From IMG/VR virus record IMGVR_UViG_3300028388_003891, positions 5,513 through 69,512 of that record: 64,000 bases of DNA; one strand, given 5' to 3'. The notes under the pieces were generated by a model that saw only the letters and a list, made by a program, of their open reading frames with translations, did not search any database and had not been told where the DNA came from. The position numbers and the translations under genes are program-made. This document shows, piece after piece, positions 1 through 64,000 of this stretch. Positions within the stretch are counted from its first letter, which is position 1, and each line of letters starts with the position of its first letter. This DNA comes from a virus (lineage: Duplodnaviria > Heunggongvirae > Uroviricota > Caudoviricetes).

Positions 1-1
1 T

Positions 2-337
2 CCAGATAGTCAGACCATCATCGAACTATCAACATTCATTGCAAAAAATAATTCGTACGAAGCTTCACCTGGTAATCATGATGACACCGTGATGGCATTG
101 GTGCTCTTTGGTTACTACGCCACCAGCCCTATGTTTGAGCGTGAGTTCGAGAAAGACACCAAAACAATGATGTTTGGGGAAGAAGTTCGCAAGATGATTG
201 AAAAGGAGAAAGATTTAGAGCCACCTGAATTAGTGATCGATGCCGGTCACCGTGATTATAACACTTTCGATCGTCCAATTGATGATGTCGACGAATGGTT
301 CGGCGAGCAATCACGACTATACGTTGAACCGTGGTGA
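2..337 (+). CDS. Terminase large subunit, C-terminal fragment (gene truncated by the window start)
   Basis: The reading frame is open from the window edge. It contains the 'GNHDDTVMALVLFGY' (HDDxxxA) motif typical of terminase nuclease C-termini. It sits immediately upstream of sheath/tube/portal, as gp17 does in T4. Confidence 0.45.
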   Translation, partial: PDSQTIIELSTFIAKNNSYEASPGNHDDTVMALVLFGYYATSPMFEREFEKDTKTMMFGEEVRKMIEKEKDLEPPELVIDAGHRDYNTFDRPIDDVDEWFGEQSRLYVEPW

Positions 338-349
338 TCTTGCGCGTTT

Positions 350-357
350 TATAAATA
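350..357 (+). promoter_or_regulatory. T4-type late promoter box TATAAATA upstream of the sheath gene
   Basis: Exact TATAAATA about 55 nt upstream of the sheath ATG. A gp55 late sigma factor is encoded in this window. Confidence 0.5.
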
Positions 358-412
358 CCTTCCATGTGAATTACTTGCAATGATCTCTTAATAAAACGAA
401 AGGTATGAAATT

Positions 413-2185
413 ATGTCACTGACAGGCGCATCTTTGTCACCTGCCATTACAGTTCGCGAGATTGATCTGACGGGTGTTGCACCCAACGTTCCATCTTCAC
501 TCACTGGTATGGTTGGCGATTTTCAGTGGGGTCCTGTCGAAGAGCCAGTACGCGTTTCTAATGAAGGCGAGCTAGCTAGCAAATTCGGCACCCCAACAGC
601 TTCTAGCGCGGTTGACTATATGTCAGCTGCTCAATTCCTGCGTTACAGCGATGGTTTGATCCTCGTTCGTGCGGCTGACAGTGCTGCAGCCAACGCAAGT
701 ATGGATAGTGCTTCATCTATCACTATCAACAATCGTTCGGATTATGAATCTCAAAAAGCCACTCTGAGTGCAGGTGGCAACGGTCGCTGGATCGCAAAAT
801 ATCCTGGCGCTCTAGGTAACAGTCTAGCCGTTTCCATCTTCGCTATTGAAGACGGCGACAGCGCAAGTTCCGCCACGACTCTTTCTAACTGGAATAGTTG
901 GACCTACAAAGATCAATTTATTGGCATCCCCGGCACCAGTACGTGGGCTGCGAACACAACAGGAACTAACACCAACGACGAGATTCATGTAGCTGTAATT
1001 GATGAAGAAGGCTTGATCTCTGGCACTAAAGGAGCCGTTCTTGAAACCTTCGGATTCGTGTCAACAGCCGTTGGCGCTAAAACAGTTGATGGTGGCCGTA
1101 ATTATGTAGCAGACGTTATTAATAACGGATCTTCATATCTGTGGTTTGGTGGTCATGACGACTCGGCAAGTGTAGCGGGTACAAACTGGGGCACAGCGCC
1201 GGATGGTACAGTTAAGGACTACGCTACTGGCGTTTCATGGACCAATGCTACATCTGTTGAATCGTTGGGTGGTGGTGCAAACAGCGGAGTCCTCGGTACA
1301 TCAGAGTACGCACTAGCCTTCGATCAGTTTGAAAACAAAGATCAAATTGACGTACAAATCCTCGTAGCACCCGGACTAGACGCTGCTGCAGATCAAGTGA
1401 CGGTCGTGTCAGATGTTGTTAGCATTGCTGAAGACATCCGCAAGGACTGTGTCGTGGTGGCTTCACCTAACCGTAATGCAGTTGTTAACAACGCTAACCC
1501 TGTTGCGAGCACATTGACTACTACTAATCAGTATCCTGGTTCTAGCTACTTGGTAGTCGACAATAACTACTTGCAGGTGTTTGACAAGTACAACGACCAA
1601 AACATCTACATCCCTGCTGCATCAACCGTTGCTGGTCTGATGGCTGCTACGGACGCCAATTACGCGCCATGGTACAGCCCTGCTGGCGAACGTCGTGGTT
1701 TGATTTCTGGTGCTTCGGGTGTTTCATACTCTCCAACAAAAGCTGAAAGAGACGATCTGTACCGAGCCGGTGTCAACCCAATTGTTCAGTTTGCGGGCCG
1801 TGGCATTCTTTTGTTTGGCGATAAGACAAAACTGGATCGTCCATCAGCATTTGACCGCATTAACGTGCGTCGTCTGTTCCTCGCACTCGAGAAATCCATC
1901 TCGATCGCTGCTCGCAACGTGATGTTCGAGTTCAACGACGAATTTACACGTTCTGAATTTGTCAGTGTGATCGAGCCGATTCTTCGTGAGGTACAAGGCC
2001 GTCGAGGTATTACGGATTTCCGTGTGGTGTGTGATGAAACAAACAACACCCCTGCCGTCGTCGATCGCAACGAGTTGATCTGCACGATCTTCATTAAGCC
2101 CGCTCGGTCAATCAACTTCGTCACTCTCAACTTCGTCGCTGTACGTACTGGCGTCGATTTTGAAGAGGTTGTTGGAACGGTTTAA
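413..2185 (+). CDS. Tail sheath protein (T4 gp18-like)
   Basis: 590 aa. N-terminal 'SPAITVREIDLTG' sheath signature, C-terminal sheath-like domain, and position before the tube gene. Confidence 0.8.
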   Translation: MSLTGASLSPAITVREIDLTGVAPNVPSSLTGMVGDFQWGPVEEPVRVSNEGELASKFGTPTASSAVDYMSAAQFLRYSDGLILVRAADSAAANASMDSASSITINNRSDYESQKATLSAGGNGRWIAKYPGALGNSLAVSIFAIEDGDSASSATTLSNWNSWTYKDQFIGIPGTSTWAANTTGTNTNDEIHVAVIDEEGLISGTKGAVLETFGFVSTAVGAKTVDGGRNYVADVINNGSSYLWFGGHDDSASVAGTNWGTAPDGTVKDYATGVSWTNATSVESLGGGANSGVLGTSEYALAFDQFENKDQIDVQILVAPGLDAAADQVTVVSDVVSIAEDIRKDCVVVASPNRNAVVNNANPVASTLTTTNQYPGSSYLVVDNNYLQVFDKYNDQNIYIPAASTVAGLMAATDANYAPWYSPAGERRGLISGASGVSYSPTKAERDDLYRAGVNPIVQFAGRGILLFGDKTKLDRPSAFDRINVRRLFLALEKSISIAARNVMFEFNDEFTRSEFVSVIEPILREVQGRRGITDFRVVCDETNNTPAVVDRNELICTIFIKPARSINFVTLNFVAVRTGVDFEEVVGTV

Positions 2186-2190
2186 GTCGT

Positions 2191-2218
2191 GGGGGATTTG
2201 AAATCCCCCTTATAAATA
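2191..2218 (+). promoter_or_regulatory. Hairpin (GGGGGATTTGAAATCCCCC) followed by a TATAAATA late promoter box (2211-2218) upstream of the tube gene
   Basis: Perfect 9-bp inverted repeat directly after the sheath stop. TATAAATA begins about 2 nt after the hairpin. Confidence 0.45.
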
Positions 2219-2245
2219 CGACATAGCAATAAAGGAACAATACTA

Positions 2246-2782
2246 ATGGCTATTCTCGCAGTTGACGCGTTCAAAGAATCGCTTGTTGGAGGTGGTGCAC
2301 GTGCTAATATGTTTGAAGCCCGTGTCAGCAGCCCCGCAGCAGGTGGTGTAAGCATTCCAACTCCTCTGTTTACGTTTATGTGCCGTGCGGCTTCAATCCC
2401 AGGGCAAAACGTAGCACCAGTGCCGGTCATGTTTAAAGGCCGCGAAATCAAGGTTGCTGGCGATCGCGTTTTTGATCCGTGGACAATCACCGTGTATAAC
2501 GACACCAACTTTCAGATCCGCAATGAGTTCGAAAAGTGGTCGAACGCACTAAACTCTCACGCTGGAAACGTTGGTCAAGTAACCCCTGTCAGTTACATGG
2601 CTGACATGGAAGTAGATCAACTTGACCAAGATGGTACAGTGCTGCAAACGTACAAGTTTGTCAGTGCATGGCCTTCGGAGATATCACCAATTGAGCTGAC
2701 ATACGATCAGCAAGGTGCAATCGAAGAGTTTCAGGTTGTGATGCAGTACCAATACTGGACACATGAAGGAACCACATCCTAA
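2246..2782 (+). CDS. Tail tube protein (T4 gp19-like)
   Basis: 178 aa. Follows the sheath gene and has a RBS (AAAGGAACAA). Size and sequence style match the gp19 family. Confidence 0.7.
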   Translation: MAILAVDAFKESLVGGGARANMFEARVSSPAAGGVSIPTPLFTFMCRAASIPGQNVAPVPVMFKGREIKVAGDRVFDPWTITVYNDTNFQIRNEFEKWSNALNSHAGNVGQVTPVSYMADMEVDQLDQDGTVLQTYKFVSAWPSEISPIELTYDQQGAIEEFQVVMQYQYWTHEGTTS

Positions 2783-2809
2783 TCGTTCTGGCGATTAATG
2801 GAGTAAATT

Positions 2810-4471
2810 ATGGCTGATACTCGCGACGTCGCACCAGGCGGACTGCGTTTATTCGGGTTTGAAATCAAACGTGCTGGAGCACGTAAAAGAAAAGAGGACA
2901 ACCTTAAATCGGTTGTCCCTCCAACCGACCCTGACGGTGCGGGATACGTAACTACTTCGGGCAATTACTACGGTCACTACGTCGATATTGACGGCGGTGG
3001 CGTAAGTAGTAAAGATAACCGTACGTTAATTCTTACGTATCGCCGCATCGCTCACCATCCCGAGGTTGATATGGCGATTGAAGAGATCGTCAATGAAGCT
3101 ATCGTTACTGGTGACAACAAATCTCCTCTCGAGCTTAATCTTCAGCAAGCTGACATCTCTGATGGCATTAAGAAGAAGATGGAAACTGAGTTTTCAGCTA
3201 TCCTTCGTATGCTTAATGTTAATGAAGCAATTCACGACCTATTTAAGGCATGGTACATCGATGGGCGTTTGTTTCATCATCTAGTTGTGGACTCAAAAAA
3301 CCTCAAAGCTGGCATCCAGCAAATTAGGTATATTGACAGCTCGAAAATTAGGAAAATTCGCAACGTCAAGCGTGACAAGCACGACGCAACGGGTGTTGTA
3401 CTTATTGGCGATGTAGAAGAGTTCTATGTTTTTGAAGAGAAGGCTGGAAACCAATCGTCGCAAGTAAAGCTAGCTCCTGATAGTGTTAGCTACGTTACCT
3501 CTGGACAGCTTGATGAAAATCGCCGCAATGTGGTTTCATACCTTCATAAAGCGATAAAACCAGTCAACCAGCTTAGCATGATGGAAGACTCATTGGTCAT
3601 CTATCGTCTCGCTCGTGCGCCCGAACGCCGCATCTTTTATATTGATGTTGGAACCCTTGGCAAAGCACGCGCTGAGCAGTACATGCAAGGTATTATGTCA
3701 AAATATCGCAACAAGTTGGTGTATGATTCACAAACCGGCTTGATACGCGATGACCGCAAACATATGACAATGTTGGAAGACTTCTGGCTGCCGCGTCGTG
3801 AAGGTGGAAAAGGCACCGAAATATCAACATTGCCAGGTGGGGACAACCTCGGTCAAATCGACGACATCATATACTTCCAAAAGCGGCTTTATAAGGCTCT
3901 CAACGTTCCATTAAACCGGTTGGAACAAGAAGCTCAATTTTCATTGGGTCGTTCGAGTGAAATTACGCGCGACGAAGTGAAATTTCAAAAGTTTATCGAT
4001 CGCCTGCGTCTACGCTTTTCCTATTTGTTCCTTGATATTCTAAAACGCCAACTGCTGTTAAAGCAGGTTATGACAGAAGAAGAATGGGAAGCGATTGAAA
4101 CCAATCTTTTTGTTGATTATCAAAAAGATAACCACTTTTCTGAACTCAAAGATGCAGAAATCCTAAGAGAGAAGCTGCAAACATTAGATGCAGTTGCCCC
4201 GTATGTTGGCCAGTACGTGTCAAGAGAGTGGGTGTGGAAAAACGTCATGTTATTTGACGAAGACCAAATAGAAGAACTTGTTGCTCAGATTGAAGATGAC
4301 CAGAAAGAAATGGTCGTTCAGGGACAAGAACCTCACACAGGTGGTGTATCTGAACCGCCAGAACCCGAGCCACCTGAACAGGCAAATCAACAAGAGGAAA
4401 CCAACCCCCTCGAACAAGCTGAACTTGAGTTATACGAAACTCTTCAAGATTATGTAACAAAATTGAAGTGA
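2810..4471 (+). CDS. Portal protein (gp20-like)
   Basis: 553 aa with an acidic C-terminus. Syntenic position after sheath/tube, as in T4 (17-18-19-20). No motif-level proof. Confidence 0.55.
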
Positions 4472-4475
4472 ACAA

Positions 4476-5483
4476 ATGTCCAACAAACTTGATCCTAAGG
4501 GTCTAGCATTTGCCATTGTTCTGATTAAAGAGCAAATCGCCAAGCTGTCAACAAAGTTTGATAGTCGCCTTGAAGAAGTAACTTTGACGCCTGGCCCTAA
4601 AGGGGAAAGAGGCGAACGAGGCCCCCGTGGTGAACAAGGACTGCAGGGTGAACGAGGTGCACGTGGTCGTCGTGGCGAAAAGGGCGACCAAGGACCCCAA
4701 GGGTTACAGGGGTTGCCTGGCAGTAAAGGAGACAGCGGCGAGCAAGGCCCTAAAGGCGAGCAAGGCCCTAAAGGCCCTAAAGGCGAGCAAGGCCCTCAAG
4801 GCCCTAAAGGCCCTAAAGGCGACAAAGGGGATCAAGGACCACAAGGCCCTAAAGGCCCTAAAGGCGAGCAAGGTGACCGTGGTCTAAAAGGAACTAGTGG
4901 CGACCAAGGCCCTAAAGGCGACAAAGGTGACCGAGGACCACATGGCCCTAAGGGCGACAAAGGTGACCGAGGACCACAAGGCCCTAAAGGCGACAAAGGA
5001 GATCAAGGACCGCCCGGCGAAACACCTGATATCACTGAGTTCATGTCCAAAGCTCAGGGACAGATCACGGCGTGGGAATCAAAGGCTAATAGAGCTCTAG
5101 CAACGTCCACGGCTGGCGGTGGTTCGTTTAAACTACTCGATAACAGCGACGTTGTTCGCAAGCAACTAAGCGAAGTTACTGACAAAGCAATCCTGATATA
5201 TGACGTAAATAAGGGTAAATTTGTAGTTAGTGACATTGAGGAAATTATACTTTCTCTTGGTCTTGGAGCCACACAGGTGCAGTACACACGTCTAATCGAC
5301 GCCGATGGCAATGACACATATATCGGCGAAGCAGTCCCCGGCAGTGATCCTAGTGCTGCAGTATGGCGCATCAAACGGGTGACAGAAGATCCTGTTACCG
5401 AAGACATTACCATTTTATGGGCTGATGGTTCTGCTGAGTTCACTTTCATCTGGGATGACCGACTGTCGTTCAATTATTCATAA
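4476..5483 (+). CDS. Collagen-like triple-helix repeat protein with a non-collagenous C-terminal domain
   Basis: About 55 consecutive Gly-X-Y triplets ([15 protein letters not shown]...) encoded by tandem nucleotide repeats between about 4560 and 5020. Followed by a globular C-terminal domain. Confidence 0.8.
4737..5010 (+). repeat. Tandem 9/18-nt coding repeats (ggccctaaaggcgagcaa-type) of the collagen-like region
   Basis: Direct nucleotide repeats visible in the sequence. They are coding ([12 protein letters not shown] units), not a CRISPR array. Confidence 0.8.
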
Positions 5484-5528
5484 ATACACCATAACTACAA
5501 AGCTAGTCGGCAACGGAGATAATAAAAA

Positions 5529-7328
5529 ATGCCAACCATCACAGATCCGGATCTGTTGAATGATTCCGCTGTAAACACTGGGAGCAATGAAGTATTCATT
5601 GACCCGGCGTTACGCACGATTCGCCTTAACAACGGTTCCAATAACTTAGATGAAACGGGCGTAACAGGTCAGGCTCTTTACTCCTTTCTCAAAGAAGAAT
5701 GGAAAGATGATACCAAAGGCAAGAACCTAATCGCGTATCCGTTCCCCCTTGTCGCAATTACCCCAGAGCAATTTGAATTTCGATCTGGTTGGCAGCCTGC
5801 CAACGACAGCTCACGCAACTTGATTCGCAATGCTGGCTGGAGAGAATTTGCCACTAACAACACCACTCTGAACCGAGAGTACATTGGTACAATTTCGCTC
5901 GGTTCAATCGACGGCGACCAATCTCAAACGGGAGGCGGCGATCAGGATTTTGCGTACTACGCGTTCTTCGATACAAGTGGTGCACCAGTTGCTGGTCCTT
6001 TCAACTTTGATTTCCCAGGACCAGTCAACCAGCCTGTACAAACGTACGACAGTTCCTCTTACGACTACCGTACCAACATTCTAACGATGTTCATCCGTCA
6101 ACCTGGAAAAACGTATGATCAGCAATCTACGGTTCAGATTGGTATTCCAGCTGGTGCAACACTACCGTATAACACCCAGCGTTTCCCTCTACAGGAAGCT
6201 GTTGATCTGAACGTAACTGTGTCAGATGCCACGATTGTAGCTAATGAAGGCGCTGGTGAAAAATACGACAGTAGCGATGTAAACGGCCCCACAATACAGT
6301 ACCTCAGCGACTCCGAGCTTTCTAATACGTTCGGCTATACGCAGGATCTTGTGGATGGTCCACACGGCTTTGGTATCAAGATCTCTGCAGAAGATGGAAC
6401 GGGTGGCTCTCTATCGCTGCAAGAGCTATATTCTTGGGTACAATACAAACTACGTCAAGAAGTTAATATCGAAGACAGCGCTGGATCTACCAAAGTTGGT
6501 AAACTGCAGGACCGCTTGCTACAGTTCGTTGGTCCTACCCTTGAAACCTTGAACGCTACAAACCTTGATGGTGGTGGCACCGGCACAGCAATTATCAACT
6601 TCTCAAACACCGACATCAACAACATTGGGCTTCGGGACAACACAGAAACTCTTCGTCCGTTCCCAATTCTGTCTTCTGGTACTCTTTCATTTTCTGATGA
6701 AATCGTACTTGACAGCGCCAATGCTTCGTACTTTGTTTTCTTTGAGTACACCAAATCTACAAGCGTTTCTGATTTGACAATTTCAGGTGTTGGTCCTTCA
6801 GCTGGCGATCCAGCTGTTGACAGTGCTGAATTTTCTTCATCAGCAACAGAACTGCCCCTACTTGCAGCTGATGATTATTTCCGTGTAACAGGTGCTTCCG
6901 ATCCAAACAACAACCAAGTGTGGCAAGTATCAGTATACCGTGACTCCAGCTCGTTCTCTGCTGTGACTTACGACGATCTTCCCGCAGCAAACGAAGGTCC
7001 GTTTGCCGGCACCATTCGAGAGCACCCAATCAATTCACCTGGAGCCTTGTTGGTAGACAGTGCAGGTACAACAACACCAAATACAGGCGGAATCACCGGC
7101 ACGTTGACTGGCGGTATTTCATCTGTGGCATTCTCCTATGACTATACTAACAACAGTCAAGGGGGTCGACCAAGTGGTGTTAACGCAGACACGGTTAACA
7201 TCTTGATCCGTGCTATTGGCTTGGATAATGGATCGTTTGTGGAACTGGCAGGTCAGACAATTACTGATCAAGCACAGACGTACTCAATTATCTCGGCTAT
7301 TGAGCGTAACTACGACAACCCAGCGTAA
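5529..7328 (+). CDS. Large virion structural protein (fibre- or decoration-like), function unknown
   Basis: 599 aa, rich in Ser/Thr/Gly/Asn with beta-rich character. Lies in the structural block, with a degenerate ATAAATA box at 5479-5486. Confidence 0.35.
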   Translation: MPTITDPDLLNDSAVNTGSNEVFIDPALRTIRLNNGSNNLDETGVTGQALYSFLKEEWKDDTKGKNLIAYPFPLVAITPEQFEFRSGWQPANDSSRNLIRNAGWREFATNNTTLNREYIGTISLGSIDGDQSQTGGGDQDFAYYAFFDTSGAPVAGPFNFDFPGPVNQPVQTYDSSSYDYRTNILTMFIRQPGKTYDQQSTVQIGIPAGATLPYNTQRFPLQEAVDLNVTVSDATIVANEGAGEKYDSSDVNGPTIQYLSDSELSNTFGYTQDLVDGPHGFGIKISAEDGTGGSLSLQELYSWVQYKLRQEVNIEDSAGSTKVGKLQDRLLQFVGPTLETLNATNLDGGGTGTAIINFSNTDINNIGLRDNTETLRPFPILSSGTLSFSDEIVLDSANASYFVFFEYTKSTSVSDLTISGVGPSAGDPAVDSAEFSSSATELPLLAADDYFRVTGASDPNNNQVWQVSVYRDSSSFSAVTYDDLPAANEGPFAGTIREHPINSPGALLVDSAGTTTPNTGGITGTLTGGISSVAFSYDYTNNSQGGRPSGVNADTVNILIRAIGLDNGSFVELAGQTITDQAQTYSIISAIERNYDNPA

Positions 7329-7379
7329 TGGCTGGATTTGATGGGGCTGCATAGCAGCCCCCTATTTTAGGAGTATACT

Positions 7380-7589
7380 ATGAGCACATACCTTACTGTT
7401 GAACAAGCAGCAGCGATAGTTGGATGCACACCTGATGAGCTGCTGTTCTATGCCCAGCAAGGTCGTCTGCGTCGCAGTCTTAATGAAACCGACACCACCA
7501 TCGACTGGCAATTCGTCTTTGAAGATGTGATAGCACTTAAAGATGCTCTTGAGCAGCAATCCACAGAAACGCAACTGCTCGAGGAATGA
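7380..7589 (+). CDS. Hypothetical small protein
   Basis: 69 aa with RBS 'TTTTAGGAG'. No recognisable family. Confidence 0.3.
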   Translation: MSTYLTVEQAAAIVGCTPDELLFYAQQGRLRRSLNETDTTIDWQFVFEDVIALKDALEQQSTETQLLEE

Positions 7590-7592
7590 GTT

Positions 7593-8054
7593 GTGGAATG
7601 TGGTGGCTGCACCGCATGTTGTGATGCGCTAGAAGTCAAGGACATCATTCTCGTCAAGCCAGCTGGCATCAAGTGTCCGCACTCTTGTGATATCGGCTGT
7701 AGCATATATGACAATCGACCACAAGGTTGTCGAGGCTTTGATTGTGTGTATCTTTTGGAACAGGATAGCCCATTAGAGCTTCGTCCTGACAAAACTGGAG
7801 TCATTTTCGAAAAAGTTACCACAAAAATATTCCTAGCACTAATTAAAGCAGAAAGCCTTGAAACGTGGGACACACCACTAATACGTCAATACATCAAACA
7901 ATTAAACAACAAGGGGATCTCCGTCGTTGTCAGCTCGTATGACAAGGGTTTGATGGAGGTGCACACAGCAGCTGCTCACACCCCTGACAAAGTTGTGCAA
8001 ATAACAATGAGATTGGCCAATCAATGGCAGCACCATCGTACTCAACAGACCTAG
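7593..8054 (+). CDS. Cys-rich protein with a CxxCxxCC-type putative zinc/iron-chelating domain
   Basis: N-terminus 'ECGGCTACCDALE...CPHSCDIGCSIYDNRPQGCRGFDC'. Ends with an in-frame TAG. Confidence 0.4.
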   Translation: MECGGCTACCDALEVKDIILVKPAGIKCPHSCDIGCSIYDNRPQGCRGFDCVYLLEQDSPLELRPDKTGVIFEKVTTKIFLALIKAESLETWDTPLIRQYIKQLNNKGISVVVSSYDKGLMEVHTAAAHTPDKVVQITMRLANQWQHHRTQQT

Positions 8055-10000
8055 CCATACACGACGACGCTACAAGCGCAGCTAACTTTAGCGAACCAAC
8101 GGGCATGACAGATCTCGATGGATCTGGCGTCGATGATACTGACCTTGCAATTTATGGAACGCAGTGCGTGTCAGAATCCATGCGTAAGACTGCGCTTGGA
8201 GCGCTTGTGACAGGACCTGCCGCGCGCACACTAGGCACTAATGAAGCGTTTTTTGTATGGTTTAAGTGGTTCGCCCCAAACTCCCTTGCCAACAAAGCAA
8301 ATGGAGGCATCCGAGTACTGATTGGCAACACAACCGCTAACTACTACGGATGGTATGTCGATGGCGCCGACACTTACCAGTACGGTGGTTGGAAAAACTA
8401 CTGTGTTGATCCTCGATTTACAAACGACGCACAACAACAGCAAGGCACCCCCAATACCACCTACCAGCAAGTAGGTATTGGCGTCAACTGCCCTATAGAC
8501 ACACCTCAAAAAGGTAACTCGTACACGATCGATATCATTCGATATGGTCGAGGACAGTTGCTAATTACGGATGGGGATGGCACACTTGGCTATGCGAACT
8601 TTGACAGTGCTGCTCTATTCAATGACTCTGTCAATGGTCGTTATGGCTTGTTCCAGGATCAGGGTGGCTCGTATCTGTGGAAAGGGCTGCTGTCGTTAGG
8701 TTCTTCGACAACCGCTGTTGATTTTAGAGATCAAAACGTCACGATCAATATCGACAATACAGAGTACGTTGACAGCGATTTCAACCGAATCGAGATCAGC
8801 AACGCTGGTTCAAATGTTGAGTGGACTGGCATTTCCATATCATCACTAAGCGCCCGTGCACGCGGTAACCTGCAAATGGTCGATGGTGCTGCCGTATCAA
8901 TGAACGGTTGTAATTTCAACGATATGGGGTACTTCAATTATAACCGCATATCCAACGTTGTCAACGTATCATCGACGTCATTTCGTCGATGTAATGTAGT
9001 ACGTCAAGGAGGGGCCACATTCACGGATTGTGTTTTTGAAGACACAAACGACTCTGCATATGCGTTGCATGTCAGCGATTCTGGAAATGATTTAAGTCTA
9101 ATAAGTGGTTGCACATTCACGGCCCGCGATCAAGGCCTTGGGGCCAATCACGCTATACGCCTTGGTCCCGTCAACCAAACTAAGACTATCTCTCTAGATA
9201 ATGTGACCTTGGAGGGGTACACAGCAGGAGCTACTGGAACTTTTAACGGCGTGACTGGTGGTGACAGTGCTGCTATTGAGGTTGGCGTAACTACCGGCAA
9301 CACGTTAACGATCAATGTGGTTAATGGATCGACGACGCCATCGATACAGAATACGGACACTGGCACTGTCGTCGTGCAAGCAGCGGTGACTGTATCCATT
9401 ACTGGGCTGTTGGGTAACAGCGAAATCAAAGTCCTGCCTACTGCAGGATCGCCTTACTCAGGTAACTCGCTCAATGATACATTAGATATCTCTACAGAAA
9501 ATGTGAGCGCCGACACTTTTATCGGTAATGGTACCGACTACATCTCCTACAACACTGGTGGCTCCAACGTATCCATCGATACCACTAACCTAGCTTTCTC
9601 TGGTGTCCTTAACGATGGTGACATCGCTGCCACAGCTTTAACAGCTGGTGATATCATCCGTGTAACTATTCGCGATAATGATGACAATTCGTCTCTACAG
9701 CTTTTTGATCAGTTTGAAGTATCAGGTACACCCACATCAACTAGTATAGCAACAACGACACTGTCCTCAGGGTTTGTGTCAGTGTTTGGAACGGCACTGA
9801 CAGGCTCTAATAGCAAAACGGTCACTGTGGAAAAGGTCAATGCGTCGTATCAATTCAGTGTATCGTCTGGCACCGAGATTGATTTCCTTGTATTCCGCAC
9901 CGGTTCAATTCCTATCCAAACCACACAGCAGACGATTACTGCTGATAACCGAACCTTTCCGTTATCGCAAAGTGGCGACCGTAACTTCGATAATCCGTGA
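8024..10000 (+). CDS. Large structural protein (tail-fibre-like), start uncertain
   Basis: 658 aa, Ser/Thr/Asn/Gly-rich. The 5' end overlaps the upstream ORF by 31 nt; an internal Met at about 8102 is an alternative start. Confidence 0.35.
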   Translation: MAAPSYSTDLAIHDDATSAANFSEPTGMTDLDGSGVDDTDLAIYGTQCVSESMRKTALGALVTGPAARTLGTNEAFFVWFKWFAPNSLANKANGGIRVLIGNTTANYYGWYVDGADTYQYGGWKNYCVDPRFTNDAQQQQGTPNTTYQQVGIGVNCPIDTPQKGNSYTIDIIRYGRGQLLITDGDGTLGYANFDSAALFNDSVNGRYGLFQDQGGSYLWKGLLSLGSSTTAVDFRDQNVTINIDNTEYVDSDFNRIEISNAGSNVEWTGISISSLSARARGNLQMVDGAAVSMNGCNFNDMGYFNYNRISNVVNVSSTSFRRCNVVRQGGATFTDCVFEDTNDSAYALHVSDSGNDLSLISGCTFTARDQGLGANHAIRLGPVNQTKTISLDNVTLEGYTAGATGTFNGVTGGDSAAIEVGVTTGNTLTINVVNGSTTPSIQNTDTGTVVVQAAVTVSITGLLGNSEIKVLPTAGSPYSGNSLNDTLDISTENVSADTFIGNGTDYISYNTGGSNVSIDTTNLAFSGVLNDGDIAATALTAGDIIRVTIRDNDDNSSLQLFDQFEVSGTPTSTSIATTTLSSGFVSVFGTALTGSNSKTVTVEKVNASYQFSVSSGTEIDFLVFRTGSIPIQTTQQTITADNRTFPLSQSGDRNFDNP

Positions 10001-10043
10001 CGTATGATAAATACTGCCAATAACTGTTTTTGGAAAACAAGCA

Positions 10044-11414
10044 ATGTCTGATTTTGTACGTGTACCAGCTGATGGTGCAGGTAAACGTGTCACAACAAAA
10101 GTATACGCTGATAGCGCTGGCGATCTTTATACGCAAGTGGTGCATGTTGGTGACCGTTCTGACCCCACTCGTCTACAGACAATCGCGGCCGATGGGTCTG
10201 CTCTTGTAGAATTTAGTTCAGGGGTCCCGCAATTTAACGCCTTTAACAGACTTTTGACAACGCAGGATGATCTATTATCCGCATTTAAGTTCTATGAAGG
10301 TCCCAAAGCTGTAGCAACTAAAATTGATGCACAAACTACCGGCTCTGCTTCGGTCTTCTTCAATAGCGCTAACCAATCATACACTTTGCGATGCCCATCA
10401 GGAACAGGCCAAAAGGCGACGTTATCTTCGCACCGACGATTCAGCTATAAACCCGGCGCGTCAATAACGATGTTCTTTGTTGTTTCAGGCAACGCTACGT
10501 CGCAGCCTAACAACATTCGCCGCGCTGGTTTGTTCGACGAGAATGATGGCTTGTTTTTAGAGCTCGAAGATGGAGTTATTAATGTCGTCATCCGCAAAGG
10601 CGGCGTTGATACAAAAGTGCCCCAATCCGCGTGGAACAACGATCGTGTAGATGGAGCCGCCGGCGACTTTAATCGTTCAAGTGCTCGGTTAAATCCCGGC
10701 ACAATGAACATTTTCTTCATCACTTACCAATATCTTTCCGCTGGCGCAGTTACCTTTGGTCATTACGTTGGTGGCACACCTACTGTATTACACCGTGTTA
10801 GCAATTACGGCGAGTTGACCTCTCCATATATGGAAAACACGTATTTGCCACATCGGTTTGAATGTGAAAACACCGGTATTGGCCAGACGGGCGATACGGA
10901 TTTGTATACGTTTTGTTCTGCGACAGTGGCTGAGGGGTACACAGACCTTTTGCGTACACCGCTTGCCTTCGAAGCTACGAAAACTCTTTCCACAGATTCT
11001 GATGTGCCTATCATCACATTTCGCCCCAAACAAACTTACCAAGGCGATGATAACAGATATCGTTATCTACTCCAGTATGTTTCGGCGTACACCCACAATC
11101 AGCCAGTTGTCTTGACATTGTGGGCAACGACGACACCCTCCGGAGCTACGTACGAAGATAGCGCTCTTGGTCTAGAAATAGATACCGCCGCAACCGGAGT
11201 TGCTGGAGGGCTTCCTTACGGCAAATTAATGCTTGCTGCTAATCAAACAGGCGACATCAATTTAACACTAACTGGCGGCGACAATTCGACGGATGGGCTA
11301 TTTCGTAATAACGACATCACACAAAGCGACGTATGGTCTATAACCGGACGACGTTTGACAGATAGTGGAGATGCTGTAGTAACTGTGGGCGGATCCTTTT
11401 TCCAGGTGGAATGA
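10044..11414 (+). CDS. Structural protein (tail fibre or baseplate-like), function unknown
   Basis: 456 aa with beta-rich composition. Preceded by a GATAAATA box at 10006-10013. Confidence 0.35.
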   Translation: MSDFVRVPADGAGKRVTTKVYADSAGDLYTQVVHVGDRSDPTRLQTIAADGSALVEFSSGVPQFNAFNRLLTTQDDLLSAFKFYEGPKAVATKIDAQTTGSASVFFNSANQSYTLRCPSGTGQKATLSSHRRFSYKPGASITMFFVVSGNATSQPNNIRRAGLFDENDGLFLELEDGVINVVIRKGGVDTKVPQSAWNNDRVDGAAGDFNRSSARLNPGTMNIFFITYQYLSAGAVTFGHYVGGTPTVLHRVSNYGELTSPYMENTYLPHRFECENTGIGQTGDTDLYTFCSATVAEGYTDLLRTPLAFEATKTLSTDSDVPIITFRPKQTYQGDDNRYRYLLQYVSAYTHNQPVVLTLWATTTPSGATYEDSALGLEIDTAATGVAGGLPYGKLMLAANQTGDINLTLTGGDNSTDGLFRNNDITQSDVWSITGRRLTDSGDAVVTVGGSFFQVE

Positions 11415-11914
11415 TGCTTGCAACGATGTGGGGAGGCTTCTGGGCCGACTGGGAGCTATATCATAAAGTTACATTCGATGGTCCCAATAGGCTAATTATT
11501 GTAAACCCTGGCGTCAATAACCTTGACATCAAGACCGACGTATATTCAGATTGGAAAGAGTGGGTGGGGGTTTCACCGGATAATGCTAGATGGCCTCAAG
11601 CTATACGTACGATTGGTGGTGACCCTACTGTAGGTTCATTGCGAGCTGGTGATATCTACTTTTTGGTCAATCGATGGAAACTGATTATTGACGTCGAAAC
11701 GGTTCGTGTGACCGGCGCTTTGTTCTCAGATGATTTTGAATCAGCGTATTACAAGAACGTTAACACGCCAGTATTTCCTGCGCAGGTTTCACAGCTTGTT
11801 CAGGCGATCGAAACCCGCGCGGCATTAACAGACGAACAAGCACAACAGCTAGAAGATGGCTACTTAGCCATTTTGAAAGCACTGACAACAAGAAAATACT
11901 TAGCACTTTCTTAG
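11411..11914 (+). CDS. Hypothetical protein, translationally coupled to the upstream structural gene
   Basis: 167 aa. ATGA start/stop overlap with the preceding gene. Confidence 0.3.
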   Translation: MMLATMWGGFWADWELYHKVTFDGPNRLIIVNPGVNNLDIKTDVYSDWKEWVGVSPDNARWPQAIRTIGGDPTVGSLRAGDIYFLVNRWKLIIDVETVRVTGALFSDDFESAYYKNVNTPVFPAQVSQLVQAIETRAALTDEQAQQLEDGYLAILKALTTRKYLALS

Positions 11915-12172
11915 GAGTGAATTATGAACGATGAAAACGATGTGCAGCAAGACCTCACCAACGAAATCGAAGGCCTGATCGATGCTGCACTGCAAAAAGA
12001 TTATGTCCAAGCCGAAAAGCATTTTAGCGCCGCAATTGGCGACAAAGTACTCGACGCTCTTGATGCTCAACGAGTGAATGTAGCCGACACTGTTTGGAAT
12101 AATAAAGCCGCATATGATGCGGAAGAGTCCGAGAGTGAAAACTAACTGGTGCCCCCGCGAATTCAGAGCTTG

Positions 12173-12180
12173 TATAAATA
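12173..12180 (+). promoter_or_regulatory. T4-type late promoter box TATAAATA
   Basis: Exact TATAAATA 7 nt upstream of the 12187 ORF start. Confidence 0.45.
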
Positions 12181-12389
12181 AAACCCATGAAAACTCTTGC
12201 GGACATCCGGATGATGCTCGAAGTAGCTAAACACACTACATACCGTACACATGGTGTAGATGTGGTTATTACAAGAGTAGGAAACAAGTACCAGGCCTCG
12301 ATAGACGGCGAGGTACTTGACACGTACAACACCGAGGACCAAGCAAGACAAATGGCAGTCGCTTTTGCAAAGCAGTATTCGAGTAGAAA

Positions 12390-13040
12390 ATGACGATGAA
12401 GTTAATCACTGAATACACGACCGACTTTGAAGTAGTCTGTGAAGCTACTGAAAGCGGCAAAAAATATGCTATCGAAGGTGTATTTGCACAAGCAGAAGCT
12501 AAAAACCGCAACGGTCGCATCTATCCAAAAAGAGTGATGGAGCAGGCTGTTAACAAATACAAAACCGAACAGGTTGATACGGGACGAGCTGTTGGTGAGT
12601 TAAATCATCCAAAAACGCCGACAGTTAATCTCGACAGAGTTTCTCACCTCATCACTGACCTTCGCTTTGAAGGTAACGATGTGGTTGGAAAAGCGTCTAT
12701 TCTTGAAACACCTATGGGTCACATCGTAAAAGGTTTGCTCGAAGGTGGTGTCAAATTAGGCGTATCTACACGTGGTATGGGAAGCCTTGAGCAGCGCGGC
12801 GGAGTAAACTTCGTCGGCAACGACTTCATGTTGAACACAGTGGACATCGTCCAAGATCCATCAGCACCAGGAGCTTTTGTGAATGGTATTCTTGAAGGGG
12901 TTGATTGGGTATTGAACAACGAAGGAGTTTTTGAGCCTCAAGCACTTGAGCAGCTAGAGACAGAAATTAGCAGGGCACCACGCGGCAAACGCGACTATGT
13001 CGCCGCCGCAGCGTTTCGCAATTTCCTCTCGTCCTTATAA
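12390..13040 (+). CDS. Prohead core protease (T4 gp21-like)
   Basis: 216 aa. Position immediately before scaffold and major capsid genes (gp21-22-23 order). 'GELNHP...STRGMGS' region. Confidence 0.5.
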   Translation: MTMKLITEYTTDFEVVCEATESGKKYAIEGVFAQAEAKNRNGRIYPKRVMEQAVNKYKTEQVDTGRAVGELNHPKTPTVNLDRVSHLITDLRFEGNDVVGKASILETPMGHIVKGLLEGGVKLGVSTRGMGSLEQRGGVNFVGNDFMLNTVDIVQDPSAPGAFVNGILEGVDWVLNNEGVFEPQALEQLETEISRAPRGKRDYVAAAAFRNFLSSL

Positions 13041-13065
13041 CGTCTCTCACACATAGGAGTGTAAG

Positions 13066-13749
13066 ATGAGCGATAACAAAAATCGCCACGATGACGGGAA
13101 AGAAATCGTGGACGAAATGAAGCATGACCCCGCAGCCGCTGAGCAACAATCAGTTGCTTCTGTTGCTAAAACTGACGACAACGTCAAGCGTGCACCTGCA
13201 CGTAAAGGCGACAAGAGAAACAGTGAGCCAATGACTAAAGCTGGAAAGATGAATGCCGTAAATCAGGCGATGAAAGAGATGACGAAAGAAAATTTCGACG
13301 TTCTTTACAACGCTGTAATTAACGGCGAACTGCCTGTTGCAGAAGGTGCAAAAGTTGAGTACGACTACCGTGCTGATCTTTACGACCTGATCGACGAAGA
13401 TGATTCACTTGACGAATCATTCAAAGTACAGGCTGGAACCATCTTTGAAACTGCAGTCAATCAGAAAGTTTCCACCGCACTCGAAAGCCTCGAGGAGCAG
13501 TATCAAGCCGATCTCGATGGGCAAGTAGAATCAATCCGCACAGAGATGGTTGAAGGCATCGATCGCTACTTGACTAATGCGGTAGAGAAGTGGTTGGAAG
13601 AAAATCGCGTTGCTATCGATACTGGCTTGCGTAACGAAATTGCCGAAGGGTTCATGGCGAACCTCAAGGACATCTTCGAGCAACACTATATCGATGCAAC
13701 GAGCAGACCGACGAAAACATTGAGCTTGCTAACGTTGCTGAGCATCTAA
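13066..13749 (+). CDS. Prohead scaffold protein (gp22-like); C-terminus possibly continues in another frame
   Basis: 227 aa, highly acidic with coiled-coil character. Located between protease and capsid genes. Confidence 0.55.
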   Translation: MSDNKNRHDDGKEIVDEMKHDPAAAEQQSVASVAKTDDNVKRAPARKGDKRNSEPMTKAGKMNAVNQAMKEMTKENFDVLYNAVINGELPVAEGAKVEYDYRADLYDLIDEDDSLDESFKVQAGTIFETAVNQKVSTALESLEEQYQADLDGQVESIRTEMVEGIDRYLTNAVEKWLEENRVAIDTGLRNEIAEGFMANLKDIFEQHYIDATSRPTKTLSLLTLLSI

Positions 13750-13811
13750 GCCGAGAGCTCGTTGTACGTGAACTCAGCGAAGGCCTAACCGACACGCAGG
13801 CTGAAAGGCTG

Positions 13812-14018
13812 ATGAGTCTCACTGAGAACGTTGAGTACGAGGACGTCGATGCATTTGCTGAAAAAGTGCAAAACATCCGTGAGTCGTACTTCTCTGGCAA
13901 GCAGTCTGAAGCTGATACACAGCTAACGGAAGGCGTGCTCACAGAAGAAGACGAGGCGGAAGACATCGATGATGTCATGGCAAGCTACGTCGAAACCATT
14001 CGTCGAGCAAAATCCTAA
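13812..14018 (+). CDS. Small acidic protein; may be the C-terminal part of the scaffold
   Basis: Its frame is open from 13635, overlapping the scaffold 3' end. It reads as scaffold-like acidic helical sequence ('...ENIELANVAEHLSRELVVRELSEG...'). Confidence 0.3.
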   Translation: MSLTENVEYEDVDAFAEKVQNIRESYFSGKQSEADTQLTEGVLTEEDEAEDIDDVMASYVETIRRAKS

Positions 14019-14047
14019 TCCCATTTTTCCACGGAGAAAAATAACAA

Positions 14048-15394
14048 ATGCAAAATCTAGTAAACTACAGCGCTCTTACTAAGAAGTGGGCGCCTGTTCT
14101 CGACGAGGAGTCTGTCGGCTCTATTACCGACCGTCACCGTCGTAACGTAACCGCTGCTGTTCTGGAGAACACGCAAGATGCTCTTACTTCAGAGCGTGAG
14201 CAAATCCAATCCTTGATGGAGGCAGCTCCTGCTAACAACACTGGCAATGTTGGCAACTGGGATCCCGTTCTGATCTCTCTCGTACGCCGTGCAATGCCTA
14301 ACCTGATCGCTTACGACGTTTGTGGCGTTCAGCCAATGACTGGTCCTACTGGCCTGATCTTCGCTATGAAGTCTCGCTACCAGTCAACCAAAGCTGGCGC
14401 TACTGCTGGTGACGAAGCTCTGTTCCAAGAAGCTCTCGTTGGCTACTCAGGCGATTCTTCAACACAAGGCAACGGTAGCGACGGTCCTTCTGGCCTCGCT
14501 GGTCTTACTGACTCTAACGGTGACAGCAGCCTCGATAACGACCGTACTGGTCCTTACACTGGTGATGCCTACACGACTCAAGAGGCGGAAGCCTTGGGTG
14601 ACGGCGTAGGTGAAGCTTTTGCTGAGATGGGATTCACCATCGAAAAATCAACTGTGACTGCGAAGTCACGTGCGTTGAAAGCAGAGTACACCATTGAGAT
14701 GGCACAGGATCTGAAAGCGATCCACGGTCTTGACGCCGAAACCGAGCTTGCAAACGTCCTTTCCACGGAAGTGCTTGCTGAAATCAATCGCGAAGTAATC
14801 CGCACCATCAACTCTCAGGCAAAGACTGGATGTCTCCAGGCGAACGTAACTACGAAAGGTATTTTCAACCTTTCAACGGACGCTGATGGTCGTTGGTCTG
14901 CAGAGAAGTTCAAGGGTATGCTTGTACAGCTCGACCGCGAAGCTAACGTAATCGCGAAAGAAACTCGTCGCGGTAAGGGTAACGTTGTTGTGTGTTCTTC
15001 GGATGTCGCAACCGCTCTTGTTGCAACAGGTATGCTGGACTATGCTCCTGCTATCTCCGCAAACTTGCAAGTTGACGATACTGGTAACACCTTTGCTGGA
15101 GTTCTCAACGGACGTACTCGCGTGTACATCGATCCTTACGCAGTTGCTGACTACGTAACGGTTGGTTTCCGTGGTAACAATCCTTTTGATGCTGGCGTCT
15201 TCTACTGCCCATACGTACCGCTGATGATGATGCGTGCTGTTGGGGAAGGTAACTTCCAGCCAAAGATCGGCTTCAAGACCCGATACGGAATGGCTTCAAA
15301 CCCATTCGTAGGTGCGACTCCTGCTAACGGCCTAGCTGCAGCTAAGACTAACCAGTACTACAGAATTTTCAGAGTAGATGGAATTCTGCAATAA
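14048..15394 (+). CDS. Major capsid protein (gp23-like)
   Basis: 448 aa. Follows protease and scaffold, and is followed by a strong terminator. Confidence 0.65.
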   Translation: MQNLVNYSALTKKWAPVLDEESVGSITDRHRRNVTAAVLENTQDALTSEREQIQSLMEAAPANNTGNVGNWDPVLISLVRRAMPNLIAYDVCGVQPMTGPTGLIFAMKSRYQSTKAGATAGDEALFQEALVGYSGDSSTQGNGSDGPSGLAGLTDSNGDSSLDNDRTGPYTGDAYTTQEAEALGDGVGEAFAEMGFTIEKSTVTAKSRALKAEYTIEMAQDLKAIHGLDAETELANVLSTEVLAEINREVIRTINSQAKTGCLQANVTTKGIFNLSTDADGRWSAEKFKGMLVQLDREANVIAKETRRGKGNVVVCSSDVATALVATGMLDYAPAISANLQVDDTGNTFAGVLNGRTRVYIDPYAVADYVTVGFRGNNPFDAGVFYCPYVPLMMMRAVGEGNFQPKIGFKTRYGMASNPFVGATPANGLAAAKTNQYYRIFRVDGILQ

Positions 15395-15424
15395 GAACTA
15401 GATTCCTTATAAGGAACTATTTCA

Positions 15425-15447
15425 AGGGGCTTCGGCCCCTTTTTTAT
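15425..15447 (+). terminator. Rho-independent terminator after the capsid gene
   Basis: AAGGGGCTTCGGCCCCTT hairpin followed by a TTTTTTATT run. Confidence 0.75.
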
Positions 15448-15525
15448 TACGAAGGGTTAACCGTCTTATTCAGCTTGTGAGTCCTTGGATAATTGGGGGC
15501 CTTATACTCGACGGCCTTAATCACA

Positions 15526-15789
15526 CTATTCATGAATTGCTTGCTCCACGCACTCTAGTAGTTCTTCCCCGAGCTTATAGATACGTTGGTCTCTAGTTAC
15601 GGGATCTTTATCCTGCGCCTCTTCCAGAGGAATATCCACTGTGATTCGCAGCAAGGGCGTCAACGTTTGCTCATCCATGGCAAACTCATTCCAATATAAT
15701 CTCATATCAGTACATCGGCTGATGACGAGACTTCCAGAGACCATAAATCTCAAGCTCTTCAACGATCTTTTCAACTTGCCGTTCGTCAA
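15526..15789 (-). CDS. Hypothetical protein (minus strand)
   Basis: 87 aa. Overlaps the upstream minus-strand ORF by about 80 nt in another frame. Confidence 0.25.
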   Translation of the reverse strand: MTNGKLKRSLKSLRFMVSGSLVISRCTDMRLYWNEFAMDEQTLTPLLRITVDIPLEEAQDKDPVTRDQRIYKLGEELLECVEQAIHE

Positions 15790-15970
15790 ATGGTCCTAGT
15801 TCTGGATACACGTTAGAACTAGGAGGCGTAATACACGCTGTACTAGTTTCTAGTGTGGGGTGGTCTGTGTTGACCCACAACTGCAATTGCTCACACTCTT
15901 CGAAAGAGGGGGTCTGAATTGCAATTGCAGGTGTACCTAGAAAAAAGATGAGCAGGAATGTCTTTATCAT
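15707..15970 (-). CDS. Small secreted protein (signal peptide MIKTFLLIFFLGTPAIA), start chosen at an internal Met
   Basis: Hydrophobic N-terminal signal sequence. The longer 129-aa ORF to 16096 is also possible. Confidence 0.3.
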   Translation of the reverse strand: MIKTFLLIFFLGTPAIAIQTPSFEECEQLQLWVNTDHPTLETSTACITPPSSNVYPELGPFDERQVEKIVEELEIYGLWKSRHQPMY

Positions 15971-16164
15971 TTGGTTAGCACCATTAGTAGCCACACGAAT
16001 GTTGGTATAGACGCTACACAAAGCACTCGTGGTGTGTGTAAAGGATCCCAGAACGCCGGTGTAAAACGCTTCACAAATAATGCTGACAGCACACATATTA
16101 TGACTGTCAGTATCAATGCTATTAATCGAACGTCCATAGCAAAACCGGCACTAGGCCGGTTTAC

Positions 16165-17607
16165 TCATGCAACCGCATAACGATCGCTCATGATTGTGTC
16201 AAGCATTACAGAATGCGGTGTCAACGTGCCTCCTAGCAACCCTTTAACGACTGCAGGACTTGCACCGCTGACGAGTGCTGCTCCGCTTTCATGCATCGTC
16301 ACAGGAATGTTATTGCCACGATCACACACATTCCACCATACAAGCTGAGGAACCTCGTATCCAGCTTTGCTGAACATCTCACGAGCCATTTCCTGTGCGG
16401 TAAAGTTAGTGCCTCGCCGTTGCACAAAGGGATGATCAAACTGCATATCGCTGATCACCAACAGATGCGTTGGCATGTCCTCTTGCGACAGATTAGCACG
16501 CTTTGCTGCAGTCAGTACTGCCTTAAATGTTTTCTGCAAATCGGTGTTCGCACCCCAGCCTGCAGATTCAACACTCTGCCAGCGCTGTTTCAGCGTTTTG
16601 CCTTTGATTACTTGCATTTGCGGACGCTCACTAAACGTAATGAACTGATCCTTAAAGATCGAAGTATTACGCTCGGCAAGGTACATTGCCAGAGACGTCG
16701 ACACGTCCATCGCTGTAACCGTTCCCGACCCCAGCGTTTGATTCATCGAGCACGACACGTCACAAACAACCATAAATCGAGCGTTGCTGTCGCCAATGTA
16801 ATCAGGCAGCGCTTTCCACTGTGCATCAGCCACTTGTGCATCACCGAGACGCAGTGATTTAACGATGTCGTATGGAAACACAGCACTTGCATTGACCTTG
16901 ACATCAGCATCCCCACGAGACAACTTTGCGCGGTACGAAGCATAGCCATCAGGATCGTGGCGGTAGAACGCTGCCTGGTAACGGGCTGCCGCAACCGACG
17001 GCACATGGCTGTAGGTGATCTGCGACCATTCATTGGCACACATACGCTGCTCGACAGTGTCGGACAGCGGCACAATCAATCTGCGCCACGCTTTTTCGTT
17101 GCGAACACCTGCTGCCTTAATAAGCGGCCGGGCCCCTTTCTTCACTTTACGTGGGGCCCACTTAGCCGCAAGACCATTGCCTTGCTCGATTGCTGTAACC
17201 CACAGCTCTGCTGCAAATGACTCGAGTGGTGTACCGAACGCCGCTTGAAGGTCGTCCCAGCGGCCAACTTCCGGAAGACGCTGTATTAGCGTCTGCGCTA
17301 CCTCTCGTAGCTCGGGGTTTGGTGCACCAGCAAGACCATTGATAATAAGGCGAACCGTTTCACGCTCGCCAGCACCACCACGAATGTCGCGGCCCCACAG
17401 CACAATACGCATTGCGTATTCTGGATTTTCCTGATACGCAGCCATAAACTGCCCAATCAGGTCTTTTCCCCGAGAAGAGCCTATCTGAAAAAACAGATCA
17501 ACGCAATCATTTAGCGAGCTGTGGAACGCTTCCATCCCATTCTCGGTGATCGTTGTGTTGGTCATTTGTGCCGCAAGTTTGCTTACTTGTGTCATAATAA
17601 TCTCCAA
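16165..17607 (-). CDS. vWA-domain protein (tentatively DUF2828; possibly Ro60/TROVE-related)
   Basis: 480 aa. MIDAS-type motif 'VVCDVSCSM' (DxSxS), a helical N-terminal domain and 'GMEAFHSS...DLFFQIG' N-terminus. Minus-strand terminator hairpin at about 16130-16160. Confidence 0.5.
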   Translation of the reverse strand: MEIIMTQVSKLAAQMTNTTITENGMEAFHSSLNDCVDLFFQIGSSRGKDLIGQFMAAYQENPEYAMRIVLWGRDIRGGAGERETVRLIINGLAGAPNPELREVAQTLIQRLPEVGRWDDLQAAFGTPLESFAAELWVTAIEQGNGLAAKWAPRKVKKGARPLIKAAGVRNEKAWRRLIVPLSDTVEQRMCANEWSQITYSHVPSVAAARYQAAFYRHDPDGYASYRAKLSRGDADVKVNASAVFPYDIVKSLRLGDAQVADAQWKALPDYIGDSNARFMVVCDVSCSMNQTLGSGTVTAMDVSTSLAMYLAERNTSIFKDQFITFSERPQMQVIKGKTLKQRWQSVESAGWGANTDLQKTFKAVLTAAKRANLSQEDMPTHLLVISDMQFDHPFVQRRGTNFTAQEMAREMFSKAGYEVPQLVWWNVCDRGNNIPVTMHESGAALVSGASPAVVKGLLGGTLTPHSVMLDTIMSDRYAVA

Positions 17608-17972
17608 AACAGACTGTACACTATCGCTACCATTTTAAATTTGCTGCAGACAGTCTTTGCTAGTAACGGAATGATTTTTCCTAGCGTTTGTTTGAGGACA
17701 AACCTTTCGATTGGTTGCTGTAATCATTCCTAAATTCTACTCAGCGAATAACGGGTCGCCTTGCTCATCAACGAGGTTGTCGTTGCGTACGATTTGAACG
17801 ACACCTCGATTTCCTCGCCGCGAAATTCCGTCAAAGGGGAGCAGTACGTACGTATACTCCCCACTGCTTATGATCGGGAAAACCCTTTGCTTGGTTTTCT
17901 TAATCCGTGTAGTTTTTAACATTCGAGTATCTTCCTTCGATCAAAAGCAATTGTCAACAGATAAATATCTGT

Positions 17973-18476
17973 ATGTCAACATGCATCGACAACCTTAGCT
18001 ATTTCCAACCAACCGGGTTTCGCATTATCGTCGATCGTACCCATTATCCTGCCTTTCAATTCTTTGCTCAACAGGTTACATTGCCGCAAGTAATCGTCGA
18101 ACCAGCGCCGCAAGGCGCGTCTAGGATCAACAGCATCCCTCATACAGGAGACGCCATTACCTTTGGTGAGTTGAATGTCTCCATGATTTTGGACGAAGAT
18201 TTCATTGGGTACACGGAGATATTAAACTGGATGATTCGACAAGTCAACACCAATCGTTATGGACAGCGAACACCACGCGACCAGCAGCGCCCGCCGTTGC
18301 AAGCTGACATTAAGGTAGAGGCACTTACGAGTCATAACAACAAAAACATTACCTTCACCTATCAAGGCGCTTTCCCCGTTTCACTTGGAGAGATATCGTT
18401 ACAATCGTCTGTTGCTGACGTCGAATACATCACCGTGCCAGTTGGATTCCGCTATACTCAATTCGATATAAGTTAA
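17973..18476 (+). CDS. Hypothetical protein
   Basis: 167 aa. No confident family. Upstream of uvsY. Confidence 0.3.
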   Translation: MSTCIDNLSYFQPTGFRIIVDRTHYPAFQFFAQQVTLPQVIVEPAPQGASRINSIPHTGDAITFGELNVSMILDEDFIGYTEILNWMIRQVNTNRYGQRTPRDQQRPPLQADIKVEALTSHNNKNITFTYQGAFPVSLGEISLQSSVADVEYITVPVGFRYTQFDIS

Positions 18477-18504
18477 TCTTTAACATACATTATGAGGTAT
18501 CGAT

Positions 18505-18957
18505 ATGGCTGAACATCTGACGATCGACGGCATCTACGATATGTGGAACGCAGAGTGTCAAATTGGGATTGACCTCGCCGAAGAATCCAGAAAAACGCCT
18601 ATTTTGCATTCCAAATACAGTCAGCTGCTGTCAACAGCCACATTACTGAAGCGCCGCGCTGAGAATCGATTAGATTCGCTCCTACAGACGAAATATCTGT
18701 ACTACAACGGAAAGCTAGACCCTAAAACTATCAGGCAACACGGATGGAACATTGATCCCTTCAATGGCGTCAAAATAATGAAGGGCGACCTCAATTATTG
18801 GTATAACGCTGACGTCGACATCCAGCAAGCTAAAGACCGCGTCGAATACTACAAGACGATGATCGACGCACTCAAGCAGATTTGTGATGCTCTAAAATGG
18901 CGTCACCAAACTATTCGAAATACACTCGAATTTATGAAATTTCAAGCAGGTGGTTAA
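18505..18957 (+). CDS. uvsY: UvsY recombination mediator protein
   Basis: 150 aa. C-terminus '...YKTMIDALKQICDALK...TLEFMKFQAGG' parallels T4 UvsY '...LDFCSGALDAIK...MRAFEAGK'. 'KYLYYNGKLD' parallels 'RLDYYSGRGD'. Confidence 0.7.
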   Translation: MAEHLTIDGIYDMWNAECQIGIDLAEESRKTPILHSKYSQLLSTATLLKRRAENRLDSLLQTKYLYYNGKLDPKTIRQHGWNIDPFNGVKIMKGDLNYWYNADVDIQQAKDRVEYYKTMIDALKQICDALKWRHQTIRNTLEFMKFQAGG

Positions 18958-20459
18958 TGTCGCACATACAAGCACAGCTGATCGATCACTGTGATGTACT
19001 ATTGTTCAGCAAAGACGGTGGAATCTACAACGACCTTAACAACCATCTCTCGTTCTTAGCCCCAAATTACAAATACAATCCCAAATATAAAAAGGGGGTG
19101 TGGGATGGCTACATTCGCCTGGTAACGAAGGGACGTGTCGGTGTTGGTCTATGGCCACGTGTCCAAGAAATTTGCAAGACGTACGGTCATACGCTAGAAG
19201 TTGTACCAAGTCCTGTGCACGGATGCCCCCTTGACAAAGACTCAGTTCACCCTAGCGCTTTCGTTGACTTCATAAAGACCCTCAGTTTACCTCATGTACC
19301 TCATGATTTTCAGTACAAAACAGCCCTTGATTCAATACGCGATCGTAGAAAATTAATAATTTCGCCGACAGGCTCTGGCAAGTCGTTGATCGCTTATATG
19401 CTTACTAGGTGGGTCGTTGACAAACAGCACGGTAAGGTGTTGGTGGTCGTTCCTTCGATTAATCTGTTAAACCAGATTGTCAATGATTTTGCTGAGTATG
19501 GTTACGATATTGGCAACCATGTACTAAAGATTCATGATGAAAACGACAGCCACACCGTTGAGTATGCAGATGTCGTGGTTACAACTTGGCAAAGTGTGTA
19601 TAGACGACCACAGGAGTGGTTCGCACCCTTTACGTGTGTGATTGGGGATGAAGCGCATTCATTCCAAGCAAAGAGTTTGCATACCCTGATGAGCAAATGC
19701 GGCAATGCCATGTATAGATTTGGTCTGACAGGAACACTTGATGGCACTAAAGTTCATCAGCTTGTGCTTGAGTCTATGTTTGGTCCTGTCACTCATACGT
19801 CTTCAACTAAAGAGCTGCAAGACCGAAGTATCTTGGCGCCATGCGAGATTAAGGTACTGCTTGTTCATCACACCGATGAGCACAAACGTCAATGTGAAAA
19901 CATGATTCGCATGCAAAAACTAGAGCACACTAAAGCGAAGGCTTATAGACTGCAGCTTGAGTTTATTGCACAGATTGAGGCACGTAACAAATTGATTGCC
20001 AATCTCGCCAACGATATTAGCGGCAAAACAATTATTCTGTTTAGGTTCAAGCAGCATGGCAAAACAATTCGACAATTACTAGAGGATACTACAGACCGTA
20101 ACGTGTACTATTTCGATGGCACTGTTGAATCGAGCAAAAGGGAAAGCATGCGCCAACAGATCGAAGCTGATCCTACAGCATTAGTTGTAGCGTCATATGG
20201 AACATTCTCTGCGGGGATCAACATTAAAACAATCGACTCTGTAATTTTTGCCTCGCCATACAAAAGCACCATCAAAGTCCTTCAATCGATAGGTCGTGCA
20301 TTGCGCTATGTTGAGGGTAAGTCGGCTACTGTATACGACATTGTTGATGATTTGAGTAATGATGATCAATCAAATTACGCTATCCAGCACGGCATTAGTA
20401 GAAACCAAATTTACAATAAACAACAATTCCCAGTAACGCATTACGAGGTTAACCTTTAA
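18956..20459 (+). CDS. uvsW: UvsW-like DEAH-box helicase
   Basis: Walker A 'SPTGSGKS' and DEAH box 'VIGDEAHSF'. Start chosen at the TAATG overlap with the uvsY stop. The ORF-track start at 18897 is an N-terminal extension. Confidence 0.7.
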
Positions 20460-20902
20460 TGACAACAGACCAACAAGAACAGCAAAGAGATATCAAACAA
20501 TACAAATTAGTATCGGGGGAAGAAATTATCGTGTCTATTGAAGGACACGACCCATCAACAGGAGCTGTCATTGTTTATGCTCCACTTGTGATTACTGCAA
20601 TAGGCGACAACTTGATTTCGAGTGATGGCGGTTCTTCAATACACTCGGGTTATGCATTGAGGCCGTGGATAACATATGCTGATACACTTATGCAGCCTGT
20701 TGCATTAGCTAGTAACAGCATCATCGGCGCTAGTGTACCTGGTGAGATGATGAAAGCGCAATACGACTTGGCGTGCGCCAACATTGAAATGGCGTTGACA
20801 GAACTTGCTGTAAGCATGGCTGAAGAAGGACTCACAACCAATGATAGCGATACGCCTCGTGGTGGGACTGTGATTAACTTTAATAATCGCACCAAGCACT
20901 AA
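20459..20902 (+). CDS. Hypothetical protein
   Basis: 147 aa. ATGA overlap with the uvsW stop. Confidence 0.3.
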   Translation: MTTDQQEQQRDIKQYKLVSGEEIIVSIEGHDPSTGAVIVYAPLVITAIGDNLISSDGGSSIHSGYALRPWITYADTLMQPVALASNSIIGASVPGEMMKAQYDLACANIEMALTELAVSMAEEGLTTNDSDTPRGGTVINFNNRTKH

Positions 20903-21060
20903 GCGGGTATCTAACCCCCCCATCGGCGGCTGCCTTTATGTATAAAGGATAGTCGCCAAAAACACCTTTTTTTAATTTTTTTTTGTCGTTGTGGAGTTAC
21001 CTAATAACAGGTGACCTTTGTCTGTATTCAACAGATAGTGTTCCAATTCTGGAGATTATT

Positions 21061-21693
21061 ATGAGTGAAAGTTTAACGAAACGTGAACAAGCACGCAAAA
21101 AGCCACACTATGTCAGCAATAGTGAATTCACTGACGCGGTCGTCGAGTATGTTAAACAATGCCAATCAGCTGAAAAGCGAGGACATTCTCTACCAACTGT
21201 TCCCACATACATTGCTGAGTGCTTCATAAAAATATCACAGGGGGTGTCACACCGACCGAATTTTGTTCGGTATACCTATCGTGACGATATGGTAATGGAT
21301 GGCGTAGAAAACTGCTTACGTGCGATTCGCAATTACGATATCAATGCTGCAACTCGTTCAGGGCGGCCCAATGCATTTGCGTATTTCACACAAATAGTGT
21401 GGTTTGCGTTTTTACGACGTATCAACAAAGAGAAGCATCAACATAATATCAAGGTCAAATATTTGACGCACGGCGTTTTAGATCAGTATCTCGTCGATGC
21501 TGGTGACGATGTTTACGCGTCTGAAACGATACGTGCATTTGTCGAAGAGTTACGCAGCAAAGTGTCTGTTGCAGAAGATGATCGAACCAAGTATTATGAC
21601 ATGCTAACCGACAGCGACATTGCAGTAACTGCAAGTGTTGCCAGCTCTAAAATTGAAATAGAAGACCCTGATGAAAGCAGCCATTCTAACTGA
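21061..21693 (+). CDS. Late-transcription sigma factor gp55
   Basis: 'KKPHYVSNSEFTDAVVEY' and 'RPNAFAYFTQIVWFAFLRRINKEK' parallel T4 gp55 'KPKYNYVNNKELLQAIIDW' and '[21 protein letters not shown]'. Internal Met start with a RBS. Followed by the 47/46 genes, as in T4. Confidence 0.75.
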   Translation: MSESLTKREQARKKPHYVSNSEFTDAVVEYVKQCQSAEKRGHSLPTVPTYIAECFIKISQGVSHRPNFVRYTYRDDMVMDGVENCLRAIRNYDINAATRSGRPNAFAYFTQIVWFAFLRRINKEKHQHNIKVKYLTHGVLDQYLVDAGDDVYASETIRAFVEELRSKVSVAEDDRTKYYDMLTDSDIAVTASVASSKIEIEDPDESSHSN

Positions 21694-22729
21694 CACGCAC
21701 GTTGGAATACGCAACAACTCCGACATCTTCATCGACTACCAAAGACGGTTCTACGAAGAAGTGTTCTTTCCTTATTGCGTTGAAAACGACATCAATGAAA
21801 TTATTCACCTCGGCGATTACTACGACAATAGGAAAAGCGTAAACTTAAAGGCACTGAACGCTAACCGACTTTGTTTCCTTGAGAAACTGCGTGAATATGG
21901 GATGCACATGACTATTATCCCTGGTAATCACGATGTATATTGGCGAAACACCAACGAACTATGTTCTCTTAATGAGCTAATGGGACACTACCTTAGTGAA
22001 GTAACAATTGTTGATACAGCTCAAGATTATCAGCTGGGCGATATGACGATTGGACTGATACCATGGATCACTGAGAGTAACTGGGAACACACCAAGCACT
22101 ACATCGAAAAGACTTCATGCACGATAGTAGGCGCACATCTTGAACTCGCTGGGTTTGAAATGCAGCGTGGCGTTGAGTGTCATGGTGGAATGGAAGCAGA
22201 CCTTTTCTCCAAGTTTGATTTGGTGCTAACAGGCCATTTCCACACCTGTTCTCATAAAGCAAACATTCGTTATCTTGGCTCGTCCATGGAATTTTTTTGG
22301 AGTGATGCACACGACGACAAATTCTTTCACGTACTGGATACGACGACCCAACAAATAGAAGCTATTCGCAATCCGCTGACGCTCTTTGCTCGTATTGGCT
22401 ACGATGACACCAAGTATGATTATGATAAAGCCGACCTAACAGGTTTCGATGATATCTTTGTCAAGATCACCGTGCGCCGTAAAACTGATATGGAAATGTT
22501 CAATCGGTTGATTGATCGACTACAACAGCGTAATTTACACGACCTAAAAATCATCGAAGATCAGACAGCAATCGCTGCAAATTCTATTGACCAGCAAATT
22601 GACGTCAAAGACACAGACGAGATCATCCAAATGTATATTAACAGCATGGATACCGACCTCGATCGCAATCGCCTTACACGCATGCTGTATGACCTTAAAC
22701 AAGAAGCGTACCAATTGCAGGTCGTATGA
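21671..22729 (+). CDS. gp47-like recombination nuclease (Mre11/SbcD family)
   Basis: Phosphoesterase motifs 'LTDTHVG', 'HLGDYYD' and 'GNHDVYW'. Adjacent to the Rad50-like gene. Confidence 0.8.
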   Translation: MKAAILTDTHVGIRNNSDIFIDYQRRFYEEVFFPYCVENDINEIIHLGDYYDNRKSVNLKALNANRLCFLEKLREYGMHMTIIPGNHDVYWRNTNELCSLNELMGHYLSEVTIVDTAQDYQLGDMTIGLIPWITESNWEHTKHYIEKTSCTIVGAHLELAGFEMQRGVECHGGMEADLFSKFDLVLTGHFHTCSHKANIRYLGSSMEFFWSDAHDDKFFHVLDTTTQQIEAIRNPLTLFARIGYDDTKYDYDKADLTGFDDIFVKITVRRKTDMEMFNRLIDRLQQRNLHDLKIIEDQTAIAANSIDQQIDVKDTDEIIQMYINSMDTDLDRNRLTRMLYDLKQEAYQLQVV

Positions 22730-24473
22730 GGATAACGTCATAATCACCTTCGAGAAAATACGATACAAAAATCTTTTGTCTGCTGGCAATCAGTGGATAG
22801 AGGTTGATCTGTCCGCACGCGCAACCACCTTGATCATAGGTGAGAATGGCGCTGGCAAGTCGACGATGCTCGACGCGCTGTCGTTTGCCTTATTCGGTAA
22901 GCCTCATCGCAACATCAATAAGCCAATGCTGATCAACAGTATCAATCAGCGCGAGTGCGAAGCGGAAGTCGAATTTACTGTCCACAATTCGAAGTACAAA
23001 ATTGTACGTGGTATGAAACCGACCAGATTTGAAATCTGGCGTGATGGCGAAAGAGTCAACCAAGACAGCAATAGCGCAGACGATCAGAAAATGGTCGAGT
23101 CGACAATTCTCGGTATGAATCACAAGACGTTTCATCAAGTTGTGGTGCTTGGATCGTCGACGTTTACTCCTTTTCTCCAATTATCTACTGCCCAACGACG
23201 TGTAGTAATTGAACAGCTGCTCGACATTTCAATTTTTGGTTCAATGAATCAAGTGGTCAAGCACCATATAAGCGATCTTAAAAGACAATATCAGGAGCAA
23301 ACTGTACACAATAATGCACTGCGTGACGCGATAAAAAGCGAGCAGCGTCATCGCGAGAATCTTGCATCTATCGTGGCACAAAACGAAGATGCCATTCAAC
23401 AACAAGTCGATCACCACAACGATGAAATTGCTAAACTGCGCGCAGCAAATCAAGCAATCAACGAACAATATGGTGGTGATTTGCAAGAAAGTGTTCTAAT
23501 AGCACTCGATGAACGGATCAAGCACTGTGATAAAATTAGCAGCTTGGTGCTCAAGCTACAATCGCAACGTAGCACGTTGGCCAAAGAGCGCACAGTGTTT
23601 GAGCGTGAGGGGCCATGCCCGACCTGCCATCAAGTGATGGATCATGAGACACGCGAAGCCAAACTTGGCGAAATAAGCAACCGCATTCCTGAGATTGAAA
23701 CGGCTCTGGAACAGTTGGTATCTAAACAACGAAAAGCACAGCAAGACGTTGGCGATCTTAGAACGCAGCTTGATCAGATCACTGCGCACCTCAAAGAGAT
23801 CGATGTCAATAATCTACAGATTGACAGCCATCAGCAATCGATCTCTAAGTTGCAGACTAACAAAGGTGGTTCTCATGACCAAGAGCTAAAAACGATTGAC
23901 GCCACAATTGCACGTAAAAGTGGCGAGCTAGTAAAGTGTATGGAGCAAGTAAACGACACGTTTACAACAATGCAGTATTACGACGTAATACAAGAGCTAC
24001 TTAAAGACACAGGAATCAAGGCGAAAGTAATCGATCAGTACTTGCCCGTAATCAATCAGCAGGTCAACAAATACCTGCAAGCTCTTGATTTGTTTGTTGA
24101 TTTTGAACTCGATAATGTTTTTACCGACACTATTCGTGCTCGCCACCGTGATGAAATGTCTTACCCTTCATTCAGCGAAGGTGAAAAAACGCGAATCGAT
24201 GTCGCGCTTCTTTTTGCGTGGCGCGAGGTGGCTAGACTAAAAAATAGTATAAGTACCAACCTACTGATCCTCGATGAAACATTCGACGCCTCACTCGACG
24301 GTGCAGGTGTTGATAACCTATTAGACGTTCTTTATGATACACGTCAATCAACGAACGTGTTCGTAATATCTCATAAGGCACGTCTTCAGGACAGGTTCGA
24401 TGCCACGATGCAGTTTACAAAACCATCGCTTTTTTCTTCATACACTATACTAGAGAATAATGAGTCAAACTAA
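22587..24473 (+). CDS. gp46-like recombination ATPase (Rad50/SbcC family); true start probably near 22730-22745
   Basis: Walker A 'GENGAGKST', Q-loop, CxxC zinc-hook 'CPTCHQ', Walker B/D-loop 'LLILDETFDASLD' and coiled coils. The first roughly 50 aa of the ORF overlap gp47 in another frame, and no in-frame ATG/GTG/TTG lies near the homology start. Confidence 0.8.
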   Translation: MTSKLTSKTQTRSSKCILTAWIPTSIAIALHACCMTLNKKRTNCRSYEDNVIITFEKIRYKNLLSAGNQWIEVDLSARATTLIIGENGAGKSTMLDALSFALFGKPHRNINKPMLINSINQRECEAEVEFTVHNSKYKIVRGMKPTRFEIWRDGERVNQDSNSADDQKMVESTILGMNHKTFHQVVVLGSSTFTPFLQLSTAQRRVVIEQLLDISIFGSMNQVVKHHISDLKRQYQEQTVHNNALRDAIKSEQRHRENLASIVAQNEDAIQQQVDHHNDEIAKLRAANQAINEQYGGDLQESVLIALDERIKHCDKISSLVLKLQSQRSTLAKERTVFEREGPCPTCHQVMDHETREAKLGEISNRIPEIETALEQLVSKQRKAQQDVGDLRTQLDQITAHLKEIDVNNLQIDSHQQSISKLQTNKGGSHDQELKTIDATIARKSGELVKCMEQVNDTFTTMQYYDVIQELLKDTGIKAKVIDQYLPVINQQVNKYLQALDLFVDFELDNVFTDTIRARHRDEMSYPSFSEGEKTRIDVALLFAWREVARLKNSISTNLLILDETFDASLDGAGVDNLLDVLYDTRQSTNVFVISHKARLQDRFDATMQFTKPSLFSSYTILENNESN

Positions 24474-25353
24474 AGAGAAAACGATCAGGTACACAGAGAT
24501 CTTTTACTCCCCTCAAGGCGAGGGGGAGCATACGGGCAAGATGACAGCATGGGTAAGGCTATTCAGTTGCAACCTTGAGTGCCGAGGGTTTGGACAACCG
24601 GACCCAGCAGATCCTAAAACGTATCACCCCGTCGGCAATGAACTCGATTTGTCAGATATCACTTCTCTTGAGCAACTGCAAGTTTTCCCTGTTGGGTGCG
24701 ACAGCGCCTACAGTGTTGCTAAACGATTTCGTCATCTAGCACATCAAGCCACAGCCAGCGAGATTGCTCAACAGCTAGTTGATCTGATACCTAATAACAG
24801 TTGGACAAATCAGCCTACTGGTAATGATATTCACTTAGCGTTCACAGGCGGAGAGCCTATGATGCAGCAGCGTGCCATCGCCGACATCATTGACGCTTTA
24901 ATCAGTCTCGGCCAGTGCCCTCTTAACGTCACAATCGAGACTAACGGAACCATGCCTACCACTGATCAGATTCGGCATGCGGTGCGAGCGATAGAGTCGC
25001 GTGGTGGTTCATGGTTCTGGTCTTTATCTCCTAAGCTACACAACACAGCTGGCGAGCCTACTGAAAAGGCGATCAAGCCTGATGTGGTGCATGAGTATCA
25101 AAAGCTGTCAGATAAAGGTCAGCTCAAGTTTGTCGTTAACGGGTCTAAAGCATCGTGGGATGAGCTTGATTCTACCTTAATTAAGTTTAGACAAAATGAC
25201 GTATTGTTTTCCGCGTGGGTGATGGGTGTCGGTGGTACTATCGAAAATCTCAGGCTGACCGAAGCTGACATTGCCGTGGAAGCAATTAAACGGGGTTATC
25301 ATTACTCGTCGAGAGTACACGCACATCTCTTTGGAAATGAATTAGGGACATAA
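24460..25353 (+). CDS. QueE-like radical-SAM 7-carboxy-7-deazaguanine synthase
   Basis: N-terminus 'EIFYSPQGEGEHTGKMTAWVRLFSCNLEC' matches the QueE 'F.S.QGEG..G.P..FiRl.GCnl.C' signature. Confidence 0.55.
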   Translation: MSQTKEKTIRYTEIFYSPQGEGEHTGKMTAWVRLFSCNLECRGFGQPDPADPKTYHPVGNELDLSDITSLEQLQVFPVGCDSAYSVAKRFRHLAHQATASEIAQQLVDLIPNNSWTNQPTGNDIHLAFTGGEPMMQQRAIADIIDALISLGQCPLNVTIETNGTMPTTDQIRHAVRAIESRGGSWFWSLSPKLHNTAGEPTEKAIKPDVVHEYQKLSDKGQLKFVVNGSKASWDELDSTLIKFRQNDVLFSAWVMGVGGTIENLRLTEADIAVEAIKRGYHYSSRVHAHLFGNELGT

Positions 25354-25354
25354 T

Positions 25355-25660
25355 ATGAATTTTTACAAACCCTTCACGGGACAAATTGTAGTATTGATGA
25401 CACCGATTGGCGAAATCGTTGGGCGATTTAAGACGGGGTCTGAGAACTGGGTCGAGCTAAAGGATCCGCGACTGTTCTTTGCATCAGGAGAGGGTCAAGG
25501 TGGTTTTACACCAGGGGTTTCACAAATCGGTGTTAGTGAACCAGATTCCTCACCTTTTTCTACTAGCCAGATCATCACCATCCAGATTGCACGAGATGAG
25601 GTTGCGCAAGCGTGGCAACAAGTAACAACTGGTTTGGTGGTACCGCAAGGAGCGTTGTAA
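25355..25660 (+). CDS. Hypothetical protein
   Basis: 101 aa, inside the deazaguanine cluster. No recognisable family. Confidence 0.3.
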   Translation: MNFYKPFTGQIVVLMTPIGEIVGRFKTGSENWVELKDPRLFFASGEGQGGFTPGVSQIGVSEPDSSPFSTSQIITIQIARDEVAQAWQQVTTGLVVPQGAL

Positions 25661-26154
25661 TGCAACCTGTATCATACAAATTCGTGAGCACTAAAGAATA
25701 TATCGATGCCTTTCCTTGTGCCTATAGACAACACCGTGCCGACTCTCACTGTAATCTGATACACGGATATAGCTTTTCAATGAAGTTCTGGTTTGGCAGT
25801 GATGACCTTGATGTGCGCAATTGGGTAGCAGATTATGGCGGCCTTAAAGAGCTGAAAACCGTTTTACAGGAACAGTTCGATCACACTCTCCTCGTTGCGG
25901 AGGACGATCCTAAGATCCAAGTGTTCAAATTGCTCGAGCAACGCAATCTTGCACGGTTAACAATTCTACCTCGCCTTGGATGTGAAGGGCTAGCAGACAT
26001 GCTGTATAAATATGTGAACGGCGTCTACATCCCTGATTACTGGGGTCCTTCCGAAGCAGAGCGACTGTGGTGTTTTCGTGTTGAGGTACGGGAAACGCAA
26101 AGCAACATGGCCTACCGTGAAGGGCATCGCGAATGGAATGAAGAGCTGTTCTAA
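25612..26154 (+). CDS. QueD-like 6-carboxytetrahydropterin synthase (T-fold)
   Basis: 'HCNLIHGYSF' parallels the QueD zinc motif 'CGRLHGHSF' (HGH is HGY here), with a histidine cluster upstream. Confidence 0.55.
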   Translation: MATSNNWFGGTARSVVMQPVSYKFVSTKEYIDAFPCAYRQHRADSHCNLIHGYSFSMKFWFGSDDLDVRNWVADYGGLKELKTVLQEQFDHTLLVAEDDPKIQVFKLLEQRNLARLTILPRLGCEGLADMLYKYVNGVYIPDYWGPSEAERLWCFRVEVRETQSNMAYREGHREWNEELF

Positions 26155-26265
26155 ACAACGAGTTTTCTATCTGTTGTTCCACGCAATGTGGGTTTTAGAT
26201 AGCCAAGGTACAGTCCGCCCTTGCTTCTTTCTACGGACGTTAAGCTAAACCCGAAAGGAGATTAC

Positions 26266-26934
26266 ATGTCTAAATCAAATCCCGACCTCGGTCGGCAAGT
26301 AAACGAGCACCTCGTGCAACTTGGAATTCATACCCCCGTTACCGATATGGTGATGGAAGATCGTGAAACCAAAATTGCAAAGGTCGCAGAACTCACTAGA
26401 GAAATGTTGGAGGTACTTGGTCTCGATCTCTCAGACGACAGCTTGGAAGAAACTCCAATGCGCGTTGCGAAGATGTACGTCGATGAGACTTTTGCCGGTC
26501 TTCGTTATGATACTTTTCCTAAATGCACCACAGTAGAAAACAAGTTCTGCCACGGTGATGAATTTGTCCTCGAGAAGAACATAACGCTATACAGCGACTG
26601 CGAACATCACCTTCGTCCTATTATTGGCAAAGCGCACATTGCGTACATACCAAAGGATAAAGTGATGGGGCTGTCAAAGTTGAATCGCATCACACAATAC
26701 TTCGCCAGGCGCCCGCAAGTGCAAGAGCGTCTTAATCAGCAAATTGCTCACTCAATCGCATTCATCACTGAAAGTGAAGATGTGATGGTAGTGATCGAAG
26801 CTGAACACACCTGTGTGTCCCAACGCGGTATTAAAGACACTTCAAGCTCAACTGTCACGGCTTGTTGCCTTGGTCAGTTTGGCATTCACAACAGCGAGCT
26901 GCGTAAAGAGGTTATGGCCAATATCAATAGGTAA
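26266..26934 (+). CDS. folE: GTP cyclohydrolase I (FolE)
   Basis: Conserved 'CEHHLRPI', 'GLSKLNRI' and 'QVQERLN' blocks. RBS AAAGGAG before ATG 26266. The ORF-track start at 26221 is an extension. Confidence 0.8.
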   Translation: MSKSNPDLGRQVNEHLVQLGIHTPVTDMVMEDRETKIAKVAELTREMLEVLGLDLSDDSLEETPMRVAKMYVDETFAGLRYDTFPKCTTVENKFCHGDEFVLEKNITLYSDCEHHLRPIIGKAHIAYIPKDKVMGLSKLNRITQYFARRPQVQERLNQQIAHSIAFITESEDVMVVIEAEHTCVSQRGIKDTSSSTVTACCLGQFGIHNSELRKEVMANINR

Positions 26935-27350
26935 TGAATCAGCCATACAAGTTTTATATCGCCAAGGCAACAAATAACAAACACCCAATACCAGAAAACA
27001 AGCAGTTCTTGAAATTTGGCATTACGCACCATATGGATGCCGCCAAACGGTTTGACCCAACACAGGATGATGGGTACGACAAGAAGTATGAGGACTGGGA
27101 CTTTCGAATTATGTTCTCTTTGGTTTGCAAAACGCGAGAGCAGGCAGAACTGATCGAGTCGTATTGGCTCGGCGAAGTGTTTCCAGCTGACGGGCCCACT
27201 AAAGTGTGGGTTGAAAGTTATCTGGGGCTTGAAGATGATCAGTACTATTCGGATATGTCTGGTATAACGGAACTGCGCCTACTCAGCCAGAAACAGGCTG
27301 GGTGGGCGATTCGTAAGGCATATGAGCTGTACAAACCAAATCAAGGTTAA
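26934..27350 (+). CDS. Hypothetical protein (weak GIY-YIG-like N-terminus)
   Basis: 'KFYIA...KFGIT' spacing is reminiscent of GIY-YIG, but other catalytic residues are not clear. Confidence 0.25.
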   Translation: MNQPYKFYIAKATNNKHPIPENKQFLKFGITHHMDAAKRFDPTQDDGYDKKYEDWDFRIMFSLVCKTREQAELIESYWLGEVFPADGPTKVWVESYLGLEDDQYYSDMSGITELRLLSQKQAGWAIRKAYELYKPNQG

Positions 27351-27356
27351 TACATT

Positions 27357-27770
27357 ATGAATCAGCAAATGGGTACTGTTACATCGTACATTACTGTACG
27401 AACCGACTTTGAGGGGTATCACCGCTACAAGGGAGCAAGTGAAATCGACCCTCGACTAGAGTTTCTCGAGCATCGTCATCGACACAAGTTTTATGTCACA
27501 GTGACAATTTCCGTCACCCACGACGATCGCGAGCTTGAGTTTTTCTTGGTTAAGTGGGACCTGCGGGATTTCATCGACAGTCGCTTGATTAAGGGTCGCC
27601 AAAATGACACGATGATTGAGTCATGTGAAATGATTGCTAGATGCATCCTTGACGAGCATTTAATTCCAGCATACGGAACTGACAGAAGTTACTTCATCGT
27701 CGTGTCGGAAGATGGTGAAAACGATGGCGCCATCCACTACATTCCCCCTGCCACGGAGGTCCAACCATGA
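27357..27770 (+). CDS. Second T-fold (PTPS/QueD-like) protein
   Basis: His-rich 'FEGYHRYKG...LEHRHRHKFYVTV' resembles PTPS/QueD zinc-site blocks. No QueF signature. Confidence 0.35.
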   Translation: MNQQMGTVTSYITVRTDFEGYHRYKGASEIDPRLEFLEHRHRHKFYVTVTISVTHDDRELEFFLVKWDLRDFIDSRLIKGRQNDTMIESCEMIARCILDEHLIPAYGTDRSYFIVVSEDGENDGAIHYIPPATEVQP

Positions 27771-28618
27771 GCCTCAGAAAGATTGATTTCTGTTACATTA
27801 TGCCAACGGCCCTACTGCCTAAATTCGGAAATCTTAGCAAGTCGCATCTTGTGTTAGCCCATCTTGTTGAGCAGGATGATACATACACCGAGTATTTCGC
27901 ACAGAGCGAAAAGTTCAAGATAATGGATAACAGCGCGTTTGAGATGTTTAAACAAGGGCGCGAGATGTATCCCTCTGACAAGCTGATCGAGATGGCGACT
28001 AGGTGCAAAGCTGATATGATCGTTATGTCAGACTATCCTAATGAACCTGCTAAAAAGACGATCGATGCTGCGAAGCGCCTTGCGTTCGAGTACAAAGAAG
28101 CTGGGTTTGAAACCTTCTTTGTGCCACAGAGCGTAGCTGGCGACAAGGATGGATACCTCAATTCAATTAGGTGGGGCCTTGAGTACTCTGACTTGATTGA
28201 TCGTATTGGACTGTCTATCCTCGGCGCTCCCAACGCGTATGGCGTGCTTCGCAACCCATTGCAGCGTACACTAGCTCGGTGGCGCGTACTTCACGAGCTA
28301 GATGTAGCAGGGGATCTAGTGTCACGCAACAAGCAGTTTCATTGTCTTGGTATGCTCGATGGACCCAACGAAATTTTGTTGCTCAAAGATTATGTCGCTA
28401 AGATTGCTTCGTGGGACACCTCGGCGCCTGTGTGGGCTGGATTGCATGGCATTACGTTTGATGAAACGCCGACTGGCTTAAAAGAAGGCAAGTTCGAGCG
28501 CGAGGTCGATTTTGACTACGGTAAGAATAGCCCAATCACCGACACCCAGCGACAATGTATCATGACCAACTGCAAGATGATACAAAACAACCTAAAGCAT
28601 GTGGAATACACACCATGA
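27767..28618 (+). CDS. Possible DpdA/TGT-like transglycosylase (tentative) in the 7-deazaguanine cluster
   Basis: 283 aa. Call rests on genomic context (FolE-QueD-QueE neighbours). No diagnostic motifs confirmed. Confidence 0.3.
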   Translation: MSLRKIDFCYIMPTALLPKFGNLSKSHLVLAHLVEQDDTYTEYFAQSEKFKIMDNSAFEMFKQGREMYPSDKLIEMATRCKADMIVMSDYPNEPAKKTIDAAKRLAFEYKEAGFETFFVPQSVAGDKDGYLNSIRWGLEYSDLIDRIGLSILGAPNAYGVLRNPLQRTLARWRVLHELDVAGDLVSRNKQFHCLGMLDGPNEILLLKDYVAKIASWDTSAPVWAGLHGITFDETPTGLKEGKFEREVDFDYGKNSPITDTQRQCIMTNCKMIQNNLKHVEYTP

Positions 28619-28947
28619 CCGACCAAAAAGAATTACGAGTTAAACGTGGAGAGTTAAAGATCATTGACGAGCTTCGTGATTATGTAATCGCGACGTACAA
28701 CCAGCACTATCGTACAGAAAATGAAGATGGTGATGAGATCCAAGTACTGGATATTTGGGAAGCACTCGATATGGATATTGCGGCGATGCATTCTAACATC
28801 GTCAAGTATGCCTTTCGTTACGGTCGCAAAAACGGGTACAATCGAAAAGATCTTTTCAAAATACTCCATTACACCGTGCTGTTGATCCACTACAGCGAAC
28901 AACGTGGGTTATTCACTGTAGTGGATCCACAGCTGGAGAGTGTGTAA
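28617..28947 (+). CDS. Hypothetical protein
   Basis: 110 aa. Start at the ATGA overlap with the upstream stop. Confidence 0.3.
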
Positions 28948-29468
28948 TGAGTCTGCGTAATATAGCCCTTTCCACCAATCCAGCAGAGTTGTCTCATACT
29001 GAAGAGGATGATGTTCAGCCAAATGCTGTCGACATACGTCTCGATAAAGTGTGGCAAATTTCCAACGAGACGTTTACCCTCAGTGATAGTCACAAGGGGC
29101 ATCGTGGGTCCGAAGAGCTGTCGTTTACCCGTCATTTCCCCGACCATGAAGGCGAATGGATCGATCTATATCCAGGCAGCTATGAGTTTACCGCTAGAGG
29201 TACTGTGCTAGTTCCGCCTGGGTTCGCTGGGTGGGTAGTTACTCGAAGCACACTGAACCGTAATGGTGTCTTCATAACATCCGGCCTGTACGATAGCGGC
29301 TATCATGGAGTAATGGCCGGCGTAATACATGTATCTTGCGGTCCCTTTCTGGTTCAGCGAGGAACACGCATTGGTCAGTTTATACTTGTCGACGCTGAAA
29401 CATCTCATCAGTACGATGGCGATTACGGTTTGGGTAAAAAGCACGATGATAAGTACACGACTGCGTAG
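28947..29468 (+). CDS. dCTP deaminase / dUTPase-fold protein
   Basis: 'QPNAVDIRLD', 'VPPGFAGWVVTRSTLNRNGV', 'SGLYDSGYHG' and 'RIGQFIL' blocks characteristic of the Dcd/Dut beta-barrel. Its TAG stop (29466-29468) lies inside the following tRNA. Confidence 0.6.
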   Translation: MSLRNIALSTNPAELSHTEEDDVQPNAVDIRLDKVWQISNETFTLSDSHKGHRGSEELSFTRHFPDHEGEWIDLYPGSYEFTARGTVLVPPGFAGWVVTRSTLNRNGVFITSGLYDSGYHGVMAGVIHVSCGPFLVQRGTRIGQFILVDAETSHQYDGDYGLGKKHDDKYTTA

Positions 29469-29535
29469 CACAATCTGGTAGTGCGCTGAACTCTAAATTC
29501 ATGAGATAACGGTTCAAATCCGTTCGCAGTCACCA
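29459..29535 (+). tRNA. tRNA with anticodon CUA (amber-suppressor-like), CCA encoded
   Basis: Acceptor GACUGCG/CGCAGUC, D arm GCAC-AAUCUGGUA-GUGC, anticodon arm CUGAA-CUCUAAA-UUCAU (C27.U43 mismatch), T arm AACGG-UUCAAAU-CCGUU, A73-CCA. Confidence 0.5.
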
Positions 29536-29576
29536 TATATACACCGCAATGACTAATGACTTTAAGGGAAACAAAC

Positions 29577-30173
29577 ATGATTGATTTAGTATGTGTTCTG
29601 GACCGTTCAGGTTCAATGTATGCTGACGCTGCAAAGGTGATCAGCTCGTTCAATGAGTTTATCGCGATGCAGCGCGGACGGATGCTAACACGCCCCGACC
29701 TTATGCGTGTTACGCTAGTGCTGTTCGATAATCAATACGAGGTGGTGTACAAAAGCATTCCCATTGATGCTGTCCCCGAACTGACATCAGCTGTGTACAA
29801 CACACGAGGTATGACCGCACTCAATGATGCCGTTGGCAAGACGATTAACGAGCTACGTGACAACGAGAACGTCTTTATGTACATCGAGACCGACGGCCAC
29901 GAAAATAGTTCCAAAGAGTTTAATGGCGACCAAATCAAAACCATGATTAGGGATGCGGAACGCCGTGGATGGGAGTTTATGTTCACCGGTGCCGATTTAA
30001 CCAAACAACAAACACTCGACATGGCCAGCTCGTACGGGATCAAATCGTCGAACACCATCTCGATCAATAAAACGTCGGATGGGTACGCCACTCGCAACGC
30101 CCTGTTCTCTACTGCTGTATCTTCGTATGTGGACGATGTTACTAGCAAGTCGAGTTCTACAGAGACAATCTAA
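29577..30173 (+). CDS. vWA-domain protein
   Basis: N-terminal MIDAS 'CVLDRSGSM' (DxSxS). Rossmann-like alternating pattern. Confidence 0.6.
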   Translation: MIDLVCVLDRSGSMYADAAKVISSFNEFIAMQRGRMLTRPDLMRVTLVLFDNQYEVVYKSIPIDAVPELTSAVYNTRGMTALNDAVGKTINELRDNENVFMYIETDGHENSSKEFNGDQIKTMIRDAERRGWEFMFTGADLTKQQTLDMASSYGIKSSNTISINKTSDGYATRNALFSTAVSSYVDDVTSKSSSTETI

Positions 30174-30289
30174 AGTCGGAGACAAAAATGTCCACTGAAG
30201 GCATGTAGGTATTCAAACCTCCATAACAGTAACTCTTTTACGGCACACTAACATAACAATGTTTACTGTTTCAAAAGAGAGTTACTATT

Positions 30290-30799
30290 ATGAAAACCAA
30301 CCTAATCAAACTGAAAGTCAAGTCAAAGAGTCTTGCCGAAGAGGCTCGTATAATTCGCAAAGAGGAACGCAAGGCGCTTAATCGCTTTAACAACGTCCAT
30401 GCAACTAAAGAGCCAAACCGCGACTATTGGGAATGGACGACACAAGAGCAGCAGGCTTACAACGCTTACGCCTCATTGCACACACACCGCACAGATGACG
30501 TAAGACGTGAATCACGTGCAACCCATCTGGCGATAGCGTTCCTTAAAGGTAGAACATACCGGTCTGTAGAACGCAATTCTAAAGACGATTACGACAAACA
30601 GAGAGCCTTGCTGCGTGCAGCGAAGATTGCGTTCAAGTACATATGGAACGACCATCCTAGCTACCAGCTATTTAAACAGCAACATGCGAGGCAAATGCAA
30701 GCGGTGCCTCGTACGCCAAGAGAAGAGTACGCACGCAAAAATATCAGAGTAACTGCAAATTTACAATATGAGATCTTCCGGAAATGGTCGGAAGAATAA
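30290..30799 (+). CDS. Hypothetical basic/helical protein
   Basis: 169 aa with RBS AGAGTT...ATG. No family recognised. Confidence 0.3.
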   Translation: MKTNLIKLKVKSKSLAEEARIIRKEERKALNRFNNVHATKEPNRDYWEWTTQEQQAYNAYASLHTHRTDDVRRESRATHLAIAFLKGRTYRSVERNSKDDYDKQRALLRAAKIAFKYIWNDHPSYQLFKQQHARQMQAVPRTPREEYARKNIRVTANLQYEIFRKWSEE

Positions 30800-31089
30800 A
30801 TACGAGCAGTTGAACAACTACCCACCTCGATTTTAGACATTGGAACCAGAGTCCCAATGACGGACAAACCAGTCGCGGCACAGGCGATCAATATTGTTGT
30901 AGAACTGCGTGAAGCTCGAGATCATGAACTGAAACGATTGACTCGTCGCCAGTTGCAAAGTATCATTGATAAAGAAACTGCCCGACAAACACAGCGGAGG
31001 ACTACATCTGATGGCTATTGGCGAAGATCGTGATCCAATCTATGGAATAGTGTACGCATCTTGTACGCTAGTGATTGGCGGCCCGATTC

Positions 31090-31457
31090 TTGCATTTGCT
31101 GGTGGGGCGTTCCATTAACGAAATTCGATGAAGCACAACGAACGGTGCTAAGGACGGGGGTTCGATTCCCCCCACCTCCACCAAAAAGCATACTCTTCCC
31201 GCGAAAGCGGTGCGATGGAAGTCGTCATAATCAACCAAGGGAGTATGCTTTTTGATGGGGGTGCACTGGCTTCGACTTGGACTTAATAGCTTGTGTGGAG
31301 AATAGGTGCGGAAGCTACCTTAAACGCAACAAAGTAAAAAAGTGACGCAGCTAATGATGCTGTGTATGATGTGGCTCTAGCAGCCTGATCATACTGGGGA
31401 TTGACTATCCTTATTATCCAATAAGTCCGGGCAGGTTAAACCTGCCCGTTTTAGTTT
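31090..31457 (+). ncRNA. ssrA: Two-piece (circularly permuted) tmRNA gene: acceptor piece first, coding piece second
   Basis: Acceptor piece ends ...GGACGGGGGUUCGAUUCCCCC-CACCUCC-A-CCA at 31174. The coding piece starts at 31257 with GGGGGUG, which pairs with CACCUCC. The coding-piece head GGGGGUGCACUGGCUUCGAC resembles the tmRNA 5' head GGGGCUGAUUCUGGAUUCGAC. An in-frame tag ORF GCA GCU AAU GAU GCU GUG UAU GAU GUG GCU CUA GCA GCC UGA (31348-31388) encodes AANDAVYDVALAA. The 82-nt intervening segment forms a 13-bp hairpin. Terminator at 31427-31456. Confidence 0.75.
31427..31456 (+). terminator. Rho-independent terminator closing the tmRNA coding piece
   Basis: CCGGGCAGG-TTAAA-CCTGCCCG hairpin followed by a TTTTAGTTTT run. 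Confidence 0.65.
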
Positions 31458-31553
31458 TCTAATTGTAAACGGCCCCTTCTGTTGAATTACGTTTGATAGA
31501 TACGTGACTGTATGGTTGCTGAAAAACAGCAATCCTTTGAAATGGAGATCATT

Positions 31554-32504
31554 ATGAAACAAGTGTTTCGCTCAATTGCGATAGCTACCGCAATCGCATT
31601 AACCGCCGCGTGTGGTGCCAAGGTGGAAGTGCCGCCTGCTCACGTTGGCAAAGTCCTTACCCGAAACGGCTTTGCGCCGGAAACTCTCGCCCCAAGCAAA
31701 TTCCGCCTCGAGCCGTGCATAGCGTACTGTGACAAGCTAGTTTTGCTGCAGGCTAATGACGCGCCATTCCATGAGAAAATGGAAGTGTTCATGCCTGAAG
31801 ACAAACTGAATCTTAGTGTTGAGGTTCGTGGCACGATGTCGATCATGTCGAATAACAGCCGTACAATCGATTCACTATATGATCGCATTACTGCTGTGCC
31901 AACGGACGACAATGATGTCAATGTCATAACCGCAGAATTGATATATCGTACATACGGGCAACCGACCCTACGTGGTGTTGTGCGCAATAAGATTGCGGAA
32001 TACACAATTGCTGATGTGATGGCCAACCGTGAAGCGCTTGCTCAGACTATTCACGACGCCATTGTTGATAGGATGGAAGCTACCAGCACTCCATTAATGT
32101 TTTCGCGCTTTGAGCTTGCTGACATCCAGCCGCCTCTAGTGATTATCGAGGCACAAGTTACCGCGAAAAAACGTGAGATCGACATCATGACGGCCAACGC
32201 CGACGCCGAGGTCAAAATGGTGGAAGCAGAGCGCGACCTCGAGATAGCTCAGAAACGACGTCTTGTAGAGCGTGAAAAAGCAGAGGCAATTGCTGAGCAA
32301 AACCAGATCGCGGCCGCTTCAATTACCCCACAGCTACTCGAATATCGACGTCTCGAAGTACAAGAGCGCGTGTTTACACAACTTGCTAACGGTACCAACG
32401 AAGGTCTAATGATCGTGCCGATTGACACTAACAGCATCAACTCGACCACTGAGGGTGCTGTGTTTGGACGTGTCGCTGGCAAGCAAATCGCTAGCGCTAA
32501 GTAA
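31554..32504 (+). CDS. SPFH/band-7 (prohibitin/stomatin-like) domain lipoprotein
   Basis: Lipobox 'ALTAAC' after a signal peptide, an SPFH-like core and a C-terminal charged coiled coil (EIDIMTANADAEVKMVEAERDLEIAQKRRLVEREKAEAIAEQ). Start taken at the Met with a GGAG RBS. Confidence 0.55.
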   Translation: MKQVFRSIAIATAIALTAACGAKVEVPPAHVGKVLTRNGFAPETLAPSKFRLEPCIAYCDKLVLLQANDAPFHEKMEVFMPEDKLNLSVEVRGTMSIMSNNSRTIDSLYDRITAVPTDDNDVNVITAELIYRTYGQPTLRGVVRNKIAEYTIADVMANREALAQTIHDAIVDRMEATSTPLMFSRFELADIQPPLVIIEAQVTAKKREIDIMTANADAEVKMVEAERDLEIAQKRRLVEREKAEAIAEQNQIAAASITPQLLEYRRLEVQERVFTQLANGTNEGLMIVPIDTNSINSTTEGAVFGRVAGKQIASAK

Positions 32505-32515
32505 CGGAGGCAGCT

Positions 32516-32920
32516 ATGAACTGGGACCTTAATTTTGGCAACATCGCGTTTGGACTGATACCTTGGGTATCGCTGGTAGCGTCAGCTACGATCGCTCACT
32601 TGATGTTTGTAGGTTTTTGCAAGCACACAAAATTCGTTGACGATGAATCGTTTTTGGTTTATCACAAATTGATAACGAAAATAGCACCTGTGTTTTTTAT
32701 TGGCACACTTGCGATTGCAGTGCTGCTGTCTGTTCAAACGTACGGTCCCAGAGCAACCCTTAATGCAGTACCATACAACTACAATCCCGAGCCAGCAGAG
32801 ATAGTTCCATCCGAGAACTCGATCACAGGTCGCAGAGATGATGCACCAGATTGGCGTGGTAGGTTTGAAGACAGGCTTGCTGAGCCACCTGTAACAATCA
32901 AAAAGCAAGACGACCAGTAG
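32516..32920 (+). CDS. Small two-TM membrane protein adjacent to the SPFH gene (NfeD-like partner?)
   Basis: Two hydrophobic segments then a soluble tail. Immediately downstream of the SPFH protein. Confidence 0.35.
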   Translation: MNWDLNFGNIAFGLIPWVSLVASATIAHLMFVGFCKHTKFVDDESFLVYHKLITKIAPVFFIGTLAIAVLLSVQTYGPRATLNAVPYNYNPEPAEIVPSENSITGRRDDAPDWRGRFEDRLAEPPVTIKKQDDQ

Positions 32921-32928
32921 GATAAAGC

Positions 32929-33600
32929 ATGCAACTAACCGATCAGGATATTAAAATTCTAACTAACTTTGCATCGATCCAGCCCAATATTGTATTGGGG
33001 CCTGGATCGTCTGTTTTAACGCTTGCAGAAGGTCACCATATAGCAGCGGCAGCTGAACTGAGCCAAGAGATACCTCGTGAGTCGCCTATATACGACCTCG
33101 GGGAATTCCTGCAAGCTGTGTCGCTGCTCGAAGAGCCTTCATTTCGATTCACCGACAAAGCTATAGTGATGAGTGGTGGAGGTAGTCAGGTTCGATATTT
33201 CCTCACAGACAAAGAGATGCTGACATTTCCTCCAAGGGAACCACTAGTTGCGCCAACAGACGGTGTGTTGATCCACTTGTCTGATGAGACTCTGACGGCA
33301 ATCAGAAAAGCATGCTCAGCCTTGAAACATGATGTGATGACGATCGCCAGTCAGGACCAACGTGCTGTTATAACAGTTAGCGATCCAACGATCGATACTA
33401 GCAATGCGTGGGCCACACAGGTAGATATCGAGCGGAACAGCTTTAGTTCTTTTTCAGCGGTGTTCTCCGTTGCAAACATGAAACTGATTCGTGGAAGCTA
33501 TGACGTTCAAATAACACCACACATCTACAAATTCACTAATACCCAAGAGCCGGTGCGCTATTACATGGCACCACATCGACTGTCCACCTTTACGGAGTAA
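32929..33600 (+). CDS. Sliding clamp gp45
   Basis: 'LTNFASIQPNIVLGPGSSVLTLA' parallels T4 'LKNFATINSGIMLKSGQFIMTRA'. 'IYDLGEFLQAVSLLEE' parallels 'IYDLNGFLGILSLVND'. 'ANMKLIRGSYDV' parallels 'ANMKMQPGNYKL'. Confidence 0.8.
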   Translation: MQLTDQDIKILTNFASIQPNIVLGPGSSVLTLAEGHHIAAAAELSQEIPRESPIYDLGEFLQAVSLLEEPSFRFTDKAIVMSGGGSQVRYFLTDKEMLTFPPREPLVAPTDGVLIHLSDETLTAIRKACSALKHDVMTIASQDQRAVITVSDPTIDTSNAWATQVDIERNSFSSFSAVFSVANMKLIRGSYDVQITPHIYKFTNTQEPVRYYMAPHRLSTFTE

Positions 33601-33603
33601 ATT

Positions 33604-33831
33604 ATGGACCAATCAACACAGCAACAGCTAGTGCAGCTGTCCACCAAAGTAGCACGTACATCACAAGCGGTGATCGACACTCTTGCACGCCGCGGTGGCT
33701 TTGCGGGGGAAGAACTGTTTTCCGTCGGAGACCTACGCAACTCTTGCGTACAGCTGATTCAGATGCTTGAGCAGATTGAAAGCGAAGCTGCAGCATCTCA
33801 AGCATCCGCTAAGAGCAAGGACAGCAAGTAG
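33604..33831 (+). CDS. Hypothetical small protein
   Basis: 75 aa, between clamp and clamp-loader genes. Confidence 0.3.
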   Translation: MDQSTQQQLVQLSTKVARTSQAVIDTLARRGGFAGEELFSVGDLRNSCVQLIQMLEQIESEAAASQASAKSKDSK

Positions 33832-33842
33832 CGGAGGTTGAT

Positions 33843-34052
33843 ATGAAGCACATCATATCGTTTGATAATCAAGAACAGCTTGTTTTGTTCATGCTCCAGC
33901 AGGGGCATGAAGTACCAATCCCCATGATCAAAAGCATGGGGGTTCGCAACCCAAGGGCAGTTGTGTTTCGCTTACGGACTCGAGGGTACAACATCCGTCT
34001 CAGATCAAAACACGACGGTGCCCGTTCGTATCGTATGGTGGGTGCGCACTAA
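33843..34052 (+). CDS. Hypothetical small basic protein
   Basis: 69 aa. ATGA-coupled to gp44. Confidence 0.3.
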   Translation: MKHIISFDNQEQLVLFMLQQGHEVPIPMIKSMGVRNPRAVVFRLRTRGYNIRLRSKHDGARSYRMVGAH

Positions 34053-34987
34053 TGGATCTACTGTGTGAGAAGTATCGGCCTAAAAACATCGACAGCTTGA
34101 TAGCACCGCCCGAACTGATAGGACAGCTAACCAGTGTGGTTGAGAGTGGGAATATTCCCAACATGCTGTTTTACGGTTCGTCAGGGGTTGGTAAGACCAG
34201 TGCTGCTCGAGCAATCTGCGATCAGATTAACGCAAGCGTAATGATGATTAATGGTTCCGATGAGCGCAATATCGATGTCCTGCGAGGCAAGATAACGCAA
34301 TTTGCAACCACTGTGTCTCTTGATGGGTCGCAGAAAGTGGTGATTATCGACGAGGCTGACTACCTCAACGCACAGAGCACCCAGCCTGCTCTTCGCAACT
34401 TCATGGAAGAGTATAGCGGCAACTGTCGTTTCATAATGACGTGCAACTTTCCAAAGCGAATCATCGAATCGCTGCATTCGCGTTGTAGCACATATGACTT
34501 CGGGATTGCCAACAAGGATCTGCAAGCGCTGTGTGCTCAAATGCTTAAGCGGTGCAAATGGATCCTAGAACAAGAGGGCGTGACGTACGACGTACAAGAC
34601 GTCGCTCACATTATCCTCAAGCAGGCACCCGATTGGCGTCGTATACTCAACACAATCCAAAAGCACGTATCTATTGGACAACTGATCGTACCAGAAAAAC
34701 TTGATGACGACGGTGGCGTAGTTGCTGATCTAATCAAGTTTATCAAGGCCGATGACTTTTCCAAAGTACGTGGATGGATTGCACGCAACACAGACATTGA
34801 TAATGCAGCTGTATTCCGAGCTCTATACGAGCATCTCGCGCCACAGGCCGTTGATGAACCCAACCTTGCACAGATGATCTTGATACTTGCTGACTACGGC
34901 TACAAAGACGCGTTTGTTGTTGATCGGGAAGTTAATCTTGCTGCTTGTGCCGTTCAGATAATGTCACAGATCAAGTTTAAATCATGA
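34052..34987 (+). CDS. Clamp loader large subunit gp44 (AAA+)
   Basis: Walker A 'GSSGVGKTSAARAI', Walker B 'VVIIDEADYL' and sensor/SRC motif 'HSRCSTYDF'. Confidence 0.85.
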   Translation: MDLLCEKYRPKNIDSLIAPPELIGQLTSVVESGNIPNMLFYGSSGVGKTSAARAICDQINASVMMINGSDERNIDVLRGKITQFATTVSLDGSQKVVIIDEADYLNAQSTQPALRNFMEEYSGNCRFIMTCNFPKRIIESLHSRCSTYDFGIANKDLQALCAQMLKRCKWILEQEGVTYDVQDVAHIILKQAPDWRRILNTIQKHVSIGQLIVPEKLDDDGGVVADLIKFIKADDFSKVRGWIARNTDIDNAAVFRALYEHLAPQAVDEPNLAQMILILADYGYKDAFVVDREVNLAACAVQIMSQIKFKS

Positions 34988-35388
34988 CGGACAAGATCAC
35001 GCCGTTTACATTCGTTAACTCGATATCAAGCAGCTCCCGGCCTCTTGAGATCAATGACGACAATCGCAAACACTATGTGCCATTTGTGATCAATCGTGCT
35101 TTGTCTTATCGCCGCGATGCAGTTCGTGTCGCTAACGAAATTAATCGGTTTAGTGATCTTGACGTCGACATGCAGTACAGGTTTCTCAAAGGCGTTGTCC
35201 CCAACTCACGGCAGTTTAGTAAGTGGGGCAAGAAGCAACAGGACAAACAGGACGCAATAGACGCTATTGCTCGACTGTATAAGTGCAGCAAGCGAGAAGC
35301 AGCCCAGTATTTGAGTGTACTTGACCGACAATCCGTGGACGCCATCGTTGAGCGTGCTTCGCTTGGAGGAACGAAATCTACTAAATAA
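34984..35388 (+). CDS. Clamp loader small subunit gp62
   Basis: 'GVVPNSRQFSKWGKKQQDKQDAIDAIARLYK' parallels T4 gp62 '[32 protein letters not shown]'. Overlaps the gp44 stop. Confidence 0.6.
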   Translation: MTDKITPFTFVNSISSSSRPLEINDDNRKHYVPFVINRALSYRRDAVRVANEINRFSDLDVDMQYRFLKGVVPNSRQFSKWGKKQQDKQDAIDAIARLYKCSKREAAQYLSVLDRQSVDAIVERASLGGTKSTK

Positions 35389-35417
35389 CCGTAGTATAAT
35401 TCAAACAATTAAACACT

Positions 35418-35825
35418 ATGGATCAAGCGATAGTAGATTGGACCATCAATTCGATGGTCGAAGTGACTCTGGAACATCCAGACGATTTCCTCAAGGTTCG
35501 CGAGACGTTGACACGAATCGGTGTAGCGTCCCGCACAGAAAACAAGCTGTACCAGTCGTGCCATATTCTGCATAAGCAGGGTAGGTATTTCATCGTCAGC
35601 TTTAAAGAACTGTTCTTGTTGGATGGGAAGAAATCGACATTAATGGAAAACGACGTACGTCGTCGCAACACAATAGCCACGTTGCTCAGCGATTGGGGAC
35701 TGGTAGACATTGTGGATAAAGACAAGGTACGTGACTGTGCGCCTATGCGCCAAATAAAGATTATCCCCCATCGTGACAAAGACCAGTGGGAGCTAGTGCC
35801 GAAGTATAAGATCGGCAACGGCTAA
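35418..35825 (+). CDS. regA: Translational repressor RegA
   Basis: 'HPDDFLKVRETLTRIGVAS...LYQSCHILHKQGRYFIVSFKE' and C-terminal 'WELVPKYKIGNG' are near-identical in pattern to T4 RegA. TATAAT box at 35386. Confidence 0.85.
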   Translation: MDQAIVDWTINSMVEVTLEHPDDFLKVRETLTRIGVASRTENKLYQSCHILHKQGRYFIVSFKELFLLDGKKSTLMENDVRRRNTIATLLSDWGLVDIVDKDKVRDCAPMRQIKIIPHRDKDQWELVPKYKIGNG

Positions 35826-35884
35826 ACAGCCCGCGGAGTATTTCCGGGGCATAATATTCTTGCTTAGTTTTAAGGAGAAGACCC

Positions 35885-36316
35885 ATGTCTATATTTCCAT
35901 CTTCTTTTATTGGTTTCGACGACTTGCTCAGCCATGCAGCAGCGTTACCTAGAAGCGATAACTCTTTTCCCCCATACGATGTACGTCAGCTAGACGAGTC
36001 GATGTACGAACTACGTATGGCCGTTGCTGGATATAAAGAGCAGGATCTCGAAGTCCTACTACGCGATGTTCATCTCACTATCACAGGTAAGGTGGACGTT
36101 GAACGTAGCAATTTCCTTCATAAGGGCATTTCCACGCGTAAGTTTCACCGCAATTTCCGATTAGCGGAAGGTGTCGAGGTTAGCAGCGTTGTTTTGGAGG
36201 ACGGCATCTTGACGATTACTCTTAATCGCTCAGTGCCAGAAGCATTGCAAACCAAGCGCTTAGAGATCGGCTATCGAAGTAGTCAACGAGGCGATCCACA
36301 GCTTCTGGAAGAATAA
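35885..36316 (+). CDS. Small heat-shock protein (Hsp20/alpha-crystallin family)
   Basis: Alpha-crystallin domain pattern '...YELRMAVAGYKEQDLEV...LTITG...F.R.F.L.EGVEVSSVVLEDGILTITL'. Confidence 0.7.
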   Translation: MSIFPSSFIGFDDLLSHAAALPRSDNSFPPYDVRQLDESMYELRMAVAGYKEQDLEVLLRDVHLTITGKVDVERSNFLHKGISTRKFHRNFRLAEGVEVSSVVLEDGILTITLNRSVPEALQTKRLEIGYRSSQRGDPQLLEE

Positions 36317-36319
36317 ACA

Positions 36320-36347
36320 GGAACCCGCTTCGGCGGGTTCCCTTTTG
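36320..36347 (+). terminator. Rho-independent terminator after hsp20
   Basis: GGAACCCGC-TTCG-GCGGGTTCC hairpin followed by CTTTTG. Confidence 0.7.
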
Positions 36348-36378
36348 TTGCATAATGGTGTAGAGTAGATCTTTACAG

Positions 36379-38913
36379 TTGGAGAATCATATGTATTGTG
36401 ACGTAACACGTATCAAAGACGATATTTGCGTACGTGGGTACACCCCCAGCGGTGAACGATACCAACGCCGCGTTCCATTTAAGCCAACGATGTACCTCCC
36501 ATCGTCCGATCCCACAGATTGGCGCACATTAGGTGGTGTACACGTAGCTCCTGTTATATGCGACTCAATGAGCGACGCAAGTCGTATGGTCAAAGAGTAT
36601 GAAGGCGTTGCACGCCTTGCAGTGTTTGGAATGGACAACTACGTCACGCAGTTCGTTGAGCAAGCATTCCCCGGTGATTTTAAATATGATATAACAAGCG
36701 TCAATGTTGTGTCGTTTGACATTGAGGTATACAGTCCCGATGGTTTTCCACACGCAAGTGAAGCTCAATATCCCGTTGTCTCCATCGCAGCTCATAGCTC
36801 TAAATTTGATCAGTATATTTTATGGGCGACAAAGGACTTCACGCCAACACAAGAGACTCCAACCAACCTGACTTTTGTTCGCTGTGATGATGAACACGAT
36901 TTGCTCAGCAAGTTTCTGAGCTGGTGGGAAGGCAGTGATACAAGTCCCGATGTTGTGACAGGGTGGAATGTCAAGCTGTTTGATATTCCGTACCTCGTTA
37001 ACCGCATACGACAAACAATGGGGGAAGCGCCAGCAAGACGTCTATCGCCATGGGGCTTTATTCGCGAACACGCAGTACAAATTGGCAATCGCTCCAACCA
37101 AGCGTTTGTATTAGCTGGCATTCAGATTCTCGATTACATCGAATTGTACCGCAAGTTTGCAGTGCTAACACTAGGCGTTCCCGAGTCGTACAAGCTCGAC
37201 CACATTGCGTCCCTCGTTCTCGGCCGTAAAAAGTTGTCATACGACGAGCATCGATCTCTGCACTCTCTATATGATAAAGATCCCAATCGCTTCTTCGATT
37301 ACAACATTCGCGACACGGAACTGATCGTTGAAATGGACCGTAAGCTCCAGTTGATCACGTTGGCTATAACAATCGCCTACAAAGCAGGGGCTCAATATAC
37401 AGACGCGTTCGGAACTACGGCTGTTTGGGATGCTTTAATATACAGGTCTCTCAATCAGCGCGGCATCGTCGTTCCCCCTAAGATAGTAGGAGCAAAACAG
37501 AATCTTGATGGCGCGTATGTTAAGACACCACAGTTAGGGCGACACAAGTGGGTCGCATCATTTGACCTCAATAGCCTGTACCCAATGACGATGATTCAGT
37601 ACAACATGTCTCCTGAAACAATCGTCGATACGTACAGCGATTTAACGCCCGAAAAGATTCTCGAGACGGATGGCCAAGCAGCTATTGATAGTTCGGTACC
37701 TAATTGCACCACCGCTGCAAACGGGATCCACTACACCACAAATCAGAAGGGGATCATTCCAGAGTTGATCGATAAGCTGTACAGCGATCGATCTCAGGCT
37801 AAGAAGGCAAAGATTGAACTAGACAAAAAGGTTCAACGAGCTCGTAATCCTGAAACAAAAGCTAAATTGGAAAAAGAGCGTGATCAGTTGGACAGCGCGC
37901 AGATGGCATTTAAGATTTTGATGAACAGCTGTTACGGAGCTCACGGCAGTCCGTACTTCCGCTATTTTGACATGCGAACAGCCAACGCAATTACTTCTTG
38001 TGGAAGACTGACGATTCGCTGGGCCGAGAAGGCTATCAACGAGCTACTGAACAAGATCCTTAAAACAGACAACGTCGACTATGTGATTGCAGCTGACACG
38101 GACTCGCTGTATATAAACATGGGTCCTCTTGTCGATATGATGGGCATCGGTGATCGTCCGGAAGACGAAGTTGTCACTATCATTGATCAAATATGCAACG
38201 ACAAGTTTGAACCGCACCTCGACCAAGCGTACGTTAAACTTGGAGAGGTGATGAGTGCATTTTCTCTGCGAATGAAGATGAAGCGCGAAGTGATTGCAAG
38301 TGGTGGAATATGGGTGGCTAAAAAGAGGTACACTCTTTTGGTGCATGATGATGAAGGAGTTCGATACGAAACACCGAAGCTCAAGATCATGGGCATTGAG
38401 GCTGTCAAATCGAGCACACCACAAGTGTGTCGCGACAAACTCAAAGAGGTGTTTCGTTTGCTGGTCAAAGGCAAGTTCGACGAAGCCATGGAGTTCTGTG
38501 AACAGTTTCGTGAGGATTTTAGGCAGCTAGAGCCACATGAGGTCGCCTCGCCTCGTTCTGCGAACAATATAAGCAAGTGGCAGGATTCACAAACGATATA
38601 CGGTAAAGGAACGCCGATACACATCAAAGGATCACTGCTATACAACAATTTCATCGAACAGGTTGATGAGACAGGTAATCAGTTTCCTCGTATTGGTGAT
38701 GGTGAAAAGATTAAGTTTATACCTCTGTTAAAGCCAAATCCAATTCGCGATACAGTGATATCCTTTCCAGACTATCTGCCTGAGGAGTTGAATCTTCACA
38801 AGTACCTTGACTACAATAGCCAATTCGAAAAGACCTTTATGTCCGTCGTCGATCACATGATCGAAGCGGCTGGTTGGTCTCGTCATCCCACCCTCGATGC
38901 TTTTTTTACATGA
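36379..38913 (+). CDS. DNA polymerase, family B (gp43)
   Basis: Exo I 'FDIE', motif A 'DLNSLYPM', KKRY 'VAKKRYTL', motif C 'AADTDSLYI'. 844 aa. Confidence 0.9.
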   Translation: MENHMYCDVTRIKDDICVRGYTPSGERYQRRVPFKPTMYLPSSDPTDWRTLGGVHVAPVICDSMSDASRMVKEYEGVARLAVFGMDNYVTQFVEQAFPGDFKYDITSVNVVSFDIEVYSPDGFPHASEAQYPVVSIAAHSSKFDQYILWATKDFTPTQETPTNLTFVRCDDEHDLLSKFLSWWEGSDTSPDVVTGWNVKLFDIPYLVNRIRQTMGEAPARRLSPWGFIREHAVQIGNRSNQAFVLAGIQILDYIELYRKFAVLTLGVPESYKLDHIASLVLGRKKLSYDEHRSLHSLYDKDPNRFFDYNIRDTELIVEMDRKLQLITLAITIAYKAGAQYTDAFGTTAVWDALIYRSLNQRGIVVPPKIVGAKQNLDGAYVKTPQLGRHKWVASFDLNSLYPMTMIQYNMSPETIVDTYSDLTPEKILETDGQAAIDSSVPNCTTAANGIHYTTNQKGIIPELIDKLYSDRSQAKKAKIELDKKVQRARNPETKAKLEKERDQLDSAQMAFKILMNSCYGAHGSPYFRYFDMRTANAITSCGRLTIRWAEKAINELLNKILKTDNVDYVIAADTDSLYINMGPLVDMMGIGDRPEDEVVTIIDQICNDKFEPHLDQAYVKLGEVMSAFSLRMKMKREVIASGGIWVAKKRYTLLVHDDEGVRYETPKLKIMGIEAVKSSTPQVCRDKLKEVFRLLVKGKFDEAMEFCEQFREDFRQLEPHEVASPRSANNISKWQDSQTIYGKGTPIHIKGSLLYNNFIEQVDETGNQFPRIGDGEKIKFIPLLKPNPIRDTVISFPDYLPEELNLHKYLDYNSQFEKTFMSVVDHMIEAAGWSRHPTLDAFFT

Positions 38914-39854
38914 TTGAACTGACCGTTTTCGCTTCACAGTACGACAACAGGACAAATCGCCGTGTAAAATTCGACGATTGGGGCTCGTTTGTGTCAACGC
39001 TAAAAGCGTCATCGCGATGTCGCTTCGCTTCAAAAAAAGCCGCGGAGCTTATATCGCCGGCTATATACAAACCTAACACGACCAGAGCTATCAACAACGT
39101 TGAAAAGTGGGCTGGATGGCTGGCATTGGACATCGATAGTATGGACATAACTTCCAGCACGATGCACATCGCTTTTGAGCAATTTAATTCATATCAGTAC
39201 GTGTGCTACAGCACAGCAAGCTCCAGTCATGAACAGCCGAAGTTTCGCTTAGTGCTTCCGTTAAGCCGAGACGCTAACGGCCCTACTGAAATCCAACGAC
39301 TGTGGTACGCTACTAACCGAGAGCTAGGAGACGTCGCAGACCCACAAACTAAAGACGTTACCCGAATGTTTTACGTGCCGGGCAATTACGCTTCAGCTGA
39401 ATACCAATTCTTTATCGACAATCGCCACGGGCAGGTACTTGATGTTGATGAGCTACTAGCCAAATGGCCGTATCAGCCCCCGAAAGATCATACATCGGTT
39501 TATTCGGCGTTGCCAGAATATTTGCAGCAAGCTGTGAGAGAATATCGTCAGAATAGAGCGAGCAACATTGATGCGACATGGACAGACTACACCGATTGTC
39601 CGTTCGTTCCGCAATCATTAATTGAACAATATAAGAACATTTCCGATGGCGGCTGGTACCGCATGTTATATCGAATCATGGTAGCCACCGCTATTAACGC
39701 CATAGAAGCAGACTACCCAATTACTGAGGAGCAAATTGAGCAAATAGCTCGCGACATTGATCGCGATAACGGGTTATGGTACAAAAAAAGGCCATTCAAA
39801 AGAGAGGCTGCGAACGCGTTAGCATACGCGTATCAACATGCCATGATAGGATAG
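38910..39854 (+). CDS. Hypothetical protein with DxD motif (possible primase-polymerase-like); start at internal Met
   Basis: 'WLALDIDSMD' acidic motif. Otherwise unassigned. Overlaps the polymerase stop. Confidence 0.3.
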   Translation: MIELTVFASQYDNRTNRRVKFDDWGSFVSTLKASSRCRFASKKAAELISPAIYKPNTTRAINNVEKWAGWLALDIDSMDITSSTMHIAFEQFNSYQYVCYSTASSSHEQPKFRLVLPLSRDANGPTEIQRLWYATNRELGDVADPQTKDVTRMFYVPGNYASAEYQFFIDNRHGQVLDVDELLAKWPYQPPKDHTSVYSALPEYLQQAVREYRQNRASNIDATWTDYTDCPFVPQSLIEQYKNISDGGWYRMLYRIMVATAINAIEADYPITEEQIEQIARDIDRDNGLWYKKRPFKREAANALAYAYQHAMIG

Positions 39855-39863
39855 GAGAGATAT

Positions 39864-40916
39864 ATGTCGATAATGGATCGGCTAAAGAAAAACACAAAAC
39901 TCAAACACACTAGTGTAATGAGCGAAAGCACTATGTTTGGTAAGCGTGACATGGTGCCCACAGATGTACCAATGCTCAACGTTGCTTTATCAGGCGATGT
40001 CAACGGCGGGTTGACATCCGGCGTCACAATTGTGGCTGGACCAAGTCGCCATTTTAAAACAGCATACAGTCTTCTAATGGCTGCTGCGTACCTTAAAGCC
40101 AAACCACAGGCTGTCTTGTTGTTCTACGATAGTGAGTTTGGCTCGCCTCAAGCGTATTTTGAGACGTGGAACATCGACACTAGCCGTGTCCTCCACACAC
40201 CAATTACGAACGTTGAAGAACTGAAGCACGACCTTGTCAATCAACTACAGCAAATTGAACAGGGTGATGATGTCATAATCGTGATAGACTCGATTGGAAA
40301 TTTGGCGTCGATGAAAGAAGTGGAAGATGCTGTCGACGGAAAACAAGTGGCAGACATGACACGTGCGAAAGCGATGAAGAGTCTTTTTCGTATGATCACG
40401 CCAATGGTCAACCTCAAAGACATTCCTTTAATTGCTATCGCTCACACCTATAAAACAATGGAGATCTATTCCAAGGACGTTGTGAGCGGTGGAACGGGAT
40501 TGATGTATAGCGCTGACACAGTGTGGATTGTTGGACGTCGACAAAACAAAAACGGCACTGAGGTAGAAGGGTATGATTTCATCATTAATGTCGAAAAATC
40601 GCGATTTGTTCGCGAAAAATCTAAGATTCCTATTACGGTGTCTTGGGATGGTGGTATCGATCGCTATAGTGGTGTGGTGGACCTTGCTTGTGCCGGTGGG
40701 TTTATTGCTTGCCCTAGTAGGGGGTGGTTTAGCCGTATTAATCTCGATACGGGAGAAGTTAGTGAAGCTAAGTGCCGCGCCAAAGACATTGACGAACAGT
40801 GGATAACCGAGATTCTTGAGAGTCCAAAATTCCAGCAATATGTTGCCAATTTGTATCAAATTGGCAAGTATAGTGCAAATCCCATTGATTTTGAGGAGGC
40901 GCCAGGCGATGAATAA
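39864..40916 (+). CDS. uvsX: UvsX RecA-like recombinase
   Basis: Walker A 'VAGPSRHFKTAYSL'. Extensive colinearity with T4 UvsX ('IDSIGNLASMKEVEDA...DMTRAKAMKSLFRMITP', 'GGTGLMYSADTVWIVGRRQ'). Confidence 0.9.
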   Translation: MSIMDRLKKNTKLKHTSVMSESTMFGKRDMVPTDVPMLNVALSGDVNGGLTSGVTIVAGPSRHFKTAYSLLMAAAYLKAKPQAVLLFYDSEFGSPQAYFETWNIDTSRVLHTPITNVEELKHDLVNQLQQIEQGDDVIIVIDSIGNLASMKEVEDAVDGKQVADMTRAKAMKSLFRMITPMVNLKDIPLIAIAHTYKTMEIYSKDVVSGGTGLMYSADTVWIVGRRQNKNGTEVEGYDFIINVEKSRFVREKSKIPITVSWDGGIDRYSGVVDLACAGGFIACPSRGWFSRINLDTGEVSEAKCRAKDIDEQWITEILESPKFQQYVANLYQIGKYSANPIDFEEAPGDE

Positions 40917-41229
40917 CATTGAGTACGACATTGTTCAACTTAACAACTACGTCGATCCGTCGATCGATCGCCCAGCGTCTCTTGGTATAAAGATACACGA
41001 CTCAACGTACGGCAAAGAAACAATCGCTATACACGATGTATTGGTCAAGGGTTTAGATACAGAAGATCCGGCGTTTGAGGTGTTTTGGTCGATTGTTGAC
41101 TCGCCAGAACACCCATTTATTCACGATAAAGAGCTGCGACGAATAGTCGGCAACATCGTGACCATAGAGATTGCCAAACAACTTGAAGTCGTTCTAGCCG
41201 AACATGGCGTGTTGAGGATCAATAAGTGA
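40909..41229 (+). CDS. Hypothetical protein (positional analogue of T4 gene 40)
   Basis: 106 aa, between uvsX and the helicase gene. Start overlaps the uvsX stop. Confidence 0.3.
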   Translation: MNNIEYDIVQLNNYVDPSIDRPASLGIKIHDSTYGKETIAIHDVLVKGLDTEDPAFEVFWSIVDSPEHPFIHDKELRRIVGNIVTIEIAKQLEVVLAEHGVLRINK

Positions 41230-41513
41230 CCATTCCTTCATTCGAGATGACGCAGGCAATTTATCCACCAAGAGAAGGGGAGCAAGAGGTATCGCTTGGG
41301 GCAAAAATCACTATAAAAGATGGGCCGTTTGAGGGGTACACCATACTGGTGACCGAGGTGTTTGATGATGGCAGTCCGTATAGTCTCGGTCTGAAATATA
41401 ATGCAGTAGCCCCATCAAACGAAACAGATGAGATTGATTATGACGCGTTGGACCCCGTGGTGGGTGCAATAATTGAAAAAGCTGTGGAGAGCTCGTTAAA
41501 TGACTATGAATAA
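41226..41513 (+). CDS. Hypothetical acidic protein
   Basis: 95 aa. Translationally coupled. Confidence 0.3.
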   Translation: MTIPSFEMTQAIYPPREGEQEVSLGAKITIKDGPFEGYTILVTEVFDDGSPYSLGLKYNAVAPSNETDEIDYDALDPVVGAIIEKAVESSLNDYE

Positions 41514-42870
41514 CGATATCGAGCATATCATTGTTTCATCCCTTTTCACTAAAGAGCAATTTTTGCGTAAAGTGGTTCCATTTATGGAACTCGAGTATTT
41601 TACGCCGCCATATCAGGATCTGTTCAGAGTATTTGTGACATACGTTGCACAATACAATAAATCGCCGTCTCCACAAGAGTTGCTTGTGGAGCTCGACAAA
41701 TACAGAGATAAATTCCCACCAGAGCGTTACACAAACGCTGTAACGACAGCACCTCAAATGTTTATTGAGCCAGATGTTGACGATGACTGGCTGATCGACG
41801 TCACAGAAACGTGGTGCAAAGAGCGAGCTATTCATAATGCTCTAATGCGGTCGATATCGATCTTAGATGATAAAGACAAGTCCTTGTCAAAAGACGGTAT
41901 TCCTGGTCTTTTGCAGGACGCTCTTGCTGTGTCATTCGACGTTAATGTGGGACATGACTACATCGATAATGCTGAGCAGCGCTATGAATTTTATACGACG
42001 AAAGAATCACGCATAGTGCTCGACCTCGACATCCTTAATGAGATAACACAAGGAGGTCTTACCAATAAATCAATGGCAGTGATAATAGCGCCGACTGGCG
42101 TTGGTAAGAGTCTCGTGATGTGCCATATGGCTGCGGGCGCAGTAAGAAATGGGTATAACGTGCTTTACATAACAGCCGAAATGGCTGAATATCGTATAGC
42201 CGAAAGAATAGATGCGAATCTGTTTGATGTTCCTATCGATCAGCTTTCGACGATGTCGAAAGACATGTTTATGAAACAAGTCGAAAAGGTGTCGGGGCAG
42301 CAGTTTGGCCGTCTGGTGGTTAAAGAATACCCAACGGGTCAAGCACACAGTGGTCATTTTCGTGCTTTATTGAACGAGTTAAAGCTCAAGAAAAAATTTA
42401 AGCCACACATCATATTTGTGGACTATCTCAATATCTGTGCCAGCGCCAAGTTGAAAGGAATTGGTGGATCGGTTAACTCTTACACATACGTCAAAACAAT
42501 TGCTGAAGAGCTTAGAGGTCTTGCTGTTGAACAAGATCTTCCAATCGTCACTGCAACGCAAACTAATCGTGCGGGGTACAACAACACTGACCCCGATCTC
42601 GACGCCACTTCTGAATCATATGGTCTGCCATCGACTGCAGATCTGATGCTAGCCCTTATCTCAACCGAGGAGCTTGAGCAACAGCAAATGCTAATGTGGA
42701 AGCAATTGAAAAACCGCTATCGTAATCCATCTCATTATCGGCGTTTTGTCACGGGGATTGACCGTTCAAAAATGCAGCTCAAAAATATTGAACAAATCGA
42801 TTTGACACAAGATCCAGATATAAGTAGCCACAACCAACCAGCTCCAGTGAGTGCCGACTATGAGTGGTAA
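41500..42870 (+). CDS. Replicative DNA helicase gp41 (DnaB-like)
   Basis: Walker A 'IAPTGVGKSLV', 'ITAEMAEYRIAERI' and a RecA-like core. 456 aa. Confidence 0.85.
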   Translation: MTMNNDIEHIIVSSLFTKEQFLRKVVPFMELEYFTPPYQDLFRVFVTYVAQYNKSPSPQELLVELDKYRDKFPPERYTNAVTTAPQMFIEPDVDDDWLIDVTETWCKERAIHNALMRSISILDDKDKSLSKDGIPGLLQDALAVSFDVNVGHDYIDNAEQRYEFYTTKESRIVLDLDILNEITQGGLTNKSMAVIIAPTGVGKSLVMCHMAAGAVRNGYNVLYITAEMAEYRIAERIDANLFDVPIDQLSTMSKDMFMKQVEKVSGQQFGRLVVKEYPTGQAHSGHFRALLNELKLKKKFKPHIIFVDYLNICASAKLKGIGGSVNSYTYVKTIAEELRGLAVEQDLPIVTATQTNRAGYNNTDPDLDATSESYGLPSTADLMLALISTEELEQQQMLMWKQLKNRYRNPSHYRRFVTGIDRSKMQLKNIEQIDLTQDPDISSHNQPAPVSADYEW

Positions 42871-43210
42871 AGGTAGTAATCCAAGACCAATGAATGTCGA
42901 TCGTTCGACGTTTGAATCCAATTGGGACGCTATATTTAAGCCTAAGCCTCCGTCACAGTCGGTGCCTACACCACAAGGAAAACCAAGCATTGAGGACGCC
43001 AGCACTGTACAACGTCAAACGCTACAAAAAGAAGCATAGAATCGTTTTAGCGGCATTGGGGACAATGTGTATCATCATATTAATGTCTGCATGCTCGCAC
43101 ACTATTAGCAATACAGGCAGCCGAATAAAAGGACGACCTGTTACTGGATCATCTGAAGCTTACGTTGAAATGTGTAAGCGAGAGTTGATAGACAACCCCG
43201 ACACACCTCT

Positions 43211-43645
43211 TTGTCCGAAAAGTGTAGAACGATGAATGAACAACAGCAATTAGAAGCCGTGCAAGCCCTACATCGTACGATGTGGGGGCTATTCGATTAT
43301 CAGCACGACGAACGCACGTACCAACAGATAGAGCACTGGCGATCACATGCAGATGCTGTGTTGCACAACGAGCGGTTTACAGATGATTGTGACGGATACG
43401 CATGGACGGCTTGTGAGATATTGTTAGAAGAGGGGTTCAGCCCATCAAATGTGTTGTTTATCGTATGCAAAACAGAATTGAATGAGGGACACGCAGTATG
43501 TGGTGTCAACATTGGCGCTGACACATACATTGTTGATAACCGTTTCAAACACGTATACAAATGGACGGAACGAGAAGATTACCAGTGGGATTTCAAAATG
43601 AGCCTTGACCAGCCCGGTCAATGGTACGTGGTTACAAATGGCTGA
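43211..43645 (+). CDS. Hypothetical protein with Cys/His pair (possible papain-fold peptidase-like)
   Basis: 'DDCDGYAWTACEIL...EGHAVCG' region. Weak call. Confidence 0.25.
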   Translation: MSEKCRTMNEQQQLEAVQALHRTMWGLFDYQHDERTYQQIEHWRSHADAVLHNERFTDDCDGYAWTACEILLEEGFSPSNVLFIVCKTELNEGHAVCGVNIGADTYIVDNRFKHVYKWTEREDYQWDFKMSLDQPGQWYVVTNG

Positions 43646-43904
43646 ATTTAATGATTTTGGGTTTACTGCTGTTGACGACACAGAACTAGAACCCGTTGTC
43701 ACAACATCAACACAGCTGAGCGAGGCGTACAGTGCCTTGCGACAGATACGCATGCGTATTGATCGGTTGCTAACAAACTTACAAGCTAACCCTGAGAAAG
43801 ACTATCTGTACTGGCCCAATCGCGTTGAGCACGTGGAGGCGTTTCGTCGTGAACTCGACGCAATAGCCATCGAAAGCGACGACGAACCGAACTTCGCTGA
43901 TTAG
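43605..43904 (+). CDS. Hypothetical protein
   Basis: 99 aa. Confidence 0.3.
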   Translation: MTSPVNGTWLQMAEFNDFGFTAVDDTELEPVVTTSTQLSEAYSALRQIRMRIDRLLTNLQANPEKDYLYWPNRVEHVEAFRRELDAIAIESDDEPNFAD

Positions 43905-43934
43905 CTACCCGTTGTGCTTCAAGCCGCAATTGGG

Positions 43935-43950
43935 GATAATGTCCCTGTTG
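43935..43950 (+). promoter_or_regulatory. Conserved motif GGGATAATGTCCCTGTTG (one of three copies), candidate promoter or operator
   Basis: Same 16-18-mer at 61038-61055 and a one-mismatch copy at 50472-50489. Each lies 20-40 nt upstream of an ATG with a RBS. Confidence 0.4.
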
Positions 43951-43969
43951 GCAAAAAAGGAGCAACGAC

Positions 43970-44323
43970 ATGACACGACGCAACAGCACTTCTTCTGGTC
44001 ATCCCATTCCGCAAGACGCTGAAGAGTGGACTACTGAGTGGCGTAAAGAAGGTGGCGCGATCGTTCCGGTTGCAGTACCTATCGCCGAGTACAACGCTAA
44101 GCGTGATACGATGGCAAAGCGTAAGCTCAATGGCGATACTTCCGCCAACAACAACGTGATCGAAAAGCCTAAGCGTGCAAAGCGCAGCAAGGCTGATACT
44201 GCAGAGCGCAAAGCTCGTGCACATGAGATGTTCCGCAACGGCTCATCTGTTAGTGACGTTGCCAAAGAGTTAGACATCTCTTATGGCAACGCTCACTACT
44301 TCCACAGGACCTTCAAATCGTGA
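43970..44323 (+). CDS. DNA-binding protein with C-terminal helix-turn-helix
   Basis: C-terminal 'SSVSDVAKELDISYGNAHYF' HTH. Basic middle region. Confidence 0.4.
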   Translation: MTRRNSTSSGHPIPQDAEEWTTEWRKEGGAIVPVAVPIAEYNAKRDTMAKRKLNGDTSANNNVIEKPKRAKRSKADTAERKARAHEMFRNGSSVSDVAKELDISYGNAHYFHRTFKS

Positions 44324-44516
44324 TCTTCAACGTACAAGAAATCACCGCCCTGATCGACAACGCGACAACGCGTCGGTCGCTTTACGATAGCGATGGTGAA
44401 GAGCACTGGGTTCCGTTTGTCGATCGTGTGGCTGTGTACAACGAACTGGTGTACAATCATAACCTGAGCCGTTTGCAAGCGGACGCAGTAATGAAAAAAT
44501 ACGAGCACTTGATGTA

Positions 44517-45020
44517 GTGATGACACGGATCGAACAAGCTGAGTTATTTGCGGTTGAGGCCCACCAAGGGCAGGTTCGCAAGTACACAGGTCTACCGTAC
44601 GTCACGCATCCATTCGCGGTTGCGGAGATCGTAAAGACCGTCGACCACACTGAAGAAATGATCATCGCTTCTCTTCTACATGACACTGTGGAAGACACGG
44701 ATGTGTATCTGTTCCAGATTGCTCGCTTGTTCGGCGTTGATGTGTCAGTCCTCGTTTACTACACATCTGAGGTCAGCCAGAAGCATCACGGCAATCGAGC
44801 CGTTCGCAAAGCGATGGACAGGGAGCACTACGCTCGAGGTCCTGCTGACTCTCAGACCATCAAAGTCGCTGACTTGATCCATAACGCCGGATCGATCAAG
44901 AAATACGATCCCAAGTTTTGGAAAGTGTTTCGTGAAGAGAAAAGGGCGTTGTTAAACGCCCTTGTCCTTGCCGACCCAAAGCTGGTACAATTAGCATATA
45001 GGATCATTGAGGAGGAATGA
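44517..45020 (+). CDS. HD-domain (p)ppGpp hydrolase-like protein (small alarmone hydrolase / RelA-SpoT HD family)
   Basis: 'EAHQGQVRKYTGLPYVTHPFAVAEI...ASLLHDTVEDT' matches the Rel/Spo HD hydrolase signature. Confidence 0.65.
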   Translation: MMTRIEQAELFAVEAHQGQVRKYTGLPYVTHPFAVAEIVKTVDHTEEMIIASLLHDTVEDTDVYLFQIARLFGVDVSVLVYYTSEVSQKHHGNRAVRKAMDREHYARGPADSQTIKVADLIHNAGSIKKYDPKFWKVFREEKRALLNALVLADPKLVQLAYRIIEEE

Positions 45021-46135
45021 CGATGAAAATGGATATTTTGTATAGTCGCGATGCTAAGGGTCGCGAGATCCAATGGCAGGGTGAAGTGATTGACAATCGG
45101 TACCGTACGATCAATGGTCTGGTTGGCGGCAACCTCAAGACGTCTGAGTGGACCGAGTGTGGTTACAAGAACTACGGCAAGAGCAACGAAGTGCCGCCCG
45201 AAGAGCAGGCGATTAAAGAGATGGAAGCCATGTACGCTAAGAAACTGCGTACTAAGTACTCCGTGGAGCGTGGCGCTATCCATGAAACGATCAAGCCAAT
45301 GCTTGCAGTGCCGTGGAAGAAAATGATCGACCGCATCGACTACCACAAGGGCGTGTTCGTTCAGCCCAAGCTTGATGGTATCCGCTGCCTCGCTACTAAG
45401 GACGGACTGTTCAGCCGCACAGGCAAAGAGATCGTTGCTGTCCCTCACGTGTTTGAGTCGCTGCGGCCATTTTTCGAAGAGAACCCTGACACTATTTTGG
45501 ATGGTGAGCTGTACAATCACGACCTACGTGACAACTTCAACGAGATCACCAGCATCGTACGCAAGCAGAAGGTCACGCAGCAGGACATCGTCCGTGCACG
45601 TGAAGGTATCCAATACCATATGTACGACTGCATCGTTAGCAAATTTCCAGACCTTGATTTCGAAAGTCGCTTTCACAGACTGATCACCGCGGAGCTGGCT
45701 GCCAGAGAACCTCACATCGTTACGGTCGATACCACGACGGCCAACAGCCTCGAGGCTGTCAACGATCTGTACTCCTCCTACATCGGTCAGGGATACGAGG
45801 GTGGCATCGTTCGCGTCAACGGTCGTTACGAGAACAAGCGGTCCAATCTGCTGATCAAGCGCAAGGACTTCTTCGACGAGGAGTTCGACGTGATCTCGAT
45901 TGAAGAGGGCACAGGCAATTGGGCTGGCCTTGCCAAGCGAGTGGTGCTGCGTCACCCCAATGGTAACGAATTCGGTGCTGGTATGATGGGCTCCAAGGAT
46001 TACGCTAAATACATCCTCGACAATGCACAAAAGTTCATTGGCAAGCAAGCGACGGTTCAGTACTTCGAGTTGACACCTGGTGGCGTTCCTCGCCACGGCA
46101 CCGTCAAACAGTTCCATGAACAGCCGAGGTGGTAA
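45017..46135 (+). CDS. ATP-dependent DNA ligase
   Basis: Motif I 'QPKLDGIRC' (KxDG), motif IV 'YEGGIVR' and motif V 'LLIKRK'. 372 aa. Confidence 0.7.
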   Translation: MTMKMDILYSRDAKGREIQWQGEVIDNRYRTINGLVGGNLKTSEWTECGYKNYGKSNEVPPEEQAIKEMEAMYAKKLRTKYSVERGAIHETIKPMLAVPWKKMIDRIDYHKGVFVQPKLDGIRCLATKDGLFSRTGKEIVAVPHVFESLRPFFEENPDTILDGELYNHDLRDNFNEITSIVRKQKVTQQDIVRAREGIQYHMYDCIVSKFPDLDFESRFHRLITAELAAREPHIVTVDTTTANSLEAVNDLYSSYIGQGYEGGIVRVNGRYENKRSNLLIKRKDFFDEEFDVISIEEGTGNWAGLAKRVVLRHPNGNEFGAGMMGSKDYAKYILDNAQKFIGKQATVQYFELTPGGVPRHGTVKQFHEQPRW

Positions 46136-46939
46136 TTGGTTTGGATCACGTACGCAATGAGCGTAGCGATAGCGGCGGTAGCTGCTTGGTACAGCATCAC
46201 AGGGTTAACAGCGATCTTTGCGGGGGCGAAGATCGCTATCGTTGTTATGGGGTGTGTACTCGAAGCAGGCAAACTGGTTGCCGTAAGCTGGCTACAACGA
46301 AATTGGCACGCAGCACCTCTTGCAATCAAGAGCTATCTGACAGCTGCAGTCGCCGTGCTGATGGTGATTACCTCGCTCGGCATTTTCGGTTTCTTGTCTA
46401 AAGCACACATTGAGCACACTACGCTTGTAGGAACAGATAATGATATCACAATGGAGGTCGTCGAGACCCGTATCGCCATTCACCAACGATCGATCGAAGA
46501 CGCTCGTACTGCTCTCTCCCAACTCGACGACGCGGTGGACGTTCTCATCTCGTACGATCGTATTAGAGGTCCCGATGGAGCGTTACAGGTTCGTGCCTCG
46601 CAACAAGATGAAAGGGATGCACTCAACGAAACGGTCAATCAAGCGCTACGTGAACTTGAAGTACTGCAGCAAGAGAAAGCGCAGATCCAACGAAAAAAGG
46701 CCGAAGTTGAAGTGGAGGTTGGACCAATTAGGTACGTGGCTGCACTCATTGGAGACGACGAGACAGACCTCGGACGAGCCGTCCGTGTGGTAACGCTATT
46801 GCTGGTGTTCGTTTTCGATCCACTGGCCGTAGCATTACTAATGGCTGCAAATGCAGCGTGGAGTAATAAAGCAGCTCGAGCGTCAAAGAACACTCTTATC
46901 ATTCCAAAATCACAAGTTGCAAAATATGACAATGATTGA
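46136..46939 (+). CDS. Membrane protein with C-terminal coiled coil
   Basis: Three N-terminal hydrophobic helices. Confidence 0.35.
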   Translation: MVWITYAMSVAIAAVAAWYSITGLTAIFAGAKIAIVVMGCVLEAGKLVAVSWLQRNWHAAPLAIKSYLTAAVAVLMVITSLGIFGFLSKAHIEHTTLVGTDNDITMEVVETRIAIHQRSIEDARTALSQLDDAVDVLISYDRIRGPDGALQVRASQQDERDALNETVNQALRELEVLQQEKAQIQRKKAEVEVEVGPIRYVAALIGDDETDLGRAVRVVTLLLVFVFDPLAVALLMAANAAWSNKAARASKNTLIIPKSQVAKYDND

Positions 46940-47170
46940 ACATGACAGTGATGTAGGTGAAGGCGTAACGGGTGTGATCACAATCACACAAACGCCCGAA
47001 GCAGATAAATGGTTTTCAGAACTACACCCCGACCAGCAAATAGTCATAGCCGACCTCGAGCAACGGTTAGCTCAAGCTAGAGCTGCTGGCGACACGCAAA
47101 CGACAAAGGAGCTGTCCGAAGAGCTGGGCCGTTTGCTTGGCTCTTTACTTTGTGACACACTAGGTTTATA

Positions 47171-47839
47171 ATGACATTCAATCTTGACTTGATACAGGGC
47201 ATTCCCGAGAGCGAGCGCATTGAGATAGATGGCGTTCGACACTACGTACTAGAGGACGGGTGCCACAAACCTTATCCTTCTGTGACGACAGTTGTCGAAA
47301 CTGATCCTGGTAAACAACGAAGTTTATTAGCATGGCGTCAGCGAGTAGGCGACAAAAACGCTGACCATATTTCCGATCAAGCAGCCGACACGGGTAGCAA
47401 GGCGCACAAGTTGATCGAAAACTATATACGAGGGGATGAGCTTGATTTTTCACAATGCGGTTTAGTGGCCCAAGATATGTTTCACCGCTTACAACAGACA
47501 GCGGACGAACATATAAACAACGTGCGAATGATCGAGCAGCAGATGGTTTCGCATCATCTTCGCGTAGCTGGTACAGTAGACCTAGTGGCTGAGTGGGATC
47601 AGCAGCTCGCAATTATTGATTGGAAAACTTCACGAAAACAAAAACGTGTTGAATATATCGACGGCTATTTTATGCAAGAGTCTGCGTACGCCGTAATGGT
47701 CGAGGAGATGACGGGAATTCCGATAACCAAGCTAGTGACAGTAATCGCAACGCTCGATGGTCATTTGCAGGTGTTTGAAAGTGAAAGAGATCAGTGGATC
47801 GACAAATTCATTGCGTTACGCAGCCGCATGGCTGATTGA
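47171..47839 (+). CDS. PD-(D/E)xK nuclease (YqaJ/lambda-exonuclease-like)
   Basis: 'VAGTVDLVAEW...LAIIDWKTSRK' D...(D/E)xK arrangement. Confidence 0.5.
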   Translation: MTFNLDLIQGIPESERIEIDGVRHYVLEDGCHKPYPSVTTVVETDPGKQRSLLAWRQRVGDKNADHISDQAADTGSKAHKLIENYIRGDELDFSQCGLVAQDMFHRLQQTADEHINNVRMIEQQMVSHHLRVAGTVDLVAEWDQQLAIIDWKTSRKQKRVEYIDGYFMQESAYAVMVEEMTGIPITKLVTVIATLDGHLQVFESERDQWIDKFIALRSRMAD

Positions 47840-47915
47840 GGGTACATTATGCTCCGCAGAATAGGACTGATGAGTCAATTTACATTGTGGTTGAGGCTAT
47901 TTTGGGCTAAAGCGC

Positions 47916-48203
47916 GTGGATGCCCATATCCAGGTGCCACATACGATGCCACTCTGCACAAGTACATTGTGCATGATTTCCGTTTGTATCAGTTTGCTCG
48001 CTTACATGGGTACGCAGAGTACCGCGATGATTGATATGTTGACGCCATGTGTGAGAATGTGTGGCGTCAACGATGAGGGACGCTGTCAAGGTTGCGGCCG
48101 TACAGAGCAACAGCTAAGGGAATGGCGCTACTATAGTGATGATCAGAAGCGATCTATTATCACACGTTTAACGCAGCAACAGCAGAACCAACGTCGCCAG
48201 TAG
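47916..48203 (+). CDS. Small Cys-rich protein (DUF1289-like CxxxCGxxxxGxCxGCxRT motif)
   Basis: 'CVRMCGVNDEGRCQGCGRTEQQLREW'. Confidence 0.3.
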   Translation: MDAHIQVPHTMPLCTSTLCMISVCISLLAYMGTQSTAMIDMLTPCVRMCGVNDEGRCQGCGRTEQQLREWRYYSDDQKRSIITRLTQQQQNQRRQ

Positions 48204-48430
48204 GTGCTAAGATTGTCGTTTTGTTGCCATGACGGACAGCTACAACATTCTTTCCATTAGCACGAGCCCGTAGGTTAGGAGGTAGCTCGGCAACAGTGAC
48301 CCCCCGTTTCCCCTCTAACGCGCTCTGTACGCTGGGCGGCAAATCATTGTAGTCAATGACCTCAGTGTTAATTGGGGTGAATGGCTTGCGGCGAGTGGCC
48401 ATAACAACTCCATGATAGTTTTCAGTTATT

Positions 48431-48438
48431 TATAAATA
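48431..48438 (+). promoter_or_regulatory. T4-type late promoter box TATAAATA upstream of the basic-protein genes
   Basis: Exact TATAAATA. Confidence 0.45.
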
Positions 48439-48556
48439 CAAGAAACACATCCAATGGGGCCCCTATGAATCAGACAAAGACATCGACAATGATGGCGATG
48501 CCGATTCGACCGATCGATACTTACACAATCGCCGCAAGACCGTTACCAAAGCTGTA

Positions 48557-48943
48557 ATGCACGACGGTAAAACCGTTAAAGAAAGCGACTGCAACAAGCG
48601 TAAAATGAGGGGTAGGTCGTTTAGTAGTATGACGACCGACGAAATTGGCAACCTGCCAAAAAACAAAACTGCTTTAGGTCATCAACAATCGTCAGACAAG
48701 TCTGCAGCACATCAGCAAATTAAAGACCTGTATGCGCGCCGTGCTCAGACAAGCGGACATGGCAAACGTGCTAAAATCACAGCTCGGATTGACGCTCTCA
48801 AAAAGCAGCACGGCATCAAAGAAGATGGTGAGGACATGATTGTTGAGGGTTATGGATCCGTATTCAACAACATAGATAGCGACAATGACAAGATAGTGCC
48901 AGGCGCGTTCCAGCGATCACTTAAAAAGCGTAAACTACGCTGA
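48557..48943 (+). CDS. Highly basic protein 1 (possible internal head / DNA-binding protein)
   Basis: 128 aa, Lys/Arg-rich. First of three consecutive basic ORFs next to the tRNA array. This position parallels the T4 ip genes next to its tRNA cluster. Confidence 0.4.
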   Translation: MHDGKTVKESDCNKRKMRGRSFSSMTTDEIGNLPKNKTALGHQQSSDKSAAHQQIKDLYARRAQTSGHGKRAKITARIDALKKQHGIKEDGEDMIVEGYGSVFNNIDSDNDKIVPGAFQRSLKKRKLR

Positions 48944-48956
48944 ACGAGATACACAT

Positions 48957-49388
48957 ATGCACGGTCTGCGTCATAGAGGCTACAAGGACAACAGCCCCCT
49001 TATGAAGGCCTACGACCAGGCGCAGAAACGTCGAATGAGTGGCCTAACTCGTGCGCATAAGCGTCTCAACAAAGAAAACGCTGAGCATCTTGATGAGCTG
49101 CGTAAATCCACGTATGCTAAGTACATTAGCAAAGCAGCTCGTTCTTCTTCGTACAACATGAAGGATGCAGAGACGTCAGACCAAGATGCCGATTACCACA
49201 ATGCGCGTGGCAACGAGTACCACCCAAACAATATGACGCCTGGCAACACATTGAAAAGTGAGCCTACTGCCAAAATGCACTACAAGATGGCTGATAAGCA
49301 TCGTGCCGCTGCAGGTAAGTCTCGCGCTAAGATGCTCAAGCGTCACAAGGGCGTTGACCGTGCTTTGCGACTGATGATGCAAAAGTAA
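48957..49388 (+). CDS. Highly basic protein 2
   Basis: 143 aa, Lys/Arg/His-rich. Confidence 0.4.
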   Translation: MHGLRHRGYKDNSPLMKAYDQAQKRRMSGLTRAHKRLNKENAEHLDELRKSTYAKYISKAARSSSYNMKDAETSDQDADYHNARGNEYHPNNMTPGNTLKSEPTAKMHYKMADKHRAAAGKSRAKMLKRHKGVDRALRLMMQK

Positions 49389-49957
49389 TGGAAAAGTACA
49401 AGCCGAGCAAGCACGAATGGGGCAAACCAGCTTCCACTCGTCTTGCAAAGAAAATCACACCTAATGAGAAGGTAAAAATGGAATCGTTCGAGTCATTCAT
49501 TTGTGAGATCAGCCAAAGTACCAAAGACCGTTACCTGCGTCGAGCGACTGGTGATGCGACTATGGCCAACTTTGCAAAACGTAGCACGTCTGGCAAAGAG
49601 CAAGAGTACTGGGCACGCAAAGAGAAGAATCGCAAGAAGGGTATCGCGCGAGCTCTTCCAAAAAGAAACTACACTGCTGAATCGAGCAAGCCCAAGCCGA
49701 TTGCGAGTGTGAGTTCTACTTCCGGGTCGAACACGCATTACATCCATCACTGGGACAATGGCGAGATCACATCCCACGGTGGCCGCAGCAAAACATCTCT
49801 GGCGCTCTCTAACCACGCCTTCAATCATCGAGGTGGAACCAAAGCAGCGGCGAAGGCAGTGACTGATGTTGTAAAGAGCGCAAAGAACAGCGATGATCTT
49901 GCCAATAAGTTGAACAGCAGTCGCCTTGGCTCAACTAACTGGAAACCAGTAAAATAA
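49388..49957 (+). CDS. Highly basic protein 3
   Basis: 189 aa, Lys/Arg/Ser-rich. Confidence 0.4.
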   Translation: MEKYKPSKHEWGKPASTRLAKKITPNEKVKMESFESFICEISQSTKDRYLRRATGDATMANFAKRSTSGKEQEYWARKEKNRKKGIARALPKRNYTAESSKPKPIASVSSTSGSNTHYIHHWDNGEITSHGGRSKTSLALSNHAFNHRGGTKAAAKAVTDVVKSAKNSDDLANKLNSSRLGSTNWKPVK

Positions 49958-50112
49958 TTTTCGATTGCCTGGTTGATAAACGACACTAACGGACTATATA
50001 CTATCACTATGTTGACGAATTTACATACAACAATACTCCCCCAAAGTAATCGCCCACTGATTGGCGGTTGGGGATCGTATTGTGTGGCGTTTGAGCGCAA
50101 AGATCCCAACAT

Positions 50113-50170
50113 AGTCCCCCTGATGAGTCTTATCGGAGACGAAACGCAAAGCTAAAGTAGCGTCGGGGAA
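50113..50170 (+). ncRNA. Hammerhead ribozyme 1 (type I, open stem I); predicted cleavage between 50164 and 50165
   Basis: GUCCCC-CUGAUGA-GUCU[UAUCGG]AGAC-GAAA-CGC[AAAGCUAAAGUA]GCG-UC^GGGGA. All core nucleotides are present (C3-A9, G12-A14, A15.1-U16.1, C17). Confidence 0.7.
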
Positions 50171-50275
50171 GAGAGAAGAAAATCTTCCCCCAGCTACCAC
50201 GAACTGTGAGCGTGGGAATCGCGGAGGGCAACAAGTCTCTTGTGACGGAAACCGATGCGACTTATCACAAATTAA

Positions 50276-50361
50276 CGCGGGATATACAAGCGGTCAACGT
50301 GATAGGGCTCATAACCCTATACCTTAGTGTTTCGTGGGTTCGAATCCCACTCCCGCAACCA
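50276..50361 (+). tRNA. tRNA-fMet-like (anticodon CAU), initiator features, unusual 14-nt variable region
   Basis: C1.A72 mismatch (CGCGGGA/UCCCGCA), anticodon stem with three G-C pairs (UAGGG-CUCAUAA-CCCUA), T arm GUGGG-UUCGAAU-CCCAC, A73-CCA. Confidence 0.55.
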
Positions 50362-50991
50362 AATTAACAGGCTGCCTTTCACATAGCCTGTTTTGACCGG
50401 CCCCTGTTTTTCCTCCTCCTTTTCGCAGGGGCCGGTCACCCTCTCCCCCGTTGCCCTCAATCTGACATTAAGAGATAATGTCTATGTTGAATTGAGGAGG
50501 CACCAATGAGCAAATACATTGTTTTCCAAATCGAAGTGACCCGCGCCATGGCCGACAAGATCGAGGTGTGATCGACATCAGAGAGTCGATAATGCCGACC
50601 CACGTCACACTGGCGATTGAAGACGGCCGCCTGATGGTCGTCGACGGCAGTGGGTATGACTTCATCATTGAGGAAGAAGATGAAACACAATCCAGTAGCT
50701 AAACACGCACACAAGTTCAACAAATGCGCCAAGCATGTTGACCGTAAGGCGCGTTCTAAGCGAGGATATCGCAAACACAGGAGAATTGATAATGGGTGTT
50801 GAGAACACAAATGTGGATACCAAAGAGCTCATGGTCGAGATTGATCTTGAACTTGGATCACTTGCGGCGCGGATCGCAACCGGCCTAACGTACAGCGAAA
50901 TCGTCGCGTTCGTTGAAATGATTGATAGCGAGGTATCCGACACCGAGTTTACGGACCAACTGATTAACGCCGTCCTACGCCTCAATGATTA

Positions 50992-51045
50992 ACTGCCCTG
51001 ATGAGTCTTACAGGAGACGAAACGCGCTGATAGCGCGTCGGCAGA
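50992..51045 (+). ncRNA. Hammerhead ribozyme 2 (type I); cleaves between 51039 and 51040, exactly at the tRNA-Tyr 5' end
   Basis: AACUGCC-CUGAUGA-GUCU[UACAGG]AGAC-GAAA-CGCGC[UGAUA]GCGCG-UC^GGCAGAG. Stem I is formed by the upstream CUGCC and the tRNA 5' acceptor strand GGCAG. Confidence 0.75.
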
Positions 51046-51121
51046 GTACACCCGTAACTGGTAGCGGCCCGCACTGTAACTGCGCATAACGTTGGGGGTT
51101 CGAATCCCTCCTCTGCCACCA
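51040..51121 (+). tRNA. tRNA (anticodon GUA, Tyr-type) with short variable region
   Basis: Acceptor GGCAGAG/CUCUGCC-A-CCA, anticodon arm (C)CGCA-CUGUAAC-UGCG(C), T arm GGGGG-UUCGAAU-CCCUC. D arm poorly paired. Confidence 0.55.
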
Positions 51122-51136
51122 AATTGAAAGGAGTTT

Positions 51137-51499
51137 GTGATGAATAAACGCTTCACGATTATCGCTGCGATAGTGATAGGCATCGGTAGTTTGTTTACTC
51201 TTTACGAAGGGGTCAAAGCTATCCGGCAGTATGCGTGGAACCATGAGGTTGTTGACGCTCGTCCCGTCGGTCCCGTTCGCACTGAGCAACGATTGATCGA
51301 ATGTGAGTATACAGGAATATGCTCTCGCTTTGATCCGCTGAACGGCGAGATGAGAACGGGGTTATCATCCTTTTGTCGCGGTCACCGTCCGGTCGTTGCT
51401 CGCATACAAGATGTGCAAGAGACGCTTCGTAACGGCGAGCAACGAATTCGAGAAGAGATAATGAGTCGCACAATCGTCGAGGGCGTAGCATGCAGATGA
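51137..51499 (+). CDS. Hypothetical membrane-anchored protein
   Basis: 120 aa with N-terminal TM helix. RBS AAAGGAG. Confidence 0.35.
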   Translation: MMNKRFTIIAAIVIGIGSLFTLYEGVKAIRQYAWNHEVVDARPVGPVRTEQRLIECEYTGICSRFDPLNGEMRTGLSSFCRGHRPVVARIQDVQETLRNGEQRIREEIMSRTIVEGVACR

Positions 51500-51533
51500 G
51501 CAAAGACGTAACCAAAGAGATTCTCAAAACGAA

Positions 51534-51607
51534 AGGGGATTAGCATAACGGTAGTGCGTCGGACTCTGACTCCGAATGTGGTGGTTCAATTCCACCATCC
51601 CCCGCCA
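51534..51607 (+). tRNA. tRNA-Gln (CUG)
   Basis: Anticodon arm UCGGA-CUCUGAC-UCCGA, T arm GGUGG-UUCAAUU-CCACC, acceptor AGGGGAU/AUCCCCC (A1.C72), G73-CCA. Confidence 0.6.
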
Positions 51608-51612
51608 ACAAA

Positions 51613-51688
51613 GCAGCTTTAGCAATGATGGTTCATGCGCTGGCCTGAAGTCCCAGATATCTCGGTTCGATCCCGAGGAGCTGCACCA
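51613..51688 (+). tRNA. tRNA-Phe (GAA)
   Basis: Acceptor GCAGCUU/GAGCUGC, anticodon loop CUGAAGU with C31.C39 mismatch, T arm CUCGG-UUCGAUC-CCGAG, A73-CCA. Confidence 0.55.
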
Positions 51689-51708
51689 AACAACAAAGGC
51701 GATGAGCA

Positions 51709-51969
51709 ATGTATGCAGTTCCCGAACGGTTTGATGTCCAGGCGCTTGGACGCACGATTACAGTGGTCTCCACGGCGAAGCCAGAAGATGGCGTGTATCA
51801 ATTGTGCGTAGAGATAGATGGCGAAATGGTACAGCTCGATACCTCGGTGCGAATAGAAGGACAGGAACTCTCATATATGATTCACGAGGAGGGGTATCAC
51901 GACATCTTGTTCCGTCTGGTTGCAGACGCAATTGAAGAACAGATGGGCCGTTCAGAAGCAAACAGCTAA
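51709..51969 (+). CDS. Hypothetical acidic protein
   Basis: 86 aa. Stop abuts tRNA 51971. Confidence 0.35.
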   Translation: MYAVPERFDVQALGRTITVVSTAKPEDGVYQLCVEIDGEMVQLDTSVRIEGQELSYMIHEEGYHDILFRLVADAIEEQMGRSEANS

Positions 51970-51970
51970 A

Positions 51971-52048
51971 GCGCCTGTAGCCCAATCAGGTAGAGGCAGC
52001 GGCTTTAAACCCCGTTCAGTGTGGGTTCGATCCCCTCCAGGCGCACCA
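51971..52048 (+). tRNA. tRNA with Leu anticodon UAA but class-I architecture (5-nt variable loop)
   Basis: Acceptor GCGCCUG/CAGGCGC, D stem GCC/GGC, anticodon arm GCGG(C)-UUUAAAC-(C)CCGU, T arm GUGGG-UUCGAUC-CCCUC, A73-CCA. Confidence 0.5.
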
Positions 52049-52082
52049 ACATCGGTTGACGACAACACGCTGGTAAGGGACA

Positions 52083-52301
52083 ATGAGTCTTTTGGAGGAT
52101 AAAACAATGGGTGAACGAACAATTCCTGCTCCAACAGAGCATCACTTCAGCTTTGCGACGGCAGTGGTCGATAATATGGTTCGCAACTGTGGAATCACAA
52201 GCTCCGGCGAAGACATCGATAAACTTAAAGACGCGATGGTTTCGTGCATTGCCCACCGTGACGCAGAGATCCTGTGGCTGCGCAAACTGGTGCATCCGTG
52301 A
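52083..52301 (+). CDS. Hypothetical protein
   Basis: 72 aa with RBS GGAGGA. Confidence 0.35.
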   Translation: MSLLEDKTMGERTIPAPTEHHFSFATAVVDNMVRNCGITSSGEDIDKLKDAMVSCIAHRDAEILWLRKLVHP

Positions 52302-52603
52302 TGTTGTACACTCCAGATAGATGGGTGTTGCTGGAAATCGAGCCGTACAAGTTGTACAAAGTGCTGGCGGGGTGGAATGGTGGTTATCTTTCGGCGGACG
52401 AATGGCGGATCAACTCCGGCATTAAAAGTCTGACCGATGAAGGCCAATATTTCACAGCAACAGGACACAGCGGCAGTGAATACCGTTTGTACAAGGATGC
52501 AGAGGGGTTCAATAAGATCAGCGCAGATGTGCTGTACAACCTCCAGAATGCTTATCCCCATATCGTCACTGTTTCTGCTGAACAATATTTTACGCGGGTG
52601 TAG
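52302..52603 (+). CDS. Hypothetical protein (start at the Met following the upstream stop)
   Basis: 100 aa. Ends with a TAG inside tRNA-Gly. Confidence 0.35.
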
Positions 52604-52669
52604 CTCAGTTGGTAGAGCATCTGGTTGCCAATCAGAAGGCCGTGGGATCGTGACCCATCACCCGCTCCA
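52594..52669 (+). tRNA. tRNA-Gly (GCC) with non-canonical T loop AUCGUGA
   Basis: Acceptor GCGGGUG/CACCCGC, D arm GCUC-AGUUGGUA-GAGC, anticodon arm UCUGG-UUGCCAA-UCAGA, U73-CCA. Overlaps the TAG stop of the upstream ORF. Confidence 0.65.
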
Positions 52670-52803
52670 AATTCTTGAATATGGAATGAGGAGAACTTAG
52701 TGAACAAACTTCGTAATCCGTACGATTCAAGGCAAGCGCCATCTGGGCGCGAATCTAAACAAAACGAACAACCCAGCCCATACGACGCGAGTGGTGTTCG
52801 TCG

Positions 52804-53100
52804 TTGGCTCGAACGGAAAACGAGGCGAAAACATCAAAAGTGAGATTGCTAATTTTTGCAGCGGTGCTGCTTTGTACAGCCTGCTCGACTACGCCGCCAG
52901 GAGTGACAAAACAGTGCGTACGTTACGAGTACAACAACGACTGGGAAATTGTTCAAATGGGCGGCTTCTACAGAGTAAAAGCGCCTCAGATGATATGCCG
53001 AAAATGGATGTATTATGAAAGTAGCAGTGACCGGTACGCGCCACGGAATGACTCGTCCACAAAGACAAATGGTGATGTCGACGATCCACCAGTAGACTGA
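52804..53100 (+). CDS. Small lipoprotein
   Basis: Signal peptide with lipobox 'LLCTAC'. Confidence 0.4.
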   Translation: MARTENEAKTSKVRLLIFAAVLLCTACSTTPPGVTKQCVRYEYNNDWEIVQMGGFYRVKAPQMICRKWMYYESSSDRYAPRNDSSTKTNGDVDDPPVD

Positions 53101-53101
53101 G

Positions 53102-53470
53102 TTGCATCAAGGATGCTGCAAAGGCGTTGATCGCGAATGCTACCTAATGGCAGCAGACAATCCAGACTACGACATAACGATTTACTCGTACCCACCAATT
53201 AATGATCACTATGCGATCAAGTGCCTCGGTCATGTCAATTACAAGCCACAGCCGTTCCTTGTACGCGATCGTGCTCTGGTAGATGCGGCGGATATTCTGC
53301 TATCGATGCCACTTACTGATTACGAGACATTTCGCAGTGGTACATGGTACACTACACGCTATGCTCTGCAGCAGGACAAGCCTGTCGTACTGATTCAACC
53401 TAACGGCACTAGTGTGCCTGCTGATGAAATTGAGAGATACTTACTACCTGGAAAATGGGGTGAAAGGTAA
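53102..53470 (+). CDS. Hypothetical protein (nucleoside 2-deoxyribosyltransferase-like fold?)
   Basis: 'ALVDAADILLSMP...TWYTTRYALQQDKPVVLI'. Weak call. Confidence 0.25.
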   Translation: MHQGCCKGVDRECYLMAADNPDYDITIYSYPPINDHYAIKCLGHVNYKPQPFLVRDRALVDAADILLSMPLTDYETFRSGTWYTTRYALQQDKPVVLIQPNGTSVPADEIERYLLPGKWGER

Positions 53471-54435
53471 TGGAATTCATCAAATACAGCTCGATTGAGA
53501 ATCACTACCGTGAGAAGGTTGTCGACTGGTATCGTGAAAATGGATTAGAAAACGTCGGATGGATCTTGACGGAGAAGATCCATGGCGCTAACTTTTCTTT
53601 CTGGTGCAACAGCAGCGAAGTCAAGGTCGCATCTCGTAACCAATGGGTCGACAGCACATTCTATAGCTGTCAGGACATCATCGACGCGTACACGCCCGTT
53701 GTGCTAGAGCTCGCTACTTTCTTCCCCAACAGCACTGTAGCTGTGTATGGGGAGCTGTACGGACCCGGTATTCAGAAGGGGGTCAATTACGGCGACAAAA
53801 AAGATTTCGTTGCCTTCGACATTCGAGTTGACGGATACTTCCTAGATCGTAATAAAGTACATGTGTACATCGCTGGTGCAAACCAGCTGACATTACAAAA
53901 GCACGGTCAGAGGTCCACCTTGATGGACGTTGTCCCTATTGTTGGCTCGACAGTGTCACTAACACAAGTGCTTGAGTTTGATAACGAGTTTGTATCTGTG
54001 CTTGGCCGTCTCAATGGTGTCGACGACGATGCCAACCTTGCTGAGGGATTCATTGCAACGCCAGTCGGCAAAGCGTACCAACGCATTGGCAGCGACCGTG
54101 TGATCCTCAAATCGAAAGGTGAAAAGTGGACAGAGAAAAGCAAGAAGGTAAAGACGCCTCGTGCTCCTGTTACTGAGCACCCACTGACATCAACGGTTGA
54201 GCAGTATGTCAACACCAACCGTGTCGATGCTGTCACAAGTAAGATGGGCCCGTTGACTCCAAAGGACTTTGGTCGGATCATTAGGGCTGTTTGTGATGAT
54301 GTCATTGATGACATGGTGAAGGACGGTGATGTTCGTAGCTGCTGGCGCGATGACGAAGAGACGAAAGACCTTGGCAAGGTTGTTAACAAAGTGGTAGTGC
54401 CTTTCCTCAAGAAAGAGCTGCTACCGACGTTGTAA
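53470..54435 (+). CDS. RNA ligase, Rnl2 family
   Basis: Nucleotidyltransferase motif I 'TEKIHGANF' (compare T4 Rnl2 'EKIHGTNF'). 321 aa. Embedded in the tRNA/ribozyme array. Confidence 0.65.
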   Translation: MEFIKYSSIENHYREKVVDWYRENGLENVGWILTEKIHGANFSFWCNSSEVKVASRNQWVDSTFYSCQDIIDAYTPVVLELATFFPNSTVAVYGELYGPGIQKGVNYGDKKDFVAFDIRVDGYFLDRNKVHVYIAGANQLTLQKHGQRSTLMDVVPIVGSTVSLTQVLEFDNEFVSVLGRLNGVDDDANLAEGFIATPVGKAYQRIGSDRVILKSKGEKWTEKSKKVKTPRAPVTEHPLTSTVEQYVNTNRVDAVTSKMGPLTPKDFGRIIRAVCDDVIDDMVKDGDVRSCWRDDEETKDLGKVVNKVVVPFLKKELLPTL

Positions 54436-54452
54436 CACGCTTGGCAGTGTAG

Positions 54453-54497
54453 GCGGGTGAGGAACCACGAACTGGATCCAGTGACCCCGCCGTTTTA
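54453..54497 (+). terminator. Terminator-like hairpin after the RNA ligase gene, leading into a TATAAAT box before tRNA-Glu
   Basis: GGCGGG...CCCGCC stem with an internal CTGGATCCAG palindrome, then GTTTTATAAAT. Confidence 0.4.
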
Positions 54498-54505
54498 TAA
54501 ATTAC

Positions 54506-54582
54506 GTCCCTATAGGTTAACAGGTTAGACCTTCAGGCTTTCAACCTGGCAGAGTGGGGTTCGAGTCCCCCTAGGGACACCA
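54506..54582 (+). tRNA. tRNA-Glu (UUC)
   Basis: Acceptor GUCCCUA/UAGGGAC, anticodon arm UCAGG-CUUUCAA-CCUGG, T loop UUCGAGU, A73-CCA. Confidence 0.7.
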
Positions 54583-54586
54583 AATT

Positions 54587-54686
54587 ACGTGCTTGGTGTA
54601 ATGCGTAGCATACCAAGACCGAACTGCGCGAACGCAGATGTAGGCAATCAAAATGGGAGGTCCAGGTTCGAATCCTGGGGCACGTA
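54587..54686 (+). other. tRNA-like element (about 100 nt) with canonical T arm and 3' acceptor strand but no recognisable anticodon arm; no CCA
   Basis: 5' ACGUGCU pairs with 3' GGCACGU-A. T arm CCAGG-UUCGAAU-CCUGG. Interior consists of two hairpins (CUUGGUGU...ACCAAG and CUGCG-CGAA-CGCAG). Confidence 0.3.
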
Positions 54687-54695
54687 ACTAATAAA

Positions 54696-54772
54696 CTGGG
54701 TATAGGGCAGTCTGGTAGCCTACCTCCCTTGGAAGGAGGATGTCGATGGTTCAAATCCATCTACCCAGACCA
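54696..54772 (+). tRNA. tRNA-Pro (UGG)
   Basis: C1-G72 acceptor CUGGGUA/UACCCAG, anticodon arm CCUCC-CUUGGAA-GGAGG, T arm GAUGG-UUCAAAU-CCAUC, A73-CCA. Confidence 0.75.
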
Positions 54773-54924
54773 ATTTTGGCTTGTACGCAAGCGGTGACGG
54801 AAGCAGCTTGCAGAATGTGTTGAACGTCAGATGTGGGTAATACTAGAATCGCTATCTAGAACTAAGACATAGCCACGATGCCGGAGATCCGTGGGGTGCG
54901 TCGTGGCGGCCAAAATTCAACAGA

Positions 54925-55000
54925 GGTGCCGTAGCTTAACGGGGAAAGGCTCAGACTGTCAATCTGAGAGATACGGGTTCGAGACCCGTCGGTACCGCCA
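54925..55000 (+). tRNA. tRNA-Asp (GUC)
   Basis: Anticodon arm UCAGA-CUGUCAA-UCUGA, T arm ACGGG-UUCGAGA-CCCGU, acceptor GGUGCCG/CGGUACC, G73-CCA. Confidence 0.7.
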
Positions 55001-55018
55001 AACTAAAAGGAGAAGAAA

Positions 55019-55267
55019 ATGGACGACAACCAGTTGTATTCCATCAGTTGTATTAGCTTCTTTTTTACGATATGCGTCATAGCGTTTACAATCGGATCTT
55101 GTAATACCAGAGAAGCAGAGCAGGAAACGGAGAGGTATCGAATCGAAATGGATCGATACGATCCTGGTTCGATTGACTATTTGGAAGCGCAGTGTATCGA
55201 GAAGTCGGGACTCCATGCTTCGATACTTCGGTTCTGTGAAGAAGCGCTGGAGAAAGCAAACGGATAA
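55019..55267 (+). CDS. Small membrane protein inside the tRNA array
   Basis: 82 aa with RBS AAGGAG and one TM helix. Confidence 0.4.
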   Translation: MDDNQLYSISCISFFFTICVIAFTIGSCNTREAEQETERYRIEMDRYDPGSIDYLEAQCIEKSGLHASILRFCEEALEKANG

Positions 55268-55268
55268 T

Positions 55269-55345
55269 GCGCCCCTACGCAAATTGGCAAAGCGGCTGGC
55301 TTTAGAAGCCGGTGTTTCTCGGTTCGAGTCCGAGGGGGCGTACCA
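55269..55345 (+). tRNA. tRNA with Leu anticodon UAG, class-I architecture
   Basis: Acceptor GCGCCCC/GGGGCGU (G1.U72), anticodon arm CUGGC-UUUAGAA-GCCGG, 5-nt variable loop, T arm CUCGG-UUCGAGU-CCGAG, A73-CCA. Confidence 0.5.
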
Positions 55346-55351
55346 AACAAT

Positions 55352-55428
55352 GGGTCGTTAGCTTAATTGAGTAAAGCAGCAGGCTTTTAACCTGCCAGAT
55401 CTGAGTTCGAGTCTCAGGCGGCCTACCA
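55352..55428 (+). tRNA. tRNA-Lys (UUU)
   Basis: D arm GCUU-AAUUGAGUA-AAGC, anticodon arm GCAGG-CUUUUAA-CCUGC, T arm CUGAG-UUCGAGU-CUCAG, A73-CCA. Confidence 0.7.
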
Positions 55429-55568
55429 AATCAATATGGCGCTAACTCGTGCCCCGACCACCAGATCGGACTACAATGCTGGTAGGCACCTAGGCCTATA
55501 CTCGCCCCAGTCGAGTGAACGTGTGACAGTTACGACGACACGACCATAATGGAACTGGGACAAATTCT

Positions 55569-55644
55569 TGGCATGTAGCATTGAAGGTAATGCGCCGCAC
55601 TGTTAATGCGGAGGAATCCGGTTCGATCCCGGACGTGCCAGCCA
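55569..55644 (+). tRNA. tRNA-Asn (GUU)
   Basis: Acceptor UGGCAUG/CGUGCCA, D arm GCAU-UGAAGGUA-AUGC, anticodon arm CCGCA-CUGUUAA-UGCGG, T arm UCCGG-UUCGAUC-CCGGA, G73-CCA. Confidence 0.7.
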
Positions 55645-55910
55645 ATTATGGTCCGTTGCATTGGGATGCATCCCTTTGCTGATAAACGAAGGGGAGTAAG
55701 TCGGGCACGCGACCGACCGGAAGCCGGATATAAAGCTGTCATCTGACATGGTGGCAGTCGGACCGCCATACAATGGGGCGAAGTGACGTAGACGCGCGTT
55801 AAGAACAGCCGATCTGAGCCCCACCATAAATAGGTCAACACACTACAGGTTGACAACATGATAGCTTTCAAGGACCATATTCAAGAATCAAGAACAGCTA
55901 AAGTTTTAAC

Positions 55911-55984
55911 GCCCGGTTAGCTCAATGGGAGAGCTACTGCCTTACAAGCAGAGGACGGTGGTTCGATTCCATCACTGGGTACCA
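55911..55984 (+). tRNA. tRNA-Val (UAC)
   Basis: D arm GCUC-AAUGGGA-GAGC, anticodon arm (A)CUGC-CUUACAA-GCAG(A), T arm GGUGG-UUCGAUU-CCAUC, A73-CCA. Confidence 0.65.
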
Positions 55985-56016
55985 AGAATAGTGGAGGGCT
56001 AATGCCCATCTGCGAG

Positions 56017-56084
56017 CTCCACAACGACTGGCAAATGGCGCTGGGGTGTCCCGGAACGGAGGTTCGATTCCTCCCAGTTCGTAC
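56017..56084 (+). other. Truncated tRNA-like element (acceptor-like stem, one hairpin, canonical T arm), no CCA
   Basis: T arm GGAGG-UUCGAUU-CCUCC followed by CAGUUCG-U. Imperfect 5' partner CGACUGG. Preceded by a GUGGAG...CUCCAC nested hairpin at 55991-56023. Confidence 0.25.
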
Positions 56085-56245
56085 TACAACACCGGTTAGT
56101 GATACGAGTAACGATTAAGTTACAGTTGTGGAGCGGTACTATTAGGAATGGCTACAGCATCTAATTACTACGCAGCCAAAGAAAGCCATTCCGTAACAAT
56201 TAAGAGTGTTTGCAGCAACTAATCTTCCATGCTAAGGACGAGGCC

Positions 56246-56302
56246 GCAGGTTCGAATCCTGCTCCCCGCCATCGACGGTGGGGGTAGCTCAGCGGTAGAG
56301 CG
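56246..56302 (+). other. tRNA half-fragments: T arm plus 3' acceptor (CCUGC-UCCCCGC-C) followed 7 nt later by a tRNA 5' half (GGUGGGGG-UA-GCUC-AGCGGUA-GAGC-GC)
   Basis: The 3' strand UCCCCGC(C) upstream pairs perfectly with GGUGGGG downstream, a permuted or fragmented arrangement. The 5' half resembles tRNA-Ala. Confidence 0.3.
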
Positions 56303-56328
56303 CGTAGAAATACACTCTGTTTATTTTT

Positions 56329-56400
56329 GGGGGTGCCGTATGGGACGGACTTAGCCCTTGCAAGGCTGATGGTCGGGATCGTTACCCGATACCTCCACCA
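56329..56400 (+). tRNA. tRNA-Ala-like (UGC) with G3.U70 but a degenerate D arm; possibly a disrupted gene
   Basis: Acceptor GGGGGUG/UACCUCC (G3.U70), anticodon arm UAGCC-CUUGCAA-GGCUG, T arm UCGGG-AUCGUUA-CCCGA, A73-CCA. Preceded by a U-run and the tRNA 5' half fragment. Confidence 0.4.
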
Positions 56401-56406
56401 AACATT

Positions 56407-56484
56407 CACCGTGTAGCTCAGTCTGGTCAGAGCGTTCGCTTTGGAAGCGTAGGGCCACTGGTTCGAATCCAGTCATGGTGACCA
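56407..56484 (+). tRNA. tRNA-Pro (UGG), second copy with different sequence
   Basis: C1-G72 acceptor CACCGUG/CAUGGUG, D arm GCUC-AGUCUGGUCA-GAGC, anticodon arm UUCGC-UUUGGAA-GCGUA (one mismatch), T arm ACUGG-UUCGAAU-CCAGU, A73-CCA. Confidence 0.55.
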
Positions 56485-56664
56485 AATTGGTTCGTGGACT
56501 ACCGTAAGACGCCTACGTTTAGGTGCCGCGACCCCACGAACAAGTCGTGGGACGACAAGCGCGAATGTGTTATATACTTCACACGGACGGTGGCGTCTGT
56601 TGTTGTGAAAGTCGTTAACTAGCGTTGAGCTGATCACTCTAGTCCCGCGGCGGCGCTATTAAAT

Positions 56665-56740
56665 GGGTCGTTAGCTTAACTGGCAAAGCTCCGGTCTCCA
56701 AAACCGGCAGATCGCGGTTCGAAGCCGTGGCGGCCCGCCA
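56665..56740 (+). tRNA. tRNA-Trp (CCA)
   Basis: Anticodon arm CCGGU-CUCCAAA-ACCGG, D arm GCUU-AACUGGCA-AAGC, T arm CGCGG-UUCGAAG-CCGUG, G73-CCA. Confidence 0.7.
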
Positions 56741-56817
56741 AACAGCTCATAAGGTGAGCAGTTGCGACTGGTACATATTCGCCGCCACGCCATATTTTCT
56801 CTTGCCGGAAGATAAAC

Positions 56818-56893
56818 GCTCCTAAAGCATTGCTGGCCGATGCACGGGTCTTGTAAGCCTGAGAACTCAGTTCGATTCTGAGTAGGAGCACCA
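56818..56893 (+). tRNA. tRNA-Thr (UGU)
   Basis: Acceptor GCUCCUA/UAGGAGC, D arm GCAU-UGCUGGCCG-AUGC, anticodon arm CGGGU-CUUGUAA-GCCUG, T arm CUCAG-UUCGAUU-CUGAG, A73-CCA. Confidence 0.65.
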
Positions 56894-56897
56894 ACAT

Positions 56898-56973
56898 GCC
56901 CTCAAAGCATTGCCGATTGATGCGCGAGTTTCGTAAACTTGATAACTGCGTTTGATTCGCAGTGAGGGCTCCA
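56898..56973 (+). tRNA. tRNA-Thr (CGU)
   Basis: Acceptor GCCCUCA/UGAGGGC, anticodon arm CGAGU-UUCGUAA-ACUUG, T arm CUGCG-UUUGAUU-CGCAG, U73-CCA. Confidence 0.65.
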
Positions 56974-57022
56974 ATTGAGCAACTGCAGAATGTCTGCGGT
57001 GATATACAGGTAGGACGCATAA

Positions 57023-57099
57023 GCCGCAGTGACCCAATTGGCAGAGGTGCCAGTTTCAAAAGCTGGATGTTGTCGGTTCGACTCCGACCTGCGGTACCA
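57023..57099 (+). tRNA. tRNA with Leu anticodon CAA, class-I architecture
   Basis: Acceptor GCCGCAG/CUGCGGU, anticodon arm CCAGU-UUCAAAA-GCUGG, 5-nt variable loop, T arm GUCGG-UUCGACU-CCGAC, A73-CCA. Confidence 0.5.
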
Positions 57100-57184
57100 A
57101 ACTACGACGTCGAGCTCAAGATAACACCGGGGACCGGCGTGTGGGAAGGCTATTTGGAATACGGACTGCTTATAAAATGGTTAT

Positions 57185-57259
57185 AGGGATGTAGCGCAAT
57201 TGGTAGAGCAGCGGAGTTTGATTCCGCAGATTCCGGTTCGAATCCGGACATCCCTTCCA
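57185..57259 (+). tRNA. tRNA-Gln (UUG)
   Basis: Acceptor AGGGAUG/CAUCCCU, anticodon arm GCGGA-GUUUGAU-UCCGC, T arm UCCGG-UUCGAAU-CCGGA, U73-CCA. TATAAAAT box about 15 nt upstream. Confidence 0.65.
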
Positions 57260-57347
57260 AGGACAGTAAAATGAACGTACTACGAGAGTACGAACACCAC
57301 AACAAGCTGGTACTCAGTATTTTAATGGATGCTTTAGCTGATCCACC

Positions 57348-57422
57348 GGGCCGGTAGCTTAATGGTAGAGCAGTGCCCTCATAAGGCAACGGTTGTGGGT
57401 TCGATTCCCTCCCGGCCCACCA
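57348..57422 (+). tRNA. tRNA-Met (CAU), elongator type, or Ile2 if lysidinylated
   Basis: Acceptor GGGCCGG/CCGGCCC, anticodon arm (G)UGCC-CUCAUAA-GGCA(A), T arm GUGGG-UUCGAUU-CCCUC, A73-CCA. Confidence 0.6.
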
Positions 57423-57517
57423 GTTACGTAACGCAGGCCGCCCCTGCGACACTTGGGTAGCGCCCAAAACCCCTCTCGAGGACTAGAGAGGCAAAACCAA
57501 AGGTCAACCAATTCAAT

Positions 57518-57593
57518 GCCCTCGTAGCTTAACGGATAGAGCGACTCGCTACGAACGAGTTAGGTGGGAGTTCAATTCTCTCCGAGGGTGCCA
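57518..57593 (+). tRNA. tRNA-Arg (ACG)
   Basis: Acceptor GCCCUCG/CGAGGGU, anticodon arm ACUCG-CUACGAA-CGAGU, T arm GGGAG-UUCAAUU-CUCUC, G73-CCA. Confidence 0.7.
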
Positions 57594-57739
57594 AACGTAG
57601 TTCGTGTGAGCAACCGGTTGTCTGCAGACACCAACGGGAAACGAACTGGCCGGGACAGTGAGATGCTCACACATCACTGATCCACCAATTATGGGGTGAG
57701 GGCGCGCGACTAAGGAATACCTGATCCCCACCATACAAC

Positions 57740-57815
57740 GACGCGATGGCTCGAGTGGTTAGGCCGCCGCCTGCAAAGCGGAAGAATGTCGGTTCGATTC
57801 CGACTCGCGTCTCCA
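57740..57815 (+). tRNA. tRNA-Cys (GCA)
   Basis: Acceptor GACGCGA/UCGCGUC, anticodon arm GCCGC-CUGCAAA-GCGGA (27.43 mismatch), T arm GUCGG-UUCGAUU-CCGAC, U73-CCA. Confidence 0.6.
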
Positions 57816-57821
57816 AACAAT

Positions 57822-57915
57822 GGAAGGTAATGCAGTGCCGATGGTGGCGCGACTGGCCTTGAAAACCAGGTCCCGGCTAAAACCGGGTGGGGTTCGACTC
57901 CTCTGCCTTCCGCCA
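57822..57915 (+). tRNA. tRNA-Ser (UGA), class II with long variable arm
   Basis: Acceptor GGAAGGU/GCCUUCC, anticodon arm CUGG(C)-CUUGAAA-(A)CCAG, variable arm CCCGG-CUAAAA-CCGGG, T loop UUCGACU, G73-CCA. Confidence 0.7.
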
Positions 57916-57932
57916 ACATAGGAGATGGCAAC

Positions 57933-58190
57933 ATGGAAAAGTTTGCAGTGCTTGCCATTACGGCAGGCTTAATCGGTTTGGGGCTAATCCTCATCGCCCT
58001 TGCAATGTCGAAAATTTCAATCCCAGAATGGTTCTTCCGCACACAGGATGGTGTGCGTATTGGAGTGCGTACAGACGTGTTGGGCAACACGAAAGTGCGA
58101 GTTGACTTTGCTGACAAAACAACACGCGCGCTGATCTACAAACGAGCCAAAGCTGTTAACGACCGTGTGACTATGAGTGCACTGCGTTGA
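57933..58190 (+). CDS. Small membrane protein
   Basis: 85 aa with RBS AGGAG. One TM helix (AVLAITAGLIGLGLILIALA). Confidence 0.4.
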   Translation: MEKFAVLAITAGLIGLGLILIALAMSKISIPEWFFRTQDGVRIGVRTDVLGNTKVRVDFADKTTRALIYKRAKAVNDRVTMSALR

Positions 58191-58340
58191 CCTGACAGCC
58201 GGGATTGGAGACAATAAGTACTGATTTGGGCCATTTCGAAAATTGCTGAATTGCTATGTGTGGCCCCGTTTTGCGGCTATATAGAAAGAAGACCGAGGAG
58301 CATAAGCGTAAAATCGCTGAATCTCTACGGAATAGAAAAC

Positions 58341-58417
58341 GCAGGACTGGTGTTTAACGGCTAGCATCTCTGGCTTCCAACCAGAAGGTAGGAGTTCGAG
58401 TCTCCTGTTCTGCTCCA
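58341..58417 (+). tRNA. tRNA-Gly (UCC)
   Basis: Acceptor GCAGGAC/GUUCUGC, anticodon arm UCUGG-CUUCCAA-CCAGA, T arm AGGAG-UUCGAGU-CUCCU, U73-CCA. Confidence 0.65.
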
Positions 58418-58437
58418 AATAATGTCGAGGACAGATC

Positions 58438-58776
58438 GTGGATAATCTGGTTGGAAACCGTTACAATCTGTATGGTGTGTGGGACGACCACATCAAACTG
58501 AACGATACCGTGTACCGTATCGACGTAGACCCGTTTGATGGCTATCGATCCTACCTCAATGGGGTTACGGCGGTACTGCAGACGCCAGAGATGGTGTTTT
58601 CGACGTTGCCCATAGCTGAAATCGTGGTGCACGAAGATCGCACGGAGTGCAAAAACGGATACATCTTGAAAGACGACCTAGGTCACGTGTGGCTTGAGCT
58701 CGGTACCGATCACCACGACAGTTGGTATCCGTATGTGTACATGCGGTATAATCCCAAAGAACCAGATAACGTATGA
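58438..58776 (+). CDS. Hypothetical protein
   Basis: 112 aa. Confidence 0.35.
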   Translation: MDNLVGNRYNLYGVWDDHIKLNDTVYRIDVDPFDGYRSYLNGVTAVLQTPEMVFSTLPIAEIVVHEDRTECKNGYILKDDLGHVWLELGTDHHDSWYPYVYMRYNPKEPDNV

Positions 58777-58777
58777 T

Positions 58778-58855
58778 GGTGGTCGTAGCTCAATTGGTTA
58801 GAGCGTCGGTTTGTGACACCGAAGGCCGAGGGTTCGATCCCCTCCGATCACCCCA
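58778..58855 (+). tRNA. tRNA-His (GUG) with encoded G-1 pairing with C73
   Basis: G-1 at 58778, acceptor GUGGUCG/CGAUCAC, D arm GCUC-AAUUGGUUA-GAGC, anticodon arm UCGGU-UUGUGAC-ACCGA, T arm GAGGG-UUCGAUC-CCCUC, C73-CCA. Confidence 0.75.
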
Positions 58856-58931
58856 AATTAACGACGACTGCAGCCCGATATACAGAGAAGAATAAATACT
58901 GTCCCACAATTCAATTTATTAACACCGATGA

Positions 58932-59008
58932 GCCCTCGTAGCTTAACTGGATAGAGCAACGGAATTCTACTCCGTTTGATGTGGGTTCGAATCCTACCGA
59001 GGGTGCCA
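58932..59008 (+). tRNA. tRNA-Arg (UCU)
   Basis: Acceptor GCCCUCG/CGAGGGU, anticodon arm ACGGA-AUUCUAC-UCCGU, T arm GUGGG-UUCGAAU-CCUAC, G73-CCA. Confidence 0.7.
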
Positions 59009-59010
59009 AT

Positions 59011-59298
59011 TTGAAATACGATCTGCCAGCATTATATGATGAGCTGAGCCCAAAACAAAGACGAGACGTCCGCCTACAATATGTTGAGCAACAACAAGGC
59101 AAGTGCTATTGGTGCAACCATGACCTCAACCAGGATCCTCCAATTTCGATACTTAATGAATGGATCAACTGGGACCTATTTCCCGACGGGTTCCGAAAAC
59201 ATCCGATCCATCTGCAGCACGACCACGATACGGGACTGACGGAGGGCGCCGTGCATATGAGATGTAATGCCTATATGTGGCAGTATCGTGGACGGTAA
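59011..59298 (+). CDS. Small HNH-like endonuclease (CxxC...HxxH motifs); TTG start just after the tRNA
   Basis: 'CYWCNHDL...HLQHDHDTGLTEGAVHMRCNAY'. The ORF-track ATG start at 58981 lies inside the tRNA, so a TTG with a GAGGGTG RBS was used. Confidence 0.35.
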   Translation: MKYDLPALYDELSPKQRRDVRLQYVEQQQGKCYWCNHDLNQDPPISILNEWINWDLFPDGFRKHPIHLQHDHDTGLTEGAVHMRCNAYMWQYRGR

Positions 59299-59348
59299 TA
59301 TATCTGTATAGTAGAATTTGGGCTAATATACCGATATAGTAGAATTAT

Positions 59349-59423
59349 GGCTTCATAGCTCAATGGCAAGAGCACTCGGCCGATAACCGGGAGATCTAAG
59401 TTCGATTCTTAGTGAAGCTACCA
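59349..59423 (+). tRNA. tRNA-Ile (GAU)
   Basis: Acceptor GGCUUCA/UGAAGCU, D arm GCUC-AAUGGCAA-GAGC, anticodon arm CUCGG-CCGAUAA-CCGGG, T arm CUAAG-UUCGAUU-CUUAG, A73-CCA. Confidence 0.7.
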
Positions 59424-59428
59424 AACAC

Positions 59429-59503
59429 GCCCCTGTAGTACAACCGGTAGTACACCACCTTGGTAAGGTGGAGAACGTGGGTCGGGACCACGCTGGGGCA
59501 CCA
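59429..59503 (+). tRNA. tRNA-Thr (GGU) with non-canonical T loop GUCGGGA
   Basis: D arm GUAC-AACCGGUA-GUAC, anticodon arm CCACC-UUGGUAA-GGUGG, T arm CGUGG-GUCGGGA-CCACG, acceptor GCCCCUG/CUGGGGC (one mismatch), A73-CCA. Confidence 0.6.
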
Positions 59504-59510
59504 AACTAAA

Positions 59511-59588
59511 GCCTGAGTACCCCAATTGGCAGAGGGGCGAGATCGAGAATCTCGTTAGGTGTGGGTTCGAGTCCCACCTCAGGTACCA
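59511..59588 (+). tRNA. tRNA with Leu anticodon GAG, class-I architecture
   Basis: Acceptor GCCUGAG/CUCAGGU, D arm CCCC-AAUUGGCAGA-GGGG, anticodon arm CGAGA-UCGAGAA-UCUCG (C33), T arm GUGGG-UUCGAGU-CCCAC, A73-CCA. Confidence 0.5.
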
Positions 59589-59869
59589 ACGCGTGCAACC
59601 TGTGTTACGTTGCAAACGTGCACACGGTCATCCACCTTGATGCGCAATTGCGCTCCGACGTTGATCTGCTGGTCATTCGTATCGAGCTCGACGTCACTAT
59701 TTGGACGCAGCTTTAACGTGCAATCAGATTCGACGACCCAGTCGCCTCGTCGGTCAGTCTGAACGAGTACGACTGACGGGGCAAACCACACTGAGCGAAT
59801 CTCCGTTGGGTGTGGTGCGGCAAAGGCCGCTGTTGACAAAAGTGCTAATGCTAGTAGAAGGTATTTCAC
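59579..59869 (-). CDS. Small secreted protein (signal peptide MKYLLLALALLSTAAFA)
   Basis: 96 aa on the minus strand. The hairpin at 59590-59625 may terminate it. Confidence 0.4.
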   Translation of the reverse strand: MKYLLLALALLSTAAFAAPHPTEIRSVWFAPSVVLVQTDRRGDWVVESDCTLKLRPNSDVELDTNDQQINVGAQLRIKVDDRVHVCNVTQVARVGT

Positions 59870-59930
59870 AATAGGCTCCTATGAGTGTATATAAGGTATA
59901 TATGCTCTATACATCTTCTCGGAATACATT

Positions 59931-60080
59931 ATGAGTAAAAAGGCGAAAGATTCACAGCTCCTCATCAAAGTTAACAAAGAGGACAAGAAAGCCTTCATTG
60001 AAATATGTGAATCGCAAGACACGACTGCAAGTCGTGAGATCCGCAGATTCATTTCACGCACTATCAAAAAACATGGGTGA
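59931..60080 (+). CDS. Small ribbon-helix-helix-like protein (49 aa, not in ORF track)
   Basis: 'KVNKEDKKAFIEICESQDTTASREIRRFI' beta-strand/helix pattern typical of Arc/CopG/ParD-like RHH proteins. 7 nt upstream of the next ORF. Confidence 0.3.
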   Translation: MSKKAKDSQLLIKVNKEDKKAFIEICESQDTTASREIRRFISRTIKKHG

Positions 60081-60086
60081 TGTATT

Positions 60087-60383
60087 ATGACGAACATTAA
60101 GCGGGACGACGTGCAACAGTCCTTTACGAACCGCCGTAACGAAATCGCGAACAGGCTTGAGGCATCTCTCTTTGGGGCACGTAACGAAGACATTACGATG
60201 AGCCCTCGCGCCCTTGAAGCGGTTGAGGTGTGCGCGGAGGGGATCGATACGATGGGCAAGTACATTGACTATTTGGAAGCTGCCCTACATAAGGCGCGCA
60301 CACGTGTAAAGGACCTCGAGCGCATCACAGCATCACCACAAGACGTCACTGTTGTCAAAGATGGCGCGCAGGTGCGACTATAG
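60087..60383 (+). CDS. Hypothetical protein downstream of the RHH gene
   Basis: 98 aa. Ends with a TAG abutting tRNA-Ser. Confidence 0.3.
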   Translation: MTNIKRDDVQQSFTNRRNEIANRLEASLFGARNEDITMSPRALEAVEVCAEGIDTMGKYIDYLEAALHKARTRVKDLERITASPQDVTVVKDGAQVRL

Positions 60384-60390
60384 CTATATT

Positions 60391-60482
60391 GGAAGGTTGC
60401 CAGAGAGGTCGATTGGGGCTCCCTGCTAAGGAGTTGACCCTCTTATGAGGGTCCGAGAGTTCGAATCTCTCACCTTCCGCCA
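60391..60482 (+). tRNA. tRNA-Ser (GCU), class II
   Basis: Acceptor GGAAGGU/ACCUUCC, anticodon arm GCUCC-CUGCUAA-GGAGU, variable arm GACCCUC-UUAU-GAGGGUC, T arm GAGAG-UUCGAAU-CUCUC, G73-CCA. Confidence 0.7.
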
Positions 60483-60499
60483 ACACGAGGAGGAATGTA

Positions 60500-60775
60500 A
60501 TGGTCAAAGAGCGTATTGGTAATGCTCTGTACTGGTTTAGGGATGACGACATACGTGAACGAGCTCTTCGTCTCTATGCGTGCAGGTCAATGCCAATGAC
60601 ATATCGTGAAGCCTTGTGTGACAGTAGCCTGACTCAAATGGCTGAGGTAGTGATCGACATGGAGAGACAGGTATTGATCAAGTGCCGACCGGTATTGCTG
60701 GAGGATTTAATCGATCACTACCTTGAGGTAGGACCGAGCGAGCAGTATCGAGCCACAGCTCAGTTGTCCGGCTGA
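60500..60775 (+). CDS. Hypothetical protein
   Basis: 91 aa with RBS GAGGAGGAA. Confidence 0.35.
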   Translation: MVKERIGNALYWFRDDDIRERALRLYACRSMPMTYREALCDSSLTQMAEVVIDMERQVLIKCRPVLLEDLIDHYLEVGPSEQYRATAQLSG

Positions 60776-60784
60776 ATAACCGAC

Positions 60785-60808
60785 CCCGCTACGGCGGGGT
60801 TTTTTTTG
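60785..60808 (+). terminator. Rho-independent terminator
   Basis: CCCCGC-TACG-GCGGGG hairpin plus TTTTTTTT. Confidence 0.75.
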
Positions 60809-60828
60809 TGCAAATTAAGGAGAATGTG

Positions 60829-61011
60829 ATGGAAACTGTAATTAAGGCTGTTACGACTCTGGTGGTTGCAGTGGTGATTGGTTTCCTGTTCAGCTATCCG
60901 CTAATGCTACTGTGGAACGGCTGTTTGGTGTCGGCTATCGATGGTGTGCGCGAAATATCGTGGCTGCAAACGTGGGGTATCGCAGTTTTGTTTCATTTTC
61001 TGTTCAAGTAG
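60829..61011 (+). CDS. Small two-TM membrane protein (holin-like size)
   Basis: 60 aa from the internal ATG with RBS AAGGAGAA. Two hydrophobic helices. Confidence 0.3.
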   Translation: METVIKAVTTLVVAVVIGFLFSYPLMLLWNGCLVSAIDGVREISWLQTWGIAVLFHFLFK

Positions 61012-61081
61012 CACTGTTGTCCTCCTCCGTGTAATTTGAGATAATGTCCCTGTTGAGTTAATAACCACACGGAGATATCAC

Positions 61082-61429
61082 ATGGCTATCGTAACCAAGG
61101 ATTTCATCGAAAACTTTATCGCGACCCACAGCGAGAAAGAGGTTGCTCACTTCATCGGTCGTGCACTGGTCGTGATCTTTAACAACCAGACTGAAGACGA
61201 GAAGCGCGACAACGAGACTCGTGTTTACAACAACATCGGGTTTACTGGTGCCGACGGTCGTGTCGGTGCTCTTGGCGCCAAGTCGTTCCTCAAGAACGGC
61301 ACGCTGCTTGACTGGCAGGTTGATCAGTGGACCAAGCGTAACAAGCAAGGTACGATGCGGATCGCCAAATACTGGCGTCAGCTCAACAAAGCCGCTGAGC
61401 GCAAAGCTCAGCGGAAGGAGGCAGCATGA
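61082..61429 (+). CDS. Hypothetical protein downstream of the GAGATAATGTCCCTGTTG motif
   Basis: 115 aa with RBS ACGGAGA. Confidence 0.35.
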   Translation: MAIVTKDFIENFIATHSEKEVAHFIGRALVVIFNNQTEDEKRDNETRVYNNIGFTGADGRVGALGAKSFLKNGTLLDWQVDQWTKRNKQGTMRIAKYWRQLNKAAERKAQRKEAA

Positions 61430-61602
61430 GAGAGACTGTACAGCAGTTCTTGCAACGTGGAGGGCGCATCACCAAGTGCCCAAGTTCGGCTGATCGTGAC
61501 ACTACATGGCGTCGTGGTTATAAGCGAGATGCAGTGCTACACCGCCTCGGTGGTTCATTCGGCGACATGATGCCCTTCGCGCGCAAGCCGGGCAAGCAAT
61601 AG

Positions 61603-62196
61603 TCACCCGGTCCGCTCAATTACTAAGCACCCAGCTTTGCCGCGATCATAATCGATCGCGGTTTTCCACGTATCCGGCTGTACGGTGGTAGTGAATTTCA
61701 TTACAGCTTTGAACAGCGCACGATTGTTTTGGTTGACATCATGGAACGCGATGTACTTGGAAACTGAGCTCGCGTGCACATTGAGCTCATTGAGAAGATG
61801 TCCAGCATTGTGGAGAGAGTCGATATGTAGCATGTCACATGGAGACACGGTGCTTGGGTCGGTGGATGACCTACGTATAATATCAACACGCTTGCCAGTT
61901 TGCTCGCAGTACACATCAACCAGCCGACGAAGAGAGTCGTCGTACAGCTGAGTAGAGATGTCCACACCGATGTAATGCTCGACGGAAGGTTGCAGCAACA
62001 TCTTGATCAATGACGCTCCTTGATAAACGCCGAGCTCTTTGATGACCCGACAACGACCAGCGTACTCGCGTAGTATGTTGTCGCGGTCGAACTCAGGTAG
62101 ATACTTGTGGTCTGGATCGTACTGTAACAACCAATCGTGGTGCTCGACTGCTTGCGTCATCGTGTTACATCGTGTGAAGTCTACTAGTCGGCCCAT
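61603..62196 (-). CDS. Class I SAM-dependent methyltransferase-like protein
   Basis: Gly-rich motif I 'VIKELGVYQGASL'. 197 aa, minus strand. Confidence 0.4.
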   Translation of the reverse strand: MGRLVDFTRCNTMTQAVEHHDWLLQYDPDHKYLPEFDRDNILREYAGRCRVIKELGVYQGASLIKMLLQPSVEHYIGVDISTQLYDDSLRRLVDVYCEQTGKRVDIIRRSSTDPSTVSPCDMLHIDSLHNAGHLLNELNVHASSVSKYIAFHDVNQNNRALFKAVMKFTTTVQPDTWKTAIDYDRGKAGCLVIERTG

Positions 62197-62256
62197 GTTG
62201 TCATCTTCGATGTGAGAGTGTAAGGTGTGGTTGTCATTAACAAAAGGAGATATGAC

Positions 62257-62502
62257 ATGAAAAAGTTACTTATCGCAACTCTGGCTGCGATTACGCTGTC
62301 TGCCTGTACGAACGAAGGCAAAACTTACGACGTACTGCGTAAAGCAGGTTATACCGACATCAAGGTCGGCGGATGGGCGCCGTTTTCATGCAGTGAAGAC
62401 GACGTGTTTAAAACCAAGTTTACAGCAACTAACCCCACGGGCCAGACCGTCGAAGGCGTCGTATGTGCGGGCTGGTTCAAGGGCGGAACGATAAGGCTTT
62501 GA
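62257..62502 (+). CDS. Small lipoprotein
   Basis: 'MKKLLIATLAAITLSAC' signal peptide with lipobox. Confidence 0.45.
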   Translation: MKKLLIATLAAITLSACTNEGKTYDVLRKAGYTDIKVGGWAPFSCSEDDVFKTKFTATNPTGQTVEGVVCAGWFKGGTIRL

Positions 62503-62771
62503 CATGGCGCACGTAACCAGAGAGTTTATTATCGCGAACAAGTGCGTCGGGCGTATAAAGCATGGGAGAATGACGCACAGTCCGGTGACACAGGTATTTC
62601 AGATCTCGAGATGGAACGAGTCGAGGTGCGTAAGATCGTGATAGTTCACAATGAGTACACAGCAGACCCAGATTATTGGCCTTGATCGGTTGACATTACA
62701 ACCACAGTAGAGGAATATGTAGTTTCTGTCGCTGAGGCGACGTTCTCAAAAAAATCAAAAGGAGTTACATT

Positions 62772-63728
62772 ATGGTAGCAGCAGTAGAAAGTATGGCATA
62801 CGCAGGTGAAGTGCCTTGGCATAACCTTGGAACTAAGGTACCCGCTGACCTGGCACCAATCCAGATGATGAAACAGGCTGGTCTCGACTGGCGCGTCGAA
62901 GAAGTACCGGCGATGATCGAGTGGAAGGGTCAAACCGTGCCCACCGGCCAGAAGGCTCTGGTTCGTGAAACCGATGGCAAGATTCTTACGTCAGTCGGTG
63001 CTGGGTGGAATCCCGTCCAGAACGAGCAGGCGTTCGAATTTTTTCACGATTTCTGTGCCGCAGGTGACATGGAGATGCACACCGCGGGGTCACTGAACGG
63101 TGGCAAGAACGTGTGGGTGCTCGCTAAGGTTAACGAGTCATTCGATATCCTGGATGGTGATCAGGTTGATAGCTACCTGCTGTTCTCCAACCCCCATCAG
63201 TACGGTCGCAGCATCGAGATTCGGTTCACGCCGATCCGCGTTGTGTGCAATAACACACTGACGATGTCTCTCAACCTGGACGCCGCCAACTCGGTCAAGC
63301 TCAACCACCGCACGGCCTTCAATGGCGATATCGTCAAAGAGACGCTTGGCATCGCTCACGATAAGCTCGCCAAGTACCGTGACACCGCCGAGTTCCTCGC
63401 CGGCAAGCAGTTCTCGATGGACAACCTGATCCAGTACTACAATGAGGTGTTCCCTCACACGTACGCTGGGTCCAAGAACAAGGAAATCAAGACTGCCGAC
63501 GATCTCACCAAGACTGGTAAACGTGCTCTCGAGCTGATTGAAGTGCAGCCTGGTGCTAACTACGGTGAAGGCTCATGGTGGCAGGCGTTCAACAGCGTCA
63601 CGTACCTTGCAGACCACGAGATGGGTCGTAGTGACGAGTCACGCCTGTCGAGCGCATGGTTCGGCCAGAACCAGCGCCGCAAGGTCAAGGCCCTGTCCAA
63701 GGCGATCGAGTACGCTGAGGCTGCATAA
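62772..63728 (+). CDS. DUF932 (phage/plasmid-like protein) family member
   Basis: N-terminal 'ESMAYAGEVPWHNLGTKV...QAGLDWRVEEVP' signature of the DUF932/TIGR03299 family. Confidence 0.55.
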   Translation: MVAAVESMAYAGEVPWHNLGTKVPADLAPIQMMKQAGLDWRVEEVPAMIEWKGQTVPTGQKALVRETDGKILTSVGAGWNPVQNEQAFEFFHDFCAAGDMEMHTAGSLNGGKNVWVLAKVNESFDILDGDQVDSYLLFSNPHQYGRSIEIRFTPIRVVCNNTLTMSLNLDAANSVKLNHRTAFNGDIVKETLGIAHDKLAKYRDTAEFLAGKQFSMDNLIQYYNEVFPHTYAGSKNKEIKTADDLTKTGKRALELIEVQPGANYGEGSWWQAFNSVTYLADHEMGRSDESRLSSAWFGQNQRRKVKALSKAIEYAEAA

Positions 63729-63946
63729 TGCGATGGACTGGTATTAAGACGCAGAGGGCACGTAAACGTGCCCTTCGCTGTTTGTGGCACTCTTGGTTTG
63801 CTTGGTACCCGATCGCTATAAAAGATCCGATTGGTGACCACGAGATGACAGTGTGGATGGAGTGGGTTCAACGCCGTCGGGTACTCTCAACCACGGGGCC
63901 CCGCACCGGTTGGCATTGGGAGTACAGGGAGAACCCAAATGGATAA
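63728..63946 (+). CDS. Hypothetical small protein
   Basis: 72 aa. ATGA-coupled to the upstream gene. Confidence 0.3.
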   Translation: MRWTGIKTQRARKRALRCLWHSWFAWYPIAIKDPIGDHEMTVWMEWVQRRRVLSTTGPRTGWHWEYRENPNG

Positions 63947-64000
63947 AAGAAGCGATACTTTGGCGCAAGTGAACGAAGACTTCGGTACTTGGTGGACCAA

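Follow-up and report, generated by a model that had tools for sequence, protein, structure and literature searches.

The locus described here lies in a 64-kb stretch of phage DNA (the window, by which the whole of the stretch analysed is meant) and centres on a short tRNA gene squeezed between two coding genes on the + strand. Upstream lies a gene for a protein of the dCTP-deaminase/dUTPase fold (DCD-like; 28947-29468, + strand), recognised by the Pfam DCD (6e-16) and Pfam dUTPase families and by the PHROG dCTP deaminase family, and its final 10 nt are also the first 10 nt of a class I tRNA gene, tRNA(CUA), at 29459-29535 (+ strand). Downstream, a vWA-domain gene (29556-30173, + strand) starts 20-41 nt past the 3′ end of the tRNA, and the tRNA is thus wedged into a + strand operon. 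No promoter-like site was found on the + strand from position 27.9 kb up to the tRNA, and no terminator-like hairpin that could serve it.

The tRNA gene is called independently by ARAGORN and Rfam and agrees with a direct reading of the sequence. ARAGORN reports 29459-29535 (+ strand) as a tRNA with anticodon CTA, its label 'tRNA-Pyl' reflecting the anticodon only, and Rfam RF00005 aligns over the full 77 nt at 65.8 bits (gathering score 29; E 4e-12 across the window), the fourth-ranking of the 29 tRNA matches in the window; by both methods the molecule is canonical. Its stems of 7, 4, 5 and 5 bp carry the conserved tertiary nucleotides of an elongator tRNA, and every canonical tertiary position can be read in the sequence (U8, A14, A15-U48, G18G19, U33, G53, U54U55C56, A58 and C61). 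The acceptor stem opens with G1-C72 and is followed by A73 and an encoded CCA (29533-29535), the 4-bp D-stem closes a 9-nt D-loop that holds G18G19, the variable loop has 5 nt and the T-loop reads TTCAAAT. The sole non-standard pair is C27·U43, the first of the anticodon stem, and that stem is weak, its other four pairs including a single G-C. The minimum-free-energy fold lies 1.5 kcal/mol below the canonical cloverleaf and swaps this A/U-rich stem for a 3-bp alternative. The first-pass annotation, made from the sequence alone, had described a CUA tRNA with encoded CCA and a lone C27·U43 mismatch at these positions, a description that ARAGORN and Rfam bear out; it had also held that an alternative fold with a sense anticodon would speak against the assignment, and none of the alternative folds offers one.

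The anticodon, CTA at 29493-29495 (+ strand) by ARAGORN, by sequence reading and in the Rfam alignment, is set in the 7-nt loop CUCUAAA, with U33, a purine at position 37 (A37) and A38, as expected of an amber suppressor. The E. coli suppressor supF has an identical loop, and MiaA recognises A36A37A38 as its determinant for i6A37 modification. Typical tRNA-Pyl molecules have a small D-loop lacking G18G19, a 3-nt variable loop, a 6-bp anticodon stem and no T-psi-C motif, and this identity is ruled out by the architecture found here (9-nt D-loop with GG, 5-nt variable loop, 5-position anticodon stem and TTCAAAT T-loop). By every sequence criterion the gene is a genuine tRNA of the amber-suppressor type.

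The shared stop codon and the island downstream

The TAG stop of the DCD-like gene (29466-29468, + strand) is, by sequence reading, U8-A9-G10 of the tRNA, spanning the 8-9 linker and the first base of the D-stem, and the last two sense codons of the gene, ACT GCG, are carried by the acceptor stem. The overlap of stop and tRNA had been recognised in the first-pass annotation and stands, although the TAG had there been placed within the 5′ acceptor stem, which it lies just beyond. Readthrough of this TAG would add six residues (HNLVVR) before an in-frame TGA at 29487-29489 (+ strand).

TAG occupies tRNA positions 8-10 in 20 of the window's 29 tRNAs and in 165 out of 322 phage tRNAs collected, and a second reading frame of the window, ORF 52274-52603, likewise ends at U8-A9-G10 (52601-52603) of a tRNA, in this case a tRNA-Gly(GCC) that starts at 52594. 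Of 80 DCD-like homologues, 57 stop at TAA, 22 at TGA and one at TAG, in each case 0-2 codons past a conserved ...HDKKY(T) motif; the window protein ends in ...HDDKYTTA, its last residues and stop coming from the tRNA. Given the rarity of TAG among the homologues, the TAG of the DCD-like gene is attributed to the tRNA, whose own U8-A9-G10 would have taken over from the original stop. Because U8-A9-G10 reads UAG in most tRNAs, the overlap is then a by-product of dense packing, unrelated to the CUA anticodon, and by these sequence comparisons it is incidental. The same geometry is found in the T5-like Salmonella phage S113 (MH370366), in which an annotated gene ends at a TAG made by positions 8-10 of a downstream tRNA-Asp, but the overlapping tRNA of S113 is a sense tRNA and lacks the self-referential aspect that the CUA tRNA brings to the window. 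For annotation, the rule would be that a TAG stop overlapping the 5′ end of a tRNA is usually just U8-A9-G10, without special meaning.

Synteny by tblastn across 80 related loci places the tRNA in a lineage-specific island of 3.5 kb (29469-32928) that holds tRNA(CUA), the vWA gene, a 169-aa ORF, a tmRNA gene, a Band-7 gene and a 134-aa ORF. It is bounded by the conserved DCD-like gene and by ORF 32929-33600, which is probably the sliding clamp because clamp-loader genes come next. The order in 45 of the 80 related loci is QueD-like, 283-aa protein, 130-aa protein, DCD-like gene, a gap of 0.9-2.9 kb and the homologue of ORF 32929-33600. In that gap tblastn found no homologue of the vWA, 169-aa, Band-7 or 134-aa genes in the 80 loci, and neither a tRNA nor a tmRNA occurs in any of these loci at a distance of up to about 4 kb from the DCD-like gene; with the flanks conserved and the island genes, tRNA and tmRNA missing from related loci, the segment is assigned to this lineage.

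The tmRNA gene of the island is of the permuted (two-piece) form (31091-31479, + strand; found by ARAGORN and by Rfam tmRNA_permuted at 95.2 bits), specifies the tag DAANDAVYDVALAA, and is encoded 1.6 kb downstream of tRNA(CUA), with a promoter-like site at 30938-30966 and a terminator-like hairpin at 31428-31448. It is possibly a functional partner of the suppressor tRNA, a pairing made plausible by the finding that suppressor-driven readthrough feeds trans-translation (SsrA) in E. coli, as a passage of PMC3985003 cites it from Ueda (2002). Finding a permuted tmRNA at the same locus points to a possible connection of readthrough with ribosome rescue, on evidence that is anecdotal at present. 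A general linkage of tmRNA and suppressor genes is rejected, a tmRNA being present in 0 of 38 other viral CUA-tRNA loci in the flanks fetched, and a single unrelated metagenome contig has a CUA tRNA with a tmRNA nearby.

Phage background and genetic code

The window belongs to an environmental T4-like phage with the standard genetic code. It encodes T4-type structural proteins (tail sheath, portal and major head protein), a T4-type set for replication and recombination (UvsW-like helicase, gp46-like and gp47-like proteins, clamp loader, DNA polymerase, primase, UvsX and gp41-like helicase), a DNA ligase and an Rnl2-type RNA ligase, and its GC content is about 47%. The nearest sequenced phage is Phage C48C1 (Kyanoviridae), with 61% identity in UvsX, and neither megablast nor blastn gave a nucleotide-level match in 50,697 phage records. 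When the DCD-like protein was compared with 5.8 billion proteins, only the protein itself was recovered at 100% (listed on an 87-kb JGI contig), and the next best match was at most 62% identical; together with the lack of a nucleotide-level match this marks the lineage as isolated. The full genome is probably larger than 87 kb.

ARAGORN finds 30 RNA genes in the window. Besides tRNA(CUA) there are 29 tRNAs (28 by ARAGORN, with Tyr(GTA) added by Rfam), nearly all of them between 50 and 60.5 kb, and together they form a near-complete set that serves every amino acid but Ala and includes a normal tRNA-Lys(UUU) at 55352-55428. The Rnl2-type RNA ligase sits within this cluster, and the phage also encodes a Ro60-like protein. 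tRNA(CUA) stands 20 kb away from the main cluster.

TAG is in ordinary use as a stop codon. A crude count over 73 + strand ORFs gives 41 TAA, 23 TGA and 9 TAG stops, and when two small ORFs are added at least 11 + strand ORFs end in TAG (ends at 8054, 11914, 29468, 32920, 33831, 39854, 43904, 48203, 52603, 60383 and 61011), those at 8054 and 11914 lying within the structural module. The four TAG-ended ORFs listed in the first-pass annotation (8054, 29468, 52603 and 60383) are all among them. It had been argued from these that any suppression must be partial or regulated, and the argument holds to the extent that complete recoding is impossible: at least three genes that truly end at TAG have homology support, namely those for the DCD-like protein, the primase and a phrog_9155 protein. 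Within the 64 kb no homology-supported + strand gene has an in-frame TAG, and no gene fragments of the window are joined when TAG is read as sense (code 15); the sheath, portal and major head proteins, the UvsW-like helicase, the gp46-like protein and the DNA polymerase each have an unbroken reading frame in the standard code. A lack of TAG-interrupted genes anywhere in the genome had been named beforehand as evidence against a suppressor, and inside the 64-kb window such a lack is indeed observed, no target for suppression having been found there. No gene for a release factor (RF2) or an aminoacyl-tRNA synthetase was detected among the 30 ORFs scanned.

The window likewise gives no sign of adaptation to readthrough, as backup stops are no closer after TAG than after the other stops (median codons to the next stop: 10 after TAG, 12 after TAA and 9 after TGA), and the idea of adaptation through nearer backup stops was rejected. 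Seven of the nine TAG extensions measured reach TAA or TGA within 1-22 codons. The sole long readthrough product, seen as a code-15 ORF, would fuse the primase (38874-39854, ending in TAG) to UvsX (starting at 39864). As a suppressor target this fusion was discarded and is ascribed to chance: the TAG falls within the Shine-Dalgarno region of UvsX, a single in-frame neighbour among 11 TAG-terminated ORFs is close to chance expectation, and the adjacency is not conserved, Phage C48C1 having two genes between primase and UvsX. As a separate observation, the base 3′ of TAG was only C or G in nine of nine cases, a small sample, and at 29466-29468, the one such case that lies in a tRNA, it is C11 and thus dictated by the tRNA sequence.

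Amino-acid identity of tRNA(CUA)

The amino acid carried by the tRNA had at first been left as unclear, and it can now be narrowed, with modest confidence, to a lysine-type body. A BLAST search of the phage collection with all 77 nt gives as its best match a tRNA-Lys(CTT) from a Streptomyces phage (78% identity over positions 7-64, E 4e-3), with which tRNA(CUA) has in common the D-arm, the flanks of the anticodon loop and the T-loop. With the anticodon masked, the two molecules closest to it in a non-redundant set of 322 phage tRNAs are both Lys(CTT), and Lys makes up 6 of the top 25 neighbours against 19 of 322 overall, in a setting where isotype classifiers are weak (leave-one-out accuracy only 52-57%, with 23 of 257, or 9%, of the non-Lys tRNAs miscalled Lys). 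Isotype profile HMMs rank Lys first at 30.3 bits (28.8 bits when the profile is built without the sequence retrieved by BLAST), followed by Asn at 25.7, Met at 24.2, Trp at 20.9, Gln at 14.3, Leu at 12.2 and Tyr at 4.6.

The identity elements point the same way. The tRNA has both A73 and U35, which are Lys-type elements; among the phage tRNAs A73 is present in 16 of 19 Lys, 0 of 7 Trp and 2 of 14 Gln molecules, and it also fits Tyr and Leu. In E. coli, the synthetase that charges a class I CUA tRNA tends to be LysRS where the tRNA has A73 and GlnRS where it has G73, and LysRS tolerates A36, as in the ochre suppressors supG and supL derived from lysT. The elements of E. coli GlnRS are G73, a weak 1-72 pair, G2-C71 and G3-C70, whereas tRNA(CUA) has A73, G1-C72, A2-U71 and C3-G70, and a glutamine-type, supE-like suppressor is set aside on these positions and on the profile scores (14.3 bits for Gln against 30.3 for Lys). 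The tRNA would probably insert lysine, the remaining probability going to glutamine or another amino acid. A leucine origin, considered since all four Leu tRNAs of the window are short, is rejected on the absence of a Leu-type 3-bp D-stem with G21-A22 and on the Leu profile score of 12.2 bits.

The origin of the gene was also sought by similarity. The exact sequence and its D-arm have no match in IMG/VR, and a combined search with D-arm and T-loop over 185,579 species genomes returned one irrelevant archaeal tRNA-Cys only. A loop-based pattern gave 14 loci in IMG/VR, none of them homologous, and two loci in JGI metagenomes, which belong to an unrelated phage without protein similarity to the window; the tRNA cluster of the window has only weak T5-like tRNA matches. 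Duplication of another window tRNA was rejected, the best identity being 52/77. The classical E. coli suppressors (supF from tyrT, supE from glnV, and the lysT-derived supG and supL) are single-base anticodon changes of sense tRNAs, as tRNA(CUA) may be. They are laboratory mutants of cellular genes, whereas tRNA(CUA) is a natural phage gene without an identifiable parent tRNA in the window.

Possible roles of the suppressor-type tRNA

The reading we favour, at a probability of roughly 0.55, is that a genuine suppressor-type tRNA, most likely with a lysine-type body, serves a standard-code T4-like phage as an accessory general suppressor without a dedicated target in the 64 kb. The tRNA would be co-transcribed with the DCD-like gene and released by RNase P and 3′ trimming, its CCA being already encoded, and would be charged by a host synthetase, most likely LysRS. 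Once charged, it would compete with RF1 at UAG and cause partial readthrough of phage and host messages, which may be tolerated since most of the extensions are short, and the tmRNA of the island could free those ribosomes that reach the ends of mRNAs.

Suppressor tRNAs in tRNA-rich phages with the standard code have already been described, and the window adds another case. The Xanthomonas jumbo phage XacN1 has two CUA tRNAs and the standard code, and all 18 of its amber stops were read through in silico without targets emerging (PMC5852040). The window resembles XacN1 in its standard code, its wealth of tRNAs, its CUA tRNA and a Band-7 gene near tRNAs. It differs in that XacN1 is a jumbo phage and not T4-like, that the XacN1 copies lie within the tRNA cluster of the terminal repeats whereas the window copy is far from its cluster, and that the suppressor tRNAs of XacN1 are free of gene overlap, with no tmRNA annotated anywhere in the 50 kb retrieved; the bodies of the XacN1 CUA tRNAs are unrelated to that of the window tRNA and fall outside its top 25 neighbours. 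What is mildly unusual in the window is the putative non-Gln identity together with the co-location of a tmRNA in a lineage-specific island. If the tRNA is active, natural amber suppressors would extend beyond jumbo phages and recoded gut phages to T4-like phages of the environment in which TAG remains a stop, and the window would provide a further case for the open question of what purpose such suppressors serve.

The main alternative places the targets of the suppressor beyond the window, in one or a few genes that contain TAG (such as those for lysis, tail fibres or the baseplate), as an early or limited form of TAG recoding in which a suppressor made early would gate late proteins. We consider this unlikely, though it is the best placed of the competing explanations. 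Part of the genome does lie beyond the 64-kb window, and tRNA(CUA) is found in the region of replication genes, which are typically of early or middle expression. In the model of Borges et al. a suppressor is gained before recoding, and suppressors also occur in relatives of recoded phages that have kept the standard code. The TAG-recoded (code 15) phages of the gut (crAss-like, Lak and others) read TAG as Gln; in them structural and lysis genes contain in-frame TAG, TAG stops are depleted, GC is low and a gene for RF2 is sometimes present (Borges et al., 10.1101/2021.08.26.457843; PMC9523058). The window has in common with them a CUA tRNA encoded by the phage and a host that presumably uses the standard code, and departs from them in its lack of in-frame TAG, its ordinary use of TAG stops, its higher GC and its lysine-type body with A73; a lysine-type identity would itself depart from the Gln assignment of phage TAG recoding. 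The window is not that of a TAG-recoded phage, its homology-supported + strand genes having no in-frame TAG and its TAG stops showing no depletion (9 of 73 stops in the crude count, 11 in all). The same features weigh against limited recoding: several late structural genes lie in the window and none has an in-frame TAG, TAG stops are used even in the structural module, the GC content is not the low one associated with recoding, and no release-factor or synthetase gene turned up in the 30 ORFs checked.

It is doubtful, to a still greater degree, that the tRNA is no suppressor at all. It might be a sense tRNA whose anticodon mutated recently (from Lys CUU to CUA, for instance) and which is now neutral, poorly charged or in decay, or it might be kept mainly as an RNase P signal that splits the DCD-like and vWA messages. 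The gene is a singleton without detectable homologue, its anticodon stem is weak and mismatched, it lies tightly between coding genes at a distance from the main tRNA cluster, and no target was found for it, all of which would suit such an origin. Decay is at odds, however, with the preservation of the universally conserved positions, the CCA and the UAG-suited loop CUCUAAA, and with a score among the highest of the window's tRNAs. A single pattern search retrieved 46 CUA tRNAs in 38 loci of viral contigs, and this independent recurrence argues for selection rather than accident.

A more elaborate proposal would join the suppressor tRNA, the overlapped stop and the tmRNA into one regulatory unit, and we hold it to be improbable. 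An RNase P cut at 29459 would strip the DCD-like message of its stop codon; in this scheme, excision of the tRNA would remove the last two sense codons with the stop, leave a non-stop DCD-like mRNA and have its product tagged by the tmRNA for degradation, while the mature tRNA would insert Lys at UAG and might gate a TAG-containing late gene that lies out of view. Were such a unit real, it would be a non-gut, T4-like, UAG-to-Lys route of translational control, in contrast to the Gln of all described phage TAG recoding.

Least probable of all is a role in counter-defence, with a lysine-type body and altered anticodon acting as a decoy for, or an escape from, the anticodon nucleases by which some hosts target tRNA-Lys, and with the phage RNA ligase working beside it: the lysine-like body, the Rnl2-type RNA ligase in the tRNA cluster and the Ro60-like protein would fit, but CUA cannot restore the decoding of AAA/AAG, the known tRNA-Lys nucleases recognise the anticodon loop, which is changed in tRNA(CUA), a normal tRNA-Lys(UUU) is already present, and no defence-related context was found.

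Parts of the window's RNA toolkit have counterparts elsewhere. The XacN1 stretch has only a Band-7 protein beside its tRNAs, and in Streptomyces phage CeilingFan a tmRNA is accompanied by genes for Ro-like and Band-7-like proteins and for an RNA ligase.

TAG stops within a tRNA gene and upstream of UvsX

The overlap between the DCD-like gene (a dCTP-deaminase/dUTPase-fold ORF) and tRNA(CUA) has a second case in the window, with the same geometry: an ORF of 109 aa (52274-52603, + strand) ends in a TAG stop that forms U8-A9-G10 of the downstream tRNA-Gly (52594-52669). A TAG stop also closes a primase-like gene (38874-39854, +), and UvsX (39864-40916, +) lies nine nucleotides downstream in the same frame, so that amber readthrough would yield a primase-UvsX fusion of 701 codons. 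Primase and UvsX are directly adjacent in the window, whereas in Phage C48C1, the closest sequenced relative, they are separated by two genes.

Unusual tRNAs and a related pair

All four tRNA-Leu genes of the window (51971-52048, 55269-55345, 57023-57099 and 59511-59588, all +) are only 77-78 nt long and do without the long variable arm that bacterial tRNA-Leu has, while retaining a Leu-type D-arm and A73. The T5-like Salmonella phage S113 and the Streptomyces phage CeilingFan also have annotated Leu tRNAs of similar shortness. An 86-nt tRNA(CAT) at 50276-50361 (+) carries the initiator hallmarks of a C1·A72 mismatch and a GGG/CCC anticodon stem, and its variable region is unusually long. The tRNA at 51040-51118 (+), whose anticodon is GTA (Tyr) and whose variable arm is of medium length, was missed by ARAGORN, though it was found by Rfam (40.4 bits). 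The acceptor stems and 5' D-arm of tRNA-Lys(UUU) (55352-55428, +) and tRNA-Trp(CCA) (56665-56740, +) are near-identical (GGGTCGTTAGCTTAA ... GGCGGCC), and this sequence likeness suggests that one was derived from the other by duplication with a switch of anticodon and identity.

The tmRNA and genes of RNA repair and quality control

A permuted, two-piece tmRNA gene (31091-31479, +; Rfam tmRNA_permuted, 95 bits) encodes the tag DAANDAVYDVALAA and has a promoter-like site (30938-30966) and a terminator-like hairpin (31428-31448) of its own. The permuted form hints at the host of the phage, since such tmRNAs are typical of alpha-proteobacteria, cyanobacteria and some beta-proteobacteria. An Rnl2-type RNA ligase is encoded within the tRNA cluster (53470-54435, +), and a Ro60-like vWA protein (DUF2828/DUF7788) on the opposite strand (16165-17607, -). 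With the tmRNA and a Band-7 gene (31512-32504), they form a set reminiscent of a toolkit for RNA repair and quality control. CeilingFan likewise encodes a tmRNA and an RNA ligase as well as Ro-like and Band-7-like proteins, whereas the Xanthomonas jumbo phage XacN1, in the stretch examined, has of this toolkit only a Band-7 protein near its tRNAs. Separately, the unrelated metagenome contig AP72_2010, whose proteins show no similarity to those of the window, also carries a tmRNA, here of the standard form (647-1002, contig coordinates) and a CUA tRNA (5434-5508) with 4.4 kb between them.

Other gene groups

The gene run at 27357-29468 (+) comprises, in order, a QueD/PTPS-like gene, genes for a 283-aa protein of unknown family and a 130-aa protein, and the DCD-like gene; it is kept in many related metagenomic phages and may represent a nucleotide or DNA-modification pathway. 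A fibre protein with collagen-like repeats (4476-5483, +), matching many PHROG tail-fibre families, is flanked by the portal gene on one side and on the other by a gene of 599 aa whose family is unknown.

Follow-up and report, generated by a model that had tools for sequence, protein, structure and literature searches.

A candidate phage-encoded, circularly permuted two-piece tmRNA gene in a T4-like myophage genome

Phage tmRNAs and identification of the locus

The tmRNA is the RNA that frees stalled ribosomes, and the two-piece architecture relevant to the gene described here was first described in Betaproteobacteria. Phage tmRNAs have been catalogued since at least 2014 (PMC4131195). They were found in 402 of 18,146 phage genomes (2.3%), and in a 2021 count 53 of 133 unique phage tmRNA genes were two-piece, 50 of these 53 coming from marine or aquatic samples (PMC9004378). 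A 2025 tmRNA database counts 11,946 permuted tmRNAs and includes 79 phage sequences; permuted genes are described there as giving a precursor that tRNA-processing enzymes split into two pieces joined by base pairing (PMC11915505). The one-piece tmRNAs of the mycobacteriophage Bxz1 group and Bacillus phage G and the TLD-only RNA of DS6A are, like the present gene, phage-borne and of ssrA type (PMC4131195); however, the former have the unpermuted order and the latter is without a tag frame, whereas the present gene is permuted and has a tag. A two-piece tmRNA is also known from the related Kyanoviridae-like T4-type myophage Melnitz (PMC9004378). The type reported for that gene is alphaproteobacterial, and its reported control is by a glutamine riboswitch (PMC9004378), while the best clade model for the gene described here is the betaproteobacterial one, and the two genes are not syntenic.

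The stretch analyzed here, referred to as the window, comprises 64,000 nt of a phage genome (IMG/VR record IMGVR_UViG_3300028388_003891). ARAGORN called a permuted tmRNA at 31091-31479 on the plus strand, flagged as tmRNA*, with the tag DAANDAVYDVALAA. The permuted tmRNA model RF04321 (tmRNA_permuted; gathering cut-off 47 bits) matched over its full length (1-213) at 31123-31388 with 95.2 bits (E 3.4e-17). The best clade-specific Rfam model was RF01850 (beta_tmRNA), which aligned end to end at 31076-31451 with 59.2 bits (E 3e-17) and, despite this full-length alignment, did not reach its gathering cut-off of 84 bits. The locus was called permuted because the order of acceptor piece, intervening hairpin and coding piece is the layout known to ARAGORN and RF04321. 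The original prediction had read the same ssrA layout, with the acceptor piece before the coding piece, and these tmRNA-specific tools confirmed it.

On these grounds the gene at 31090-31457 is supported as a phage-encoded, circularly permuted two-piece tmRNA. It is very probably an intact and functional ssrA gene, permuted, two-piece and of Betaproteobacteria-type architecture, carried by a lytic T4-like myophage. The analysis shows the anatomy of the gene at sequence level, its homology and the covariation of its helices across the family; that it functions as a tmRNA is probable.

Architecture of the predicted RNA

The features assigned to the locus are listed in Table 1.

Table 1. Features of the predicted permuted tmRNA gene, in positions of the window
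Feature	Position	Strand	Description
Sigma-70-like promoter candidate	30938..30966	+	TTGACT-17-TATCAT; 10/12; ~155 nt before acceptor piece
Acceptor piece	31123..31183	+	~61 nt, 5' end approximate; from RF04321 alignment, sequence and covariation over 82 relatives
P2c 3' strand	31123-31126	+	AUUC; acceptor piece
P2b 3' strand	31133-31138	+	GCACAA; window-private; acceptor piece
P2a 3' strand	31148-31152	+	CUAAG; acceptor piece
T arm	31156-31172	+	GGGGG-UUCGAUU-CCCCC; stem 31156-31160/31168-31172, T loop UUCGAUU
Acceptor 3' strand	31173-31179	+	CACCUCC; read from sequence
Discriminator (A73)	31180	+	A; read from sequence
Encoded CCA	31181-31183	+	Read from sequence
Intervening segment	31184..31256	+	73 nt; predicted to be removed on maturation; ends ...UGAU before G1
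Coding piece	31257..31452	+	~196 nt; head, D-loop analogue, P2 strands, PK1, tag, post-tag pseudoknot, terminator
Acceptor 5' strand (head)	31257-31263	+	GGGGGUG; G3 = 31259
D-loop analogue	31264-31275	+	CACUGGCUUCGA; coding piece
P2a 5' strand	31276-31280	+	CUUGG; coding piece
P2b 5' strand	31291-31296	+	UUGUGU; coding piece
P2c 5' strand	31300-31303	+	GAAU; coding piece
Candidate PK1	31304..31327	+	Stem 1 AGGU 31304-31307/ACCU 31317-31320; stem 2 GCG 31308-31310/CGC 31325-31327
Tag frame	31344..31388	+	GAC GCA GCU AAU GAU GCU GUG UAU GAU GUG GCU CUA GCA GCC UGA, (D)AANDAVYDVALAA-stop; stop 31386-31388
Post-tag H-type pseudoknot	31396..31427	+	Stem 1 GGGGAU 31396-31401/AUCCUU 31407-31412; stem 2 GACU 31403-31406/AGUC 31424-31427; conserved loop UAUUAUCCAAU
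Intrinsic terminator	31428..31452	+	9-bp G+C-rich hairpin 31428-31448 followed by UUUU; aligns to RF01850 terminal hairpin

The tRNA-like domain is complete. The head GGGGGUG at 31257 had been predicted to pair with the 3' acceptor strand, and the two strands indeed pair at 7/7 positions, including the alanylation-type G3·U70 (G31259·U31177), which is accompanied by A73 and CCA. The T arm (5/5 pairs) and the D-loop analogue CUGGCUUCGAC (31266-76; expected motif GG.UUCGAC) agree with the RF04321 consensus. A 7/7 acceptor stem with G3·U70 was found in all 110 unique viral and metagenomic genes, and both the acceptor stem and the T arm were 100% canonical in the 82 relatives aligned. The T arm and the acceptor strand ending in CCA are thus present as first read, although the CCA end lies at 31183 and not at 31174, nine positions off. 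Therefore, the intervening segment has 73 nt instead of the 82 nt first given, while its hairpin, described as 13 bp, was essentially right, the closing stem having 14 bp inside the segment and 16 bp when the CCA residues are counted. CCA is encoded in 27/27 tRNA genes checked in the window, as in the tmRNA gene.

The closing stem stacks on the acceptor stem. The intervening segment folds at -26 kcal/mol. For the precursor (31153-31275), the predicted fold comprises the T arm, the acceptor stem and the long closing stem; its energy of -55.4 kcal/mol (z = -5.35) was equalled by 0/200 shuffles. Among 103 relatives with 75 distinct sequences, strands of the same gene formed a closing stem of 9.9 bp on average, against 5.0 bp when strands were swapped between genes. 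The processing stem is conserved as structure. Intervening segments of the 110 viral and metagenomic genes ranged from 26 to 200 nt with a median of ~75 nt, making the length in the window typical. From the conserved processing stem and the literature (PMC11915505), we infer that the mature RNA consists of two pieces.

Pairing between the two pieces was analyzed in a block-wise alignment of 82 genes, in which several pair types occurred at many positions and register-shifted controls gave 0.2-0.8, with 0.2-0.7 for the P2 helices. The trans-helix P2a was 98% canonical among the relatives. The window has 5/7 pairs (CUUGG/CUAAG, then A·G and C·U), and its two mismatches sit where 95% of the relatives pair. 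P2c was 97% canonical among the relatives and has 4/5 pairs in the window (GAAU/AUUC). The private 6-bp helix GCACAA/UUGUGU found no support in the family alignment of 82 genes; it could add stability and so compensate for the weak P2a in the window. The candidate PK1 is weak, with 4 + 3 bp. Its stem-1 hairpin was placed by both RF04321 and RF01850, and stem 2 was assigned by eye from homology with the relatives.

The tag frame is uninterrupted, has no start codon and ends in ...YDVALAA-UGA (GCU CUA GCA GCC UGA), so that the in-frame tag ORF first predicted to end in ...VALAA-UGA was found. The tag is of the proteobacterial ANDxxYALAA type. The resume context in the 110 relatives was (G/A)UAAA(C/U)|GCA. 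Of these genes, 109/110 carry A(-4) and 101/110 carry U(-5), and the distance from G1 to the tag had its mode at 84-87 nt across the 110 family genes. GAC 31344 keeps A(-4), is without U(-5) and lies 87 nt from G1, while GCA 31347 as resume codon would carry U(-4). We favor GAC 31344 (tag DAANDAVYDVALAA, as in ARAGORN) over GCA 31347 (tag AANDAVYDVALAA), with some uncertainty, because it retains A(-4) and the modal distance. Under the same context rule, GUC would be the resume codon of X1, L142 and Marzo. The frame and the C-terminal ...YDVALAA are identical for either in-frame start; accordingly, the tag as first delimited was right in frame and C-terminus, and its start is more likely one codon earlier.

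The literal family motif GUAAAA| would place the start at AAG 31340, immediately followed by UGA (31343). This could point to an RNA of modified function, which would either add a minimal tag or serve chiefly to compete with, or soak up, host SmpB and tmRNA, a role suggested for the TLD-only RNA of mycobacteriophage DS6A. tmRNAs with two-residue tags have been reported (PMC11915505), and a TLD-only molecule inhibits tmRNA (PMC4131195). However, a perfect family-type degron frame of 13-14 codons stands at the expected place, GAC 31344 combines the modal distance of 87 nt with A(-4), and a sponge would need no conserved tag, pseudoknot or terminator. We therefore regard a modified function as very unlikely.

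The post-tag pseudoknot was aligned by RF01850 with high posterior probability, and the loop motif CCUUAUUAYCCAA is common to 32/110 relatives. A generic pseudoknot finder lacked discrimination, as 17/300 shuffles equalled the window and spurious solutions were chosen, and a motif-anchored strand-swap test was used instead. In the 32 genes with the loop motif (24 distinct stem sequences), stem 2 reached 7.5 bp with own strands and 3.7 bp with swapped strands; the 4 bp of the window are the shortest among them. The pseudoknot is clearly homologous, and the swap control supports it. The hairpin and UUUU that follow agree with the terminator expected after the tag and are likely to form the 3' end of the coding piece. 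The part after the stop codon has ~64 nt, close to the ~65 nt first counted. It had been regarded as unusually short, but this is a normal beta-type length, since RF01850 aligned its whole 3' part (pseudoknot hairpin and terminal hairpin) to 31389-31451.

Directly upstream of the acceptor piece there is no convincing promoter; a weaker match there (TTGCAT-17-CATTAA at 31090-31118) scores 6/12 only. Whether the better candidate at 30938-30966 drives the tmRNA is uncertain. Among 108 relatives, about one fifth have a good promoter whose -10 element precedes the acceptor piece by 14-15 nt; some other relatives lie behind tRNA genes.

Some of these features would also fit a decaying or non-functional copy, that is, a permuted tmRNA gene acquired from a phage or bacterium and no longer used: the RF01850 score under threshold (59.2 vs 84 bits), the two mismatches in P2a, the weak PK1, the family's shortest pseudoknot stem 2, the atypical resume-codon context and the lack of an evident promoter directly upstream. 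On the other hand, the essential parts are intact (acceptor stem with G3·U70, A73, CCA, T loop and D-loop analogue), the tag frame is unbroken and closes with the canonical ...ALAA degron before its stop codon, and the terminator is present. The RF04321 score of 95 bits is within the range of the cultured-phage genes (76.6-146.8), and the private helix GCACAA/UUGUGU could offset the weak P2a. Decay is therefore considered unlikely. The best core identity among the collected genes is 68%, and no relative is close enough to show purifying selection.

Genome context and relatives

Pfam matches identified the window as a T4-like myophage with gp18 sheath, gp20 portal, gp23 capsid, UvsW and gp46/47-like proteins, together with gp43 family-B polymerase, UvsX, gp41-type helicase, DNA ligase and Rnl2 RNA ligase. 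There are ~29 tRNA genes and a suppressor tRNA. The tmRNA gene is co-oriented with and embedded among genes encoding a VWA protein, an SPFH protein and T4-like replication proteins, with the gp45 clamp and the gp44/62 clamp loader just downstream. In a tblastn search with an E. coli SmpB query, SmpB was not found within the 64-kb window (best E 3.7), so that the RNA would depend on host SmpB.

Megablast detected no nucleotide relative of 30000-33000 among 50,697 phage records. The clamp loader gp44 matched 2,636 phage records, the best being phage C48C1 (50%), Methylophilales phage Melnitz (46.6%), cyanomyophages and Stenotrophomonas phage DLP_6 (~44%). Neither Melnitz nor C48C1 has a tmRNA beside gp45/gp44, and C48C1 has none anywhere in its genome. 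With Melnitz carrying its gene elsewhere and DLP_6 a beta-type gene in a tRNA cluster, the tmRNA gene is patchy among related phages; this patchiness, including its absence from C48C1, would also be compatible with the decay discussed above. A search with gp45 retrieved three viral contigs at 32-33% identity, none of which carries a tmRNA. Many homologues of the SPFH gene (55-67% identity) were found. Judged by this distribution it is a mobile accessory gene, because the homologues lie in unrelated lambdoid phage contigs without tmRNA. The glutamine riboswitch described for Melnitz had no Rfam match in or near the window locus, even at E <=10.

tmRNA genes are often integration sites (PMC11915505, PMC4131195). 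We therefore considered whether the contig is chimeric and the tmRNA gene that of a host, or whether the locus is an attachment-site fragment carried by a temperate element. However, the gene is complete, with both pieces present, and stands in the same orientation within the T4-like replication genes. No integrase was found among 30 ORFs scanned. CCA is encoded as in phage tRNA genes, while 0/118 sampled bacterial permuted genes encode the full CCA, and the subfamily acceptor-piece motif was absent from all 185,579 bacterial species genomes scanned. A non-phage origin of the locus is thus extremely improbable.

In the distant DNA search only the tRNA-like domain was matched, by phages of Xanthomonas, Stenotrophomonas, Pseudomonas and Caulobacter, and the matching loci carry permuted tmRNA genes. 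The tag reads (V)AANDADYSVARYA in Xanthomonas phage X1, (V)AANDDSYTVRIAA in Stenotrophomonas phage Marzo/IME-SM1, ANDDSFAPMAIAA in Stenotrophomonas phage DLP_6 and ANDTSFDVRLAA in Pseudomonas phage SM1, compared with (D)AANDAVYDVALAA in the window. Caulobacter phage CcrRogue matched RF04321 with 88.2 bits and had no ARAGORN call. The RF04321 scores of the cultured-phage genes extended from 76.6 (X1) to 146.8 bits, a range that includes the 95.2 bits of the window. The RF01850 cut-off was passed by Marzo, DLP_6 and SM1 (94.6-111 bits) and not by X1.

A scan of viral contigs for the head motif gave at least 120 loci, and ARAGORN made permuted-tmRNA calls in 111 of the candidates pooled from these and the phage loci above. 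A virus with its own tmRNA had been called uncommon, which holds (402/18,146 phage genomes, PMC9004378), although the frequency had already been quantified and the head motif alone occurs in this many viral contigs. The subfamily acceptor-piece motif was present in 20 metagenome contigs and, among viral contigs, only in Stenotrophomonas phages. The window-specific tmRNA pattern had no match in the metagenome collection. The core (head and acceptor piece) of the window gene shares at most 68% identity with any collected gene; the values are 55-57% for the genes of Azonexus and Thauera and 48-51% for those of picocyanobacteria. On this sequence comparison, the gene is a new, rather divergent addition to the already documented phage two-piece tmRNAs.

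The tmRNAs most similar to that of the window are the permuted ones of Xanthomonas and Stenotrophomonas phages and of the at least 120 viral contigs. The Xanthomonadales phages (X1, BUDD, Marzo, IME-SM1, Moby, Mendera (Menderavirus) and DLP_6), which are cultured T4-like and jumbo phages, resemble the window in the permuted order, the acceptor-piece motif AUGAAGC..A.CGAA.GG, the encoded CCA, the long closing hairpin ending in UGAU|GGGG and the beta-type post-tag pseudoknot. The tags of X1 and Marzo share with that of the window the length, the pattern AAND..Y.V...A and one extra in-frame codon before it. However, the tags end in LAA in the window, RYA in X1 and IAA in Marzo, core identity outside the tRNA-like domain is only ~60%, and pseudoknot stem 2 is shorter in the window. 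The Marzo gene lies inside a tRNA cluster, whereas that of the window lies beside the gp45 clamp.

Betaproteobacterial tmRNAs (RF01850; Azonexus, Thauera) share with the window, end to end, the P2 trans-helices, T arm, acceptor stem, candidate PK1 hairpin, terminal hairpin, a tag of the ANDxxFAxAA type and a GGGG...CCUU pseudoknot with the loop CCUUAUUACCCAA. They differ in reading ...ACCC, the final A of CCA not being encoded, and in having intervening segments of 29-50 nt against the 73-nt hairpin of the window; the tag of the window is 3-4 residues longer. Cyanobacterial tmRNAs (Prochlorococcus, Synechococcus) have the permuted order, the head motif and the pseudoknot loop motif CCUUAU.A.CCAA in common with the window, while their tag is of the ANKIVSFSRQTAPVAA type, the discriminator lies 5-9 nt from G1 and CCA is not encoded. 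A cyanobacterial type, suggested by the common loop motif, was ruled out by the lower identity, different tag type and different spacing.

The window combines a CCA encoded in the gene with a long intervening hairpin whose end is UGAU before G1, and the viral and metagenomic set mostly does so too. Most of that set, however, had been picked by means of TGATGGGG, and its genes were parsed only if they contained TCCACCA, so that CCA and the UGAU hairpin end are not independent counts there.

Predicted maturation and possible role

Based on established tmRNA biology and the description of permuted precursors (PMC11915505), the following route can be proposed for the processing, charging and use of the RNA. 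A single precursor would be made, ending at the terminator. In its fold, the 73-nt intervening segment would lengthen the 7-bp acceptor stem with its own closing stem. RNase P would cut 5' of G31257, the other end would be trimmed to CCA 31183, and the intervening hairpin would be discarded. The ~61-nt acceptor piece and the ~196-nt coding piece would then be held together by the acceptor stem, P2a, P2b and P2c. Host alanyl-tRNA synthetase is predicted to charge the RNA via G3·U70 and A73, and host SmpB and EF-Tu would deliver it to ribosomes stalled on broken mRNAs. The ribosome would then switch to the tag frame, with GAC 31344 as the most likely resume codon, and terminate at UGA 31386. The nascent chain would end in ...AANDAVYDVALAA, a ClpXP/SspB-type degron, and be degraded by host proteases. 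The phage may benefit from ribosomes kept free while mRNAs are destroyed during infection, alongside its ~29 tRNA genes and RNA ligase. Keeping translation going during infection has also been proposed for Melnitz (PMC9004378) and for huge phages (PMC7162821).

The CCA-encoding, long-hairpin, beta-type permuted tmRNAs, an informal grouping made in the present analysis, might form a virus-maintained lineage moving between lytic phages and not serial copies of host genes, a suggestion that we regard as tentative and rather doubtful. If it were true, the gene in the window would be a phage tool used beside or instead of the host tmRNA. Together with the tRNA array and Rnl2, it would keep ribosomes free when mRNAs and tRNAs are cleaved by host defences or by nucleases of the phage. 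Its particular tag variant and the unusual resume context might also give tagged proteins a fate other than that conferred by the host tag.

The gene adds a divergent sequence to the phage two-piece tmRNAs, from an uncultured T4-like lineage without a close GenBank relative. By itself it opens no new question; with ~29 tRNAs, a suppressor tRNA and an RNA ligase in the same window, it is a reasonable test case for the carriage of ssrA by lytic phages. Two patterns are suitable for database-wide follow-up. One is the presence of CCA and a long conserved processing hairpin in viral permuted genes, compared with no CCA in the sampled bacterial genes. The second concerns the hosts: genes of the CCA-encoding, long-hairpin, beta-type group are carried by Stenotrophomonas, Xanthomonas and Pseudomonas phages, and for these host bacteria a one-piece tmRNA is expected from the taxonomic distribution (PMC9004378, PMC11915505).

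Encoded CCA and hairpins in permuted tmRNA genes

A full CCA was encoded in none of the 118 bacterial permuted tmRNA genes sampled (loci L155-L274), and those from Rhodocyclales displayed the sequence ACCC in its place. In the picocyanobacterial permuted genes, the gap between the discriminator, the base just before CCA, and G1, the first nucleotide of the acceptor 5' strand, was just 5-9 nt. In contrast, nearly all viral and metagenomic permuted genes (L001, L007-L154) encoded CCA and carried a hairpin of 26-200 nt ending in UGAU|GGGG, although the pattern with which most of this set was collected already included UGAU. The pseudoknot loop motif CCUUAU.A.CCAA was common to the tmRNA genes of the betaproteobacterial (RF01850) and cyanobacterial types.

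ARAGORN also gave one-piece "tmRNA" calls in Stenotrophomonas phage Marzo and Pseudomonas phage SM1 (L009, 939-1256; L011, 979-1232). These implausible calls overlapped tRNA genes just upstream of the true permuted tmRNA genes and are probably false positives due to the adjacent tRNAs.

Translation-related genes and TAG usage

Of the tRNA genes in the window, 27 from across its length were checked, and every one encoded its 3' CCA. The gene for an Rnl2-type RNA ligase is localized within the large tRNA array (Table), which suggests that a capacity for RNA repair accompanies both tRNAs and tmRNA. Phage C48C1 (OQ984149.1), the nearest relative in GenBank when clamp loaders are compared, encoded only seven tRNAs in its whole genome, and no tmRNA gene was found in it. 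The load of translation-related genes differs sharply between related phages.

The tRNA with anticodon CUA, labelled "tRNA-Pyl" by ARAGORN, starts 10 nt ahead of the stop codon of the dCTP-deaminase-like ORF. This suppressor aside, TAG acts as a normal stop in the window: it terminated 12 of the 79 naive ORFs as an ordinary stop would, and therefore there was no sign of genome-wide recoding.

Table. Positions of the features in the window
Feature	Position	Strand	Evidence or remark
Protein with collagen triple-helix repeats	4476-5483	+	
ORF with DUF7788, DUF2828 and weak Ro60-type vWA match	16165-17595	-	domain matches
dCTP-deaminase-like ORF	28947-29468		ends in TAG stop
tRNA, anticodon CUA (amber suppressor)	29459-29535	+	ARAGORN; Rfam tRNA, 65.8 bits
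Second VWA protein	29556-30173		
Direct repeat TGTACGC (7 nt, two copies)	31052-31058, 31062-31068	+	read from sequence
SPFH/Band-7 lipoprotein gene	31554-32504	+	
Large tRNA array	50276-60482	+	ARAGORN, Rfam
Extra tRNA	51040-51118		Rfam only, 40.4 bits; not called by ARAGORN
Rnl2-type RNA ligase	53470-54435	+	PF09414 and T4 Rnl2 C-terminal domain

Accessory genes and the flanks of the tmRNA gene

The DUF7788/DUF2828 ORF adjoins the capsid gene, and its product may be a Ro/TROVE-like RNA-binding protein. The collagen-repeat gene directly follows the portal gene.

Directly 3' of the tmRNA gene lies the SPFH/Band-7 gene, which resembles a mobile accessory gene: a Litoribacillus chromosome and phage contigs of lambdoid type, unrelated to the window, carried homologues of it (55-67% identity). 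The two TGTACGC copies, which lie 10 nt apart in the spacer preceding the tmRNA gene, could represent a regulatory site or chance.

Follow-up and report, generated by a model that had tools for sequence, protein, structure and literature searches.

A complete type I hammerhead motif 111 nucleotides upstream of an initiator-like tRNA gene at the head of a phage tRNA island

In the 64,000-nucleotide stretch of phage DNA analysed here, which in its full length is referred to as the window, a complete type I hammerhead motif, designated HHR1, is located on the plus strand at positions 50114-50170, as revealed by its sequence, by the Rfam model Hammerhead_1 and by a phage-specific covariance model (R1). 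With odds slightly better than even (about 55%) we consider HHR1 a functional leader-cleaving hammerhead from a lineage fused to tRNA-Tyr, which would cut after C50164 and thereby release a hairpin-capped precursor with a 5'-OH group, whose tRNA is then matured by RNase P at position 50276. Judged from its sequence, HHR1 is a genuine and probably active, cis-cleaving type I hammerhead, whose most likely origin is the lineage of hammerheads fused to tRNA-Tyr which also contains the second hammerhead of the window, HHR2.

Results

Architecture of HHR1

Stem I of HHR1 comprises five base pairs formed by UCCCC (50115-50119) and GGGGA (50165-50169). Its 5' strand is followed by the core heptamer CUGAUGA (50120-50126), which leads into the five base pairs of stem II (GUCUU, 50127-50131, with GAGAC, 50136-50140; first pair G50127-C50140) closed by the loop AUCG. 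Subsequent to the GAA trinucleotide (50141-50143), four base pairs formed by ACGC (50144-50147) and GCGU (50160-50163) constitute stem III, whose loop, as originally predicted and as can be read directly from the sequence, consists of 12 nucleotides. The GUC triplet places C17 at C50164, and cleavage is predicted between C50164 and G50165, exactly where it had been proposed. All core positions are canonical (C3 U4 G5 A6 N7 G8 A9, G12 A13 A14, the A15.1-U16.1 pair provided by A50144 and U50163, and a non-G residue at position 17, namely C50164), and the topology is that of type I, with stem I open, stems II and III closed by loops and the G10.1-C11.1 pair present. With its complete motif, its canonical core and three stems in register, HHR1 bears out the claim of a hammerhead upstream of an initiator-like tRNA; merely its start, which had been put at 50113, has to be corrected, since the model match begins at 50114.

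Compared to the family represented by Hammerhead_1 (RF00163), HHR1 exhibits the same 13 conserved core positions, the same three-way junction with stem I open and the other two stems closed, and the same GUC triplet. It deviates from that family in staying below the gathering score, in a stem II and loop of a phage-specific pattern and in a stem I of only five base pairs, where an internal loop that could make the classical contact with stem II is not apparent.

Recognition by covariance models and chance expectation

Hammerhead_1 matches HHR1 over its full length with 26.8 bits (local E-value 5.6e-4), the gathering score of 34 not being reached. The same model assigns 18.3 bits to HHR2, 28.1 and 32.3 bits to the two hammerheads of contig L143, which belongs to a relative of the window's phage, and in none of ten other loci scanned does a phage hammerhead attain the Rfam cut-off. 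As phage hammerheads elsewhere likewise remain below 34 bits, we regard this cut-off as conservative for the phage clade and not as a structural criterion. Model R1 was built from 79 aligned phage hammerheads, the two of the window being left out. When the whole window was scanned with R1 on both strands and with filters switched off, HHR1 scored 50.0 bits (E-value about 9e-15) and HHR2 56.5 bits, while the next, non-hammerhead match within the 64 kb is found at 11.6 bits. It follows from these scores that the window contains exactly two hammerheads and that HHR1 is a good member of the family. The covariance-model search that had been suggested as a check thus clearly supports HHR1 when the phage-specific model is used, whereas the general Rfam model leaves it below threshold.

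The pattern CTGATGAGN{6,30}CGAAAC occurs twice in 64 kb, in HHR1 and in HHR2, compared to 0.01 expected occurrences. If the core is kept fixed and the flanks are shuffled (20,000 trials), stems I and III with a minimum of 5 and 4 bp, respectively, are obtained together and in register in 0.015% of the cases. Collecting type I hammerheads by core pattern from IMG/VR and metagenome contigs resulted in 145 pattern matches, 112 of which have stems I and III in register, in contrast to about 0.5% for the shuffled flanks of HHR1. Pattern matches in L129/L133, L130, L138 and L139 were discarded as chance matches, as they lack stems I and III and are situated in coding or terminator sequence. Within the phage hammerhead family 93.5% of the cells pair, and the covariation score amounts to 0.66 versus 0.15 in shuffles. 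A chance match to the hammerhead consensus would be in line with the score below the Rfam gathering cut-off, yet pattern, R1 score and shuffles taken together set the chance expectation near 1e-6 per window, and HHR1 carries a loop II signature specific to its subgroup (see below). We consider this explanation effectively refuted; pattern count, shuffled flanks, R1 score and the stem II signature common to HHR1 and HHR2 all agree with the original prediction in this point.

Genomic environment

The window originates from an uncultured T4-like phage whose family B DNA polymerase (36379-38913) shows 46% identity to its closest match from a cultured phage. Further genes encode a UvsX-like recombinase, a DnaB-like helicase, a DNA ligase and an Rnl2-type RNA ligase, and a permuted tmRNA is present at 31123-31388. 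About 30 tRNA genes are found, exclusively on the plus strand, with 29 of them clustered between 50276 and 60482. HHR1 occupies the head of this tRNA island and is separated from HHR2 by 880 nt.

The first gene of the island, identified by ARAGORN and scoring 45.3 bits with the Rfam tRNA model, encodes an initiator-like tRNA(CAU) of 86 nt (50276-50361, plus strand); the tRNA-fMet predicted at 50276, some 110 nt away, is thus in place, the spacer measuring exactly 111 nt. Bacterial initiator tRNAs are characterised by a C1.A72 mismatch and by an anticodon stem with three G-C pairs at its base. This tRNA possesses the C1.A72 mismatch as well as a GGG/CCC anticodon stem, along with a 14-nt variable region, an odd D arm and an encoded CCA. 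A pattern derived from its unusual features solely matched the jumbo-phage contig L006, in which a homologue sharing the odd D arm and the long variable region (3974-4058) follows another tRNA and has no hammerhead in front.

A sigma-70-like promoter candidate (TTGATA, 18-nt spacer, TATACT; 49973-50002, plus strand; 10 of 12 consensus matches) would start a transcript about 105 nt upstream of HHR1, and these 105 nt are predicted to form strong hairpins. Since the region contains three promoter-like sites compared to 2.2 in shuffles, which is no better than background, the candidate constitutes weak evidence only. Directly after the tRNA, sequence and predicted fold indicate a hairpin of 8 bp that leads into a short U tract (50366-50394, plus strand) and at which the transcription unit possibly ends; having a loop of 11 nt and no more than four U, it escaped the terminator scan. 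From these elements we infer a compact unit on one strand consisting of candidate promoter, structured leader, HHR1, spacer, tRNA and terminator-like hairpin.

The spacer between cleavage site and tRNA

The spacer (50165-50275, plus strand) has a predicted folding energy of -32.9 kcal/mol (z = -2.1). It begins, as had been noted, with a hairpin which forms the start of the predicted 3' cleavage product (50165-50190, plus strand; -12.4 kcal/mol). Its eight base pairs are made up of GGGGAAGA and, beyond a 10-nt loop, UCUUCCCC (50183-50190), and it forms in all minimum-energy folds calculated for segments containing its bases. As its 5' strand is identical with the 3' strand of stem I, hairpin and stem I are mutually exclusive.

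Rfam yielded no match for the spacer at E-values up to 10. Its local alignment with the fused tRNA-Tyr genes and the tRNAs of the window gave best uncorrected p-values of 0.058 (7 targets) and 0.037 (30 targets), neither of which is significant, and the idea that the spacer represents a decayed tRNA, be it tRNA-Tyr or another, was therefore dropped. A structured RNA of about 120 nt with the signature ACCU...GGUGUAR follows the hammerheads in L016, L068, L087, L103 and L143; membership of the spacer in this family was likewise abandoned, as it contains no such signature, displays no significant similarity to these RNAs and shares no consensus fold with them. That the spacer displays no detectable tRNA or family signal while the core of HHR1 is unchanged argues for selection on the ribozyme. 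The spacer itself may be either a leader removed by RNase P, a separate small RNA or the remnants of a lost tRNA.

Folding energetics

For isolated HHR1, the hammerhead fold was calculated at -14.6 kcal/mol and the minimum-energy fold at -17.6 kcal/mol, a gap of 3.0 kcal/mol in nearest-neighbour energies, which ignore the tertiary pairs of the core. Accordingly placed 93rd, i.e. second-worst, among 94 phage hammerheads, 81% of which, HHR2 included, adopt the hammerhead as their minimum-energy fold, HHR1 is a thermodynamic outlier. The reason is that UUAUCGG, which comprises loop II and the pair closing it, is able to bind the core heptamer CUGAUGA, the resulting alternative hairpin (-4.5 kcal/mol) being on a par in stability with stem II (-4.4 kcal/mol). 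In the presence of the downstream hairpin the cleavage-competent fold of HHR1 lies 6.5 kcal/mol above the minimum, compared to 1.6 kcal/mol for HHR2 together with its whole tRNA. Only about 18 nt of transcription separate stem I from the 3' strand of the hairpin.

Since the calculated energies disregard the tertiary pairs of the hammerhead core, they do not show HHR1 to be inactive. The energy gaps do imply that HHR1 either cleaves in the short time before 50183-50190 is transcribed, or does so slowly, or is gated. On the basis of these models, the downstream hairpin could inhibit cleavage instead of locking the product, and the strand swap between hairpin and stem I, in combination with the alternative hairpin involving loop II, could render HHR1 a kinetically gated ribozyme acting exclusively during transcription.

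A tRNA-linked hammerhead subgroup

HHR1 (GUCUU-AUCG-GAGAC) belongs to a subgroup of phage hammerheads which we defined in this analysis by the stem II sequence GUC(U/C)U-A..R-G(A/G)GAC and which we call tRNA-linked. It has 13 members, namely HHR1, HHR2 and eleven real members from other phage contigs. Within their stem II the fourth pair alternates between U-A and C-G in a covarying manner, the U.G closing pair never changes, and an A comes next in nearly all cases; the conserved closing pair and the A in loop II hint at a candidate tertiary contact between stems I and II. HHR1 has exactly the same loop, UAUCGG, as the hammerheads fused to tRNA-Tyr in L159 and L162, the stem II of which deviates from its own by one compensated pair. 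With HHR2 it is the other way round: the helix of stem II is, as stated in the original prediction, the same in both ribozymes, and two bases of the loop are exchanged (UAUCGG in HHR1, UACAGG in HHR2).

Ten of the twelve members other than HHR1 are fused to tRNA-Tyr in such a way that the base after the cleavage site represents tRNA position +1. Nine of these tRNA-Tyr(GUA) fusions, orthologous to the one in the window, are found elsewhere (two copies in L001 and one each in L004, L132, L135, L137, L143, L159 and L162), while the tenth is HHR2 (50992-51045, plus strand), for which cleavage is predicted after C51039 and whose tRNA starts at G51040. This non-canonical tRNA-Tyr(GUA) (51040-51121, plus strand) was missed by ARAGORN and scores 40.4 bits with the Rfam tRNA model, which also sets its start at 51040. 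Low scores are found for the tRNA-Tyr genes of other fusions too (41.3 and 35.5 bits in Rfam), and some are missed by ARAGORN or Rfam. In L143, L159 and L162 the fusion is situated directly 3' of a small basic ORF ending ..GYRKHK; the homologous ORF of the window (50683-50805) is followed by one further ORF before HHR2.

A stem I of 5 bp is present in all 13 members with at least eight different sequences, and in the fused members its 3' strand is simultaneously the 5' strand of the tRNA acceptor, which must also pair with the 3' strand of the tRNA. We conclude that the subgroup is real and under selection. The 3' strand of stem I is reused in either setting, as tRNA acceptor strand in the fused members and as 5' strand of the hairpin in HHR1, which represents a parallel in design.

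The direct junction of cleavage site and tRNA position +1 is not found in HHR1, nor in the members from L006 and L134. In L006 a promoter (TTGACA-17-TATAAT) precedes the subgroup hammerhead, which is separated by 15 nt from a tRNA-His, while in L134 the hammerhead is followed by a non-tRNA RNA that also occurs in L088. Outside the subgroup, an initiator tRNA heading a tRNA array in L080 is preceded by a hammerhead at a distance of 356 nt. L006 and L080 thus provide precedent for non-fused hammerheads upstream of tRNAs. Most sampled phage type I hammerheads, however, are located between protein genes, just upstream of a protein gene; with five of them within 400 nt upstream of a tRNA versus 3.55 expected there is no enrichment at such positions, and the assumption of a general one was dropped.

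The two hammerheads of the window had been interpreted as a duplicated processing module. They are indeed both of type I, related and marked by the same stem II signature, but HHR1 is not an equivalent copy: HHR2 is predicted to cleave at position +1 of tRNA-Tyr and HHR1 far upstream of another tRNA; energetically, HHR1 is the outlier of the family, and its spacer resembles neither a recognisable tRNA nor a known RNA family.

Search for relatives of the locus

Nucleotide, protein, pattern and synteny searches retrieved no orthologue of the HHR1 locus from the collections searched, so that the support from conservation and covariation applies to the family and the subgroup, not to HHR1's own locus. 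Comparison of 49000-52000 with cultured phages by megablast and blastn merely matched a tRNA-Phe of Sinorhizobium phage Phosso, and a 35-nt HHR1 probe gave no real match in cultured phages; tRNA matches in PA5oct and Erwinia jumbo phages reflect ordinary tRNA similarity, with no hammerhead nearby. For the ORF at 49388-49957, IMG/VR contains no relative, and one weak protein homologue is encoded in a non-syntenic context. When IMG/VR, JGI metagenomes and GTDB genomes were scanned by pattern, other hammerheads were detected but never the HHR1 locus, and among the contigs of eight Rnl2 homologues hammerheads are present only in L143/L144, where they correspond to HHR2 and not to HHR1.

Discussion

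If HHR1 acts as a leader-cleaving ribozyme, stems I to III would form during transcription and the RNA would cut itself after C50164. The upstream piece, either a leader initiated at the promoter candidate or read-through RNA from the ORF at 49388-49957, would retain the ribozyme and end in a 2',3'-cyclic phosphate, while the downstream piece would begin with a 5'-hydroxyl at G50165. The liberated GGGGA strand would then be captured by the more stable 8-bp hairpin, which, as we propose, renders the cut irreversible and caps the new 5' end. As cleavage is predicted 111 nt upstream of the tRNA, HHR1 cannot create the 5' end of the initiator-like tRNA. RNase P would still have to cut at 50275/50276, and the role of HHR1 would therefore be to uncouple and trim the precursor, not to mature the tRNA.

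The same cut may serve a different product. An independent small RNA of about 111 nt (50165-50275) could receive its 5' end from HHR1 and its 3' end from the RNase P cut at the tRNA, the tRNA then being a 3' processing signal and the spacer the product that matters. Such an arrangement would have counterparts elsewhere, as a module of hammerhead, structured RNA of about 115-135 nt and then a tRNA or a U-run recurs in L143, in L103 and L087 (before a tRNA), in L068 and in L016 (U-run, then ORF), and as in L134 and L088 the hammerhead is followed by another shared RNA which is not a tRNA. The spacer also folds somewhat better than its shuffles, but a z-score of -2.1 is modest, the ACCU...GGUGUAR signature and the common consensus fold of the module RNAs are absent, Rfam does not recognise the spacer and the searches uncovered no homologue of it, which makes this explanation rather unlikely in our view. 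Somewhat less credit still is due to the notion that HHR1 is a decaying paralogue, i.e. a former hammerhead-tRNA-Tyr copy which has lost its tRNA, is weak or inactive and plays no role for the initiator-like tRNA. It is suggested by the fusion of ten of the twelve other subgroup members to tRNA-Tyr, by the position of HHR1 as thermodynamic outlier of its family and by the resemblance of its stems III and I to those of the fused hammerhead of L143 with an 8-nt insertion in the loop of stem III (HHR1, ACGCAAAG[CUAAAGUA]GCGUC/GGGGAA; L143, ACGCAAAGGCGUC/GGGGGA). Within the spacer, UCCCCCAGCUACCACGAA agrees with the 3' end of the L004 tRNA-Tyr at 14 of 18 bases, GCG-UGGGAAU-CGC is reminiscent of a T arm, and CACAAAUUAA at the end is similar to the CCAAAUUAA trailers found behind the tRNAs of the island. 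These tRNA-like similarities, however, are not significant in the alignments described above, and no tRNA model matches the spacer at E-values up to 10. Moreover, a neutral relic should lose core bases at the rate at which it loses its tRNA, yet the core and all three stems of HHR1 are intact and the 8-bp hairpin is perfect.

Finally, the actual target might be the RNA upstream of the cut, HHR1 setting the 3' end of the message of ORF 49388-49957 or of a leader RNA, in which case a structured end with a 2',3'-cyclic phosphate would change RNA stability. A role of this kind has been discussed (PMC3088659, PMC6765202) and would conform to the predominantly intergenic location of the sampled phage type I hammerheads as well as to the strong hairpins in the 105 nt upstream of HHR1. 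We nevertheless judge it quite improbable: HHR1 is a member of the tRNA-linked subgroup and not of the common intergenic types, a promoter-like site lies between the ORF and HHR1, and most of the sampled intergenic hammerheads are followed by an ATG within about 100 nt, which HHR1 is not. Leader cleavage ahead of the initiator-like tRNA thus remains our preferred explanation.

Intergenic hammerheads of phages and prophages have been known since 2011 (Perreault et al., PMC3088659), where no link to tRNAs was drawn, and altered RNA stability has been proposed for hammerheads in polycistronic phage transcripts (PMC3088659, PMC6765202). HHR1 resembles those ribozymes as a small hammerhead in a phage transcript, presumably processing a multi-gene RNA, and hundreds of similar type I motifs exist in IMG/VR contigs. 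It is set apart by its location in a tRNA leader and by its membership in a subgroup that is otherwise joined directly to the 5' ends of tRNAs. Theta ribozymes (Kienbeck et al. 2024, PMC10879173) are minimal HDV-like ribozymes beside tRNAs, often suppressor tRNAs, of gut phages; the authors describe the link to tRNAs as not reported before, attribute the maturation of 5' ends to RNase P and make no mention of hammerheads. They have in common with HHR1 that a small self-cleaving ribozyme is placed in cis with phage tRNA genes and is proposed to process the tRNA transcript. In contrast to HHR1, which lies upstream and 111 nt away, they adopt an HDV-like fold, are located downstream and free the tRNA 3' end. 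An assignment of HHR1 itself as a theta or other HDV-like ribozyme was rejected in view of its hammerhead fold, its position upstream of the tRNA and the absence of any HDV-like Rfam match within 49900-51300 at E-values up to 10.

Our search of the full-text literature, whose coverage leaves out most subscription journals, found no description of a natural hammerhead-tRNA linkage, and HHR1 is apparently a hammerhead in a tRNA-linked setting not described before. To our knowledge, the HDV-like theta ribozyme at tRNA 3' ends is the only reported link between a phage ribozyme and a tRNA. Engineered 5' hammerhead cassettes, such as hammerhead-tRNA constructs for in vitro tRNA synthesis or the RiboJ insulator, cut off a variable leader and leave a defined 5'-OH, and RiboJ carries a hairpin directly after its cleavage site. 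These cassettes are man-made and work in the way proposed for HHR1, whose arrangement is natural and whose activity and benefit are putative.

The formation of tRNA 5' ends is almost universally ascribed to RNase P. Fused members of the subgroup, HHR2 among them, appear to fulfil an analogous function by creating tRNA position +1, whereas HHR1 is not located at the tRNA and would depend on RNase P or another nuclease at 50275/50276. We tentatively put forward, at distinctly less than even odds, that a dedicated hammerhead lineage of large phages takes over or pre-empts the formation of RNA 5' ends in tRNA islands, with fused copies making position +1 of tRNA-Tyr without RNase P and detached copies serving as insulators. 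The window would then harbour both kinds, HHR2 being fused to tRNA-Tyr and HHR1 being detached in the leader of the initiator tRNA, and HHR1-like copies would launch a hairpin-capped 5'-OH precursor or small RNA from any transcript in which they are embedded. A tie of this lineage to tRNA 5' regions would mean that phages use cis ribozymes on the 5' side as well, beside RNase P. Ribozyme-made tRNAs or precursors would bear a 5'-OH, and their handling by nucleases, kinases and ligases would differ from that of RNase P products. Taken alone, HHR1 is one more phage hammerhead; it gains weight together with HHR2 and the fused tRNA-Tyr modules of other phages. HHR1 and HHR2 constitute a natural matched pair in which the effects of the distance to the tRNA and of the strand-swap hairpin on cleavage can be compared.

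Hammerhead ribozymes fused to tRNA-Tyr

Within the hammerhead-tRNA-Tyr module of the window (50992-51121), which consists of the sister ribozyme HHR2 and a non-canonical tRNA-Tyr(GUA) missed by ARAGORN, the predicted HHR2 cut coincides exactly with position +1 of the tRNA. The same fusion is repeated in at least eight further contigs of uncultured large phages, among them L143 (8480-8605), L159 (8399-8525), L001 (6483-6756) and L132 (1101-1220) as well as L162, L004, L135 and L137. Across these fusions, stem I and the acceptor strands covary. The arrangement looks like a means of forming the tRNA 5' end independently of RNase P.

In several phages the module is preceded, often in direct adjacency, by a conserved, small and very basic ORF (MKHNPVAKHAHKFNKC...GYRKH; window 50683-50805, L143 8377-8481) with the C-terminal sequence ..GYRKHK. 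Both in L143 and in L162 the stop codon of this ORF abuts or overlaps stem I.

Several members of the subgroup, i.e. phage hammerheads sharing a stem II signature, harbour a CUGAUGA catalytic strand complementary to loop II together with its closing pair (UUAUCGG, UUAUCAG or UUAUUAG). Such alternative pairing is possible at 50120-50136 of the window, within HHR1, and also in L004, L001 (6633) and L135. The resulting hairpin is about as stable as stem II; it might be a by-product or else an off state built into the ribozyme.

RNA end-processing enzymes

An Rnl2-type RNA ligase gene (53470-54435) is located inside the tRNA island. No kinase was found among the window ORFs scanned. Related contigs (L140 1-710; L150 5361-9520) encode RtcB, or Rnl1 together with a polynucleotide kinase-phosphatase, nearby. 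Such ligases and kinase-phosphatases act on 5'-OH and 2',3'-cyclic phosphate ends, as left by hammerheads.

Further RNAs in the window and in other contigs

Phage tRNA islands of other contigs (L016, L068, L087, L103 and L143 8656-8776) contain, 3' of a type I hammerhead, a structured RNA (about 115-135 nt) that bears the motif ACCU...GGUGUAR and extends to a U-run or to the next tRNA. It reaches the gathering score of no Rfam family, the one match being a weak one resembling COG2908 RNA. A second hammerhead-linked RNA, GCAUGAAGUUAG.GGGUA.AC.CCAU..., directly follows the ribozyme in the unrelated contigs L134 (1752-1871) and L088 (4107-4200); it is not a tRNA and is without an Rfam match.

The initiator-like tRNA(CAU) of the window (50276-50361) is kept in the 302-kb jumbo-phage contig L006 (3974-4058), both sharing a mismatched 1:72 pair, an anticodon-stem GGG/CCC, a variable region of 13-14 nt and an unusual D arm. 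Just 3' of the window's tRNA unit lies a GC-rich 12-bp hairpin (50395-50437) whose loop, UUUUUCCUCCUCCUUUUCG, is similar to an anti-Shine-Dalgarno sequence, and which is overlapped by a weak Rfam match (19.3 bits) to the alphaproteobacterial sRNA ar14. The window also carries, some 20 kb 5' of its tRNA island, a stand-alone tRNA (29459-29535) whose CUA anticodon is of the amber-suppressor type and to which ARAGORN gives the label 'Pyl', together with a permuted tmRNA (31123-31388; Rfam 95.2 bits).
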